From NCBI RefSeq assembly GCF_964204865.1, contig NC_135257.1, forward strand, positions 14,074,001 to 14,138,000: a DNA stretch of 64,000 bases, given 5' to 3'. This DNA comes from Styela clava (taxonomy: Eukaryota). A program made the position numbers and the translations under genes. This document shows, in pieces, positions 1 through 64,000 of the stretch. Within the stretch, counting starts at the first letter, position 1. Each line of letters starts with the position of its first letter. The notes beneath the pieces were generated by a model. That model saw nothing but the letters and a program-made list of their open reading frames with translations. It made no database searches and was not told the DNA's origin.

Positions 1-3000
1 TTGGGTTTGAGGATTGCATTGTAGAAAAATCGCCTGGATAAATCAAATTTAAATTTATAGTGTTCGGACGCTAGAAAACTGTTACTCCATTTTTATTAGA
101 AATTATTTCACAGTCCTGGAGGACCCGATTCTCCCGACGCCCCAAATTTATCGTGATTGCGCTTACTGCGCCACCACGTGGCACGACAATTGTGTTCACA
201 TATTTGAAAATTGGTTTAAATTGATATGTTTGTTATGTATATGTTATGTATATGTATTATTTGGTAGAACTGCAACAATAGAAGTATTTAATTATGCATT
301 TCTTTATTCATCTATCATGAAACTAAACATAAGTAAAGTAAAGTTATGTAAGCAATTAGCCAACCACTTGTTTGGGTGTTCTAATAATATATGTAATGAA
401 ATATTAACGAGTAAGTAACGAACCATATATATTTTATAATCTTTCAGTAAATTATTCTTCATGCGAATTACATCTATGGCGTATTAGAATTATCACTCCG
501 GGTTAAGCAATATATATCGAAATTTACCAGGACGATGTTGATTGAGAGTTTTACAATTTACCACTTTGCTTCGCACGTACTATAACTTTTCCATTTTTAA
601 CAAATTATCAACCAAATGTGCGATTTTCCAATTTACAAGAGTAGCAAATTGACATTCTGTGTCAAAAAATTTATATATTTACAATGTTTTATCATAAAAA
701 TAAGCCATTAATAATAACTCATTAGAGTCAAATATTTCAAGCTATCATTATGACAACATCAGATTATTATTCACAGTTTATTTTGAGAATTTTTGAAGTT
801 CTGTTTATCAACTTATATTTTACTTTTATTTTCTCGGAATTGGTTTTTCAAGAATATTTTGTGTTTCCTCACACTTGTATATCATTTAAGAATGATTATG
901 AATCACTTTCAACAATTTTATAATATAATATCAAAAAAGTCTTTTTTTCACTCAACGTTTAAATTAAAATTTGACTGAAATCACTATTTTTGATTAGTTT
1001 ACCCATATTTTTTGCTCAAAATAGATTATGTAATATGTCATCACCAATCAAAAATAAATATATATATATATATATATCTGATGTTTGAATGAAATAACTG
1101 CCCCATTGCCTCTGCTTTGCGTTATATGAACTGAACTGAAAGGATACTGTAGCAAGAATTAAAGGACTACATTGAGTAGTTCGAAAGTCTGGCATCACAA
1201 TTTAACAAATTTTATTCTGTAATCTTTCGTCTGACCGAAGTCTGACATTTAAAAAAATTGAACTCGTCAGATTGATATAATAATTTATTTGCTTGTCTGT
1301 GAAAGAAACTGTCTTTTATCACGTATAATTACAAAATGCAATTTTGTGAAAGTATAATGAAAGACTTTCGAACCACTTATTAAAACACAACTGAGTTGTC
1401 AGGTTGCTTTTATTTTTATTTTACTCAAAATCCCACATTATGTTAAAATGGTAACTGTGACACTTGGGTATTTTGTCAATTATGGTAATAATTAGAGCAT
1501 CCCTTCATCTCCACCATAATTTATACTGCATGTGGAAGGTCATTATGCCGAGTATTTTTGAACAAATGATTAATAGGACGGTTAAATAAATTTTAGAGTT
1601 ATAAATGCTAAAAACAAACTTATAAATAAGTATTGAACCGAAGTACTTTTAAAGAATATAGTTTTTTCGTTTGATTCTGAATTATATACGCATATATGTT
1701 TTGTTATTTTTTTTTATTAATTTATTAAGCATTCGCATCATGAAACTACTGTTAGTTTTATTTTTTTTTCTAAAGTTAATCAGGCATAATGAAGTAATCA
1801 AAATTTCTCATCCAATATCGTGAAGATGTCTTGGATTATTATGTCGTAATGTTATGATTTTGTTCCACATGATCAATATGACAAGTTAAGTTACGCCGTT
1901 TTTGTGCCAAGAATATGCGAGACAATCGATTTTCAATTAGGATTTCGTTTCGATTTTCAGTCTGAAATATTAAAACGTGATCAAGAATTAAATAATATCG
2001 CAATAAGCCAAGCGCAAGATGTGATTATTTTGAGCAAATCGAGTTTGAACAACATATTCATGATGCTATCGTAAAGACTTTGCCAAATTTCTATATAAAA
2101 CATTACGTAGTTATATTGACACTTTGGCATGCTATGTTGAAGACAGTTTGACACGCGATTGTGATGGCATACATTTGAAGAAATCTTTATTAAAATTCTT
2201 TGATCGGTTAAGTAGCGAGCGTTTCAGGGTCAGCATTTTAAAATTTAGTTGATGATGATTAACATACTGCAGCTTGTTTAGAAAAAAAAATCAAGACCAA
2301 GTTAAAATATTCAATGGCGTGGCAATGTGAAGGAAAAATCAGTACAGATTGTAGCAGTTTGAGAAGACTGTATTTATTTTTATCTTTATACAATTGAAAC
2401 ATTGAAACAGCTCTTTAGGGTAGAAAGTAATAGACAAAATACTAACGGTATTTATATTTCCACATAACCATAAAATAAAAAATTAAAATTTGGGCTTCGA
2501 GACAATGTTGAATGATAAACAATGATCTGTGTAGCGCAAACGTAGGAAGCAAGCCCTCTCAATGATTCTATCACAATTCATTCTTACGTTCATTCACAAG
2601 TTCTTTACGTTAGTAGCTTTGCTTTCGACTTGGCCCTCAACACCTGGCGAGTCCCAAGTTTGTTGTGAATATGTTGGTGATGCAGAAGAGCCGGTAAATG
2701 ACGACACACACCGTGATGTCTGATCGACAAAACAATTGACTGGCGTGGTATTTTAAATTTGGTGATACATTACGTTCACAGTATTATTCAGGAAAGTACG
2801 TTATGACAAACCGTCGATTGAATGACAGGCAGGCACAGGCAATGAGTCAGTTATACTTGTATTTGCTATCGGTAGAGAAGCATTGTATAAGTGCTCCGCC
2901 AACGTGTTTTCAATAGATAGAATGTTCAGAATATCCAACGAAAACTCTGTTTGGCTTTCTTGATAGCAGGACGAATTATGACGATCCCAGAAGTGCATGT

Positions 3001-3084
3001 ACCAATATGGAGGTGAATAATTTTGTTCGCCTACTTTACATCAAGCTGTGTGAAGGGACTGAAGCCTATAGGCAGGGGGTATAT

Positions 3085-3195
3085 TCACTTGGCTAACACA
3101 GACAATCCCCGAACTCCAATAGAACTAAAATAAGGAAAATCGGAATAAAATTATGGCCCAACCCTAACCTGGTACACACACTACGGGAGTACCCA
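3085..3195. mobile_element. Partial (right-half) copy of the TTAGGG-containing foldback MITE family
   Basis: CACTTGGC...AATAGAACTAAAATAAGGAAAAT...TTATGGCCCAACCCTAACCTGGTACACA...CTACGGGAGTACCC matches the copies at 5186 and 15944. Confidence 0.7.
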
Positions 3196-3693
3196 AATTT
3201 TTAATATTAAATTGTCAAATTTGAGGAAACAGAGCGCTTTGCCTCCGGTATTTTCTCGGTCAAGGCCAGGGAGAAAGTCAGTGTCAGCAGCCTATGGCAG
3301 AGATAACGTTTTGAATAGTTAACTCTTAGTGGAACCTAGGTCCGCCAATTCACCCTGGCATTCGTATAAATTTACTAGACTCTGGTGATGACGGTTTTTA
3401 AACTCAATGAAGATACCGTCATTTAGGTTGCTGATAGTACAATTAATGTTTAGGAGAAAAGCTGTGACATATCTCATAAAAACTAAATAGTGGATGTCCA
3501 ACATTTTAGAGTTGAACGAAAATAATAGATATGTTTAGATCATTTATTTTATAAAATTAATTTTTTTTAATATTACCAAAGTTTTGTTTGCATGCAACGA
3601 GGTTTCAATTAACCTAGTATTTAAAAATTGCAGAGCACAAATATATGGATATATTAAAACTAGAAAACATTGGAATTGTAGAAAAATAAAAAA

Positions 3694-6600
3694 ATGACGA
3701 GCACTTTATTAATATTCGGTGCCTTTGCTGTGTTTATAACCACTGTATTCTGCAACAACACGTCTCAAACCAACGTTATTGTTCAGTAAGTATAGTAGTA
3801 ATTATTTCACATTTTACGCAAAAACATTGTCAAAACATAGCAGCAAAGTTAATCGCATTTTATAGTAATTGCTGATATTTTTGGAGAAAATACAGGTAGT
3901 GCTCTCGGGGGTTTGATAGACACCTTTTAACGCTAATCAGTCTTTCCTGTTGAAGTAAAATAAAATTTCCAAGTAAATTTATTATATTTGGATGTAACTT
4001 CTATTCATATATATAGTAAACTGTAATCCCAGAAGCTTGGTCGCCAGTCACCTATTTAAAGACAAAATATGGACGCTTTCTATACGATGTCTGTATTGAA
4101 AATATTAATATTAATTCTAACTAAAATCCTCTAGTTATGCGATTTTGCAAAAGGTTTTATTCATGAAATATGACTCTATTTACTGAAAAATTAAATTAAT
4201 TTTCCGTTTGTTTACAACACTATGCATTAATTGAAATTATTCGTGGTAACCTGGTTACTAAATTAATCACTTTTAATGATTTATTCAAATTATTGAATAC
4301 AGGTGGAGTACAGACGTGAATGAAAGCTCAATTGTGGGCTCCCTTACAGACACTGTTAAAAAATCCAGTCGTTCAAATATAGAAAACGCTGTAGTTCTAA
4401 CAAGTGAGTGACATTTTGCAGTTATTCCAACTTGAAATTTTTTTTGGTATATTCTATATTAGTATGTAATTTGACATCATTTGTGTTTTAAAGTATTGGC
4501 CAATAAATCCATGTGATGTTTTTAAAACAACAGCCAGCTTTTATTATTAAACTTCAAATTTTAAAATACACATACTTGAATTATAAAGCATTCAGAGTAA
4601 TCAATCAACCTATCGAAAGTCAGATTTACATTACTTAGAAATGCTCATATCTAATTACTATTGTGTAAAAACTTGAATGTTGATTTCAACAAAACTATTA
4701 ACTAGCTCCATAACCAGAATAATTCGAAAGTTCGCAATCATAATAAAAAAAAAATGGAAATCAAAAAAGAATACATGTCGATTCAGAAAAATTTGTAGAC
4801 CAATCAGTAATCTTTCGCAGTTCATATATAGTTGCCAAAATTTCTGATATACGAGCATTTTGTTTATTCATGATTTGACTTGCCTTGAGTATTTACTACC
4901 GATAAAAATTAAATAACCTAAAATGATTTAAATATAAGCACTTTTTATCTATTTTCACTACTGTAATTCAAAGGCACAAGTTTTGTAATGAATCACTTAC
5001 ACTTTCATAAATACTAAAGCAAAATTCGAGTTCATACTAAATTCTATTGAAAAAGGGGATAAACTTATATTCCAATACTTTAGAAATTATTTGATTTTTA
5101 CCACTACCAAATTTAATCCGGAATTTCAATTCACAATGATATTATTTTATTGGGTGATTTTCAAATATTGAGGAATGAAAATTTTGGGTGCTCCCGAAGT
5201 ATGCGAACCAAGATGGCGCACATCGGAACGTAACATGGGTAACAGGTTAGGGTTAGGCGCTAATTTCTTTCCAATTTTTCTTATTTTAGTCCTATTATCA
5301 GTTCGAAGACTAGCCAAGAGCCTCCCGTAGTATTTATACCTAAAATTATGGCCTAACCCTAACCTAGTACACATATTACATTCCGATGTCCGCCATCTTG
5401 GTTCGCATACTTCGGGAGCCCCAAATTTTGCATAGATATCCCAAACGATCAAATGCCTCAATGACGTAAGCGGATATATTGAGAGTTTCCGGCCCATACG
5501 GTGGTGATATTAATCATGGCTTCTACTCCATGACTTCAGTGGTTGATTGAATCAGGAAATTTGTCAACTGCCAAAGATATTCGCTTTTTGTATGCATTTA
5601 ATATCTTCATATTTTGAATCGCTTTGCTGGTTTAACAGTAGATGTTTGGCCATATAGATAGTGAAGACCACTACTAACGCCGAAATGATTGTCATTTTTT
5701 TTAATTTACAAAATTTATATTGTATTTGGAATTTCTGATGATAATATTAATAATTTCTCGTTTTGGCTACCATTATTCCAGACTTGTTCACAGCGGGTTG
5801 ACGTAGCAGGTTACCTCCGAAGTTTTTATATACAAGACATGCTTTCAGTCGTGTACCGTCATTTTATGCGATTCATAGCATGCTACGACCTACAGGAAGG
5901 AATTTAATAATTAATCAATGACTCATAATTAGGAGATAATCTAATTTAGCAACGCTCGTAGACTCTTTGTCTAAGCTTTTTTTTCCGAATTTTAAGAATT
6001 TATAAATGGCGTGTTGAACTCTAATATAAATTAGAGGTGCTCCCGAAGTAGGTGCGCCATCTTGGTACACATACTTCGGAAGCTCCAAATTTTCCAAACT
6101 GACCTAAACTCACTTCGGGTACTTAAATATAATGGCTGCTGGTCATTTATGAAATCTCCGAGATTTTAGTTAGCTCATGAACTTTGCAATAATCCATATC
6201 CCTAATAATGTTCGCCCAAATCAATTTAAAGCGAGAACTTTGATTTTTTTTTATCTTATAGGAATATGAAATATCAGAACAGAAAATTGACAACATTGCC
6301 GATACTAGTGATAAGCCATCAAATGCAATTTACCGCATCGTTTTTTTTTAAACATTTACAACGCAAATAGTCCTCAGGATGAATAATGTTTTATACCTTG
6401 CGCGAAAATATCGAGTTAAAATTTAAATATTCCACTCTAAATCTGAAAATTACACCCAGTATTAATGTAAGAATTATTGTCACTAGCGTTCAATTATGCT
6501 AACGTTCAATTCCAACCACAGTAAATAGGACTATTGCAATATTATATAAGACAGTACTGTATCATGTGTACGACATATGACTTCCGTAAATACATTCTAT

Positions 6601-9600
6601 TGATCTAATACACAATTCAAACGCATAAGTTGAATAGCAAATCTCACACAAATACTGATTTTTTTTATTAAATTTTTACAATATAAATTGTACATCTCGA
6701 ATGCATATTCAATGGCGCATTAAGTCGACAAAATGCCTATTTACCAACACAAAAACAGATTTCTTTCAAACAAAAAAAAGTTTAAAATTATTTTTTCCCA
6801 ACGCTCACCTCTTTTTCAAAATTTAATAACACATCTATTGTTTTCATCATGATAAGGGTACTTCCACAATATGTTGATAATATGAAATTTAAAAATTTCC
6901 AGGAGAACAAGAAAATGAAATTGTCAAAAGACATAACCACTTAAGAACTATCGTTCGACCAACTGCTAAAAAAATGAGAAAGATGACTTGGGATGATGAA
7001 TTAGCTACCATTGCAACTAGATATTCAAGAAAATGCATTTATGAGCATAACAAGGTTTGTTGACATCGGTTACAATGTTTTGTAATTAAATCATTAGAAA
7101 CTCACGTCTGTGACTATAATATTAGTTCTTCGTTGTCATTATTTAAAATAACACTTTAGAAAATTTCTAATATAATTAAATATAAAGGCAAGTGTAACTT
7201 AGAAATTGATCTTATTTCAACTTATATATTACTTACTCGAAACTAATCCACAAAACTTGAAAAATTTCCGCCGGAAACGAAAACTCATTTAAAAGTACTT
7301 AAGAAGGTACATTTATTGTATACTAATTGTTGGAATTTTAAGTTTTTAATTAATTTTAGCCAATAAATAAAACAAAAAAACGTAAAATGTGCAACCATTT
7401 TTGAATCATATAATATAATATATTATTTGTAACTAATTTTTCACTTCCCAAAACCGAAAGATATTATGCATTGCATGTATTTATCGTTATGATTTGATCG
7501 TCGTCTCTATTGCCATAGTAAAATGACACGGAAGTCTGTAACAGAATTTAGAATACATTACGTATTTTGTATAAAATATCTCAAGTGCAATATTTTCCTG
7601 CAATAATGTTTTTTTTGCAAAGGTCAAGTATTCATTACATATACATGATGTAATAAATAAATTATCCGCCGGTTTCTCGTGCCAACCTAATTTTTATTTG
7701 ATTGAATCAAAAATACATCGAATCGTAAAGATTATTTCAAATACAATATTTTTGTGACTTCTTAGGCAAAGCTGTCTTTATAGTAGAATATTTATTGTAT
7801 TTATTGTTTTTCAATTAATTTATAAAAAGCAACGAAAACATTCGAGATTTGAATACATTGGAGAAAACCTTTATATATCTACCGGAATACTAATGGACAC
7901 AAATCTTGTGACAAACGCGGTATCGGCGTGGGACAATGAAAAAGTGGATTATGATTATGAATCGCGAACATGTAAACCAGGGAAAAAGTGTGGTCATTAC
8001 ACACAGGTAAATATTACCGAACTTGTTATCAATTTCATCCATGGTTAGTTAGGCTTTAATAGTATTCAAATCTTTTCAGACTGCTTGGGACGATACGTTT
8101 AAAGTAGGTTGTGGTGTTACAATTTGTAAAAAAGTTGAAGTGAATGGAAGGATTTGGAAAAGCGCAACTCTTTTTAATTGCAATTATGGACCCGGTGGAA
8201 ATTACCCCAGGTAAGAAGATGTTGAATCATTTAATAAACTTACTGAGTAATTTTGATATGTGTGGAATCATCGCAATGAGAGATATATAGATTAGAGTCG
8301 ACGGTATATCGAAAATGTTGTGTTCCTCTTGTCCCGCGTGTCCCACGTGTCGCACTTGTGGGACACGTGGGACACGGCATTTTTGAGACACCCGAGATGA
8401 GATATATATTTAGTAAAAGAAGTAATTTTATTTTGAACCACAACTAAACTTCTGAAATATTCAATTCTCAATTAAACGATCATAATTCAAAAAGTTTCAA
8501 AATTACATTAAAATTTTTTGTGAATGAAAGCAGGCGCAAAGATGACTCGTCTGTTTGAATTTAATGTTTCCACGATTTGAGGTATTTTAAAATCGAGTCA
8601 AGAAAGAGTGTTTACGGTCATAGAAAGTTATAGGCGTTGTTATCATTTCTTTTTAGCATATTCTAGAAATGCGTCCCAAGGTTTTTTTTCGAGGGTAATT
8701 GAACCCTACGTAGAAAATTATTTTGACTATTTTCTAACATTACTAACAGGCCTGAAATACAATTACTAGCACTGAAATACCAAAAATTACAAGATGTCAC
8801 AACCATGACGTACGCTAGAAAAATATTTAATAAAGTTTTATGTTATGTATGTATGTAAGTTTCAACATATTGAGACAGTTTTAGCTCTTCGTTCCCAAAT
8901 AGATTTGCGTGTGATTTTTGATTATAATTCGGTAACAGGATTCATTGTTCAAGGATGGTTGTCATCTGTAAGAACATATTTTCCGCCGTCTTATATAAAT
9001 GAAACTGGGAAAAAAATTGTCGTTGACTAATAGTTTTGGATATAAAAGAAAAGCTTTGAAGTGTGTTATGCAATTCATAATCTGTATTCATATCATAAGT
9101 GTAAAACCATCACAAAAACTAGAAAAATATAAATCTATACTTCAATTATTTAGTTATAGATTTCGGTTTATAGATATAGCACGCTTGATTCGTTAAACGG
9201 CATCTAAGAAAATCTATTACATGTGGTAGGTAGTTGATGTCAGATTGAAATGCGATTGGATGAATGATTCATGAAACCAAAATCAAGATGCTCTATTATT
9301 CAATGATAATTTTCGCCACATGAACATACACAGCAATCCTATATTAATATAATACCTCCACAATAAAATAATTGGGTGATTAAACATTAGAAAAAACTCA
9401 CTATAGTTCATTATCATTAATTTAAACCAGTCATGAAAAAAATATTTTTACATAGTCAAAAAAGTAGGCCTACTTGATTAGAGAATTCCTAGGAATTTAA
9501 ATTGAAGTTCCAATTATAAATACGTTTTCATCGCACGTAATGGCATCCTTGAATATGTTTACCAAGATTGCATTCAATCTACATGTCATATTATTGGACA

Positions 9601-12600
9601 CGTACATATGGATCGATTTGCCAAATTGTTGTTGTTGATGAAATGACATATGTTGAGAAAGTATTCTTTTCTCCGAAACTATTTCCAATACTAAAAGATG
9701 GTTGACACGGTCAGCAGATTATTACTTTTATATTTATTGTAAGTCTCATAAAGCTCGATGTTTCACCCAAAATTTCGATATTTCCGAGAATATTGAGCCA
9801 CCACGTGGCAGTGCCGTGGCGTTAGACTAGCCCGACATATTTCCTATAAGCCGGCTGCTCAGTTCACTACCTGCGATCTTACCCTTACCCACATGAATTG
9901 CTATACACCTGCGTAACTGAATTCGCAATTTTGATTTGAATGATCTGATAACGAGTTTTTGTGAATGTCAGGTGGACTACGGTAACCGCGGTTAGTCATT
10001 TGATACATCATTTGACTTTATTAAAAATTCTGCTGTAAAATGTCATCCAGAATGAAAATTGCAAATGTAGAAAAAGTACTTTTATGGGTGCTCTCATACT
10101 ATGTGTACCAAGATGGCGCACAACCTGAACATAGTATATGAACCAAGTTAGGGTTATCAGGTTGTGCGCCATCTTGGTACACAAACTACTGGAGAGCCTA
10201 AATAAAAACCCCAAAATTAGCTTCAACGAGGAAATATAATTGGGAATATTAGCCATTACTGTTTTTAACAGCTAATATTGTAAAATCCTAGATGATATAA
10301 AGAGATAATTCATCCAAGCCTTCCAAAATAATGCTTTTCATTTGATTTGATAAAATTGATTTAGTCAATAAGGAAATTATCTAGACATCCGACAGACCTA
10401 GTACGTAATCAAGTATGCCACCGAGTGTTTCAGATGTATACTAAACTTGTACGCGAGTGCATTGCTTCGTTTAACCATTACGCGGATGCAACATTAAACA
10501 ATATGATTTTTATGAAAATACGCGTAAATGTCAAGCAACAAGAGATCGTTATCAAAAGAGCAAAACCAGTTTGAAGCGCTGAACTGGATATACGACATGT
10601 AACTTTTATTTAAATGCAAAAATAAATTTAAAATCACGATTTTGTTTAAAGAAACAAAAAGATCACAGGAATTTATTCCTAATAAATACATTTGTAATTA
10701 TAAATATAAGTAATATATTCCAGAATAAAATTACATCTTAGTGTCAATCATACACCATTGCTTTAAGCTTAAAAAAGTTTTCGTCGTTATCGATATATCA
10801 GTCTTGGTCTAAATTTTAGTCGTCAATATTTTAAATGGAATTATCTATAAACTATCCATGATTTACACAAACAGTCCACAGTGCTGAAGTGTTGAAAATT
10901 TTTTTTAAACTACATTCCTTCATCTGCAGGCATCCTTTTGCTGCTGGACGTTCGTGCACTGATTGTGATAAAGGCGATGTATGTGAAGATAATCTATGTA
11001 CAAACACGATTAGAGATCAAGACAGCGATGGTAAAAAATTGGTATAATATATTTCTTATGAGGCTCTTTACACCTTTCCCCCAATCACGACAAGAGTGGA
11101 TTTTGCTGTGCCAAACAGTTGTCCTGAATCAATTATCGAAGTCTGATGGAATATCTTAAGCTAAGATATATCTTTTGTTTCTAATTTTCGGTGTTCTATA
11201 TCTTTCTCAGGATCTAGTGCTTCCTGGAATGAATGGTCTTCATGGTCAAAATGTTCCAAAACCTGCATTGGTGGTATGGCGACAAGAGAGCGGACTTGCA
11301 ATACGTTTGTTGCGGGAGATTGTGAAGGAGCTGCAAGAGAAATGACCTATTCGTGCTCTCAAAATTTGTGCGGGTTAGGACCAAAATGGCCAAGCGGAAA
11401 TGACGATCGTAAGTTGAGCATTTTTACTTCAACTTTTATTCACTCGCGTTTGAATACAGAAGCTTGGGCGTTCCCCCGTCGTTTAAAAATCTTGTTAAAA
11501 CGATTAGATGTAATATTGAACTAAGTAAACTCAAGCTGTAACTTCGAGAAACTCTATTTTAATATTTAATATCGTACGCTGGTGTAAGAGTTCTATAATT
11601 CTGGTAAATCAAACAAAATTACCTCACTTTGGTCAGAACTCGTGAAGAATATACGTAAGACCATCTTCGTGTATCATAAAAATTACGAATTCTAAACCAA
11701 TATAAACATGCGGAAGGTAAAATAAAACGTTACTTTGAATAGCAGAAAAAAGTTTAGCATGACGTCGCTTATTCTCGCTCATATTCCAAGATAGAATTAT
11801 TATTTGACCTTGATGTTTATTATTCTTACCTTCCGCTGACAGTTTAAAGTAAAAGGGCAAAAAGGCTTTAATGTTGATACATAAACTTTATTTCAGATTG
11901 GAATTCTGATAAGAAAAATTTTATAACTAGGTTATTGTTACAGAGTTTTTGCCTTGGGGAGGATGGAGTGAATGCTCTACAACTTGTGGTGTCGGATTAA
12001 TGGTAAGAACCAGAAAATGCAAAAACCCAAGATCCTGTAATGGTATAAACAAGCTCTCACAAACTTGCCACCAAGAAACATGTCCTGGTATGTTTTTTAA
12101 TACGTTTGTCGTCATTTTATGAAAATACTGAAAATTAGAGTAAAACAGAAAAAAGTGAAGATGTATTTATTTTCAGGCTTTTTATAAATAAGATTGAATA
12201 TTTTTAATTCCAGGCACCATTAGGTGCTATGCATAAACCATTGGACTAGGAAAATTATTCACATATGACCGTTGTCCGCTGCACTTTTTACAATGTATAC
12301 GAATTGTCTTCAACCCATCTGTTGGGCATAATTTGAACTGGCCTTATTCGTCAATTCATCATTGTCACGCATTCTATTTTAAAACGAGACAGGAAATCCC
12401 TAATATGGACAACCGTTTGACATTTTCTGATTATGTCATTCTTGGAGGAAACAAGATCAGAGTCTGATTTAATTGGCGATTAATCATTGCGAATATAGAT
12501 TACCTAATTTTTGAAATTTAGTATACGTTGATATTATTAGTGATAATGGAATGAATCAAATTGTAACAGCAGGAACGACTCCGATAACGCTTTTACACTA

Positions 12601-15600
12601 AATAAGCAAATTATTGCTTTTGTGTTTGTCAGCATTACATATGGTCAGCTACACAGACCAAGGAATTAATAGTGTTGTGATGACAAACATGCGTGACGCC
12701 TTTTGTGAAATTTAAAACTAATCTCATTTGCAGTAGTTTATATTAAAAAATCATGAGGACTGTTCTATCGATAATGTATATTATTGCCAATTAATAAGAT
12801 GCATTATTTTTTAAGTTGAGCATTCAGAAATATGATATACATATATAAATATATATATAACAATAATAAATATGATAATAGAACGTAAGGACCGCAATGT
12901 CGTTCCGATCAAATACACCTTTTGTTCTTTTTGCAATATTTGATAATTGAAAATTTAAGTGTGAATTTAATTCGCCAGCCACTACTTGTTTTTTACACGT
13001 TCATCGTCGATAAAATTTTAAATATATAATTAATTTAAAAGCTCCGGGAAGTGGATGGACGCAATGGAGTCGTTGGCAGGGTTGTTCTGTTACTTGCGGA
13101 AAAGGAGTTCAAAAGAAGAAAAGATCTTGTAGCGCAGGATCCCGGTGTCCAGGAAGGAAGGAACAAACGAGATCATGTGCTCCGGGTCCTTGTAAAACCG
13201 GTAAATATGGATTCATTTATAATAATAATAATAAAACATTGTCATCGTCGAAGTATTCTCTGCACGTGTAATATTTAATTTTTGCTGTTTTTTAGGAATA
13301 AGAACGGAGATTAGTAAAAACTTTGAGCATATGCTTGTAATATATTATGGAATATTTTCCGTTATTTTTAAGTTTCAACCAGTTGAAGTTTCCCCGTTAG
13401 GCTCAGTCTCTTCTAAACTTAGAAATATGTTGAGACATATAGCTTTAACCATAATGTTTGGACGTTTGAGCAGTCACAATTTTATTGTACCAAAAGTGCC
13501 AAACCCATAGGACACAGAGCTCAAATGTACAATCTGTTTGTTAATTTTAATCCCCCGATGGATGACCTCATATACGTCAAATATATTCAAAAACGTGCTA
13601 TGATGTCGAGCAAAGTTTAAAATTTATAAACATCTGGTGTTTTTAAAAGGGCATCTCGATTTTATTTGATGTAGAACTAATTAAAACCCGCGTGAGTCAA
13701 ATATCGTCTAAGATTTAATCTGGAAAATATAATTATTGGTATATAACATTTGATTCCGATATAAATCGTGAATAATTTATACTTTCTATGTACTTTCTAG
13801 TTTTGCAACCTGGAGACTCAATCACGGTTTGCTTAATACCTTAAGACCTAGATAAGCTTGAGTCATCGTTTGTTTCGCCTTTTTGACCATAATTATTATT
13901 ATTTTGTTTTGCAATTCCTGGAAAGCGCTGTGAAATCGGTAAATACTAAACAGATTATATTTTGTGGGTTTTAAAAGACTATTTTTTACGTATATAAATT
14001 CATAATTGTTCATTTAAATGATTTAAATTTGAGATTTGAATCTAAAATTACTTCAGCTCTGATTTGACGAATTTGATTCCTTATATAGTGAGATTATTCG
14101 AATAGATTTAAATCTTGAATTTCATAACATTTTTTAGCTAATCTGAATGGTTTAGAATATATAATAGCTCATATCTACCTACTGACCACACCTATTGTTA
14201 ATATAAAGTATCGAAATAACAGTATCAAAGTGATCTCTCAATTATACAATATATATGGTTTGGGTTTTAATAAAAATAAAAATTAAAAAGAGAAATTCTC
14301 TAAAACAATTTCTCGCAATTTTTATTTTTTTGTTGTACTCGTTAATCGAGTTCAAAATGATATTTTTGCAAAGTCAGAAATTTTGAGGAAATAAAAAAAT
14401 AACCTAATAATCTTATATTTTAGAAAAACGACTTGGTTTTAATTCCTTGTTTTTTGTTCGTAAGCTATATATTGTTATTATGAACTATCAGCATTTTTTG
14501 TAAATTTGATCTTATCATTCGATTACAATCTTTTTTATCTTGAGAAAGGGATATATCTAAATGCATAAGCTGCACCGTAAACTGTTGTAAGTAATTAAAG
14601 CAAAAGTGCGAAAAATAATATGCTGACAAAATAAATAAGTTCCTTTGCTGATGTTACAAATACTCATGACACAAACGACATTCTCCATTTGAAAAATTGG
14701 GAAATTAAAACAAACTAACTTGGGCCACCTATGGTTATGACACTTCAAACTGAGGCATTATTTGTCTATTTTAATAATAAGAAGCACGACTGAACAAAAA
14801 TTATTCAAAAGCTAACCTTACACACCCGAAAAAACACTAAAATTGACATTGAAATAAGAAATAGAACTAAAGTTCCGGAATCATTGTTTTCTTTCACGTT
14901 TAGTATTGGAGGATGTATTAAGTATAACACACAATTAATTGTATCCCCCACATTGTATCACTAACATCTAGTAAAGTTCAATAGGAATGAAATTAATAAC
15001 AATATTTTGCGTGTTCAAGTTGCCAGATGGTCTGATTGGTCAGAATGGAGTGTTTGTTCTAAGACATGTGGTGGAGGATCAACAACAAAAACTAGAAGAT
15101 GCCTAACTGGAAGAAATTGTGAAGGAGCAACTGAAACAACGGATGTATGCAACACCAACAGATGCCCGGGTGAGTGATCATACATCTAACTTATAAATCA
15201 AGGAATTTACTATCCAAATCTTCAATAAGTGGGCTGCAACATCTTAATGGAAGTGATATAAAAACTAAAAATTGTGATAAATGAAACAGTTTAACTTAAG
15301 TGTAGGTTCGTGAGAAACACATATATATTTCCACATAAGCGAAATGTCCCAACTTTTCCTCTGCAGTTATGATGGTTGTAACTTTGACTTTTTATATCGA
15401 CGCAAAATCAATCTATACTTGCTTATTGGTGTTATTTGTTTGATTGACGTTTAATTAAATCAGAATCATTATTAATGTTACGTTTTATTTTTGTCCACGA
15501 CGTGGGTTGTAATAACAACGTACTGATAAAACTGGAAATAATTTGTAAAATCAAAGTTTTTTACAGTGATAGCTTACATATTTAGTTAAAATGTTTTCAA

Positions 15601-18600
15601 ATACTTTAGTGTTATCTCAACTAATTTATTATTATTTCAATCAAATTTATGTTTTAAAAATGTTCCAAAACGATTTCACTCAAACATTTTTTTTCATTAA
15701 GGTGTTTTTTCATTCTGGAGCAAATGGTCCGATTGCTCAAAAACATGTGGATCTGGAATTATGACCAGGTCTCGATCTTGTATTGGGGGAAGAGATTGTC
15801 GAGGTCCTAGAAATGAGAGACAAAGGTGCAACGTTGAAAGTTGTCCAAGTAAGCATAACAATAGTGCAATGAAATAAACCTATCAAGATCATAGAATCAG
15901 TTCAATATTAATTGTGTTTTTGACAATGTTCGACAACCACATTCGGTACTCCCGTAGTATGTGCAGCAAGATGGCGGACATCGGAACGTAGTATGTGTAG
16001 CAGGTTATGGTTAGGCCATAATATCAGGTACAAATACTACGGGAGTCACTTGGCGAGTCCACGAACTCGTAATAGAACTAGGATAAAAAAAAATTGGAAT
16101 ACAATTATGGCCCAACCCCAACCTGATACACATACTGTGTTTAGGTGTTTGCCAGCTTGTTGCATATACTACTGGAGCGCCCCAACTTCCATTCAATTGA
16201 CTTCGGTAAAATAAAATATGAGTTGACGTTGCTCGCTTTTTACGTAAATAACCGAACATTTCAATAAAGATAACGATTCTCATTTCCTTTATTTTATATA
16301 ATCGGATTTGCCTTACGTTCAATTTCCACGAACCACGAACTCGTAATAGAACTAGGATAAGGAAAATTGGAATACAATTATGGCCCAACCCTAACCTGAT
16401 ACACATACTGTGTTTGGGTGTTTGCCATCTTGTTGCACATACTACTGGAGCGCCCCACATTGTATGTTTACTTGATCTCGAAACTTCCATTCAATTGACT
16501 TCGGTAAAATAAAGTATGAGTTGACGTTGCTCGCTTTTTACGTAAATAACCGAACATTTCAATAAAGATAACGATTCTCATTTCTTTTATTTAATATAAT
16601 CGGATTTGCCTTACGCTTACTTCATTTGCGTGACTTCAATCATCAACTAAGGCTATTAACTTTTACGTTAATGTGTTATTTATTCTTCAGCGGTATATTT
16701 TTAGCTCTTCTAGAATCTGTTTATATAAATACTAATCTTTTTATCTTCAAAATAAATCAATCGGAAAGTTTCGACCAGATTGCAAGCTGAGTCATTCCTA
16801 CATTTGCGAAGAATATATTTTTAATATTATTTGATAATCCTGAAATCGCTCCAGAAATCCAGTATTATATTATTTTTTGAAGTTATGAAAACAAAGGATT
16901 TAAAGTCATTAGAATGAACTTTACAAACTAAAATGAAAACCACAGAAGACCACCGTGCTCATTTCATAGTATCCTTCAATTTCTTAAATGAAAAAATCGT
17001 GTTCCAATCACCATTTCATATAACAGGCTATGGCAAATGGTCGTCTTGGGGTCCTTGTGACGTCACATGTGGATCTGGCAATCGAATACGAACAAGGGTG
17101 TGTAGCTCGTCAAACGATGCCGATTGTGACGGGGAAAACACTGACGCTATGATTTGTTCTACACCGACATGTACAATATCGGGTAAGCACAGCAAAATGA
17201 TGAAGTAAAAAAATCGATTTACTCAGCATAATTAGTTTTTATTAGTCTCATACTTTGTTTACAAATAACCACTGACTAAACAATAACAGCACATCATTAA
17301 CTTTGGTTTAAATTTCATTTCCAGAATTTAGTTTTATTAATCGTGATTTAATCTCCAATATATTAAAAAGTTTTTTTCTATCGCACATGCTTTTTCGGCC
17401 AATTGCATTCTAGTAATCACGATACCTTAGATGTAATTCGACCAAAAATTAGGTGTGCGTTTGAATATCTTTCCAAAACCGTTTTATTACCTCTTCAAAT
17501 CGTTCCCATTTTTATTCCATAATTAAGATTCTTTATTACCATCTAGCGGTCACAATTAAGTGTTGTTTGTGATAAAAATAGTTTAAAAATATATCACCAA
17601 GAATGACACGATTTTTCTGTCCGTATGTAAGTGATTAAACTTGTGAATAGTAGATAGGCATCACATTTGACAACTAATTTGCGAAATTCTCTATTAAAAT
17701 AGTTATATTTATAATTCAATTCGTTTATTAGGACCTTTCGTTTATAATGATATTTGTGAAAAAGATCTTCAACTCAGCCGATATCTATTTAAAATGGTCA
17801 CAGAAGGTTTGGTTTGGATGGCGCATTCAACATAAAAACATACAATTTTTTCTATATATTCAGGTTGGAGTCCTTGGTCACCCTGGGGAAAATGCAGTGT
17901 ATCGTGTGGTGGAGGACAGAAGACAAGTACCAGAATATGTAATGTTGGAAACTCGGGGCCAAAATCTTGTATTGGAGATACCAATCGAATTAGATCGTGT
18001 AGAATGCAAAAATGTCCAGGTAATAATTGCTCATGAAGATTTTGGCCATATTTTTTCTGAATTTTTAAAGTAAATCGCAACAAATAATCCTATCTTTCTA
18101 CTAAATTTGACGTTTGTGATTTGATTGTATCCATCGTGTGATACAAAACTAAGGTATTACTTACCATAATGCAAACAATCACTAATTTCAGTTTATTCAA
18201 AATTATAATCAATATGTTTAATGTGTCATTTTTACAAGTTTAAGTTCTAAATATTGCAATTCCATTTCAGAACTTTCAAACTGGTCGAGTTGGTCCAGTT
18301 GTGATGCAACGTGTGATGAAGGTACAAAGTCTCGTTCTAGAATATGCGAGAACGGTCCAGGTTGTGTTGGAGGCACGGTGGATACCATAATTTGCAAGAT
18401 GACGGAGTGCACAAAATCAAGTAAATTTAATGATTTTTGTAATTTACGTATATAATGTAGGCCAATGTAGGTCTTTTCATTTGATGTTATCGGTATTTTC
18501 ACGATTACATAATGCTGTATCGAGTAAATCGCTAATATACAGCAATACTATTTAAAGTAAGCTATATAGATTTCGCGTTACAGTGCCCAGACATTGACTG

Positions 18601-19532
18601 ACCTACATCAACCACTCCATTCGTGTTTAAAAAATTTGATCAGCAAGCGAGACCGTGAAATTTGGATTATTCTAAACTCAGCAACCACCAACCTACCATA
18701 AGAATGGTGGCAGAGAAACTAAGCACTTTAAAAAATACTTGTAAAGTCTGTTGTAGAAACCGTATATATTGGTAAGCAAATGATTGGAAAGCAAGTGGCC
18801 AAAAGTTTTAGCACAACATAGCGGTGGTGTATAATCTACTCATATGTAATGAGTTCAACATTTATTATATATAGGTTACGCGACCACTTTTTTTCGAGTG
18901 CATTCATCAATCTACGTGATTCTTATAAATAGCATTGCCAGTGATAATTTAATGAATATTTGTAAAAAAGTACAAATGTTTTGTATTTATATGGTCCATT
19001 ATACGTGGAGATATCGCCATTTTCATGCGTTATATTTTTGCTTAGGGTGGGATAAATGGACTGAATGGACTTCTTGTTCAACAACTTGTGGCGAAGGAAG
19101 TAAATCAAGAAAAAGAGTGTGTATAACTGGTAATGAAGGACCTCCATGTGTTGGTGAAAATAATGCTGTAACACGATGTGAAATGAAACAATGTCAAGGT
19201 AAGCGTTTCATCCCACATGTGTCAGTCTTCGCTGGTTATCGAAAACTAAACTAACGAAAAAAGCACCATCTATAAATAAATGCATGGAATATTCAAAACG
19301 ACTTATATATTACCACAATAGTCCTTTTCTGATAATTTTAAAAATTTCAAAACTGTCTGTTTTTGTAGATAAAACAAACGAAAAGGACCCTGCCAACGAA
19401 CGTGGAAAGGACAGCTCCTCGGCTGGACAAGATGAAAAGGGAGACGGCGGGGCTTGTGGAGTATTGCCTTCAAAGATACAAATTATGCTTTTTTCCACTA
19501 TCACATTCCTTTTGTATTCATTATTTGGATAG
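3694..19532 (+). CDS. Secreted, probably GPI-anchored CAP/SCP (GLIPR1/CRISP-like) domain protein with 9 thrombospondin type-1 repeats; 16 exons, ~776 aa
   Basis: Exons 3694-3785, 4303-4403, 6903-7054, 7830-8006, 8080-8210, 10930-11030, 11211-11408, 11944-12087, 13042-13200, 15020-15169, 15702-15848, 17027-17182, 17864-18019, 18271-18420, 19046-19198, 19369-19532; all GT-AG and phase-compatible (2331 nt). Signal peptide [23 protein letters not shown] motifs [53 protein letters not shown]; hinge CTDC-C-NLC. Nine repeats of (W)xxW-C-x-(T/S)C-G-R-R-C type. Tail GDGGACG...[16 protein letters not shown]. Confidence 0.9.
5186..5423. mobile_element. Foldback MITE (~240 bp) with ~80 bp imperfect TIRs containing GGTTAGGGTTAGG
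   Basis: Left GGGTGCTCCCGAAGTATGCGAACCAAGATGGCG...GGTTAGGGTTAGG; right CCTAACCCTAACC...CGCCATCTTGGTTCGCATACTTCGGGAGCCCC; AATTTT on both flanks (candidate 6-bp TSD). Confidence 0.85.
6035..6087. mobile_element. Internally deleted copy of the same foldback MITE
   Basis: AGGTGCTCCCGAAGTA...CGCCATCTTGGTACACATACTTCGGAAGCTCC. Confidence 0.7.
8302..8394. mobile_element. Small palindromic MITE-like element with internal 9-bp repeats (GTCCCACGT)
   Basis: CGGTATATCGAAAATGTTGTGTTCC at the left versus GGGACACGGCATTTTTGAGACACCCG at the right are imperfect inverted repeats; the internal 9-mers occur in both orientations. Confidence 0.55.
10086..10198. mobile_element. Short copy of the foldback MITE
   Basis: GGGTGCTCTCATACTATGTGTACCAAGATGGCGCACAACCTG...GTTAGGGTTATCAGGTTGTGCGCCATCTTGGTACACA...GGAGAGCC. 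Confidence 0.75.
15944..16182. mobile_element. Full-length copy of the foldback MITE (opposite orientation to 5186)
   Basis: CGGTACTCCCGTAGTATGTGCAGCAAGATGGCGGACATCGGAACG...GGTTATGGTTAGG...CCCAACCCCAACC...CTGGAGCGCCC. Confidence 0.8.
16059..16615 (+). repeat. Near-identical tandem duplication (~260-280 bp units 16059-16317 and 16333-16615) including the right half of the MITE plus flank
   Basis: Both units start CCACGAACTCGTAATAGAACTAGGATAA and end ATCGGATTTGCCTTACG. Confidence 0.9.
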
Positions 19533-21816
19533 GCCATGAGACGGACCTGTATGAGATCTGTGTCACAAGCATATTTAGATAAGATGAAGAGTCGAGAGTT
19601 TATAGCTACGAATAACAGAATTAGATTACCAGTTGTAAAAAATTGATTAAACTTTTACTGAAGAGTTATTTTTAACGCTAAGGTATCAATTATTAGTAAT
19701 ATCTGGCAAGTCTTTCCTGTAATTGAATGAATAGAAAGTCTATCCAGACAACCATGACTGAGCTGCAGACAAAAATTAAAACATTTTGTTAATATAGTGA
19801 AACTGTTTTTGTTTCTGTTACCAACTTATCTGCTATCGTTTATTTATTTTTTCATTATGCAGTATAGTTAATTTTCTTCAAAACTAGTATTGTGCGATAA
19901 TATTATTTTCATTTATTTAATTACGTGTCATCGATACTTCATTTCATAATTATTGAGATTTAAACATGTTCACTGTAAATATTTTTATTCTTCAAAGTAC
20001 TATTTGCAACTTTTCTTCATTATTTAACTGATGACAATCACATTGCAATGATAAATTTATTTCTTTATTTCACTCAGCTAAAACTTCTGTCGGTCAAACT
20101 TTTGAATTTTGGGGGGATGGAACAGGGCAGAAACGTATACTACAGATTCTATGCTAAGAAAAATTTCCGTGCATACATACGAATAATAATCGGAATTTTG
20201 ACGGACCACGTTCTAACTTTATACTGTCACAACACCACGATGATATTTGATATTATTATATACATAAGAGTACATATATAGGCATCAGTTTGACTTAGAT
20301 ACTTTTATATTATAAATCACTAGCGGGAGAATATAGAACATGTTTATGTAGGTCAAATTTCTGTATTATTTCTCAGTTATTTCCACTTAGACAAAGTGAT
20401 ATTGTGCGGCTATCGAGCGAAGAACAAAGTTGAGAAACAAAATCCAATTATGTCCACACCACGTCTCGAAACTTTGTAAACCTAAGTTTACATATCAGGC
20501 AATGAAAGTGGCAATCCAAGAGCTTACGTACCATATTTTAGCTCAGAAATTAATTGTTACAGAACATCTGCTAAAAGGCGGATTGAATAGTGAAAACCTG
20601 TATCGAAATGTATAGTATGTATGAGAAATCCTTCTATTGGAGTATTAAACACTAAACTCAATTATTATCCAGTATCCAAATATTTTATCCATTAAAAACT
20701 ATGAATTCAATCTATGAGAAACTCAACCACGAAACCGTTCGTAAAAGTTCGCCGATGTACACCTTTAAGCCATTGGAAGAAAACATGTGTTATCAGAATA
20801 TCGTCTTTCCTCTATAACTCGGACCTTCATTATTTCTCGTATTGATCCAACAATTTTTCAATAACGGCATTCAACATCAAATTATTTCAACAAAGAGATT
20901 ATCAATGTGTATCGCTATATCTGTATGTGCCTTTTCTGAATATAAAATCAGTTCTAAAGACAACAAGATTAAGTCTTTGCAATGTACTCCAATGTCGTGC
21001 GACTGGACGGAACACGATATGGCATAATGAGTAATTCGATACCTTGATACAAAAGTAGTTTACAGTATATTTCTGCTGGCTATCCACCTTGATGGATGAA
21101 ATGATATGGAAGGGTATTTTGCAGCGTACTTTTCAAGAATTTTTCATTTTAACAATAACGATACCACGATGTTATTATGTTGGCCAATAGTTAAGTTCTG
21201 GATACGAACGAGTTTTAAAACTTTCAAAGTACTATTATTGGTGTTTCAAACACTTCGGCAGTAATCGAATTTTAAACAATTATCAACAATATGCGTTTAT
21301 TATAACGTTTTAAATAAACTTTTATAAATTCTACGCTAGTTTTCAACTGAAGCTTTGTAAAACTTGGTTTACAAGAACTTACTACATTTCGTAAAAATAG
21401 TAAAAATGTTTTAGACTATTTATAGCCTGAATCGCCAACTCATTGGAATGTTCAACCATGGTAATGTTGTTATTTTAAGTCTTTGGCATGAGTCGAAGAT
21501 AATCGGTGACTCAACCATATTTGGCTCTGCACAAAATAAAAAAAATATTTCAGAATAGCACCCCGATCTAGAAATGCTTGAGTAAAATGCACCGATGCAT
21601 TTCGTTGGGTCAAGTCACCAGTCACGCGATGCCAATCACTGAAAGGTCGACGTAACATTCACATAACAACACGTAGTTATAGAATGAAAATTTTTTGCAA
21701 TTCAGAAAAGTATATCAGCACATTACTGAATACGGATGTTTTGAATAAAAGAGTATATATATGTTAATATGAAACAGTTATAATAGCTGAATACGAATAT
21801 ATATATATACAAAATC

Positions 21817-24800
21817 ATGGCTGCTGAACAGTATTTTCTCGTAGCGGGAGATTACGCTGTCTTTGGTGTTATGTTAGCTGTGTCACTGGCAATTGGAATA
21901 TATTACAGCATAAAAGATAGAGGAAAAAAAAATAGCGTTCAAAATTATTTGATGGCTGGCAGGTGAGTAGAAACCTCATCATTTGTCGTTGAAATATAAA
22001 TTAAAAACTGTAACTATGACTACTCAATTGGTTTTTAATATTTGTGAAATTTTATGGCAATAAAGAAGAATTAATAAAGTTTTCGAATTTAAAACTTTAT
22101 TATTTATATACAAATTATCATGTTACGTTTAGAAAAATGAATGTGTTTGCTGTCGGCTTCTCACTCAGTTTTACATTTTTATCAGCCAGTGCGGTTCTTG
22201 GAATTCCAGCGGATGTTTACCTCTTTGGTACAATGTTTTTTTGGTATGACTGGTTGCTTCTATTTTAGACAAACATTTCGCTTTGAGGGAATATATTTTT
22301 GCCTCGTTCATTCATTTTTTTATATTTATACTACTCATATATATATATATATACGAGATATGGCTATCGCATTGTCTTTTTCCAAATATTTTTCAAATCA
22401 CTAAAAAATGAGTTTAATAAGAAACTGACGTTAATGTCGACTTATTTATATCTGAATTATACCTTGTGCTCATTTTGTGGGATCTCTTATGCCACTGTTG
22501 ACTACCAAATAAGTTTATTGAAATTTATTGTTTTCCTATTGGTGAATTTTGGTTTTTAAATTCAATCTTATTTTACAGGGTGTTAATAACCCCATTTATC
22601 TTGATGGTAGTCGTTACTCAAATCTACATTCCATTATATTTTCGACTGAATATTACAAGTAGTTACGAGGTAGGTTTTTTGTACTTAACTTTAAAGTTGC
22701 ACTAGAATAAATAACTTGATTTTACAATTAGTTTCTATATCAATATAAGAAAATTAACCAATGGTCTATTGTTTTCGTCCAGGTAACGTGAATCAACACT
22801 AATAGTAAAATGAAAAATATCAACATTAAAATATTTTCTCCCTCAAAAACGGCCAAGCCTGACAGGAAATAATACAAAAGTTATTAAAATTAGTTGCAGT
22901 CTCGCTCTTGAAAACATTTTCAAGTTTTATTTACGAATAGTTTTATTGATCTGCATTTGGGCTAAATGTCAAGCCTAAAGTCTATGACATGAAATTTGGA
23001 AAAAATTTCATGTTATGAAAATACAGTAATTCAGTACAAATACAGTAATTTTCTAACTAATTTTGACAACAATCCCATATTTGTTTTATTACAACAATAT
23101 TTTATTGCCTCTCTCTTCAGCCACTGGACCAAATTGCCTTCTCAGTGGCTCAGCTTGTTGTTGTGCTAGAAGACTATTACTTTTGTTTATTTCAAAAATA
23201 TCTGGGGGCTCTATGAGATTCGTTTTTTGCCTCGAAGTTTTCTTTGATGACATCATCAAAATTAAAAATGGCGTGCCGTGGTTCCGTGTTCACATCTCAG
23301 TGATCTGGTTGTCAGACTATACCGGCACTGTAGAAGAAATGATACTACCTCGTTTTCGCCTTTGTGTCCGTATATTTAAGCATTGCTCACCTGTTGTGAA
23401 TGATTGCAACCCGATGAACCGCGTGGGTTTCTAATTTTAGTCTTCTCTCTGCGCTAATGATCCTATGCCGTTAATTAGCAACTATTCCTAGCAGCTTCGA
23501 TGAGAAATTTCTCCGGTATGTTGTTTTGTTCACTGAAAGCACTTTTTGATTTCACAGTATCTTGAGCTCCGATTCAGTTACCCAGTTCGGTTACTTGGAA
23601 CACTGGGTTACATTGCTCAGAATGCAGTATATATAGGTGTAATGATATACGCCCCAGCTCTAGCCTTTGCTCAAGGTAAGAATAATTTCATGTTGTGTTA
23701 AAAAATCTTTAAAATGAATATATGAGCAATGAGTGGCCTCATATTACCGTGATGAATATTTAATAAATATTGGTAAAATTCGTGTATTTTGTGCTAACTT
23801 GTATAAATATCAATAATATAAACTAATTACGGTACTTTTCATATATAGTTTCAGGAATGAATTTGTGGGCAGCAATATTTACTATTGGAATTGTTTGCAC
23901 CATTTATACAACATTGGTAAGGATTTCTTTATGAGAAATATTCTTCATTTAATTTTACAAACTTTTGGGCTAAGTATCACGCAACCTAATTTACATTAGC
24001 CCATACACGTAGGTCCAATGAAATAATGAAATGATTGGTTTGTGTCCTCACAGCAGAAAGCCACATACAATTACATATTTTTCAAGATTCAATTTGATTC
24101 TGAAATCATCAGATATTCGAAAATGCCCAGGTGTACTGAAAGGCATAACTTCGGACACGCGAAAACCACCGAGAATTATATTTGCAACCATAAATATTTT
24201 AATTCGTATACTTTGACAATCACATTCTTACGAAATTCCATATATCCTCTCCTATCAGTCTTATCTTATAATTCGCCTAATTTGACCCAATTTTATTCAC
24301 AGACAACAACTAATAGTTCTTTATACTGTATATATATATTTTATCTATTCCAGGGTGGTTTGAAAGCTGTAATTTGGACAGATGTGTTTCAAGGAGCTGT
24401 TGTCATTGTCGTGCTAATCGTTACATTGTTTATGAGTGCAGACAGTATTGGAGGTTGGCATGAAGTATGGCGCATAAATCATGACACAAATCGTTTTGTG
24501 TTCAATGAGTGAGTTTCCTTTTTTCATTGTCTCATCTTTCTATTCATATCTCTCGTCGTTTGCTTCTCTCACTTATTGTTTTCAACTTCAATGACTATCT
24601 TTCATCTCCTTTCTTACTAAATTTTGAATCTTCTTGCCTAAGAGGGCATGATTACATGTCTTGGGCGCCTACAGACTTGTTACATTTTTAATGACTCTCG
24701 ACTTATCTGCTCTCATTATTTACAGTTTCGACTTCGATCCCAGAATTCGTCATACGTTCTGGAATTTAATAATTGGATTGACCTTTCTCTGGGGAAGTAT

Positions 24801-27800
24801 GTATGCAACCACGCAGTCACAAGTTCAACGTTACTTGGCTTGTTCATCACCAAGAAAAGCAAATCAGTAAGCAGATAATATAAACACTAGTTAATGAAAT
24901 AACTTCGTTCCTTCTCGTCTTTCTAATACTAAGCGTTTTTTTTTATAAAATCTTGTTTTTTTTCTTTTTTATGCATAAATTTGGTGATCGCTGTTAGTAT
25001 AAAAAGAGAAATCAACCATTCTATATGTTATGACGCAAGAAAGCAATACTTATATCAAATTTCTTTCTGCTGAAGAGTGGTGAAGAAAAATTAGTTACGA
25101 CTGTAAGAGACATACAATAGTAAAGAATTCATATAAAAAAATCATTTCTATTTTGTATTTTCAGAGCTTTGGTTTTTTCAATGCTTCTCATTGCGTTGTC
25201 TCTTCTCCTTTGTTTACTCATCGGATTAGTAACTTACGCCTACTTTCACAATTGTGACCCTTTGATGACTAGGGAAGTATCTTCAGCAGACCAGGTATTC
25301 TTTTCTTCAAAACGTGAAAAGCCTAGCAAATCTATATAAATGCCGGATAATTTTAGGCTAATCTAATCCAAGCAGTCACTTAAAACACAGTCCGGAAAAT
25401 AAGTTCGACGCATATCTAAATACTTTATGATCTACCGAAAGTATAGTTTTACATCTTGTATAATATGATAACTATTTCAAAAATGAGAACTATCACTGTG
25501 TGATAAAAAGTTTTGTGTACTACTTTTAATCCGAAAAATGAGTATACATTGGCACATATAATTCTTTTCTTTTGCATACCTAATTTTAGTTGGTTCCACT
25601 CATGGTTTTACGAATATTCCGCAATCAACCTGGACTTTCCGGCGCATTTTTAGCAGCTGTATTTGCAGGATCCTTAAGGTATCGTATTGCATTGATGTTC
25701 CGATGGATATTATCTTGTAAGATGATATTCATGTGGCACTTATTGATATATAAATTGTGGCTTTATTCGAAGAAAACTGTCCAAGTCTTTGCTGTTTCAG
25801 CTTTTCGAATATTCATTTTTTTTAAACCGCTATTTCACGGTTCAAGCAAAACCTGTTACTCCTACTCGCCTGAATTGTGAACCCAAATGCAAACTATGGG
25901 CGAATCAGAACCTTCTGCAAGCATGGTATTTGTATGGGACCAGACTGTTGTGAAAGCAATCTATTTTCCATTTATACACACTTCAATAAAACACGCCAGC
26001 AGTAGAGAGTATTTATTCAATAATCTCATATAAATATATAAAAAAAAAGGTTAGCATTTGAAGACTATTAGTTCGAAAGTTTGTGTGTATGCTATACTTA
26101 AATTGTCCCAGATTATGTATAGTTGTGGGATTGAATAAGTCGACCGGTATTAGGGAACTGGGTCGTGCGGTCACAGTAATTATAGGATTACAATGTATTT
26201 AAAATATATGTAACTATTCATTTCATCTGCAGTACTGTCTCTTCTGGTATTAATGCAATGGCATGTGTTACGTCGGAAGATTTTATTCGACCGTTTGTAA
26301 AATGGAGTGATCGCACCATGACTATTCTCGCAAAAGGTATATACGCCATATATGAGAAGAGACAAAATAAAAGTTTTGCACTCTCATATTCTTAAAAATT
26401 TTTACACCTAATTTTTATTTTTCAATCCTGCTTTTCCTCCACCCTTTTCTCATTATCATCTCACAAAATTACTATATTCAATTGTTGAATTCTAAAAAGA
26501 TTCCTTTTTTCTATTTCAGTTCTGGTACTTTTGTATGGCCTTTTAACTATTGGCTTTGCATGTCTCTCGAGTATTCTTGGCAACGTATTACAAACTACAC
26601 TGACGTTACTTGCTGTTATAGGAGGCCCAACTTTGGGAATATATACTCTTGGAATAGTGTTTCCGCCAGCAAATTCATATGTAAGCAATTTTTCTTATTT
26701 ACAAATCGACAAAAGAAATGTTATTACTTTTTTTTCGAAGTTCCTAATGTGAACTAAGTGACTTTCTTTTCATATGTTTTGAATATTGTTCGGCAATCAC
26801 GGGGTCGTGGCCTGGTGCAAGTTTGGCACTTCGCCTGGCACTTCGCCAGGTAAAATCTTTTGAATCAGTTTTTATCGCTAGACACAATTTCTGCAAAACG
26901 TTTATATAAAATATGATTGTGTAATATTCCATGGCGAATCTGACGTCCGGGACGCAAAGCTCACAACACGTGAAAACAATCACCAATATGACACATATTG
27001 TGGGTGTTTTTGTGTTGAATAACACCAAAATACAAAAACCGTCTTTTTGTGGAATTTCAATCGCAAGGTTCTCATTGCCGAATAAAAATATGCTAAAATA
27101 ATATTATTAGCCGAAGATCAGCAGTTTGTTTGACGACGGCCGGTCCGCGAAAAAAGTCTGTTCCAAACCTCTCCGCAATTAAAGAAAAGGTTGCTGGCAT
27201 CAATGTTGAAAAGTGTGATGTATAATACAATGTTGTTCGTTAATTCTCATAACAGGGATCGTTTTCTGGATTCGTTGTTGGCCTGGCAATAATAACATGG
27301 ATCTATGCTGGAAGTCAACGTTATCGTCTACCTGTTCAGTTTCTAAAGCCTAAATATCGTAGTGTATCAGGTTGCCCAGTTCCGGTTACCGATTTATTAA
27401 TCAATTCTACAATGGAAATGATGACATCGATACCGGTCACATCCGAAATGGAGGTATTTAATACAACTGCGGTTCCTCAGCTTCCAGGACCTGAACCACG
27501 ACCACCACTGGCAGATTTTTACTCCGTCTCTTACACTTCCTACGCTCCAATCGGATTCGGAATAACTTTAGTGGTTGGTCTTATAATAAGTTTGTTAACA
27601 GGTAAGCTTGATATCATAGTAATACTGCAGTAATATAATATAAATGTTAAGGATCAATTTATCAAATGATCATGCCGGGTTTCGTCGGTCGAACTGTTTT
27701 GTGATTTTTATTTTTTTAGGTGGACACAAAAACGTGAAGCATGTCGATCCGAAGTTGATTGTACCTTTGTTCGATCACCCTATACTGAAGTCATGTTTAC

Positions 27801-28277
27801 CAGAATCTTTCAGAAAGATGATGTGGTGTGGAGTGGATCATGATAAAGTAGACGATAAAACAGTAAGATAATAATATAACTAATATAAATAAGCACCAAT
27901 ATGCGATTTCAAGAATCAACCCATTTTAAGCTTATATCGAATATCACCCAATATTCGTAAGTACTAGGTAACGACTCAAAGCTGATGAAAAAAGAAATTG
28001 AATGTTGATTGCTTAGTACAAATTTGATTGTTCTTAAGAACCTCTAGACGTTCCAGATATGAATATGTTTAGACAGTTTTTTATAGAAAAAAATTCAGTT
28101 AAATCTCGTAGTCGTTATATATTTATTTTAGCTTAACAAATTTGAATATAAAAAGGTAACACAAGTTCTTTTAAAAAATTCTTTTTTTAGGATCGCATTC
28201 CTGCCAATGATATTTTAAAACATAAAAACTGTCAAGAAAATCCTACATTTGAAGCACAAGACGAGTTGAAAGTATAA
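21817..28277 (+). CDS. SLC5 sodium:solute symporter (SMVT/NIS/SMCT-like), paralog A; 14 exons, ~629 aa
   Basis: Exons 21817-21962, 22133-22243, 22579-22669, 23558-23675, 23849-23916, 24354-24508, 24726-24866, 25165-25294, 25590-25678, 26233-26336, 26520-26680, 27256-27601, 27720-27862, 28191-28277. Motifs [108 protein letters not shown]-terminal ENPTF. Confidence 0.93.
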
Positions 28278-28977
28278 AATTGCACATTACGGATTCGTCT
28301 CTTCAACCTTTTTACAAGCATTTTTTCATTTCTGATGTATTGTAATTTATTCAGTTATCACTACAGAATGAAACGCTAAAATGTACTAACACTACAAAAT
28401 ACCAAATACTAAAACTAGACCATATAAATTATAACCATATTTCGCTATAGTTCTATATGTTCTATATAGTATAATACGGTTGCGCTTTAATGATTGGTTT
28501 TCGGTATATTTGCTTTCAAGTATATATATATATGAAACGTTATTATGTACAAAATAAACTAATTGAATAAACTGTTTCTAAATTACAGCTATAATATGTA
28601 TATAAAATAAATGCTACGTTGATAAGGAACTACTTTACATATATTTGGTTTGCTCTATCCAAAAATAACGCATCGACATCTAAACCGGAAAGTATTTAAA
28701 TGTGCGCTATGCGTAAAAAATTCTGGTTAAAACGTACCGGTTTTTCTGTTGGATATTTGTCTAGCAACAGGTAAATTTATTCAATATCATCATCAATATT
28801 CAAACTAACTATTGTAATGCGGACAAATCACATCAGTGTCAGAGTGTGATTTGCGTAATGGCCAACTGCACTGAGATTAATTAAATTATAATATCCATTA
28901 AAGCTATGCGGGTCAAAGAAAGGATGTTCCAATAAAAATAGCTGTAGTAATACTCTTCGGAGAACGTTTATCTGGAT

Positions 28978-30228
28978 CAGCGTTTCCCAACCTTTTTTGG
29001 TCGCGGATTATTTTCTTAACGGCGAAACCATTTGCGGACTCAAGGTGCGTTTATTGCAACCGTCTCCTCTGTGTGAACAGGCAATAAAACCGAACACAAC
29101 AGAATTTTAACGAATTTCAACAATGGCCTTTTCTGTCGCACAATATTCAATCCATAACAACGACGAGAATTCAAAATGTATTCCTATTTCAACTTAATTG
29201 TGTTCATGATAATTCGCGGTTGCGTCGACCTACGACAAGATGAAAGCATTACTTCTTTAAAATACAATGACATTCTGTGAACATAATAATGTGAGGATAT
29301 ATTGTCCGATTATACTTAGTTTTGATACATATTTTTTGCGATCTTGCTAATTTGTTATCGCCGTTAGAAAAATCCTACTATCTGCTATAAATTTTTAGAA
29401 AGTACAACTTGATTCAGTACTTAATAAAAATATATTTAAAGTATACATATTGGTAAATCAAAAATACATATTCATCGCCATGGTTTATTATTAATTTTAT
29501 TGTGATCATTTTAATCTGCGGTTGTGTTGACGAAATAAAAGCAATACTACAAAGATGCGGGGTAAAGTGCCCGATTATATTTTGTTTTTATTCGTATTTT
29601 TGTGAATTCGTCAAATCTGAGCTGTTCGTACAACACCTACGGTACGCCAACACCTGGAACGGTAGCATCCAAAATTTCGCGATTTGCAATGTCGAAAAAG
29701 CGTTTTTAATCGGTCGCGGACCATCCTAATACAAAACTTATGGTGTTCTTCGTTTTATTTTTAGTATTTTTTATTGCCGCTTTTCAATTTAGAAAATTTG
29801 GGTTGCCACCATTGATACCAATCAGAAAAAAAATTATTCCTCGTTGTGAGAACTCGCGAGAAACACCACTTAGGGTTTTAGCACCCGCATATAGATTGAA
29901 CCCGCGGATATACACATGGGTTCAAATGCACGGTCACCGTGAAATCCAATCGTCTGATTGAGCGCAAGTGACCTATCGCGTCACCTGTTACCAAATATCC
30001 GAATAGTAAATTGCTATTCTAATAGTTGAATATTCGAATATATGCCCAGATATACTCAGTAACCAGTAATTATTGACTCGATTAATGTTATGTTACTAAA
30101 CTTGCTTTTTATGTTTTATGTAAATTCTAACGTAAATCGCAACGTGGCTGAATTTCTGGCTCGTTGCGGACTAATTCAAACGCTCTGCGGACTCATTTGA
30201 GACCGCGGACTCGGGTTGGGAAACACTG
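28978..30228. mobile_element. Non-autonomous hAT (Charlie-type) element, 1251 bp
   Basis: TIRs CAGCGTTTCCCAACC / GGTTGGGAAACACTG; 8-bp TSD ATCTGGAT / ATCTAGAT (7/8 match); no transposase ORF seen; diverged internal duplication around 29195-29350 and 29495-29620. Confidence 0.85.
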
Positions 30229-31053
30229 ATCTAGATTGTTTTCTAGATTTATTCACTCAATCATCGCTAATGGACTGGAATAAAAATAATAATTTGCAAG
30301 TGTCACAACATCGATGCGCCCTAACCAAATGAAACGAAAGTCAGTTCGCAACGCGATTAATATAATCTTCAGATAGTTCAGGAATGATACCACGTGGGTC
30401 GCGTTGTTTCAATCTTTTTCCGCAATGACCATGAACAATCTAATAAAAAAGTCCGATCATCCGCTTGGCTTATTGGAATACTTCTCTGCATTGCGCAAAG
30501 TATTTTTCAGTCCTGTGCATTTGTCAAGGTTAGAGCCAGAAATTTTGAATAGATCATTGTTAGGTAACAACAACGTGTAGGCTGCGCAATAACTTAAAAG
30601 ACACCGTGCTTGTCAATATGGCAAATACCTAGTAAGGATTAGTTGTGGAAAGTTGACCCACTAGTAACAATTGTAATAACAAAACAGACGTAAACAGTGT
30701 TGCTTTACCGTTTATGTCTTGAGCAAATGAGAATAGATTAGAAGAAACAACTGAGAAGTTACACAACTGACTGATGACAAATAAGGTGAAAGTTTTTATA
30801 TTCAAATGTTTCAGATTATTTGCGCAGTCAGTAACTTATCGTTTGAAATCGGGAGTCCCCCAGTAACTTTGAATGCGAACGTGTAATGATAAGGTAGTAT
30901 TATATTTACATTTTATTCTAGAATGTGATATACACTTATAAATTCCACTCCACATAAGTGGCTAAATGGCATCACCAGTGCGCACGTAAATCTCATTTTT
31001 TGACTAGTCAAAAATTCTTCCAACGTTGGTATAGTTTTACCATGAGTTGTAAT

Positions 31054-33365
31054 TGTGGCGTACCGGAAGTCTATGAAATAATTATCCAAGTTCAGAATAT
31101 CTGCCAATATGGTCTTATGTCGAAGTTCTTCTCAATATTCACATCAAGTTATGCAATTTTATTCTATTTATTAATTATCAATCTTAATCCAAACACTCTA
31201 AAGCAACGGAAAGCATACAATATAAATAACAGATACCAGGCAGTAAAATATAAGAAAGCAATATACACCATAAAAACACTGACGGCCCCTGAAATCGAAG
31301 ACACTTTGAATAGAAGCCACATGACCCCTAGATTCCGGAACACAAATCTATCTACTACAATTTGCCAAATAGGCTGGAAATAACGTATATATGACAGGTA
31401 TTTTAAAAGAAGATAAACAATTCTATAGGTGCACAACATTTGAACCGTACTGATGATAGCTAATTTCATGATAAAACTAAAAATTACAACACTAAATGAA
31501 CTGAGACCCGATCGACAGTGTCACAGAGCCCCCAGTGTCCCTAATGCCAAAATACCAAATATGGAAACAGTATCAAACGACATCATTTAACAGATAAAAC
31601 AAGGGTCGTCACATTACCCTTCTCTTCTAGATGGAACATTATGGAAGAATTTTTTTCACTTCATTCGGAAAATTTAAACAATGTAAGGAGCAGTAGTCAA
31701 AACAAAATATTTCCACAAAGTCTTTAAAATCTGCAGGTTGTCTACGCTCACGCTTACACATCCGTAAAGTCTGTCCTTCTGGATTGGGTCAACCAACGTC
31801 ATCGAAGCGACTAAATTGATGCTGCTAATCCCACTGGCTCAATAACGGCCTCCATGTTAGGTCTCCGGACGGCCACGGCTGCTGTAGCTGAACGAGTACA
31901 ACAATTCCCGAGCGGGCCGGTATAACCGTAGTAGTATATATTTACGGTATAACCACATCCTCTTCTACGGTCACACGACAGCAGGGAACCGACGTCTGGT
32001 GCTGCACAGTAACATCCTGTCCCTCAAGAACAAAGCGACCCGACGAGTGATACAGAACACAGTCCCATTTGCCAAGATAGTCCATACCTAGAATGCCCAT
32101 TCATGACCCTAGATCGGCGACGACAACGGTATGCGCCACAGACCAGCTTGCAATCGCCAGGTTGACATCAAGTGCACCATGAGACACTAATGACTCGCCA
32201 CTGGTAGTACGGTGTGGTACTGGAGAAGGATGCAGTTCTGGAATGTCCGAATTTTTCTGCAACGTCGAGTAAACAGCGTTATCAATGAGCGAGACACCCG
32301 CACCGGTATCAATCAAAAACAAAACAGACACGTTATTGACCAAAGCCTTGACATGCCATCCATTAGTCCATGTAAGAGAATAAATTATAGTCGAGAGAAA
32401 TGGCTCCATGTCATCATCCAAAATCAGGTTAGCAGGGAGTGCGAACCTCATCCCTGCTGTTCCGAGTTTAAAAACTGGTTGGGAGTGTTCATTCTATTTC
32501 TGCGTGACATTTTATGTTCAAAAGATATCCTGGCATGCTCTCGCTAAAAATTTGTAGCGTACAGGCAGTCTATGAAATAATTAAGTTCAGAATATCTTCC
32601 AATATGGTCTGACGTCAAAGTTTTTCTCAATATTCATTTCAAGTTAAGCAATTTTATTCTATTTAATAATTATCAATCTTGATACAACCAAAGACTCCAA
32701 ACACTCCAAAACAACGGAAAGCATACAATAAAAATATCAGATACCAGGCACTCAGGCAGTAAAATATAAGAAAGCAACATACACCATAAAAACACTGACG
32801 GCCCCTGAAATCGAAGACACTTTGAATAGAAGCCACATGACCCCTAGAATCCGGAACACAAAACTAGCTACCACAATTTGCCAAATAGGCTGAAAATAAC
32901 GTATGACAAGTATTTTTAAAAGACGATAAACAATTCTATATGTGCACAACATTTGAACAGTACTGATGATAGCTAATTCCATGATAAAACTGAAAATTAC
33001 AACACTAAATGAACTGCAATGACATCGCACTCAAACCACAACATGATCCCAACATCAGCCCACTGTCCAGCACAAAACATCCAGCAAATCCCCATCCAAC
33101 AATCACACAACCACAGACAACCATCCCCAATAACCCACCGAAGACCAGAGGAACTCCCGCAGACACTAAAAACCAAACATCCAATCAAAAACAACCACAC
33201 ACAGACAACTGCACCCCGCCAAACCACAGCACACGCCAACAGGCCACACCCAAAAGACCCGATCGACAGTGTCACAGCGCCCCCAGTGTCCCCAATGCCA
33301 AAATACCAAATATGGAAACAATATCATATGACATCATTTAACCGAAAAAAACAAGGATCGTCACA
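31054..33365 (-). mobile_element. Deleted Ty3/Gypsy-like LTR retroelement (2.3 kb) retaining only a protease region
   Basis: Two direct repeats with TG...CA ends: 31054-31613 (3' LTR) and 32553-33365 (5' LTR). 4-bp TSD TAAT (31050-31053, 33366-33369). Minus-strand PPT AGAAGAGAAGGGTAA (31614-31628). PBS-like TAGCGAGAGCATGCCAGGA (32528-32546). Confidence 0.9.
31942..32451 (-). pseudogene. Retroviral-type aspartic protease fragment with an in-frame stop
   Basis: VLFLIDTGAGVSLI catalytic motif; after TGA at 32101-32103 the same frame continues MGILGMDYLGKWDCVL (the GxLGxDxL protease motif) to TAA at ~31942. Confidence 0.85.
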
Positions 33366-33576
33366 TAATGTTTCTAGTGTATTTATAAATTATCGGACAC
33401 GCATTGTATATTGAAACTCACAATTCATCAAGTTTTTCAGTTGGAAATGCTTCCAGAGATAATTTCAAATGCTTTTTGCCAGAGAAACCATTCACAATCA
33501 GCGTCTTCAGTTTAGGTCTGTGTCTAGTCCTCTTATTTTCAATGCTTATCTATTGTGTTCGCTTAGTTCAAATAAT

Positions 33577-33930
33577 AATACAGAAGTAACTTGGATCTAT
33601 TGGTATTTAAATTCACGCTGAAATTGAATTAAGAATAATGGTTCATCGTCACAGAAACTGGAAAAGCAATGACAGTCCCTGTACCGTTACCGGTGTCCTG
33701 ATACAGGTACTGGTGAGTTACCGCATATGATTTTGGAAAGTTTTTTTACGGGGAATGGTGGACTGCGGTACCGGATCTGCGTGGTAATACAGAAGCGACT
33801 CGGATCACTTGATATTTCAATTCACGTTGAAACTGAATTATGAAGAATGGATCATTGTCACATGACCTGGAAAAGCTATGGCAGTCACGGTACCGCAATA
33901 CAGGTACTGGTAAGCTACCGCATATAATTT
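33577..33930 (+). repeat. Diverged tandem duplication (~210 bp period)
   Basis: AATACAGAAG...ATTCACG(C/T)TGAAA...CTGGAAAAGC...ATACAGGTACTGGT...TACCGCATAT occurs at 33577-33735 and 33786-33930. Confidence 0.75.
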
Positions 33931-36496
33931 TTCGGAATTATTGATGGAATATTTCGTTTTGCCCTCCGTGTCCTTCCTATTTGAGCATAGCTCTCTTGAT
34001 ATTATTTTTTGTGTTATGGCACTTTTAATATCAGGATTGTGTGCGCCAGACTAAAAGCAACACAATAGTGCAATACTTAAATGAATTGCGGTTTTTAAAA
34101 ACGCCTTTATTAAATTTATTAGAAAAACATGCGCGCGGAAATAATAAATAATGGGCAATCAAGAGCGAATTGATCTTTTTACATTGGAGTAAAAACAAAC
34201 AAAACAACAAACAAAGAAAACTATCATGTCAAGGGCTTGTTATCAAACGTGCGCACTACTAATGCGATATATTCGTTCATTTTACCCACTATTCTGTTGA
34301 CTTTCTAACGTCAAATATTATGGGGGTAGATTGAGTTTTAGTGCCGGCATTTAAGTATCAATACAGCCCGTCGATTACTGGTTAGTTATGCCTATGATAT
34401 GCTAGTTGGTAGCGTTATAGAGAAATACTCCTGTGACTGAATACGCCCAAGTATTATACTTTCTTTCTGTCCAGTCGTTACCCAGGAAATTGCTAAAAAT
34501 TGAATTTTTATGGCATTAATAAAATTGTACATCAATTAACATTTTGAATAAATATTATCGCTGCAAGTCGGTACCTTACACCAGGTTTCACGTTCATGAC
34601 CACCTCAATGCACATCGTCAAACAGAAACTAAATTAAGATGTCAAAATGTAAATAAAATTATATGTATATAACATGAGAGTGTTTACGTATGTATTTATT
34701 AGTCATGCAATATTGTTACGTGGCCTATCAACAATTATTTTGAAGAATGTTGCAAAGATATTATGCTGCTGAAACTGACGCGTAGAAATACAATTTCAAA
34801 ATATTTTGCTGATATAATTACCGGAAGTATAGTATATGAGAATCTATCTTTTTACATTTCTCTTATGCGTGCCTGCTTCATCATATTATTACAATATTTT
34901 AAATTTTCGTTCATTTTTTACAATCTTTGCAGAAATCATCTCAGCAAGTTTGCCGCTTGACTACGCAAGGTATGTAGCCCATTTTCAACAATAAAATTCT
35001 AGAACCTAAAGTAGCTGAATCATCTGGGTATGGCATTTTCGTCTAAAAGTGGCACTGGTGGCAGTGGTGGCACTGGTGGCACGCGAAAGCAAACTAATCG
35101 TAGATGACAGGAATCGCATTTATTTTCAACAATAAAATTCTAGAATTTAAAGTAGCTAAATCATCTCTCTTAAGAGATGATCCATCAACTTATCTTTTTT
35201 ATTATCTTTGGGCGTTTCAAGTAATATTTATGAGTAGTATTTTACATATTTTTTTGCAAAACATAAATACCATTTTCTCCTCTCTTTTAACAAGTGAATT
35301 AGAACAAAGGTTGCCGTTTTTGCAAAGTAGTCTAATATTATGAGAATTCTCACTGTAAATGCGTTTTCATAATCTTGTTGATCGCAGAAATCCTTTTAAC
35401 GCAAAAATATTTTACACTCCAGTTATTTTCATAAACGTCCATTGTAAATAAGCTCATTATTGTTCAAAAAATATTCATGTCTGCAAGAAGATTTTTGTAA
35501 TTGCGTTCCTACATGAAATTTCATCTAAATTCACAAATATGTTATCGTATTTTAATTTTTTCTTACAAATGCGTAGTCAATTAGAAGAATGCAAACGAAA
35601 AAATTGAATCCTAAAATTTGAATCCGTCATTCTGTTGTTGATTATACGCTGATGAATTTTTTTGCTTTCGTCTGGTATGTAAATTTAATTTAAGTAACAA
35701 TTGTGCTTTATATATTGACTGCGATGCTTTGCAGTTATCTCTACTGTAGCATTACAACTTTAAAAAAATATGGAACTCTAAAAAGCAATTAAAAGTTGAA
35801 AGAGAACAACAGAACCTAAACACTAAAAACTAAAAATAACTATTTGCGTGTTTATGGAGGATGTTATAAATTTTCGATTGACGACTTGAGTCGTTCCAGT
35901 CAACGCTGACAGGGAATGTAACAGCTTGACAGAAAAACTTTTTTATCTCATTTGTATCTCAAATTCGTTGAAGAAGACATCTGGGTATGGCTTTTTCATC
36001 AAAAACTGGAAGTGGTGGCACGCAAAAAATCGTAGATGATAAGAATCGCATTTATTTTACAATAATATTCTGACAATACGGGCGATCACGTTTGCTTGAT
36101 GGTGTGAATATCGCGAATATACGAAGCTCCCGATCATGTAGTTTTGTGTGTTTATTTGACAATATTAGTTGTAAGCTTGAGGAAACGTGAAATAAAAAAA
36201 ATTCTAAACCGTATTTTTGATTGAAAAGTTCTGAGTATAGTTTTGTTATTATTTTTCAGACGTCGCAATTATAGGACTTGAAACTACGCATTAGGCATAC
36301 GCGATGTTATTTGCACAAATTTCTTAAATTGAATTTTAGCAACAATATTTATTAGTAAAATCCAAATATTGGACGTTTACGTTATAGTTTATTATTTCTT
36401 GATTTGTTATATTTTTGTCATTTGTTTTTACTAAACAATATTTTAATGTTACAACATTATATAGAAGTATAACATTTTACATTAACAACAAATACA

Positions 36497-39400
36497 ATGC
36501 AAGACCAGAGCTTTTTCAGACCAGTTGATTACGTTGTATTTGGCGTCATGTTGATAATTTCCCTGGCAATCGGTATATACTACAGTTGGAAAGACAGGAG
36601 TACAAAAGACAAGACAAGGAATTACCTTATCGCGGGAAGGTGAGTGAGTGCAAGTAATATGCCTTACCTATTTGTACTTATATTATTATTGTCTCAGACA
36701 TATGTATTTGTGATATATAATTGATTGATATTACAAGCTGATATATATATTCTCAGTATAGCTCTAGATTGCATTTCATTCAAAACTCGAGACGAGCGAG
36801 CTTTGTATGCTGATAAATATGAGGATATGTTCTGGAATATTTGTTTTAAAATAATTTTGTTTTGAATATTACGTTTTTTTTTATTGAATAAGTTGGAACA
36901 TGGTTAGGGAATATGGCGACTTGTGCACGAATACTCTAGCTCTGGTTGATTAGAAGCAACATAACCAAACACGGTAGGCGTTGTTTGGCGCATTCTCCGA
37001 AGCGGCAAACTCGTGGCGTTTTTCCATGGTTGCGTGCGGCTATGCAATTGTAATGGATTTGATTCAAGATATATTCAATAATCCAGACTAAATATGTTCA
37101 ACATGATATGAAGCATAACATCAGAGAACTTTGAATTCTATGTTTCTCTAGGTTTTGATTTTGATAGAGAGCGCCAAAGATTACTTGTTCTTAGCCAACT
37201 GTATGCAAATGTAGACTACTAGAGCCAAAGAAATATTCCATGCAGTCTGTAGAGCTATTGTAGGTATTTTAATGAAAAGTATAAAAATATATTTCGAAAC
37301 AGATTCCATGTTTAAAAACAAAATGTTGTTTTGGTTAAAAAAATGGATTAATACTAAATACAAACAAAAAGCGTCAAATTACTACAGAAGTATTCGTGTA
37401 TATGTCAACATTTTGTGAATGGGAGCAAAGTTATCTGGCCGAAATTTCGCGACTTGCTTTGATCTTCGCTCACAATTCCTACTTCTTTTAACTTTTTATG
37501 ATAGAGGCCATTGCGAATCCAAAACCAATTGGTCAATGCATGTTAATTGAAAAATAGAAAGCAGGTCAAAAAGTTAAAATACTTTTATGAAACGAAATCT
37601 TTATAGCCCGTTTCCACAAATTATATTATTGGGCATTGCCGCGTAAGTAGAAACAAATGGAAGCGCAAAGTATCACAATAACAATGATTATTATAAATGC
37701 ACCTATACATATTCTTACAAATTATGGGTACACTATGTTAAACATGAAAGATTTTAGTTATTTGAAACCATTTTGTTACGTGTTTGACCATCAATAATAC
37801 TATACCCTACATTTTATTGTATAGATTTTATATTAAATATATCAGCTATTAAATATATTATCTCATTTCCCATCATAGTAACATGAACAGCTGGGCAGCA
37901 GGAATGTCACTCAGTTTTACCGTGATCTCACCGACAACAATTCTTGCCATTCCCGCTGAGATTTATATTTTTGGCTCTATGTTTATTTGGTGAGTATTGT
38001 CCACATTATACTAAAATATAAAATTGGTTTATTTATCGTATTAGAAGATTGTAAGGTTTCTGGTTCTTTTTAATTTTCTGAAATATTATCTGCAGAATGG
38101 TTGTGAGTGACTGTATTTGAAATACATGCTAAACCAACTTGCAACCAATCAGTGTGTTTCAGAATACACGTATCAGATGAGACTTTCTAGTTGAAAGTGT
38201 AAAAAACCTTACCTAAGCTCTTAATTCACATGCATACTAACACGCGCAGTTTTTCGTATATTCTCTTATCATGGAAAATGGACTCGACATTCATTCTATC
38301 CGTTTGAAACGATAACATGAGTTGTTAAATTATCCAGTGTGTAATAATATTAGGTTTTTATCAGACACGAAATCGAGCGTCCATACCACAATTAACATAA
38401 TATGGTATTTTTCTCCATTTTTAAAGGCTCGTGGTGGCCGCATGGATTGTTGGACTATTTACGATTTCATTGTATATACCACTCTTTTTTCGATTGAATA
38501 TTACAAGTATATATGAAGTGAGTCAACCTATGTTTACGTCTCCGTTGGGGGGATTTTAAAGAATATTCTGAAGAGTAATATTTTAGGCTTAAAGTTAGAC
38601 AGTGGAGTAGACATGCAATTTACCTAGTTTAAGATAAAACAGCGTCTTATTTTTGCAAAGTTAACTCGTGACATTTTCAACACCCATAATCCGAGATAAA
38701 CCACGGTAGCCAATTTGAAGAGCTGTCACATGTACGGTCTAGAAACGGTTTCATATACATGCATGGATATATATATAGGCACGGAGGGCAGATTAGGAGG
38801 AGGGAGGGAGGGCAGAGGGGGAAGAGTTTCAACGAGAAATTTGACTTTTCCACACATTGCTCTGAAACTTGCCAACTATAGTCGTTTCCCATATTTTTAC
38901 AATTATATATTTGTTATCAAAGTTATAAATCGTACTATGACATAAACAAAATATATTTTGCTAAAATGAAATAAACCCATGATTATAAAACTACAGTATA
39001 TAAATATGTTTGATTTTTACATACCGATATATATTTTATTCCATTTTGCAGTACCTCCAGCTGCGCTACAGCTATCCCGTTCGAATTCTTGGAACAATTG
39101 CATTCATAGTACAAACGACAATGTATATTGGTGTTATGGTATATACTCCAGCATTGGCATTTACGCAAGGTATGATGGCAAGGGGCGTGAATTTAGTGAT
39201 ACTAATATTTTAAAAATGGTCGGTAGGGTGTATATTATTTATACCAGTGATCTATCATAGTAATGGTTACACTATCAGTACGTTAGATGCTAAACAAAAA
39301 TAGTTTGGCCACGTATATATCGCACCCTTTTCAATAAGTGCAAATGTATAGAAATACTTTTTGATTGTCGTTTTTCGTATCATATTTCTTGAAATGTACA

Positions 39401-42400
39401 CTTGTGAAGAATATATTTCTGACACCATTTCATTTTTTTTCATTTGAAAATCAAGTAATTTATTTGAACCATATTTATACAAGACCTATGGAACTTTATT
39501 CTTCATAACAGATATATTTCATATACCATAAATCAAATGGGATTGAAATGTTTCAAACATTCCAAGCTTTGATGCAAAATTTGATAAGAACAACGAGATT
39601 GATGACCGCTTTTATAATTTTCCCAATTCAAATAAGACCTAAATTTATGTTTTATTTTATTGTTAAGTTTCTGGATTCAATTTATGGGCTGCAATATTTA
39701 CCACGGGCATTGTCTGCACTGCTTACACAACTGTGGTGAGTCCGCATCACAGTTTATGTTTATTAGAATTCAACTTTTTTGCAACAACATTTGAAAGCAA
39801 ATTCCGGCAATTTTCAATATTATTTCGTTTAATACCTATGAATGCGTATAATGCAATTCCCTCAGTATTAGATCAGTTTCTAGTATTTTTTTCATTTCGC
39901 AATATTGGTATAACAATATTTCAGAAGCAAAGCAGAGATAAACATTTTACCTATAGAGTCCTTCTAGGAAAATATTTTGTTTGTGGAAAAATTAAATACA
40001 GCGGTGATATTTGTGCTACTTCACTTGGGTAATCAAAATAATACTTCCGCGGTATCGCCAAATACAAGTGCCAAATAACTATAGCAACTAGCAAATAACT
40101 AGCAACTGTTTTCCTGTCTTTAAATCTGAGATTTTGTTTTTCTAATTAGTGATTGCATACACGGGAGGTTCGAGTTCAAAGATATTAACCTAGAGATCTG
40201 AATTATTATACTTCTTGTTTTGAGTAATTCAGGGTGGACTGAAAGCGGTGATATGGACAGATGTGTTTCAAGGAGTTGTTATCATGATAATTCAAGTCAT
40301 TGTTTTGTTTATGAGTGCTAGTTATGTTGGTGGATGGAAAATAGTGTGGGAAGCAAACTCAAAAACTGATCGATTCAATTTCTTTGAGTAAGTTTACGTT
40401 ATTGCTTCGAAATTTCATTTTCCCCGTATTACTTCCGCCACCACAATGACCGTAGCTTCACTGTCAATTTTCCATGACTACCAATCTTTCGCTAAGACTA
40501 TTGTTTCCTATTGTAATATAATTTTTCTATTATATTCAAAGTTCGGATTTCGATCCCCGAACTCGCCATACGGTATGGAGTCTTCTGATCGGCCTAACGA
40601 TATTATGGTTAAGTATATATGCTACCTCACAATCACAAGCTCAACGATTTCTTGCTTGCAAAAGTGCAAGAAGTGCCAAGAAGTAAGTATTTTTCTTGTA
40701 ATATGCCTTTCTTGTTAAGTTGACTTTTTCCCACTTTAGTAACTTTCAATAATTTTAGGGGTTAAAACTACAAAAACTAAGTTTTTTCTGTGGTTCAATA
40801 ACTGCTTCTAATCAGTGGAGTCGATAAATATGCAACGATTTAAATCCAATTTAATGCATTGCATTCTATTTTATCAGAGCGATGATCTTTTCTGATGTTG
40901 TTATATCGTTTGTTGTATTACTCTCCGTGATGATAGGTTGGGTAACATACGCAGCTTTTCACAACTGCGACCCCATTCTGACCAAGCAAGTCACCGCACC
41001 GGACCAGGTAACTTCTAGAATAATTTTAAACATTAAAATTATGTTTGAGAATTCGTTATCTATTTTTGAAAGAATTGCAAATTGTTTTGGCAAATGACTT
41101 GATGACTACAATGGATACAATATAGATTATGCTATTCAGAGCACCACTCAAGTATATTATATATCCAAGTATGGGATATACATCTTTATTCATTTTGATC
41201 GGTTCTGATAGACCGTGAATGATCTATCCGCCTCATGTTCATTCCTCTGCCAAGGAATTAGTATGCGTTTTCCTCATACTTTAATTATAAGAATTACATA
41301 TTACATTACATTTATAATCCAGACTTCCTTTAACGTTAAATTCAAAGCATTTTCAATAATTGTCTTCATTTAAACTTCTGCATTTTATATCACCAGTTGC
41401 TCCCGTTCATGGTGACGAGGGTATTCCAACTTTATCCAGGGCTTTCAGGAGCATTTTTGGCAGCCGTTTACGCTGGAAGTTTGAGGTACTTAAAGCTTGT
41501 ATGTAATAAGATGTTGCCTTTTTTTAACCAAATTTTAGACCGTTCTTTACGCAAAGTTCATGACTCCATATACCAGTATTTTCAGACGGTGGGGAGCCCA
41601 AAAAGTGTCGCGGCTTAAGTTTAAGAACCACTGTCATAGACCATGCTAAGTGAAACTTGTCATTAGCTATATATTGTATTTGTCATTCTCTATTCAATTA
41701 ATGTTCAAATGTAGATGTTTGCACGGCTGGAGATATTTATTATTATAAATATTCTTCTTGCTTTAACTTTCTCAAACATTAAAAAAGTTGGCACAAAGCT
41801 GATCAATCGATCGTAAACCAAACCGATCTATCCAATTGTCAACTGTTTCAGCACATTATCTTCGGGAATAAACGCAATGGCTTGCGTAACAACAGAAGAT
41901 CTTATTCGGCCTTTTGTTAGATGGAGTGATTCCACCATGATTGTTGTTGCAAAAGGTTTTATTTGTTATATTTTTATCTTTTGGCGCGTGTTTTGTTGTA
42001 ACAAGGTTTTCGTCGCATCTCTTTTTCACCGAGGTCTTTTTATTGGTCAGGGATTTAGCGGCATCTGGAATGTTCCATTGGGTTTCGGGGCACCAAAAAA
42101 GTTGAAAACACTGATCTACAGAAGTACCTTAACAATAATATCGACGACAGTTCAAAACTTTTGCAGCAGAAACTTCGTCGCACACGAACTCGAATACACG
42201 CATATATTTTGGCGAAGTTGTTATGGGACACGGCATAGCTATAGATTGTTCCGATAAATTATTACTGTTGCGCAAAGCAATTGCTTTTTTGAGTAAAATA
42301 TCATCTTAACTAGTCTAATATAAATTTTATTTGCTCTGTAGTTAAAGGGAATTTATCAACAGAATTAACACTACGAATGATTTAGTGTTCACATCATGCC

Positions 42401-44919
42401 GAAAAACCTAATACGACGTCTCCATCATATGGTTGTTCAAGTCATTAGCAGTCATGTGTTTGCCTAATATGTTCTAACTCTATCTGTAACAGACCACCCT
42501 TTCATTGAATGGTGTGGAAATATTTAGGTGGCAAAATAGCAGCATCTTTGAATATTTATGCATAATAATTGAAAGTATTTTTTGTGTTGATTAATCAAAT
42601 CACTAACATTTGATAATGAATTTGCAAAAGTTCCTGAGACAGAAAAGTGTTGTGCGAGTGTATATGAAAGACACCGATAAACAACCTGTACAAATGAAAA
42701 TATAACCTTCTACAGTTAGAGCAATTTCTCCGTGTTATTAATCGTGCATTGATTTTTTCAGCATTAGCTTGCTTCTACGGATTTTGTGGAATTGGATTTG
42801 CATGTATGTGTTCTATACTCGGGAATATTCTTCAAACCTCTTTAACATTACTAGGAATTCTCGGAGGTCCTACATTGGGGATGTACACTATGGGTGCTGT
42901 GTTTCCATTAGCTAACTCTTGGGTATATTTGTCTAACATTAATCACTTTGATTTATTTTTTTATTTTTTCAATATGCACCATGTCTTTATGTTTATTTAT
43001 TACATTTTATTTTTATTCACAAATGCTCAAAGAAAGGTCACTATCTCACCACTGGAAATGAGATAATTTTTGGTAGAAAAGTAGGCTGTAGCTCTGAGAT
43101 ATCGATAAACATGGAAATCAAATTATAAGGTTGTCATACCAAAACTAATAAAGTTTTTGACAATGATTTTTAAGCTCTTGAAGTTAGGTTGACAATCTTT
43201 TTTTTTATTCTAGGGTGCTTCTATCGGATTCATTTCAGGTGTGTCATTCTCGTCATGGATATATGCTGGAAGTCGACATTATCCTCCTCAACTAAAATAT
43301 TGGAAGCCGAAATATCGATCTACTTCTGAATGTGTATCGGAGAATGAGGTTGAAAGCACATTTATTAGTATGATCAACACGACAATGAAAATGACAAATA
43401 CGTCTCCTTTTCTGTCAGAAACGGTTCCGAATACAGCTACTGCATCCATACAACCGTATGACGCACCACGTCCTGCTTTGGCTAACCTGTATGATGTATC
43501 ATATCTCTACTACGCGCCAATTGGTTTAGCAGTGACTTTGGTAGTCGGGCTTGTCGTCAGTGCTTTAACATGTAAGTACAAGTGACTGAGAAGTCATTAA
43601 AATATTTATTTTATTAGGATATCGTCACGCTAATAACCGAATTGCGTAAGTCATTTTTGGGTTTTTGCATTTCGGATTCTAGCTTAGCGCGTATAAATTT
43701 GAATTTACACTACGGTATAGAAAGACGTGCACTTGTGATATTCACTGTCCGAGTCCAATTCGCCTTGGTTGGCTTTTATATTGGGTACATTGCTGTTTTA
43801 TTCTTTATATTTAATCTTAGTCTTATTTCGGTGGGTGTGCAGAACGTGTTATATTGATGAAATATATATTGTTAAACATAAAAAATAATGTAATTGAAAC
43901 TGATTAGCTATTTTGGGGATTAGACACTGTATATAATGAGAATTACATTCGTCTTTGGAATGTTTAGTTTTCAGGACTGGTGCATATAGTAAAGTTGCAA
44001 AATTGCGTATGTCCCCAAGTCATAGTCACAGTGTGCCATTATGACGTCACTTAACTGCGTCATACAAATTAACTTAAATCCGGCAACGATCAAAAAATTG
44101 AACCATGGCAAATTATTGACTCTCAATGGCATAACAATATCATTAGGAAGTTTTTTACGTTTTTCTCAAAACTGCTAAAAATGACTTACGCAATTCGGTT
44201 ATTAGTGTGACGATATATAAAGGTAATCATTTTGTTTCAAAGAATATAGCCAGTTATACATATATATTTTGACTTAATATACATGAATGCAAGGTTAGTC
44301 AGGGCATAATTTATTACAAAACTCCTTATTTTAGATGGATATAAAAACTCTAAGAAAGTAGATTCAAAACTTTTCTTCCCAATATTTGAACATCGTTTAA
44401 TGAGGTTCATTCTGCCGATGAAAGTGCGAAATGTTCTTTGTTGTGGAATGCAGCTTGAGGGTATCACCGAAGTAAGTATTGTTGAATATGAATATTCTGA
44501 TATTGATTTGAAATTTAAAGTTTGTTATGTCACAGTTCTTGGTAGATATTTTTTTGTTTCACATTTTCTCAAATTAAAACTGCCATATCTTTAGGTGGCT
44601 ATAAAAGGAACGTTTTAAACACAAAATTTCCGTTTGGGCGTTGGAAAAATTTAATTTTAAACTAACGATTGGTAGAGAAATATGTTATGTTCTGATGCTC
44701 AGCTGCAGCTTTCAATATATACAACTATCCGCAAAATTGTAGTAAACCAACTTTTTCATTTTTCGAAAAGTTACGCACGTTACTAGCATACCGGGTTACT
44801 ATAAATATTATATTTGCTAATTTTGAAAAGCATTTTTGTAAACATTTTAGATGACGTCGCAACATGACAGCTTCGTTGTGAAAGATGAAACTGACGACGA
44901 CTTAATTGTCAACTCATAA
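36497..44919 (+). CDS. SLC5 sodium:solute symporter (SMVT/NIS/SMCT-like), paralog B; 14 exons, ~624 aa
   Basis: Exons 36497-36639, 37879-37989, 38427-38517, 39052-39169, 39668-39735, 40233-40387, 40542-40682, 40878-41007, 41397-41485, 41852-41955, 42762-42922, 43214-43571, 44335-44471, 44851-44919; exons 2-11 have the same sizes as in paralog A. Motifs [38 protein letters not shown]. Confidence 0.92.
41574..41633. mobile_element. Possible degenerate 60-bp hAT mini-element
   Basis: CAGTATTTTTCAGA ... GTTTAAGAACCACTG with flanks CCATATAC / TCATAGAC (6/8 match). Confidence 0.3.
43623..44212. mobile_element. Non-autonomous DNA transposon with ~36 bp TIRs and ATAT flanks (possibly Sola1-like)
   Basis: CGTCACGCTAATAACCGAATTGCGTAAGTCATTTTT versus AAAAATGACTTACGCAATTCGGTTATTAGTGTGACG; ATAT on both sides. 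The superfamily call is inferred only from the AWWT-type 4-bp TSD. Confidence 0.75.
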
Positions 44920-45634
44920 TCAAATAAATCAGGGATGTGCAATCTGCGGCCCACAAGAAAAAATTTTGCGACCCACGGAAAAGCGCTAATTTTGAATGAT
45001 TGCATGCGCGCAAAGCGAGTTTTCAATTTACGTGCAAGAAATTCCACTCCCTTCGAGTCGCAAGAGTCTTAGCTCATCATTTCTGCGAGGATCCCTGATC
45101 AATAACAAAAAGAAACAACTTTTGTGCCGACAACTAAATAAAGGTGCGGCCCTCGGTTTCACTCGGTTATTTGTATCTGGCCCTCCTGTATTTAAAGATT
45201 GCACACCCCTGAAACACGGAACAAGCAATCTTCATCGTTTTTCATATTGAGTAGTAGAATTCTTCAGTTTTAATAACTACGTATTACTTAATATTTGGTT
45301 TATTGCCATCGAATGATAATAAATAAATGAACTGAAAACGCGTACATTGTATGTGGAAAACCAGAGATATAGCTGAATGATATTTATATCGTAGCAATTT
45401 ATTACATTTAATTTACACTTTGTATGAGTACCTTGTATATTTCGATCAATAGCCGTTTTGGAGTATCTCTAAGCGTAAGAATACCATCACATTTCAGCAA
45501 CGAGCTCAGCTTCACCCTGTCAAAATAACCTAATGCATGATAAATTTGATGTAACGTGAGCATAATAGTTTGCACTAGTCTTTAATCTGGTTAGTTTGCG
45601 CCAATTTACTACCAATTGGCAATAAATTATAGTG

Positions 45635-46507
45635 CAGAGATGGCGAACCTTTTTCAATGAATGGGTCAAAAATTATAATTTTATCGCGGAACAGAAGAGA
45701 GATAGATATTTAATTCACGATTGTATCTATAAGAAACTTCTGAAACAAATCTTATAAGCTGGTGTTGGTGTAGTTTTGGGCTTTACTTATGCAGCACTTC
45801 TATCAGGGACTTTTCATGGCACTCGGTTTTATGATATTAGAGTACGAAAACACGCACATGAATTACCAAAAACGTTTAGAATGATGCGTTAAATTATTTT
45901 ACGGTTCTAGTGTTTGGAGGTAATTCCACTTTGATAGTGTTATAATTTTCGATCAGCTTCCAACCACATTAAGCCACTTTTACACTGCCCCATTGTTATA
46001 TCAGATTTCTAGATTTTTATTTCAAGTCTGAAAGTTTTTGTTTTCACAACGGCATTGTAGACGAGAAACTAATAAAATGCAAAGTAGCATCTAGTTCTCG
46101 TATAACCACTGAAACAGTCTGCAGATGCACTTCCAAAAAAGACAGGCGTTGCGAGAGATGAACAGATCAATTGCCTTGTTATGTCATAAACGATGTCAGG
46201 CCCAATAGCTGAATAACGGTACACAGCGGTGCATACATGCGTACAAGATTAGGGGTTTTGAAAATTACCATACCGGCTCCAAAATCAACATTTTGAACAT
46301 GAGCGATCGCAGCCCTTCCTGACTGTCCAACTGAAGGTACATTATAATAGTTTAGTTATTGTTAGATTAATTTAAGGCCGGTTTTATCAATTTTTATCAC
46401 TGATATGTTAGCATTTTTTTATTTTATTCGTGCCTTCGCTTGGCGGGTAACAAATAAAACGCGGTGGGTCACTTTGTGACCCGCGGGTCAGTGGTTCGCC
46501 ATCCCTG
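45635..46507. mobile_element. Non-autonomous hAT element (873 bp), present only in duplication unit 1
   Basis: TIRs CAGAGATGGCGAACC / GGTTCGCCATCCCTG; flanks TTATAGTG (left) and ATAGTG (right). Confidence 0.88.
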
Positions 46508-47511
46508 ATAGTGTATTGAAGATAGAATTCCAATATCATTATTATCGCCAGCACATTTCTCATGTTTGGGCAACCATCTGTTGTGGCGCATTGTGACATC
46601 ATAGATTGTGACCTAGCCCTAGTATACGTATCCTGAATCTTTATGCATCATTGCGCTTCGGAAGTATTCGTATCAAGATGACGCACAACCTGAACAACCC
46701 TTACCTGGTACCCATACTGTGTTCAGATTGGGTGCCATGCATTTTATAATATCCATACTGAACGTCTGTGGGCAAACAACGTCTAACTGTAGCCATAAAG
46801 AAAAATATAAAATTGCAGGTTTAAAAATATTGCTAATATAGCTATGCCTTCTGACAAATATAGACGTTCGTATTGTCATTGCATACTTTAATACTCGGGC
46901 ATCCCCAAAATTGACGACTTATATTTCCTTGTTATTTGAGCTCTGTGTGTTTTGTTGACCAGTCAAATAGAAAATAAGTTATTCTAGATTTGTCTTTATT
47001 AGTTGTCTATCGCTATATCGAAATTACATGGAAGCCCAACTGTTAGTATGTTGAAAAAATGGTAAAAAAAAGTTTGCGATCAGATTTAATACTCCATAAT
47101 TAATTTCAGAAAACTTCCGTGCACGTCGACAACACCTAAAAGTACAAAATTGATCACGTTTTAACAGAACACATATTTACTCAAAATCATATTTATCTCA
47201 ACGCTAAGTCTTTCTGTGAGACTTTACAACTGCAGTTTTAACGAGCTATCTAATATAGATGGCAACGCATAAAAAGTATTTCTCATTTTTTCTAGCAGTT
47301 GTGTAGAATACATTAATCTCCCGGAATTAAACTCTTCAGATTTAATGTTACAAAACTGTTAAAAGCTGTCGGTCTATGTGAACCGTATCAGCGTTGATAT
47401 TTTCGCACTTTCACGTAGATATTACATAGCTTAACGATTTAAAATATTGCCATTAGTGTGAGTTTGTTCACAGTGAATTCTATACAAAAATTTTCATTCT
47501 TCAATCTATAG

Positions 47512-48330
47512 CAGTGGTTCTCAACCTGTGGTACGCGTACCACTAGTGGTCCGCGGAAGATGATCAAGTGGTACGCGAGCAGCTTTAACTTATTGCAACA
47601 ATTAACTTTTGAGTTAGCCAAAATATGCCGACAACGCTTTATCTTCCATACTGTATGTATTCGCTGAACGGCCTGAATGTTTCCCCGATTTCCTATAGTT
47701 TACTTCCGTATTCAGCAACAATCGGTAAAAAATGCTTCGTTTTTGTAGTTTTGCGTGTTATTTGTCAGTTTTCAGTTGCGTTTAAAAAAAAATTGTGAAT
47801 TAAATATCTTAATTGTCATTATGTCTTCAAAGGAGCATTAATTTAATTGCTGTAATCAAAAATGAGTCTCGCAAATGCTGCGATAGACTAATCTAAACTA
47901 AGCTATCAGTGCCTGTAAGCGGCACATGGTTGATTAATTTTAATAAAAATGAGGGTTTCCAAACACGTAAACCAGGTTATAAGCGCCAACACATCAAAAC
48001 AATCTCGAAATAAGTATAAAAAATTTTGCAATAGTAAAGTATAGGAAGAATTTCTCTGGGGTCAAGGGTCGGAGAAACGTCTTATCGGCCAGTCCAGTCT
48101 TTAGAGATCGCCCTCGCCTGCTATTGTCCACAAAGGAATCGAGATTGTCATGTTTTCGTCCGCCTTGCGAATTAGGTCACTAAGGATGTAGTGCCACATT
48201 ATAAAATACTCCCATAGCGCGTGTCTTGTGCCATTGTTCTCCGCGCCAAAAAGGGGGCTCTTTAGTGCTACGCGGCCAGAGTAAAAAACAGTAAAGTGTT
48301 ACGCGGTTAGTAAAAGGTTGAGAACCACTG
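47512..48330. mobile_element. Non-autonomous hAT (Charlie-type) MITE, 819 bp
   Basis: TIRs CAGTGGTTCTCAACC / GGTTGAGAACCACTG; perfect 8-bp TSD ATCTATAG. Confidence 0.92.
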
Positions 48331-48632
48331 ATCTATAGAAATAATTTCTACAAATTTTTGCACCAACGCGGTCTATCTTGAAAGCGATTTTTGTGTATCC
48401 AGTATCCACCAACTGAAAATTAAATGATAATAGAGAACAAATCATGAGAAATTTTTGTTTATTCGGTAGGATGGTGTATAATAACGACGACGAAGACAGA
48501 AAGTTGTTAAAAAATGATAAACACTTCAATGGTATCTTCACTGGATAGCCATTAGATTGCCCTCGTGCGGACAAATGTTATTTTCAAAAATTGGAGCAGT
48601 CTCTTAGATGCACAGATAGTTTCGTTTAACTT

Positions 48633-51600
48633 TCACTTCTCGAGGTGGGCTGGAACAAACGCATTATCTGTCATTTCTAAGGCAAGATTAGAGTGTCCCT
48701 TCTCTAGGTCTGATGATTTACGCTCAAGGTCGGAATCCTGTTAAAACATAAATATAGAAGGGGTTATGCGTCACAAGCAGATGCAATGTCCAAACCTTGT
48801 CGTGGAGCCTAAAGAGCAAGGTCGTTTAGTACTTGCAGACTGACGGATGCTCAAAACTATGCTCTATAGCCTATGGTGCCAACATTTAGTAATTGTATCA
48901 CGCTGACACACCAGTTGGGAAGAAAAATATCCTAGTGCTCACTTCACTAACAAATGCAGTTCAATAACGCAAAATAAATAAATACCTCAGCAGCATTCGA
49001 TTGATTGTGATCGACTCCACACCACATTATCATGCGAAATCCTTTAGGCAGGCAATATTTAATCAACGGATGATCAAAAACAGGTACGATTAGCTTTGGA
49101 TCAATTTCACCAACATGCCGATGTCCACCTGAATTACAAGGTTAAAACTGATATGCATATAGTTTGCTGTAAATTGAAACAAACTGAGATAAACGTATTT
49201 ACAGGTTAACAGGCTTATCAGAAGTCCGGCCACTGTAGTAGCTGCAAATCCAATTGCAGCATAATACGCGTAGGAAACGGCATATACATCAGCTACTGTA
49301 GGTCGGAGCACTGAGGATGCAGATGTTGTTGAATGATCGACGATATCAAATGCTGAAGAGATTTCTGTAACACTTATTGTTGAAATTTTGGAGGACAGTA
49401 TTGTAGAGGAATTGTAGAAAGGGCTGTCGTTTGCCAGTGTACAGTTGGTAGTTGAAAGATGTCTTGGCTTCCAAAATTGTTGGAGTGGTGGTGGATGATC
49501 GCGACTTCCAGCATATATCCACGATACTAAGGATATACCAACAAAAAAGCCAGAGAAAGAACCCTAAATGAACGTGAAAATGTTTTTTTTTTTTAGGAAT
49601 ATTTAAAGTACATGATTGGGGACATCAGGCATCTACTGGAAAGTATATTTTATTGCATAGTGAATTTCATTTTACAGTATAAAGAAAAAAACATTAACTA
49701 ACCAGAAAATGACATGTATACAGAATATATGATGACCAACAAAAACAATTATCAGATTAGAGCAATCCACAATAATGAGGTGATTAGAAAACTAGAATAT
49801 TCTGAGATTAAAAATTTAACACCGAGAGAATTTGTGCTAGTGTACACATGCAATGATTAAAATGTATGCCAAAAGTAGTGGTGGGACTCACCCACGAGTT
49901 TGCCGGTGGAAACATAGCACCCAGAGTGTACATCCCTAAAGTGGGACCTCCAACGATTGATAATAAGGTTAATGTTGTTTGCAAAATATTACCAAGTATT
50001 GTTGAAAGACAAGCAAACCCAATACTTAAAATTCCGTAGAAGAAAACCTCAACTGAAAAACAGATTGAAACAAGTTAATACACGTATTGTATACAAAACA
50101 TAAGAGTTCATCAATATTTACTATTGAAACTGCAGCGCTATTTGATGTTATTGAATTTTTTGGCTAATGTAACTATTCAATATTTACAATACAGGACGCG
50201 AATATCACTTGAATAGTCTGATATCTTTTGAAGATATTACAGCTAATGTTTGAAAGCTTATGCTGTACTGTATGTAATAATATATGGGTATGTGAGTGAC
50301 AATAAGGTTACAGACGTAAATCGGATTTCTTTCCAATTTGCATTTGACTACACCACATTGTTCGTCTCGTGTTACCTTTTATTCGCCAGCGTATGTAACC
50401 ACAGGTAAAAGCTAGAATCTTTACTTCAGAAAGATCTATTGAAATATCAAGAAAATCAGACCATTTATCAACATCTATTACAAAAAAACAAACCTTTTGC
50501 AGATATTGTCAAAGTGCGGTCACTCCAATTTACAAAAGGGCGAATGAGATCTTCTACAGTAACGCAAGACAAAGCGTTTATTCCGGCAGAAACGGGACTG
50601 AAAATTGATTGAAAAGTCGTAATTTTTGTTTTCGAAAGAAACTTATAGAATTTTTAAAAGTTTAAATGAAAAACTACCTCAAACTGCATGCAAACACTGC
50701 AGCCATGAATGCACCTGTGAATCCTGGATTACCATGAAACATCGATAAAACCATGAGAGGAAGCAACTGGAAAAAGTTTCGACAATTTTAAAATGATTGT
50801 GCCAATATAGCACAACAAAGTACATATACCGATTATTTGAGGGGAGTATTGTAAATAGGGATTCGATTTAATGCAGTACTGTTTATAATCCATGTAAGCT
50901 GTTTTTAAACCAGAGAGCTATGCTCAAATATATGGACACGTCACAAGGTGTCGCTATCATTTATTCTGACACATTAAAAACGAATCTCTCAAAGTTCACA
51001 GAAATTTTTGAAATATATAAAAGTAATAGTTTTCTGGCGAAAAAATCAATCTCTAACCACTGAAAATTTCAAAGAAATTGGTCCAGTACTCGAAGACAAG
51101 AGCGATATTATCATGACGAAGGAGAAGAAAAACAAAAACAACAACATAATATTGAAACGATCGGTATGTCCACTGACGTGTCCAATAACTTTACAATGTA
51201 TGTATACCTGGTCAGGAGAAGTCGCTTGTTTCATTGACAACGGATCGCAATTGTGAAAATAGGAGTACGTAACCCAGCCCAAAACCATGCATAGCAGAAG
51301 AACAAAAGTCACAATCGCGGCACAAGTTATCATGGCTCTGTGGAAAGAATGATATGGTAAAACATTAATCATATATTCCCCATGTATGAACAGTTATATT
51401 ATATTGAGAAAGCAAGGAAATGAACAAACATATAATTACATAAAATTGATAGTCTAAATCTAAAATGATTTATATATATTTATACATTACAGTTTCGCAT
51501 CTTTTGCAGATGTACAGACTAAGAATCTTTGTACTTGTGATTGTGTTGTAGCGAACACGCTCGTCCACATTATTGTTAAACCCACTGTGACGCTCCAGGC

Positions 51601-52411
51601 AGAATGACGTACTCTAGGATCGAGGCTGAAACTGATGGGAATAAAAAAATTAAAATAATATGACGTCATTAATATGATCATTATGGCACCAACTGCTATA
51701 GTTATATTGTATTATATCACAGTGAAATATAAAATTCAAACGAATTTATTTGTTCGAGATCAATTGCATTATGTGTGAACATATTTTATTCATTTTTAGA
51801 TGAATAATAAGGAAATCGGGTTGTGAGTGTATTTTCGGGGGTCTGGTTTAACATGAAACAATTATCTCACGTACATCTCCAATTTAAAATTCAATCGAAT
51901 TAAATCCTGAAAGAGACGCTTTGAAAAATTGTTTGTCATTGTTTTTTAATAAAATAATGAGTTAATAATAACCATGAGAAAGGTAAATACTTACTCATTG
52001 AAAGTAAAACGATCTGTTTCGTAGTTGGCCAACCAAACTTTGTACCATCCTCCCACGCTGTTCGCGCTCGTAAACAAGACTATAATTAAGATCAATATGA
52101 TCAAGATTCCTTGAAATACATGGGTTAACATCACCCCTTTGAGGCCACCCTGCATTTTGAAAATAATAATAAAAAAAAAATACATGACTGTCAAGCAGAA
52201 AATTTGTACAAATTTATTCTCCTTACCAAAGTTGTGTAAATAGAACAAACAATTCCAGTGGTAAAAATTGCCGCCCATAAATTGAAGCCAGAAACTAAAT
52301 AAAAAGTATAAATGTCATTATTAGTGAGAGGTTTACACTTTCATTGTAATTTACTGTAAAATGCTGTTGAAATATTGTTGGTTACCTTGTGCAAAAGCTA
52401 AAGACGGGGCA
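48633..52411 (-). pseudogene. 5'-truncated duplicate of SLC5 paralog C (last 26 nt of exon 4 plus exons 5-14)
   Basis: Near-identical to 56079-59856; no promoter or exons 1-3 because the junction at 52411/52413 cuts exon 4. Splice sites are intact. Changes include Met->Glu (50048-50050) and NPA->NLA (48684-48686). Confidence 0.85.
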
Positions 52412-52696
52412 ATTAACTGCGTCATACAAATTAACTTAAATCCGGCAACGATCAAAAAATTGAACCATGGCAAATTATTGACTCTCAATGGCATAACAAT
52501 ATCATTAGGAAGTTTTTTACGTTTTTCTCAAAACTGCTAAAAATGACTTACGCAATTCGGTTATTAGTGTGACGATATATAAAGGTAATCATTTTGTTTC
52601 AAAGAATATAGCCAGTTATACATATATATTTTGACCTAATGTACATGAATGCAATGTTAGTCAGGGCATAATTTATTACAAAACTCCTTATTTTAG

Positions 52697-53266
52697 ATGG
52701 ATATAAAAACTCTAGGAAAGTAGATTCAAAACTTTTCTTCCCAATATTTGAACATCGTTTAATGAGGTTTATTCTGCCGATGAAAGTGCGAAATGTTCTT
52801 TGTTGTGGAATGCAGCTTGAGGGTATCACCGAAGTAAGTATTGTTGAATATGAATATTCTGATATTTATTTGAAATTGAAAGTTTGTTATGTCACAGTTC
52901 TTGGTAGATATTTTTTTGTTTCACATTTTCTCAAATTAAAACTGCCATATCTTTAGGTGGCTATAAAAGGAACGTTTTAAACACAAAATTTCCATTTGGG
53001 CGTTGGAAAAATTTAATTTTAAACTAATGATTGGTAAAGAAATATGTTATGTTCTGATGCTCAGCTGCAGCTTTCAATATATAAAACTATCCGCAAAATT
53101 GTAGTAAACCAACTTTTTCATTTTTCGAATAGTTACGCACGTTACTAGCATACCGGGTTACTATAAATATTATATTTGCTAATTTTGAAAAGTATTTTTG
53201 TAAACATTTTAGATGACGTCGCAACATGACAGCTTCGTTGTGAAAGATGAAACTGACGACGACTAA
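52697..53266 (+). pseudogene. Orphan duplicate of SLC5 paralog B exons 13-14
   Basis: Exon 13' 52697-52833; exon 14' from 53213; TTA->TAA at 53264-53266 ends the frame 5 codons earlier than the copy at 44851-44919. Confidence 0.85.
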
Positions 53267-54961
53267 ATTGTCAACCCATAATCAAATAAATCAGGGATGT
53301 GCAATCTGCGGCCCACAAGGAAAAATTTTGCGGCCCACGGAAAAGTGCTAATTTTGAATGATTGCATGCGCGCAAAGCGAGTTTTCAATTTACGTGCAAG
53401 AAATTCCACTCCCTTCGAGTCGCAAGAGTCTTAGCTCATCATTTCTGCAAGAATTCCTGGTCAATAACAAAAAGAAACAACTTTTGTGCCGACAACTAAA
53501 TAAAGATGCGGCCCTCGGTTTCACTCGGTTATTTGTATCTGGCTCTCCTGTATTTAAAGATTGCACACCCCTGAAGCACGGAACAAGCAATCTTTATCGT
53601 TTTTCATATTGAGTAGTAGAATTCTTCGGTTTTAATAACTACGTATTGCTTAATATTTGGTTTATTGCCATCGAATGATAATAAATAAATGAACTGAAAA
53701 CGCGTACATTGTATGTGGAAAACCAGAGAAATAGCTGAATGATATTTATATCGTAGCAATTTATTACATTCAATTTACACTTTGTATGAGTACCTTGTAT
53801 ATTTCGATCAATAGCCGTTTTGGAGTATCTCTAAGCGTAAGAATACCATCACATTTCAGCAACGAGCTCAGCTTCACCCTGTCAAAATAACCTAATGCAT
53901 GATAAATTTGATGTAACGTGAGCATAATAGTTTGCACTAGTCTTTAATCTGGTTAGTTTGCGCCAATTTACTACCAATTGGCAATAAATTATAGTCAATA
54001 TAGTGTATTGAAGATAGAATTCCAATATCATTATTATCGCCAGCACATTTCTCATGTTTGGGCGACCATCTGTTGTGGCGCATTGTGACATCATAGATTG
54101 TGACCTAGCCCTAGTATACGTATTCTGAATCTTCATGCGTCATTGCGCTTCGGAAGTTTTCGTATCAGGATGACGCACAACCTGAACAACCCTTACCTGG
54201 TACCCATACTGTGTTCAGATTGGGCGCCATGCATTTTTTGATATCCATACTACACGTCTGTGGGCAAACAACCCAAACAACGTCTAACTTTAGCCATAAA
54301 CAAAAATATAAAACTGCGCGTTTAAAAATATTGCTAATATAGCTATGCCTTCTGACAAATATAGACGTTCGTATTGTCATTGCATACTTTAATACTCGGG
54401 CATCCCCAAAATTGACGACTTATATTTCCTTGTTATTTGAGCTCTGTGTGTTTTGTTGACCAGTCAAATAGAAAATAAGTTATTCTAGATTTGTCTTTAT
54501 TAGTTGTCTATCGCTCTATCGAAATTACATGGAAGCCCAACTGTTAGTATGTTGAAAAAATGGTAAAAAAAAGTTTGCGATGAGATTTAATACTCCATAA
54601 TTAATTTCAGAAAACTTCCGTGCACGTCGACAACACCTAAAAGTACAAAATTGATCACGTTTTAACAGAGACTTTACAACTGCAGTTTTAACGAGCTATC
54701 TAATATAGATGGCAACGTATGAAAAGTATTTCTCATTTTTTCTAGCAGTTGTGTAGAATACATTAATCTTCCGGAATTAAACTCTTCAGATTTAATGTTA
54801 CAAAACTGTTAAAAGCTGTCGGTCTATGTGAACCGTATCAGCGTTGATATTTTCGCACTTTCACGTAGATATTACATAGCTTAACGATTTAAAATATTGC
54901 CATTAGAGTGAGTTCGTTCACAGTGAATTCTATACAAAAATTTTTATTCTTCAATCTATAG

Positions 54962-55777
54962 CAGTGGTTCTCAACCTGTGGTACGCGTACCACTAGTGGT
55001 CCGCGGAAGATGATCAAGTGGTACGCGAGCAGCTTTAACTTATTGCAACAATTAACTTTTGAGTTAGCCAAAATATGCCGACAACGCTTCATCTTCCATA
55101 CTGTATGTATTCGCTGAACGGCCTGAATGTTTCCCCGATTTCCTAGTTTACTTCCGTATTCAGCAACATTCGGTAAAAAATGCTTCGTTTTTGTAGTTTT
55201 GCGTGTTATTTGTCAGTTTTCAGTTGCGTTTAAAAAAAATTGTGAATCAAATATCTTAATTGTCATTATGTCTTCAAAGGAGCATTAATTTAATTGCTGT
55301 AATCAAAAATGAGTCTCGCAAATGCTGCGATAGACTAATCTAAACTAAGCTATCAGTGCCTGTAAGCGGCACATGGTTGATTAATTTTAATAAAAATGAG
55401 GGTTTCCAAACACGTAAACCAGGTTATAAGCGCCAACACATCAAAACAATCTCGAAATAAGTATAAAAAAATTTGCAATAGTAAAGTATAGGAAGAATTT
55501 CTCTGGGGTCAAGGGTCGGAGAAACGTCTTATCGGCCAGTCCAGTCTTTAGAGATCGCCCTCGCCTGCTATTGTCCACGAAGGAATCGAGGTTGTCATGT
55601 TTTCGACCGCCTTGCGAATTAGGTCACTAAGGATGTAGTGCCACATTATAAATTACTCCCATAGCGCGTGTCTTTTGCCATTGTTCCCCGCGCCAAAAAG
55701 AGGGCTCTTTAGTGCTACGCGGCCAGAGTAAAAAACAGTAAAGTGGTACGCGGTTAGTAAAAGGTTGACAACCACTG
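54962..55777. mobile_element. Duplicate copy of the hAT MITE at 47512
   Basis: CAGTGGTTCTCAACC ... GGTTGACAACCACTG; TSD ATCTATAG. Confidence 0.9.
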
Positions 55778-56078
55778 ATCTATAGAAATAATTTCTACAA
55801 ATTTTTGCACCAACGCGGTCTATCTTGAAAGCGATTTTTGTGTATCCAGTATCCACCAACTGAAAATTAAATGATAATAGAGAACAAATCATGAGAAATT
55901 TTTGTTTATTCGGTAGGATGGTGTGTAATAACGACGACGAAGACAGAAAGTTGTTAAAAATGATAAACACTTCAATGGTATCTTCACTGGATGGCCATTA
56001 GATTGCCCTCGTGCGGACAAATGTTATTTTCAAAATTTGGAGCAGTCTCTTAGATGCACAGATAGTTTCGTTTAACTT

Positions 56079-59000
56079 TCACTTCTCGAGGTGGGCTAGA
56101 ACAAACGCATTATCTGTCATTTCTAAGGCAGGATTAGAGTGTCCCTTCTCTAGGTCTGGTGATTTACGCTCAAGGTCGGAAGCCTGTTAAAACATAAATA
56201 TAGAAGGGGTTATGCGTCACAAGCAGATACAATGTCCAAACCTTGTCGTGGAGCCTAAAGCGCAAGGTCGTTTAGTACTTGCAGACTGACGGATGCTCAA
56301 AACTATGCTCTATAGCCTATGGTGCCAGCATTTAGTAATTGTATCGCTCTGACTCGCCAGTTGGGAAGAAAAATATCCTAGAGCTCACTTCACTAACAAA
56401 TGCAGTTCAATAACGCAAAATAAATAAATACCTCAGCAGTATTCGATTGATTGTGATCGACTCCACACCACATTATCATGCGAAATCCTTTTGGCAGGCA
56501 ATATTTAATCAACGGATGATCAAAAACAGGTACGATTAGCTTTGGATCAATTTCACCAACATGCCGATGTCCACCTGAATTACAAGGTTAAAACTGATAT
56601 GCATATAGTTTGCTGTAAATTGAAACAAACTGAGATAAACGTATTTACAGGTTAACAGGCTTATCAGAAGTCCGGCCACTGTAGTAGCTGCAAATCCAAT
56701 TGCAGCATAATACGCGTAGGAAACGGCATATACATCAGCTACTGTAGGTCGGAGCACTGAGGATGTAGATGTTGTTGAATGATCGACGACATCGAATGCT
56801 GAAGAGATTTCTGTAACACTTATTGTTGAAATTTTGGAGGACAGTATTGTAGAGGAATTGTAGAGAGGGCTGTCGTTTGCCAGTGTACAGTTGGTAGTTG
56901 AAAGATGTCTTGGCTTCCAAAATTGTTGGAGTGGTGGTGGATGATCGCGACTTCCAGCATATATCCACGATACTAAGGATATACCAACAAAAAAGCCAGA
57001 GAAAGAACCCTGAATGAACGTGAAAATGTTCTTTTTTTAGGAATATTTAAAGTACATGATTGGGGACATCAGGCATCTACTGGAAAGTATATTTTATTGC
57101 ATAGTGAATTTCATTTTACAGTATAAAGAAAAAAACATTAACTAACCAGAAAATGACATGTATACAGAATATATGATGACCAACAAAAACAATTATCAGA
57201 TTAGAGCAATCCACAATAATGAGGTGATTAGAAAACTAGAATATTCTGAGATTAAAAATTTAACACCGAGAGAATTTGTGCTAGTGTACACATGCAATGA
57301 TTAAAATGTATGCCAAAAGTAGTGGTGGGACTCACCCACGAGTTTGCCGGTGGAAACATAGCACCCAGAGTGTACATCCCTAAAGTGGGACCTCCAACGA
57401 TTGATAATAAGGTTAATGTTGTTTGCAAAATATTACCAAGTATTGTTGAAAGACAAGCAAACCCAATACTTAAAATTCCGTAGAAGAAAACCATAACTGA
57501 AAAACAGATTGAAACAAGTTAATACACGTATTGTATACAAAACATAAGAGTTCATCAATATTTACTATTGAAACTGCAGCGCTATTTGATGTTATTGAAT
57601 TTTTTGGCTAATGTAACTATTCAATATTTACAATACAGGACGCGAATATCACTTGAATAGTCTGATATCTTTTGAAGATATTACAGCTAATGTTTGAAAG
57701 CTTATGCTGTACTGTATGTAATAATATATGGGTATGTGAGTGACAATAAGGTTACAGACGTAAATCGGATTTCTTTCCAATTTGCATTTGACTACACCAC
57801 ATTGTTCGTCTCGTGTTACCTTTTATTCGCCAGCGTATGTAACCACAGGTAAAAGCTAGAATCTTTACTTCAGAAAGATCTATTGAAATATCAAGAAAAT
57901 CAGACCATTTATCAACATCTATTACAAAACAACAAACCTTTTGCAGATATTGTCAAAGTGCGGTCACTCCAATTTACAAAAGGGCGAATGAGATCTTCTA
58001 CAGTAACGCAAGACAAAGCGTTTATTCCGGCAGAAACGGGACTGAAAATTGATTGAAAAGTCGTAATTTTTGTTTTCGAAAGAAACTTATAGAATTTTTA
58101 AAAGTTCAAATGAAAAACTACCTCAAACTGCATGCAAACACTGCAGCCATGAATGCACCTGTGAATCCTGGATTACCATGAAACATCGATAAAACCATGA
58201 GAGGAAGCAACTGGAAAAAGTTTCGACAATTTTAAAATGATTGTGCCAATATAGCACAACAAAGTACATATACCGATTATTTGAGGGGAGTATTGTAAAT
58301 AGGGATTCGATTTAATGCAGTACTGTTTATAATCCATGTAAGCTGTTTTTAAACCAGAGAGCTATGCTCAAATATATGGACACGTCACAAGGTGTCGCTA
58401 TCATTTATTCTGACACATTAAAAACGAATCTCTCAAAGTTCACAGAAATTTTTGAAATATATAAAAGTAATAGTTTTCTGGCGAAAAAATCAATCTCTAA
58501 CCACTGAAAATTTCAAAGAAATTGGTCCAGTACTCGAAGACAAGAGCGATATTATCATGACGAAGGAGAAGAAAAACAAAAACAACAACATAATATTGAA
58601 ACGATCGGTATGTCCACTGACGTGTCCAATAACTTTACAATGTATGTATACCTGGTCAGAAGAAGTCGCTTGTTTCATGGACAACGGATCGCAATTGTGA
58701 AAATAGGAGTACGTAACCCAGCCCAAAACCATGCATAGCAGAAGAACAAAAGTCACAATCGCGGCACAAGTTATCATGGCTCTGTGGAAAGAATGATATG
58801 GTAAAACATTAATCATATATTCCCCATGTATGAACAGTTATATTATATTGAGAAAGCAAGGAAATGAACAAACATATAATTACATAAAATTGATAGTCTA
58901 AATCTAAAATGATTTATATATATATATATACATTACAGTTTCGCATCTTTTGCAGATGTACAGACTAAGAATCTTTGTACTTGTGATTGTGTTGTAGCGA

Positions 59001-61523
59001 ACACGCTCGTCCACATTATTGTTAAACCCACTGTGACGCTCCAGGCAGAATGACGTACTCTAGGATCGAGGCTGAAACTGATGAGAATAAAAAAAATTAA
59101 AATAATATGACGTCATTAATATGATCATTATGGCACCAACTGCTATAGTTATATTGTATTATATCACAGTGAAATATAAAATTCAAAAGCATTTATTTGT
59201 TCGAGATCAATTGCATCATGTGTGAACATATTTTATTCATTTTTAGATAAATAATAAAGAAATCGGGTTGTGAGTGTATTTTCGGTGGTCTGGTTTAACA
59301 TTAAACAACTATCCCACGTACATCTCCAATTTAAAATTCAATCGAATTAAATCCTGGAAGAAACGCTTTGAAAAATTGTTTGTCATTGTTTTTTAATAAA
59401 ATAATGAGTTAATAATAACCATGAAAGGTAAATACTTACTCATTGAAAGTAAAACGATCTGTTTCGTAATTGGCCAACCAAACTTTGTACCACCCGCCAA
59501 CGCTGCTCGCGCTCGTAAACAAGACTATAATTAAGATCAATACGATCAAGATTCCTTGAAATACATGGGTTAACATCACCCCTTTGAGGCCACCCTGCAT
59601 TTTGAAAATAATAATAAAAAAAAAATACATGACTGTCAAGCAGAAAATTTGTACAAATTTATTCTCCTTACCAAAGTTGTGTAAATAGAACAAACAATTC
59701 CAGTGGTAAAAATTGCCGCCCATAAATTGAAGCCAGAAACTAAATAAAAAGTATAAATGTCATTATTAGTGAGAAGTTTACACTTTCATTGTAATTTACT
59801 GTAAAATGCTGTTGAAATATTGTTGGTTACCTTGTGCAAAAGCTAAAGACGGGGCATATATCATTACTCCCATGAATAAGGTCGTTTGCGTTATATAAGC
59901 AAGAGTGCCAAGAATTCGAACAGGAGCACTGAACCGCAGCTGAAGGTACTAAAATAGAAATCTAAGTATTTGATACTGCACAGCCATCAGAATAATGCCT
60001 TAAGAATTATATGCACAAGTAGTAAGCTCTATCCGAAGTATTTAATACTATATTAAATTTCAATGTAAGTGTGCAATAGAATATACGTGTATATATTTCA
60101 TTTTCAGGTAATACGCTAAATAAAAAATCATTGTGTTGACAGTTTAGGAAAAATATAAAAAACAGTATTTATTAATAGCATCAACATAGTTTCACACAAT
60201 TTCACAATTTCACACAAAGAGAACTTTTTGAGCGCAAATGAGTACTAGTTACATGAAGTCTTTAATAACAAAAAGGTCTGTGTCTGTTGCAAGCATATTA
60301 TGTTGTTGTTTTTTTAATTCAAATCAAACTACGTGTGCTCTTTACTTGCAACCATTATTCATAGTCAAAGACCGTTTTTTTTTATTTGGATCTTAATATT
60401 AAACTTACCTCATAGCTGCTGGTGATACTTACTCGAAAATATAAAGGAATATATATTTGAGTAACAACTATTCCCACCAACAGCGGTACTAAAAGCATCC
60501 TGAAATTATAAAAGATGGCTTGATACTTGACGCTGTGCAACTTTCTGCCCCAAAGAACATACATACAGTTAGTTTTAAGTTTGGTTTGAAATACTCTATG
60601 AATAAAAAGTTGGCAATTTAACACGAAAAACTGTTCCCATCACGCTACTACAATTGTAAATAAAGCTTTTGTTTATTGTTTCTCGTTCGCATCAACAAAG
60701 ATAGGAATGTGTCTACCACATTTGGAAGTGAGTTCTGATCGATTTGAAAAGTGTAAAAATTATCAGAGTTTTTGAATCTGATCAGTTTACTGCAGAGTCC
60801 GTATTGTATTCCAAGGCTGTGCTTATTTTAAACTATTTTCAGTTCATAAGGTTCTGCCTGAGTTTGAGGTATGGGTCGGGCCTGCATTTTTGGATTTAGG
60901 ATTATCGCATTGTGTGATTAGATTGATTGCCGTTGCTAACACTATAGTCATAGTCATTTTAGTTAAAACTACTCACCAAAAGAACATGGAGCCGAAGATG
61001 TAAATTTCGGAAGGTATGCCAAGTATTGTGGCTGGAGTTATAACAGAAAAACTGAGTGATACTCCAACTGTCCAAAAAGACATTTTTCTTGAAAAAATAA
61101 GCATTATATATCATAAATAAGAAATCAGTTTATTAGGTAATTGTTGGTCAAAAAATAATAATTAATAAATAAAAGTATCAAATATTCATCAGTGAAATGT
61201 TTAAGCAATAGAAGAATTCTTCTGGCTAGGTCTAATGTTACAGTCTAATATTCGACTAATATCAGTCTAATATTTTTGAACAAAACAATTCATGCACATA
61301 AAGGAGTTATATTGTGACCTACCTAGTCGCAAACTAAAACCAGTGTAAAATAATACAAATAATATAAAAATTGTTTGTTGTACCTTCCACCCATGAGATA
61401 ATGTTGCACTCCGCGTTTGGCTCTTCTGTCTCGTATGCCAAAATATATTCCTATTCCTAGAGAAACTGCCAGCATAGCACCAAATACAGCATAATCTCCT
61501 GCTCCAAGAACTATTCTATCCAT
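56079..61523 (-). CDS. SLC5 sodium:solute symporter-like paralog C with a degenerate Na2 site; 14 exons, ~638 aa
   Basis: Exons 61523-61384, 61087-60977, 60499-60409, 59948-59831, 59739-59672, 59594-59440, 59077-58937, 58781-58652, 58210-58122, 58041-57938, 57496-57336, 57009-56649, 56574-56432, 56183-56079; phase-compatible, no stop or frameshift found (1917 nt). Motifs GGLKGVMLTHVFQ, QSQVQRFLVC, ACSLSPVSAGINALS. Confidence 0.9.
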
Positions 61524-62753
61524 TTTTATCTGATGATTTAATTACATAAGATTACAAATAAATGAGAACAAATAGCCGCAACGCACAAAGAATAACTAGA
61601 AAAACAAAAATCTTGATCAAATTAGCCGAATATTTTTTGCCGCCTGGAATCAAGAATATAACGAGAGTAAAAGTATGATACATTCGCCTTTCGTTGTTAA
61701 AATGTACGCTGTGTTTTCATTCGGCGTTATACTTCTTTCAGCATATTTTAGATGCAAACGATATTCGATAAAGTCCTCCACAAACACGCAACTAGCTAAT
61801 TTTGGATTTCGTCATTTGCGCTTCGTTGGTCTCTTTCAACTTTTTATTTCATTTTTGGCGTCCAGACTATTTTTTTCTTTTAAAGCAATATTACAGTGGA
61901 CAAACAAATCTGAATGTAAATTTACATACCAGATATGGGCAAGAAAATGATCAGGGCATAAACAACAACGCAATGACGAATTAAGTATTTCATTGAATGA
62001 ATTTTTTCAATCTTAAATTGAATGCGCATTCTCAAGCAAGAAATGTTAAAAAATAAAATTTAATGATATAAGGGTGAAATTTGATATGTTTTTTGTGAAA
62101 TTTGGTGTATAAATAGAATCAAAAAGAAATGATTATCACACACATCAATATTTTTCAGGCAGTAACGACTAACGAGCTTATTTTGAAATGGGTGTTTATG
62201 AAAATAACTGAAGTGTAAAATATCCATGGGTTTAAGGAAAAAATCCGCTGTGAGTGGTGAAACCCACAATAACATGTTAGGAAACTATTCCAAACATCCA
62301 GAGATTATGAAAACGCATTTAAAGCGAGATTCCGCTTAAAATTACTTGGTCAAAATAGTAACCTTCGCTCTAATTGCTCAGTGAAGGAATGTAAACAATG
62401 CAATGTTTTGCAAAAATATCTAAATACTGCTCATAAATATTTTTTAAAAAAGAGAGATGATTCAGCTACTTTAAGTTCTAGAAATTTATTGTTAAAAATA
62501 AGCTACATACCTTGCGTTGTCAAGCGGCAAACTTACAACGAAGGTAATGTATGTAATGAATGTACATTATAAATATGTAAGAACACGTGACATTGACTTG
62601 AATAAGAAGATTCATATCGTGGTTTAGTTAACGATCATCAAATAATCTTACAATGTGTTATACATTTCTGGGATCTAATACTAAATTATGGAGGCAATAT
62701 ATTGTTTCTGCAATTTTAGGTAACAAACAATAGTTGACATGACTAATAAATAG

Positions 62754-63170
62754 ATCAATCAATCAATCAATCAATTTTATTCGGTCACTCTGATACAAAC
62801 AAAACACAAAACAACAACAAAGGGACAAACAAAATACAGAGGACCTGGAGGACGGGCATAACTTGATAAAAAAAGTTAAATACGTACAATTACGTGCCCG
62901 TTCCCCCATAACAGGCAAAACACAATAAAACAAAAACACGATGTGACATCGGGCAATATCTTATAATTCAAATTAAAATGTGAGACGTGTATGTGCTTTT
63001 CATATACAGATATATGGATTAAAGAACACTTGCTGACAAAAAATGGTGATGTTGTGGGCCTACTTCAATTATATTGCAAAAATAACACAGTGACAAATTT
63101 TTTTTTACTAAAAAACAAGCTTGGTAAATGGATTGGATGTTCCATAGCAGTCTATGCACAAATCATGGAT
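62754..63170 (-). mobile_element. Probable 3' end of a CR1/L2-type LINE
   Basis: The minus strand ends AATAAAA(TTGA)n; stem ACGGGCA (62852-62858) / TGCCCGT (62895-62901); upstream RLLWNIQS resembles the LWN motif near the end of CR1/L2 ORF2. Confidence 0.5.
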
Positions 63171-63216
63171 TGGGGTTTTGTGTTATTTTGTCGTTTTCGG
63201 TTAGTTCACTTTAAAA

Positions 63217-63458
63217 TCATTGTATCCGTTCCAATGCTTCCAACATTAATATCGAATTTCCACGAACGACCACCATTCAGCCATTCCAACAGGTGCAGTG
63301 ATCCCATCTTTTCTACGCTCTGTTCCATTATACACGACTAGATTCATAAAAGGATCGAAACCTCGCAATATGCCCGTAACAAATCGTCCACCATTTAACT
63401 TTAAATCCAATCTTTTATCCATAAACTTCTTTAATTCTAGGGGATGGGCTTTGCTCAT
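63217..63458 (-). pseudogene. SNRPG: Intronless, frameshifted copy of small nuclear ribonucleoprotein G (SmG); probable processed pseudogene
   Basis: [42 protein letters not shown]. Removing an 8-bp insertion (63273-63280) restores the Sm2 end [21 protein letters not shown] (stop at 63217-63219). The conserved HPPEL reads HPLEL. Confidence 0.88.
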
Positions 63459-63962
63459 GTTGATATTGCGCGATACAGATTACAGATACCGAAACATACA
63501 ACGCGTAGCATTAACTAGTCTTTTCAAGCTGACACGTCCGCACCCGACGACGGTCGGAACGGAAGCAAATTTGTTACAACCTGAATGAGGTGGTAAGATA
63601 TATAACTTGTAATGGCACCATAGTTAGCGCTCTAACCACCTCGCCAACCGCCTTCACCAAATGCGTGTGCAACACTTCGATAAATTTAATGCAAATTCCC
63701 TTGTTACGTAATATATAAAGTGACATCTCGGTCGTCGAACATAATTTGTTTCGGATTAGTGTTCGACTACCGAATTGTTCGAGTACCGAAACAATGATAA
63801 TCATTTTAATCCGTTCTTACGCATTCTAAATTACCCAAATATTAACAAAACGTGTACCAACAACAATTATTATGTAAATGTGTACATAATAAAGATTAAA
63901 TATAACGAAGATAAAAATATAAAAAATAAATTTGTATCAGTTACGGTACATTTGAGCAAATT

Positions 63963-64000
63963 TCCAGGCTTGTCCATGGGAAACGTCCCATGGGATGGGA
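63963..64000. repeat. Start of a GC-rich CCCATGGGA-containing repeat truncated by the window end
   Basis: CCAGGCTTGTCCATGGGAAACGTCCCATGGGATGGGA, a repeated palindromic motif in AT-rich context. Confidence 0.35.

What the first reader, a model, noticed from the sequence alone, without database searches (positions are those of the whole stretch)
56079..61523. Intact SLC5 paralog that has lost Na+-coupling residues, including a natural NIS T354P equivalent: candidate Na+-uncoupled transporter, sensor or pseudo-transporter
Seen: paralogs A and B keep [13 protein letters not shown] and GSLST(V/L)SSGINA. Paralog C reads GGLKGVMLTHVFQ (His codon 59565-59567) and CSLSPVSAGINA (Pro codon 58038-58040). 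Its 14-exon ORF is otherwise uninterrupted, and the orphan duplicate has the same codons (52120-52122, 50594-50596), so these are unlikely to be base-calling errors. Established: in NIS (SLC5A5), D191 of WTDVFQ and the TMS IX hydroxyls S353/T354/S356/T357 contribute to Na+ binding and coupling, and T354P is a classic iodide-transport-defect mutation; SGLT3 is a known SLC5 that acts as a sensor. Inference: changes equivalent to D191H, T354P and T357A fall in different exons but converge on one structural site. This suggests change of function (uniporter, H+-coupled carrier using the His, transceptor or regulatory partner) rather than random decay.
Basis: partly seen in the sequence, partly recalled or inferred. 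Interest (0 to 1): 0.8.

Follow-up and report, generated by a model that had tools for sequence, protein, structure and literature searches.

The report
Sea-squirt SLC5 transporter lacking sodium sites
A sea squirt (Styela clava) carries an intact, transcribed copy of a sodium-coupled monocarboxylate-type transporter gene in which the residues that normally hold sodium have been replaced, so it probably no longer runs on sodium, but what it does instead is untested.

Summary
Gene C (minus strand, 61523-56079) has 14 GT-AG exons and encodes 638 aa. It is identical to NCBI's Styela clava model XP_039271556.2, "sodium-coupled monocarboxylate transporter 2-like".

Alignments to solved structures place its His at NIS D191, its Pro at NIS T354 and its Ala at NIS T357. 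I found two more changes at a second sodium site: Phe at NIS Y144 and Thr at NIS S69.

Among 217 relatives, none has anything but Asp, Thr and Tyr at the first three of these five positions (D191, T354, Y144). Ala at the T357 position is common (77 of 217, the SMCT2 type).

RNA-derived contigs from three studies carry the predicted splice joints. His and Pro are present in every source examined.

Coding variants in residues 1-440 are 3 nonsynonymous to 8 synonymous (pN/pS 0.12). C's branch is not longer than those of its paralogs.

C-only changes at conserved columns are concentrated in sodium-site columns (5 of 9; Fisher p = 0.00015).

Best reading: a maintained, lineage-specific paralog whose sodium sites have been dismantled, probably sodium-independent (proton-coupled or facilitative). 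Function is untested and no ortholog was found.

The "orphan duplicate" is a 98-98.5% identical tandem copy and is not independent evidence.

The parts
56079..61523 (-). Gene C: 14-exon SLC5A8/A12-like (SMCT-like) gene, 638 aa. Exons: 61523-61384, 61087-60977, 60499-60409, 59948-59831, 59739-59672, 59594-59440, 59077-58937, 58781-58652, 58210-58122, 58041-57938, 57496-57336, 57009-56649, 56574-56432, 56183-56079
   Evidence: GT-AG, phases, 1917 nt. (exon peptides match P0027 = XP_039271556.2). (spliced contigs; X2 record 12, 2159 nt, spans 55916-61602).
59565..59567 (-). His186 codon (CAT), at the position of NIS D191 / SMCT1 D189 / SMVT D203 / SGLT1 D204 / SiaT D182
   Evidence: ungapped alignments. 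(Asp in 217 of 217 relatives).
58038..58040 (-). Pro349 codon (CCC), at the position of NIS T354 (hydroxyl ligand of the canonical Na2 ion)
   Evidence: (Thr in 217 of 217 relatives). (paper passages).
58029..58031 (-). Ala352 codon (GCC), at the position of NIS T357 (Na3-type ligand in SiaT terms)
   Evidence: (Ser 130, Ala 77, Thr 10 of 217; Ala is the SMCT2-type state).
59874..59876 (-). Phe139 codon (TTC), at the position of NIS Y144 (Na1 ligand)
   Evidence: exon 4 residues 1-37 aligned to NIS 120-156, ungapped. (Tyr in 217 of 217).
61036..61038 (-). Thr64 codon (ACT), at the position of NIS S69 / SMCT1 S67 (Na1 ligand in the unwound part of the first core helix)
   Evidence: aligned to SMCT1 54-85. 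(Ser in 216 of 217).
58130..58132 (-). Cys345 codon (TGC), at the position of NIS G350 (its backbone carbonyl binds Na2)
   Evidence: Gly in 208 of 217..
59571..59582 (-). Gly181 and Leu184 in the [13 protein letters not shown] motif (relatives: Ala in 214 of 217, Trp in 217 of 217)
48633..52416 (-). Copy D: 5'-truncated duplicate of C (end of exon 4 plus exons 5-14). NCBI models it as XP_077971634.1, 456 aa.
44048..59845 (.). Tandem segmental duplication. Unit 1 is 44048-52400 and unit 2 is 52410-59845, 96-98.5% identical by piece (most of it 98-98.5%). The breakpoint lies inside C exon 4 and inside B's 3' part. Unit 1 carries an extra ~0.9 kb (45633-46508).
   Evidence: blastn. (junction read).
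52699..52812 (+). Orphan copy of paralog B's exon 13 (B's own is at 44337-44450), made by the same duplication
21826..27847 (+). Paralog A (matches to C exons 1-13). Canonical WTDVFQ and [10 protein letters not shown].
   Evidence: P0003.
36527..44450 (+). Paralog B (matches to C exons 1-13). Canonical WTDVFQ and LSTLSSGINA. Shares Val and Pro with C at the NIS F67 and A70 positions.
   Evidence: (P0002).

Best explanation
Shown. Gene C is a real, intact, transcribed member of a Styela clava-specific cluster of SLC5A8/A12-like (SMCT-like) transporter genes. It keeps the NIS/SMCT1 fold. It has replaced, by single-base changes, residues that are otherwise invariant in its relatives and that form both sodium sites described for NIS:
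- Canonical Na2 site: T354 to Pro, D191 to His, G350 to Cys.
- Na1 site: Y144 to Phe, S69 to Thr.
- One Na3-type ligand: T357 to Ala.
The rest of the membrane core is still under purifying selection.

Inferred. The protein no longer couples transport to Na+ in the ancestral way. It most likely works as a Na+-independent carrier of a small anion of the monocarboxylate type, either proton-coupled or facilitative. His186 sits on the helix that corresponds to LeuT TM5, next to the emptied Na2 site. It is a candidate to take over the ion's role of tying the first core helix to TM8. A TM5 Lys or Arg does this in the Na+-independent LeuT-fold carriers ApcT, BasC and CaiT.
For: Gene model and transcription: 14 GT-AG exons, 638 aa, equal to NCBI's model.

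Splicing:
- Contigs of X1, X2 and X7 (three studies) carry 11 of the 13 predicted introns as listed joints, with CT..AC ends on the + strand.
- A 12th intron (56572 to 56647) shows as piece boundaries, and the 13th as a one-sided boundary at 59593.
- One 2159-nt contig covers all exons.
- The DNA-like run X12 has none of these joints.

Family and fold: PF00474 is precomputed for the protein. The AlphaFold2 model has mean pLDDT 85.4 and pTM 0.86. Its best structural matches are NIS (target TM-score 0.92) and SMCT1 (0.94).

Residue equivalences.

Rarity: in 217 relatives the positions are Asp 217, Thr 217, Tyr 217, Ser 216, Gly 208.

Clustering: of 134 columns at least 95% conserved, 9 are changed in C alone, and 5 of those 9 lie among the 11 conserved sodium-site columns. 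B has 1 of 4 such changes in the set, and E and A have 0.

Site roles: passages of bioRxiv 10.1101/2025.10.07.681042, bioRxiv 10.1101/2022.04.07.487502 and PMC5931594 Table 2.

Selection: 23 coding variants in four runs. Residues 1-440 have 3 nonsynonymous and 8 synonymous (pN/pS 0.12, binomial p = 0.0008). Residues 441-638 have 10 and 2.

Rate: terminal branches are C 0.51, B 0.64, A 0.36, E 0.27.

Precedents: DUR3 is a sodium-solute symporter family member that lacks a key TM8 Na2 serine and is described as proton-coupled (passages). A TM5 Lys or Arg stands at the Na2 position in BasC, ApcT, GkApcT and CaiT (passages).
Against: - No transport data exist.
- In human NIS the same T354P change is a loss-of-function disease allele (PMC6316985, passages), so C could simply be inactive.
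- No ortholog was found. The best hit outside S. clava is 45% identical, so I could not test whether His and Pro are old and conserved.
- Two C alleles differ at 15 of 638 residues (6 in residues 1-440), against 3 of 636 (1 in the core) for paralog E. That hints at weaker constraint on C.
- The variant counts are small, come from contigs, and 5 variant rows were not shown.
- Exon and intron divergence between C and D are alike (20/1472 against 26/2292).
- The role proposed for His186 is by analogy only. I could not measure distances because the model's coordinates are not returned.
- Ser348, Gln189 and the backbone carbonyls of the Na2 site remain, so some cation binding is not excluded.
Confidence: 0.5

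Rival explanations
1. C is a non-transporting protein, or a gene in early decay. It would be still transcribed and still open, but functionally dead as a carrier: a pseudo-transporter, a sensor, a regulatory partner or a young unitary pseudogene.
For: - T354P inactivates human NIS.
- Substitutions at S69 and Y144 strongly reduce NIS transport.
- C alleles differ five times more at the protein level than E alleles (15/638 against 3/636).
- pN/pS in the last third of the protein is above 1.
- No ortholog shows long-term retention of the His/Pro state.
- The locus is unstable, with a recent partial duplication.
Against: - All 638 codons and 26 splice sites are intact after about 40% protein divergence from the nearest paralog.
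- Core pN/pS is 0.12.
- C's branch is shorter than that of the canonical paralog B.
- The private changes are concentrated at sodium sites rather than scattered.
- 101 of 134 conserved columns are kept, against 109 for E and 110 for B.
- The model is confidently folded.
Confidence: 0.27
2. C is still Na+-coupled, with altered stoichiometry or affinity. It would use the remaining ligands (Ser348, Gln189, backbone carbonyls, Thr64 hydroxyl), much as SMCT2-type proteins do without the Na3-type hydroxyls.
For: - Ser at the NIS S353 position and Gln at the Q194 position are kept.
- S69 to Thr keeps a hydroxyl.
- Ala at the T357 position is normal in 77 of 217 relatives.
- In SiaT the Na3 site is described as modulatory.
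Against: - The T354 hydroxyl is a direct Na2 ligand.
- In SiaT, mutating either Na2 serine, or D182, abolished uptake.
- None of 217 relatives tolerates a change at D191, T354 or Y144.
- Both sites are hit at once.
Confidence: 0.2
3. The unusual residues are assembly or annotation artefacts.
For: The neighbouring copy D could be a haplotype placed in tandem, because several C/D differences segregate as alleles of C in other samples.
Against: The His and Pro codons are read identically in six sources: the window, the older annotation allele P0254, RNA-derived contigs of three studies, and a DNA-like run of another sample.
Confidence: 0.02

Closest known systems
SMCT1/SMCT2 (SLC5A8/SLC5A12), sodium-coupled monocarboxylate transporters
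   Same: Best-scoring named relatives (36-43% identity). Same Pfam family PF00474. Model matches the SMCT1 structure 7sl9_A with target TM-score 0.94. Thr at the NIS Q72 position, as in 207 of 217 relatives. Ala at the T357 position, as in SMCT2-named proteins.
   Different: C alone lacks the Asp, the Na2 Thr and the Na1 Tyr (0 of 217 relatives do). It belongs to a Styela-specific clade (A, B, C, E; support 100), not to either vertebrate orthology group.
Human NIS (SLC5A5) T354P iodide-transport-defect allele
   Same: The same residue change at the same aligned position. The position is a direct Na2 ligand.
   Different: In NIS it is a disease allele on an otherwise normal protein. In C it is present in every sample examined, in a paralog that has also changed D191, Y144, S69, G350 and T357, with the core under purifying selection.
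DUR3 urea/H+ symporter (plant and fungal member of the sodium-solute symporter family)
   Same: A member of the same superfamily in which a key TM8 Na2 serine is not conserved, and which is described as proton-coupled (passages). DUR3 structures appear among the fold matches (ranks 31-36).
   Different: Distant clade (12-15% identity). The coupling proposed for DUR3 uses an Asp-Glu pair, not a His at the D191 position.
ApcT, BasC, GkApcT and CaiT: Na+-independent LeuT-fold carriers with a TM5 Lys or Arg at the Na2 position
   Same: A basic or protonatable side chain on the TM5-equivalent helix beside an Na2 site that holds no ion (passages). SiaT D182, which aligns with NIS D191, is on TM5.
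   Different: Different families. The exact structural equivalence of C's His186 to ApcT K158 was not tested here. His is only partly charged at neutral pH.
SGLT3 (SLC5A4), glucose-sensing SLC5 (recalled, from no call)
   Same: An SLC5 paralog that changed from transporter to another role.
   Different: As I recall it, SGLT3 keeps Na+ binding and lost sugar translocation. C shows the opposite pattern: the ion sites are changed.

Membership tests
Sodium:solute symporter family (Pfam PF00474) / SLC5 | Match to the family profile | tested here: met
   PF00474.24 is precomputed for P0027. I did not run a Pfam scan of my own.
Sodium:solute symporter family (Pfam PF00474) / SLC5 | LeuT-type fold with the NIS/SMCT1 13-helix architecture, and a break in the first core helix | tested here: met
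   AlphaFold2 pLDDT 85.4, pTM 0.86; helix break at residues 62-65. Foldseek: NIS 7uuz E = 1.9e-28, target TM 0.92; SMCT1 7sl9_A target TM 0.94.
SLC5A8/A12-like (SMCT-like) subgroup | Closest named relatives and tree position | tested here: met
   Named hits are SMCT1 or SMCT2-like. C sits in a Styela clade nested among tunicate SMCT-like proteins (quick tree). It is not an ortholog of either vertebrate gene.
Na+-coupled SLC5 symporter (functional class) | Hydroxyl pair on TM8 at the canonical Na2 site (NIS S353/T354; SiaT S342/S343) | tested here: not met
   C has Ser-Pro. 217 of 217 relatives have Ser-Thr.
Na+-coupled SLC5 symporter (functional class) | Conserved Asp of the GG..A...TD..Q motif (NIS D191, SGLT1 D204, SiaT D182) | tested here: not met
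   C has His. 217 of 217 relatives have Asp.
Na+-coupled SLC5 symporter (functional class) | Na1 ligands of NIS (S69, Y144; Q72 is Thr in SMCT-type proteins) | tested here: not met
   Tyr to Phe (217 of 217 relatives have Tyr). Ser to Thr keeps a hydroxyl.
Na+-coupled SLC5 symporter (functional class) | Na+-dependent substrate transport | not testable with these tools
   Needs uptake or electrophysiology.
Pseudogene | Stops, frameshifts or lost splice sites | tested here: not met
   None in 14 exons.
Pseudogene | No transcription | tested here: not met
   Spliced contigs in runs of three studies.
Pseudogene | Neutral pattern of substitution | tested here: inconclusive
   Core pN/pS is 0.12 (p = 0.0008) but rests on 11 variants. 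The last third of the protein gives 1.6. The C/D exon and intron divergences are alike. Protein allele divergence is higher than in E.

The most novel reading that the evidence does not exclude
An animal SLC5 transporter has been converted in nature from Na+ coupling to proton coupling or Na+-independent transport. Both sodium sites were dismantled and a protonatable His was placed on the TM5-equivalent helix beside the empty Na2 site, as in ApcT. Its neighbours in the same gene cluster form a graded series (E canonical; A; B with the first-helix changes F67V, A70P and S66T; C with everything). That series would let the path of the switch be reconstructed by experiment.
Probability: 0.3. Interest if true: 0.75.

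Novelty: new variant of a known kind. Interest (0 to 1): 0.58.

Why it matters
How LeuT-fold carriers choose and use their coupling ion is usually studied with engineered mutants that mostly just break the protein. Here nature offers a maintained SLC5 protein with the Na2 Thr, the conserved Asp and the Na1 Tyr all replaced. Close canonical paralogs (55-60% identical) sit in the same cluster as ready-made controls.

If C transports without Na+, it would show which minimal set of changes re-wires coupling in the NIS/SMCT/SMVT group, which is medically important. It would also show that the NIS T354P change can be tolerated in a suitable background.

If C proves inactive, it is an ordinary case of a paralog beginning to decay, and a caution against reading automatic names such as "sodium-coupled" as function.

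Tried and rejected
Ortholog search:
- A search of the 50%-identity representative library with exon 12 alone gave 25 hits. The best were 38-45% identical in that exon, and they included this species' own paralogs B (P0002) and A (P0003).
- The whole-protein search with the database record P0027 gave nothing above 60%, and nothing outside S. clava above 45%.
- So conservation of His and Pro in orthologs could not be tested.

C against D as a dN/dS pair:
- I dropped this as a test of constraint. Seven of the 20 exon differences segregate as alleles of C in other runs, and the older allele P0254 is a C/D mosaic. D is therefore not an independent neutral lineage.

Other steps that led nowhere:
- My first regex for the TM8 motif was too strict (103 of 251 without a match). 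I replaced it with a family alignment.
- The allele comparison for A and B by tblastn was spoiled by alignments running into introns. I used only C and E, which were compared protein to protein.
- The careful tree did not finish in 300 s. The quick tree (SH-aLRT only) is what I report.
- The structure tool returns no coordinates, so I could not measure His186-Pro349 distances.
- I did not compute codon-level dN/dS between C and A, B or E, because synonymous sites should be saturated at 55-60% protein identity.
- A search of the intron-8 repeat against phage records was pointless and found nothing.
- I did not use one protein search, one structure job, the atlas search or the metagenome and genome scans.

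Rows left out:
- The family alignment used 221 of 255 proteins held. I left out proteins shorter than 540 aa or longer than 720 aa, except P0003, and the four close variants P0252-P0255.

Papers:
- I saw only listings and passages found by term, never whole texts.
- Supplements were closed. Supplementary Data 1 of PMC5931594 (residue patterns at Na2/Na3 in 39,612 family members) could show whether His at this position occurs elsewhere. The supplements of PMC9953650 could show which SMCT-like gene is expressed in the endostyle.
- I found no paper describing this gene in the searches. One search (Styela clava plus monocarboxylate transporter) returned 2 papers, and neither mentions it in the passages read.

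Full report
WHAT IS THERE

The minus strand of 56079-61523 holds a 14-exon gene. Every intron begins GT and ends AG behind a pyrimidine tract. The exons add up to 1917 nt (638 codons plus TGA) and no frame is broken.

A six-frame motif scan and a tblastn of each exon peptide against the window find the other copies:
- Paralog A on the + strand (exons 1-13 at 21826-27847).
- Paralog B on the + strand (36527-44450).
- A 5'-truncated copy D on the minus strand (52416-48633: the end of exon 4 plus exons 5-14).
- An orphan copy of B's exon 13 (52699-52812).

A and B carry the canonical motifs.

WHOSE GENE IT IS

Exon 12 alone, run against the representative library, returned this species' own paralogs B (P0002) and A (P0003). 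A search with P0002 named the organism, Styela clava. It also returned P0027, NCBI's XP_039271556.2, [quoted passage not shown], 638 aa.

My 14 exon peptides lie in P0027 in order, separated only by the split-codon residues. From that point I used this public record for whole-protein work.

The window is G000:C9:14074001-14138000. The same chromosome holds many more SLC5-like exons between 12.15 and 15.15 Mb.

RESIDUE EQUIVALENCES

- A profile of the four exon-6 peptides aligns without gaps to NIS 182-223 (9zfl_A), SMCT1 from 180, SMVT 194-240, SiaT from 173 and SGLT1 from 195. The His is therefore NIS D191 = SMCT1 D189 = SMVT D203 = SiaT D182 = SGLT1 D204.
- Exon 10 residues 3-22 align without gaps to NIS 356-375. 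The Pro is therefore at 354 and the Ala at 357.
- Exon 4 residues 1-37 align to NIS 120-156, which makes C's Phe139 the equivalent of NIS Y144.
- Exon 2 aligns to SMCT1 54-85, which makes C's Thr64 the equivalent of SMCT1 S67. With the family alignment and the constant offset of 5, that is NIS S69.

WHAT THESE POSITIONS DO (passages only)

- In the engineered NIS structure, the canonical Na2 ion is bound by the carbonyls of M68 and G350, the hydroxyl of T354, Q194, and a water held by S353, D191 and Q194. The Na1 ion is bound by S69, Q72 and Y144 (bioRxiv 10.1101/2025.10.07.681042).
- The earlier NIS structure paper reports strongly reduced transport for substitutions at 69, 72 and 144 (bioRxiv 10.1101/2022.04.07.487502).
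- The SiaT paper lists NIS D191, S353, S356, T357 and S66 as the Na3-site equivalents. It reports that mutating either Na2 serine, or D182, abolishes uptake (PMC5931594).
- T354P is listed among loss-of-function NIS alleles (PMC6316985).

C therefore carries changes at both sodium sites: T354P, D191H and G350C at Na2; Y144F and S69T at Na1; and T357A at the Na3-type position.

HOW UNUSUAL

I aligned 221 family members (540-720 aa, plus the partial A). With the four Styela paralogs A, B, C and E set aside, 217 remain. Their residues at the key positions are:

| NIS position | Residues in 217 relatives |
|---|---|
| D191 | Asp 217 |
| T354 | Thr 217 |
| Y144 | Tyr 217 |
| S69 | Ser 216 |
| G350 | Gly 208 |
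| T357 | Ser 130, Ala 77, Thr 10 |

The T357 position is variable, and Ala there goes with Ala at 356 in the SMCT2-named proteins (13 of 13 sampled). C's Ser-Ala combination does occur in 0 of 217.

Of 134 columns at least 95% conserved, C differs at 33, E at 25, B at 24 and the partial A at 15. Nine are changed in C alone: F6L, S64T, Y139F, A181G, W184L, D186H, G345C, T349P and A358S.

Five of these nine fall in the 11 conserved columns of a sodium-site set that I took from the papers above. The same test gives 1 of 4 for B, 0 of 4 for E and 0 of 2 for A.

IS IT ALIVE?

Expression. Contigs of three runs from three studies (X1, X2, X7) are labelled RNA by guess only. They skip the predicted introns exactly, with CT..AC ends on the + strand.
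- 11 of 13 introns are listed as joints in all three runs.
- The 56572/56647 intron shows as piece boundaries.
- The 59593 boundary is one-sided.
- Three joint rows were not shown.
- One X2 contig of 2159 nt runs from 55916 to 61602 through all exons.
- The DNA-like run X12 has none of these joints, so the three runs are cDNA-derived.

Contigs cannot give expression level or tissue.

Polymorphism. Neither codon shows another letter in any of the four runs (40 variant rows shown, 5 not shown). The older-annotation allele P0254 also keeps His and Pro.

Selection. 23 of the 40 variant rows lie in the CDS.

| Region | Nonsynonymous | Synonymous | pN/pS |
|---|---|---|---|
| Residues 1-440 | 3 | 8 | 0.12 (binomial p = 0.0008) |
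| Residues 441-638 | 10 | 2 | 1.6 |

Residues 1-440 have 1008.7 nonsynonymous and 311.3 synonymous sites. Residues 441-638 cover TM12, a loop with pLDDT below 50, TM13 and the tail.

Rate. In a quick maximum-likelihood tree of 33 proteins, A, B, C and E form a Styela-only clade (support 100). Terminal branches are C 0.51, B 0.64, A 0.36 and E 0.27, so C is not globally accelerated.

Fold. The AlphaFold2 model, built from a 36-row alignment, has pLDDT 85.4 and pTM 0.86. It shows the usual break in the first core helix at residues 62-65. Its best matches are NIS and SMCT1, with target TM-scores of 0.92-0.94.

EVIDENCE THE OTHER WAY

- There is no functional assay.
- The same Pro kills human NIS.
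- No ortholog exists in the collections. The best non-Styela hit is 45% identical, so the age of the changes is unknown.
- The two C alleles differ at 15 of 638 residues (6 in the core), against 3 of 636 (1 in the core) for E.
- C and D differ as much in exons (20 of 1472) as in introns (26 of 2292).
- The variant sample is small.

THE DUPLICATE

Stretches 44048-52400 and 52410-59845 form a head-to-tail duplication, 96-98.5% identical by piece and mostly 98-98.5%. The junction is clean. It joins the middle of C's exon 4 to B's 3' region.

This explains both orphan pieces: D and the extra copy of B's exon 13. NCBI models D as a 456-aa protein starting at the Met of MLTHVFQ.

Seven of the 20 exon differences between C and D appear as alleles of C in other runs, and P0254 is a mosaic of the two. 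D is therefore one of three things: a very young duplicate, a duplicate kept similar to C by gene conversion, or a haplotype misplaced in tandem. I could not tell which. Either way it is not an independent witness for the His and Pro codons.

MECHANISM

Shown: an intact, transcribed SLC5 protein with a constrained core, whose Na2 and Na1 ligands are replaced.

Inferred:
- Ancestral Na+ coupling is lost or deeply altered.
- Two precedents point to Na+-independent transport. DUR3, in the same superfamily, lacks a key TM8 Na2 serine and is described as proton-coupled. The Na+-independent LeuT-fold carriers BasC, ApcT, GkApcT and CaiT place a Lys or Arg of TM5 at the Na2 position to tie TM1 to TM8.
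- C's His186 sits on the TM5-equivalent helix, since SiaT D182 is on TM5, next to that site. I propose, by analogy only, that it serves as the protonatable or fixed substitute for the ion.
- The neighbours form a graded series that would suit stepwise mutagenesis. E is canonical. B already shares Val and Pro with C at the NIS F67 and A70 positions and has S66T.

My odds: Na+-independent carrier 0.5; non-transporting or decaying 0.27; still Na+-coupled 0.2; artefact 0.02.

COMPARISON AND NOVELTY

By homology C is a member of the sodium-solute symporter family / SLC5, of the SMCT-like group. It fails three sequence features that go with Na+ coupling in that group.

The gene is already in public annotation under an automatic name. 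In my searches I found no paper that describes its altered sites.

It is a new variant of a known kind. It is interesting to transporter biophysicists as a natural experiment, but it remains a sequence-based prediction.

Noticed in passing
window 44048-59845: A head-to-tail segmental duplication of about 7.4-8.4 kb, 96-98.5% identical by piece. Its breakpoint lies inside C's exon 4. It leaves a 5'-truncated copy of C (D, modelled by NCBI as a 456-aa protein) and an orphan copy of B's exon 13. Unit 1 has about 0.9 kb extra at 45633-46508. Several C/D differences segregate as alleles of C in other samples, so D may be a polymorphic duplicate, a gene-conversion partner or a misplaced haplotype.
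   Followed up: partly
window 58228-58640 (intron 8 of C; same element in D at about 50784-51196): A dispersed repeat about 280 bp long. Contig depth there is hundreds to thousands of times the flanks in all four runs. The genome search gave 2387 first-look candidates, with 40 scored copies at 81-91% identity on many chromosomes. It looks SINE- or MITE-like.
   Followed up: partly
window 60409-60433 (end of exon 3): Two GTAAGT donor sites lie 24 nt apart. NCBI isoform X2 (P0253, 630 aa) uses the upstream one and loses VSITSSYE, which includes residues conserved across the family. The spliced contigs of all three RNA-derived runs use the downstream donor.
   Followed up: partly
L001 (G000:C4:10084990-10089591), ORF 1285-3141 minus strand: An intronless SLC5 paralog with a 618-aa open frame, 36% identical to C. 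It reads GGIKGIVTADCFQ (Asp kept, Trp replaced) and LSTVSTGIHS (His where relatives have the Asn of INA). It is possibly a retrogene.
   Followed up: no
G000:C9, about 12.15 to 15.15 Mb: Many further SLC5A8-like exon matches lie on the same chromosome, at 14.33-14.44 Mb, 12.15 Mb and 15.14-15.15 Mb. This is a large lineage-specific expansion. The canonical paralog E (P0026/P0255) probably lies at 14.428-14.437 Mb.
   Followed up: no
window exon 2 of A (22134-22241), B (37883-37984), C (61086-60979): All Styela paralogs of this clade carry Phe at the NIS A65 position (Ala in 171 of 217 relatives) and Ile or Leu at M68. B and C also share Val at F67 and Pro at A70. The unwound ion-binding part of the first core helix was therefore already drifting before C's private changes.
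   Followed up: partly
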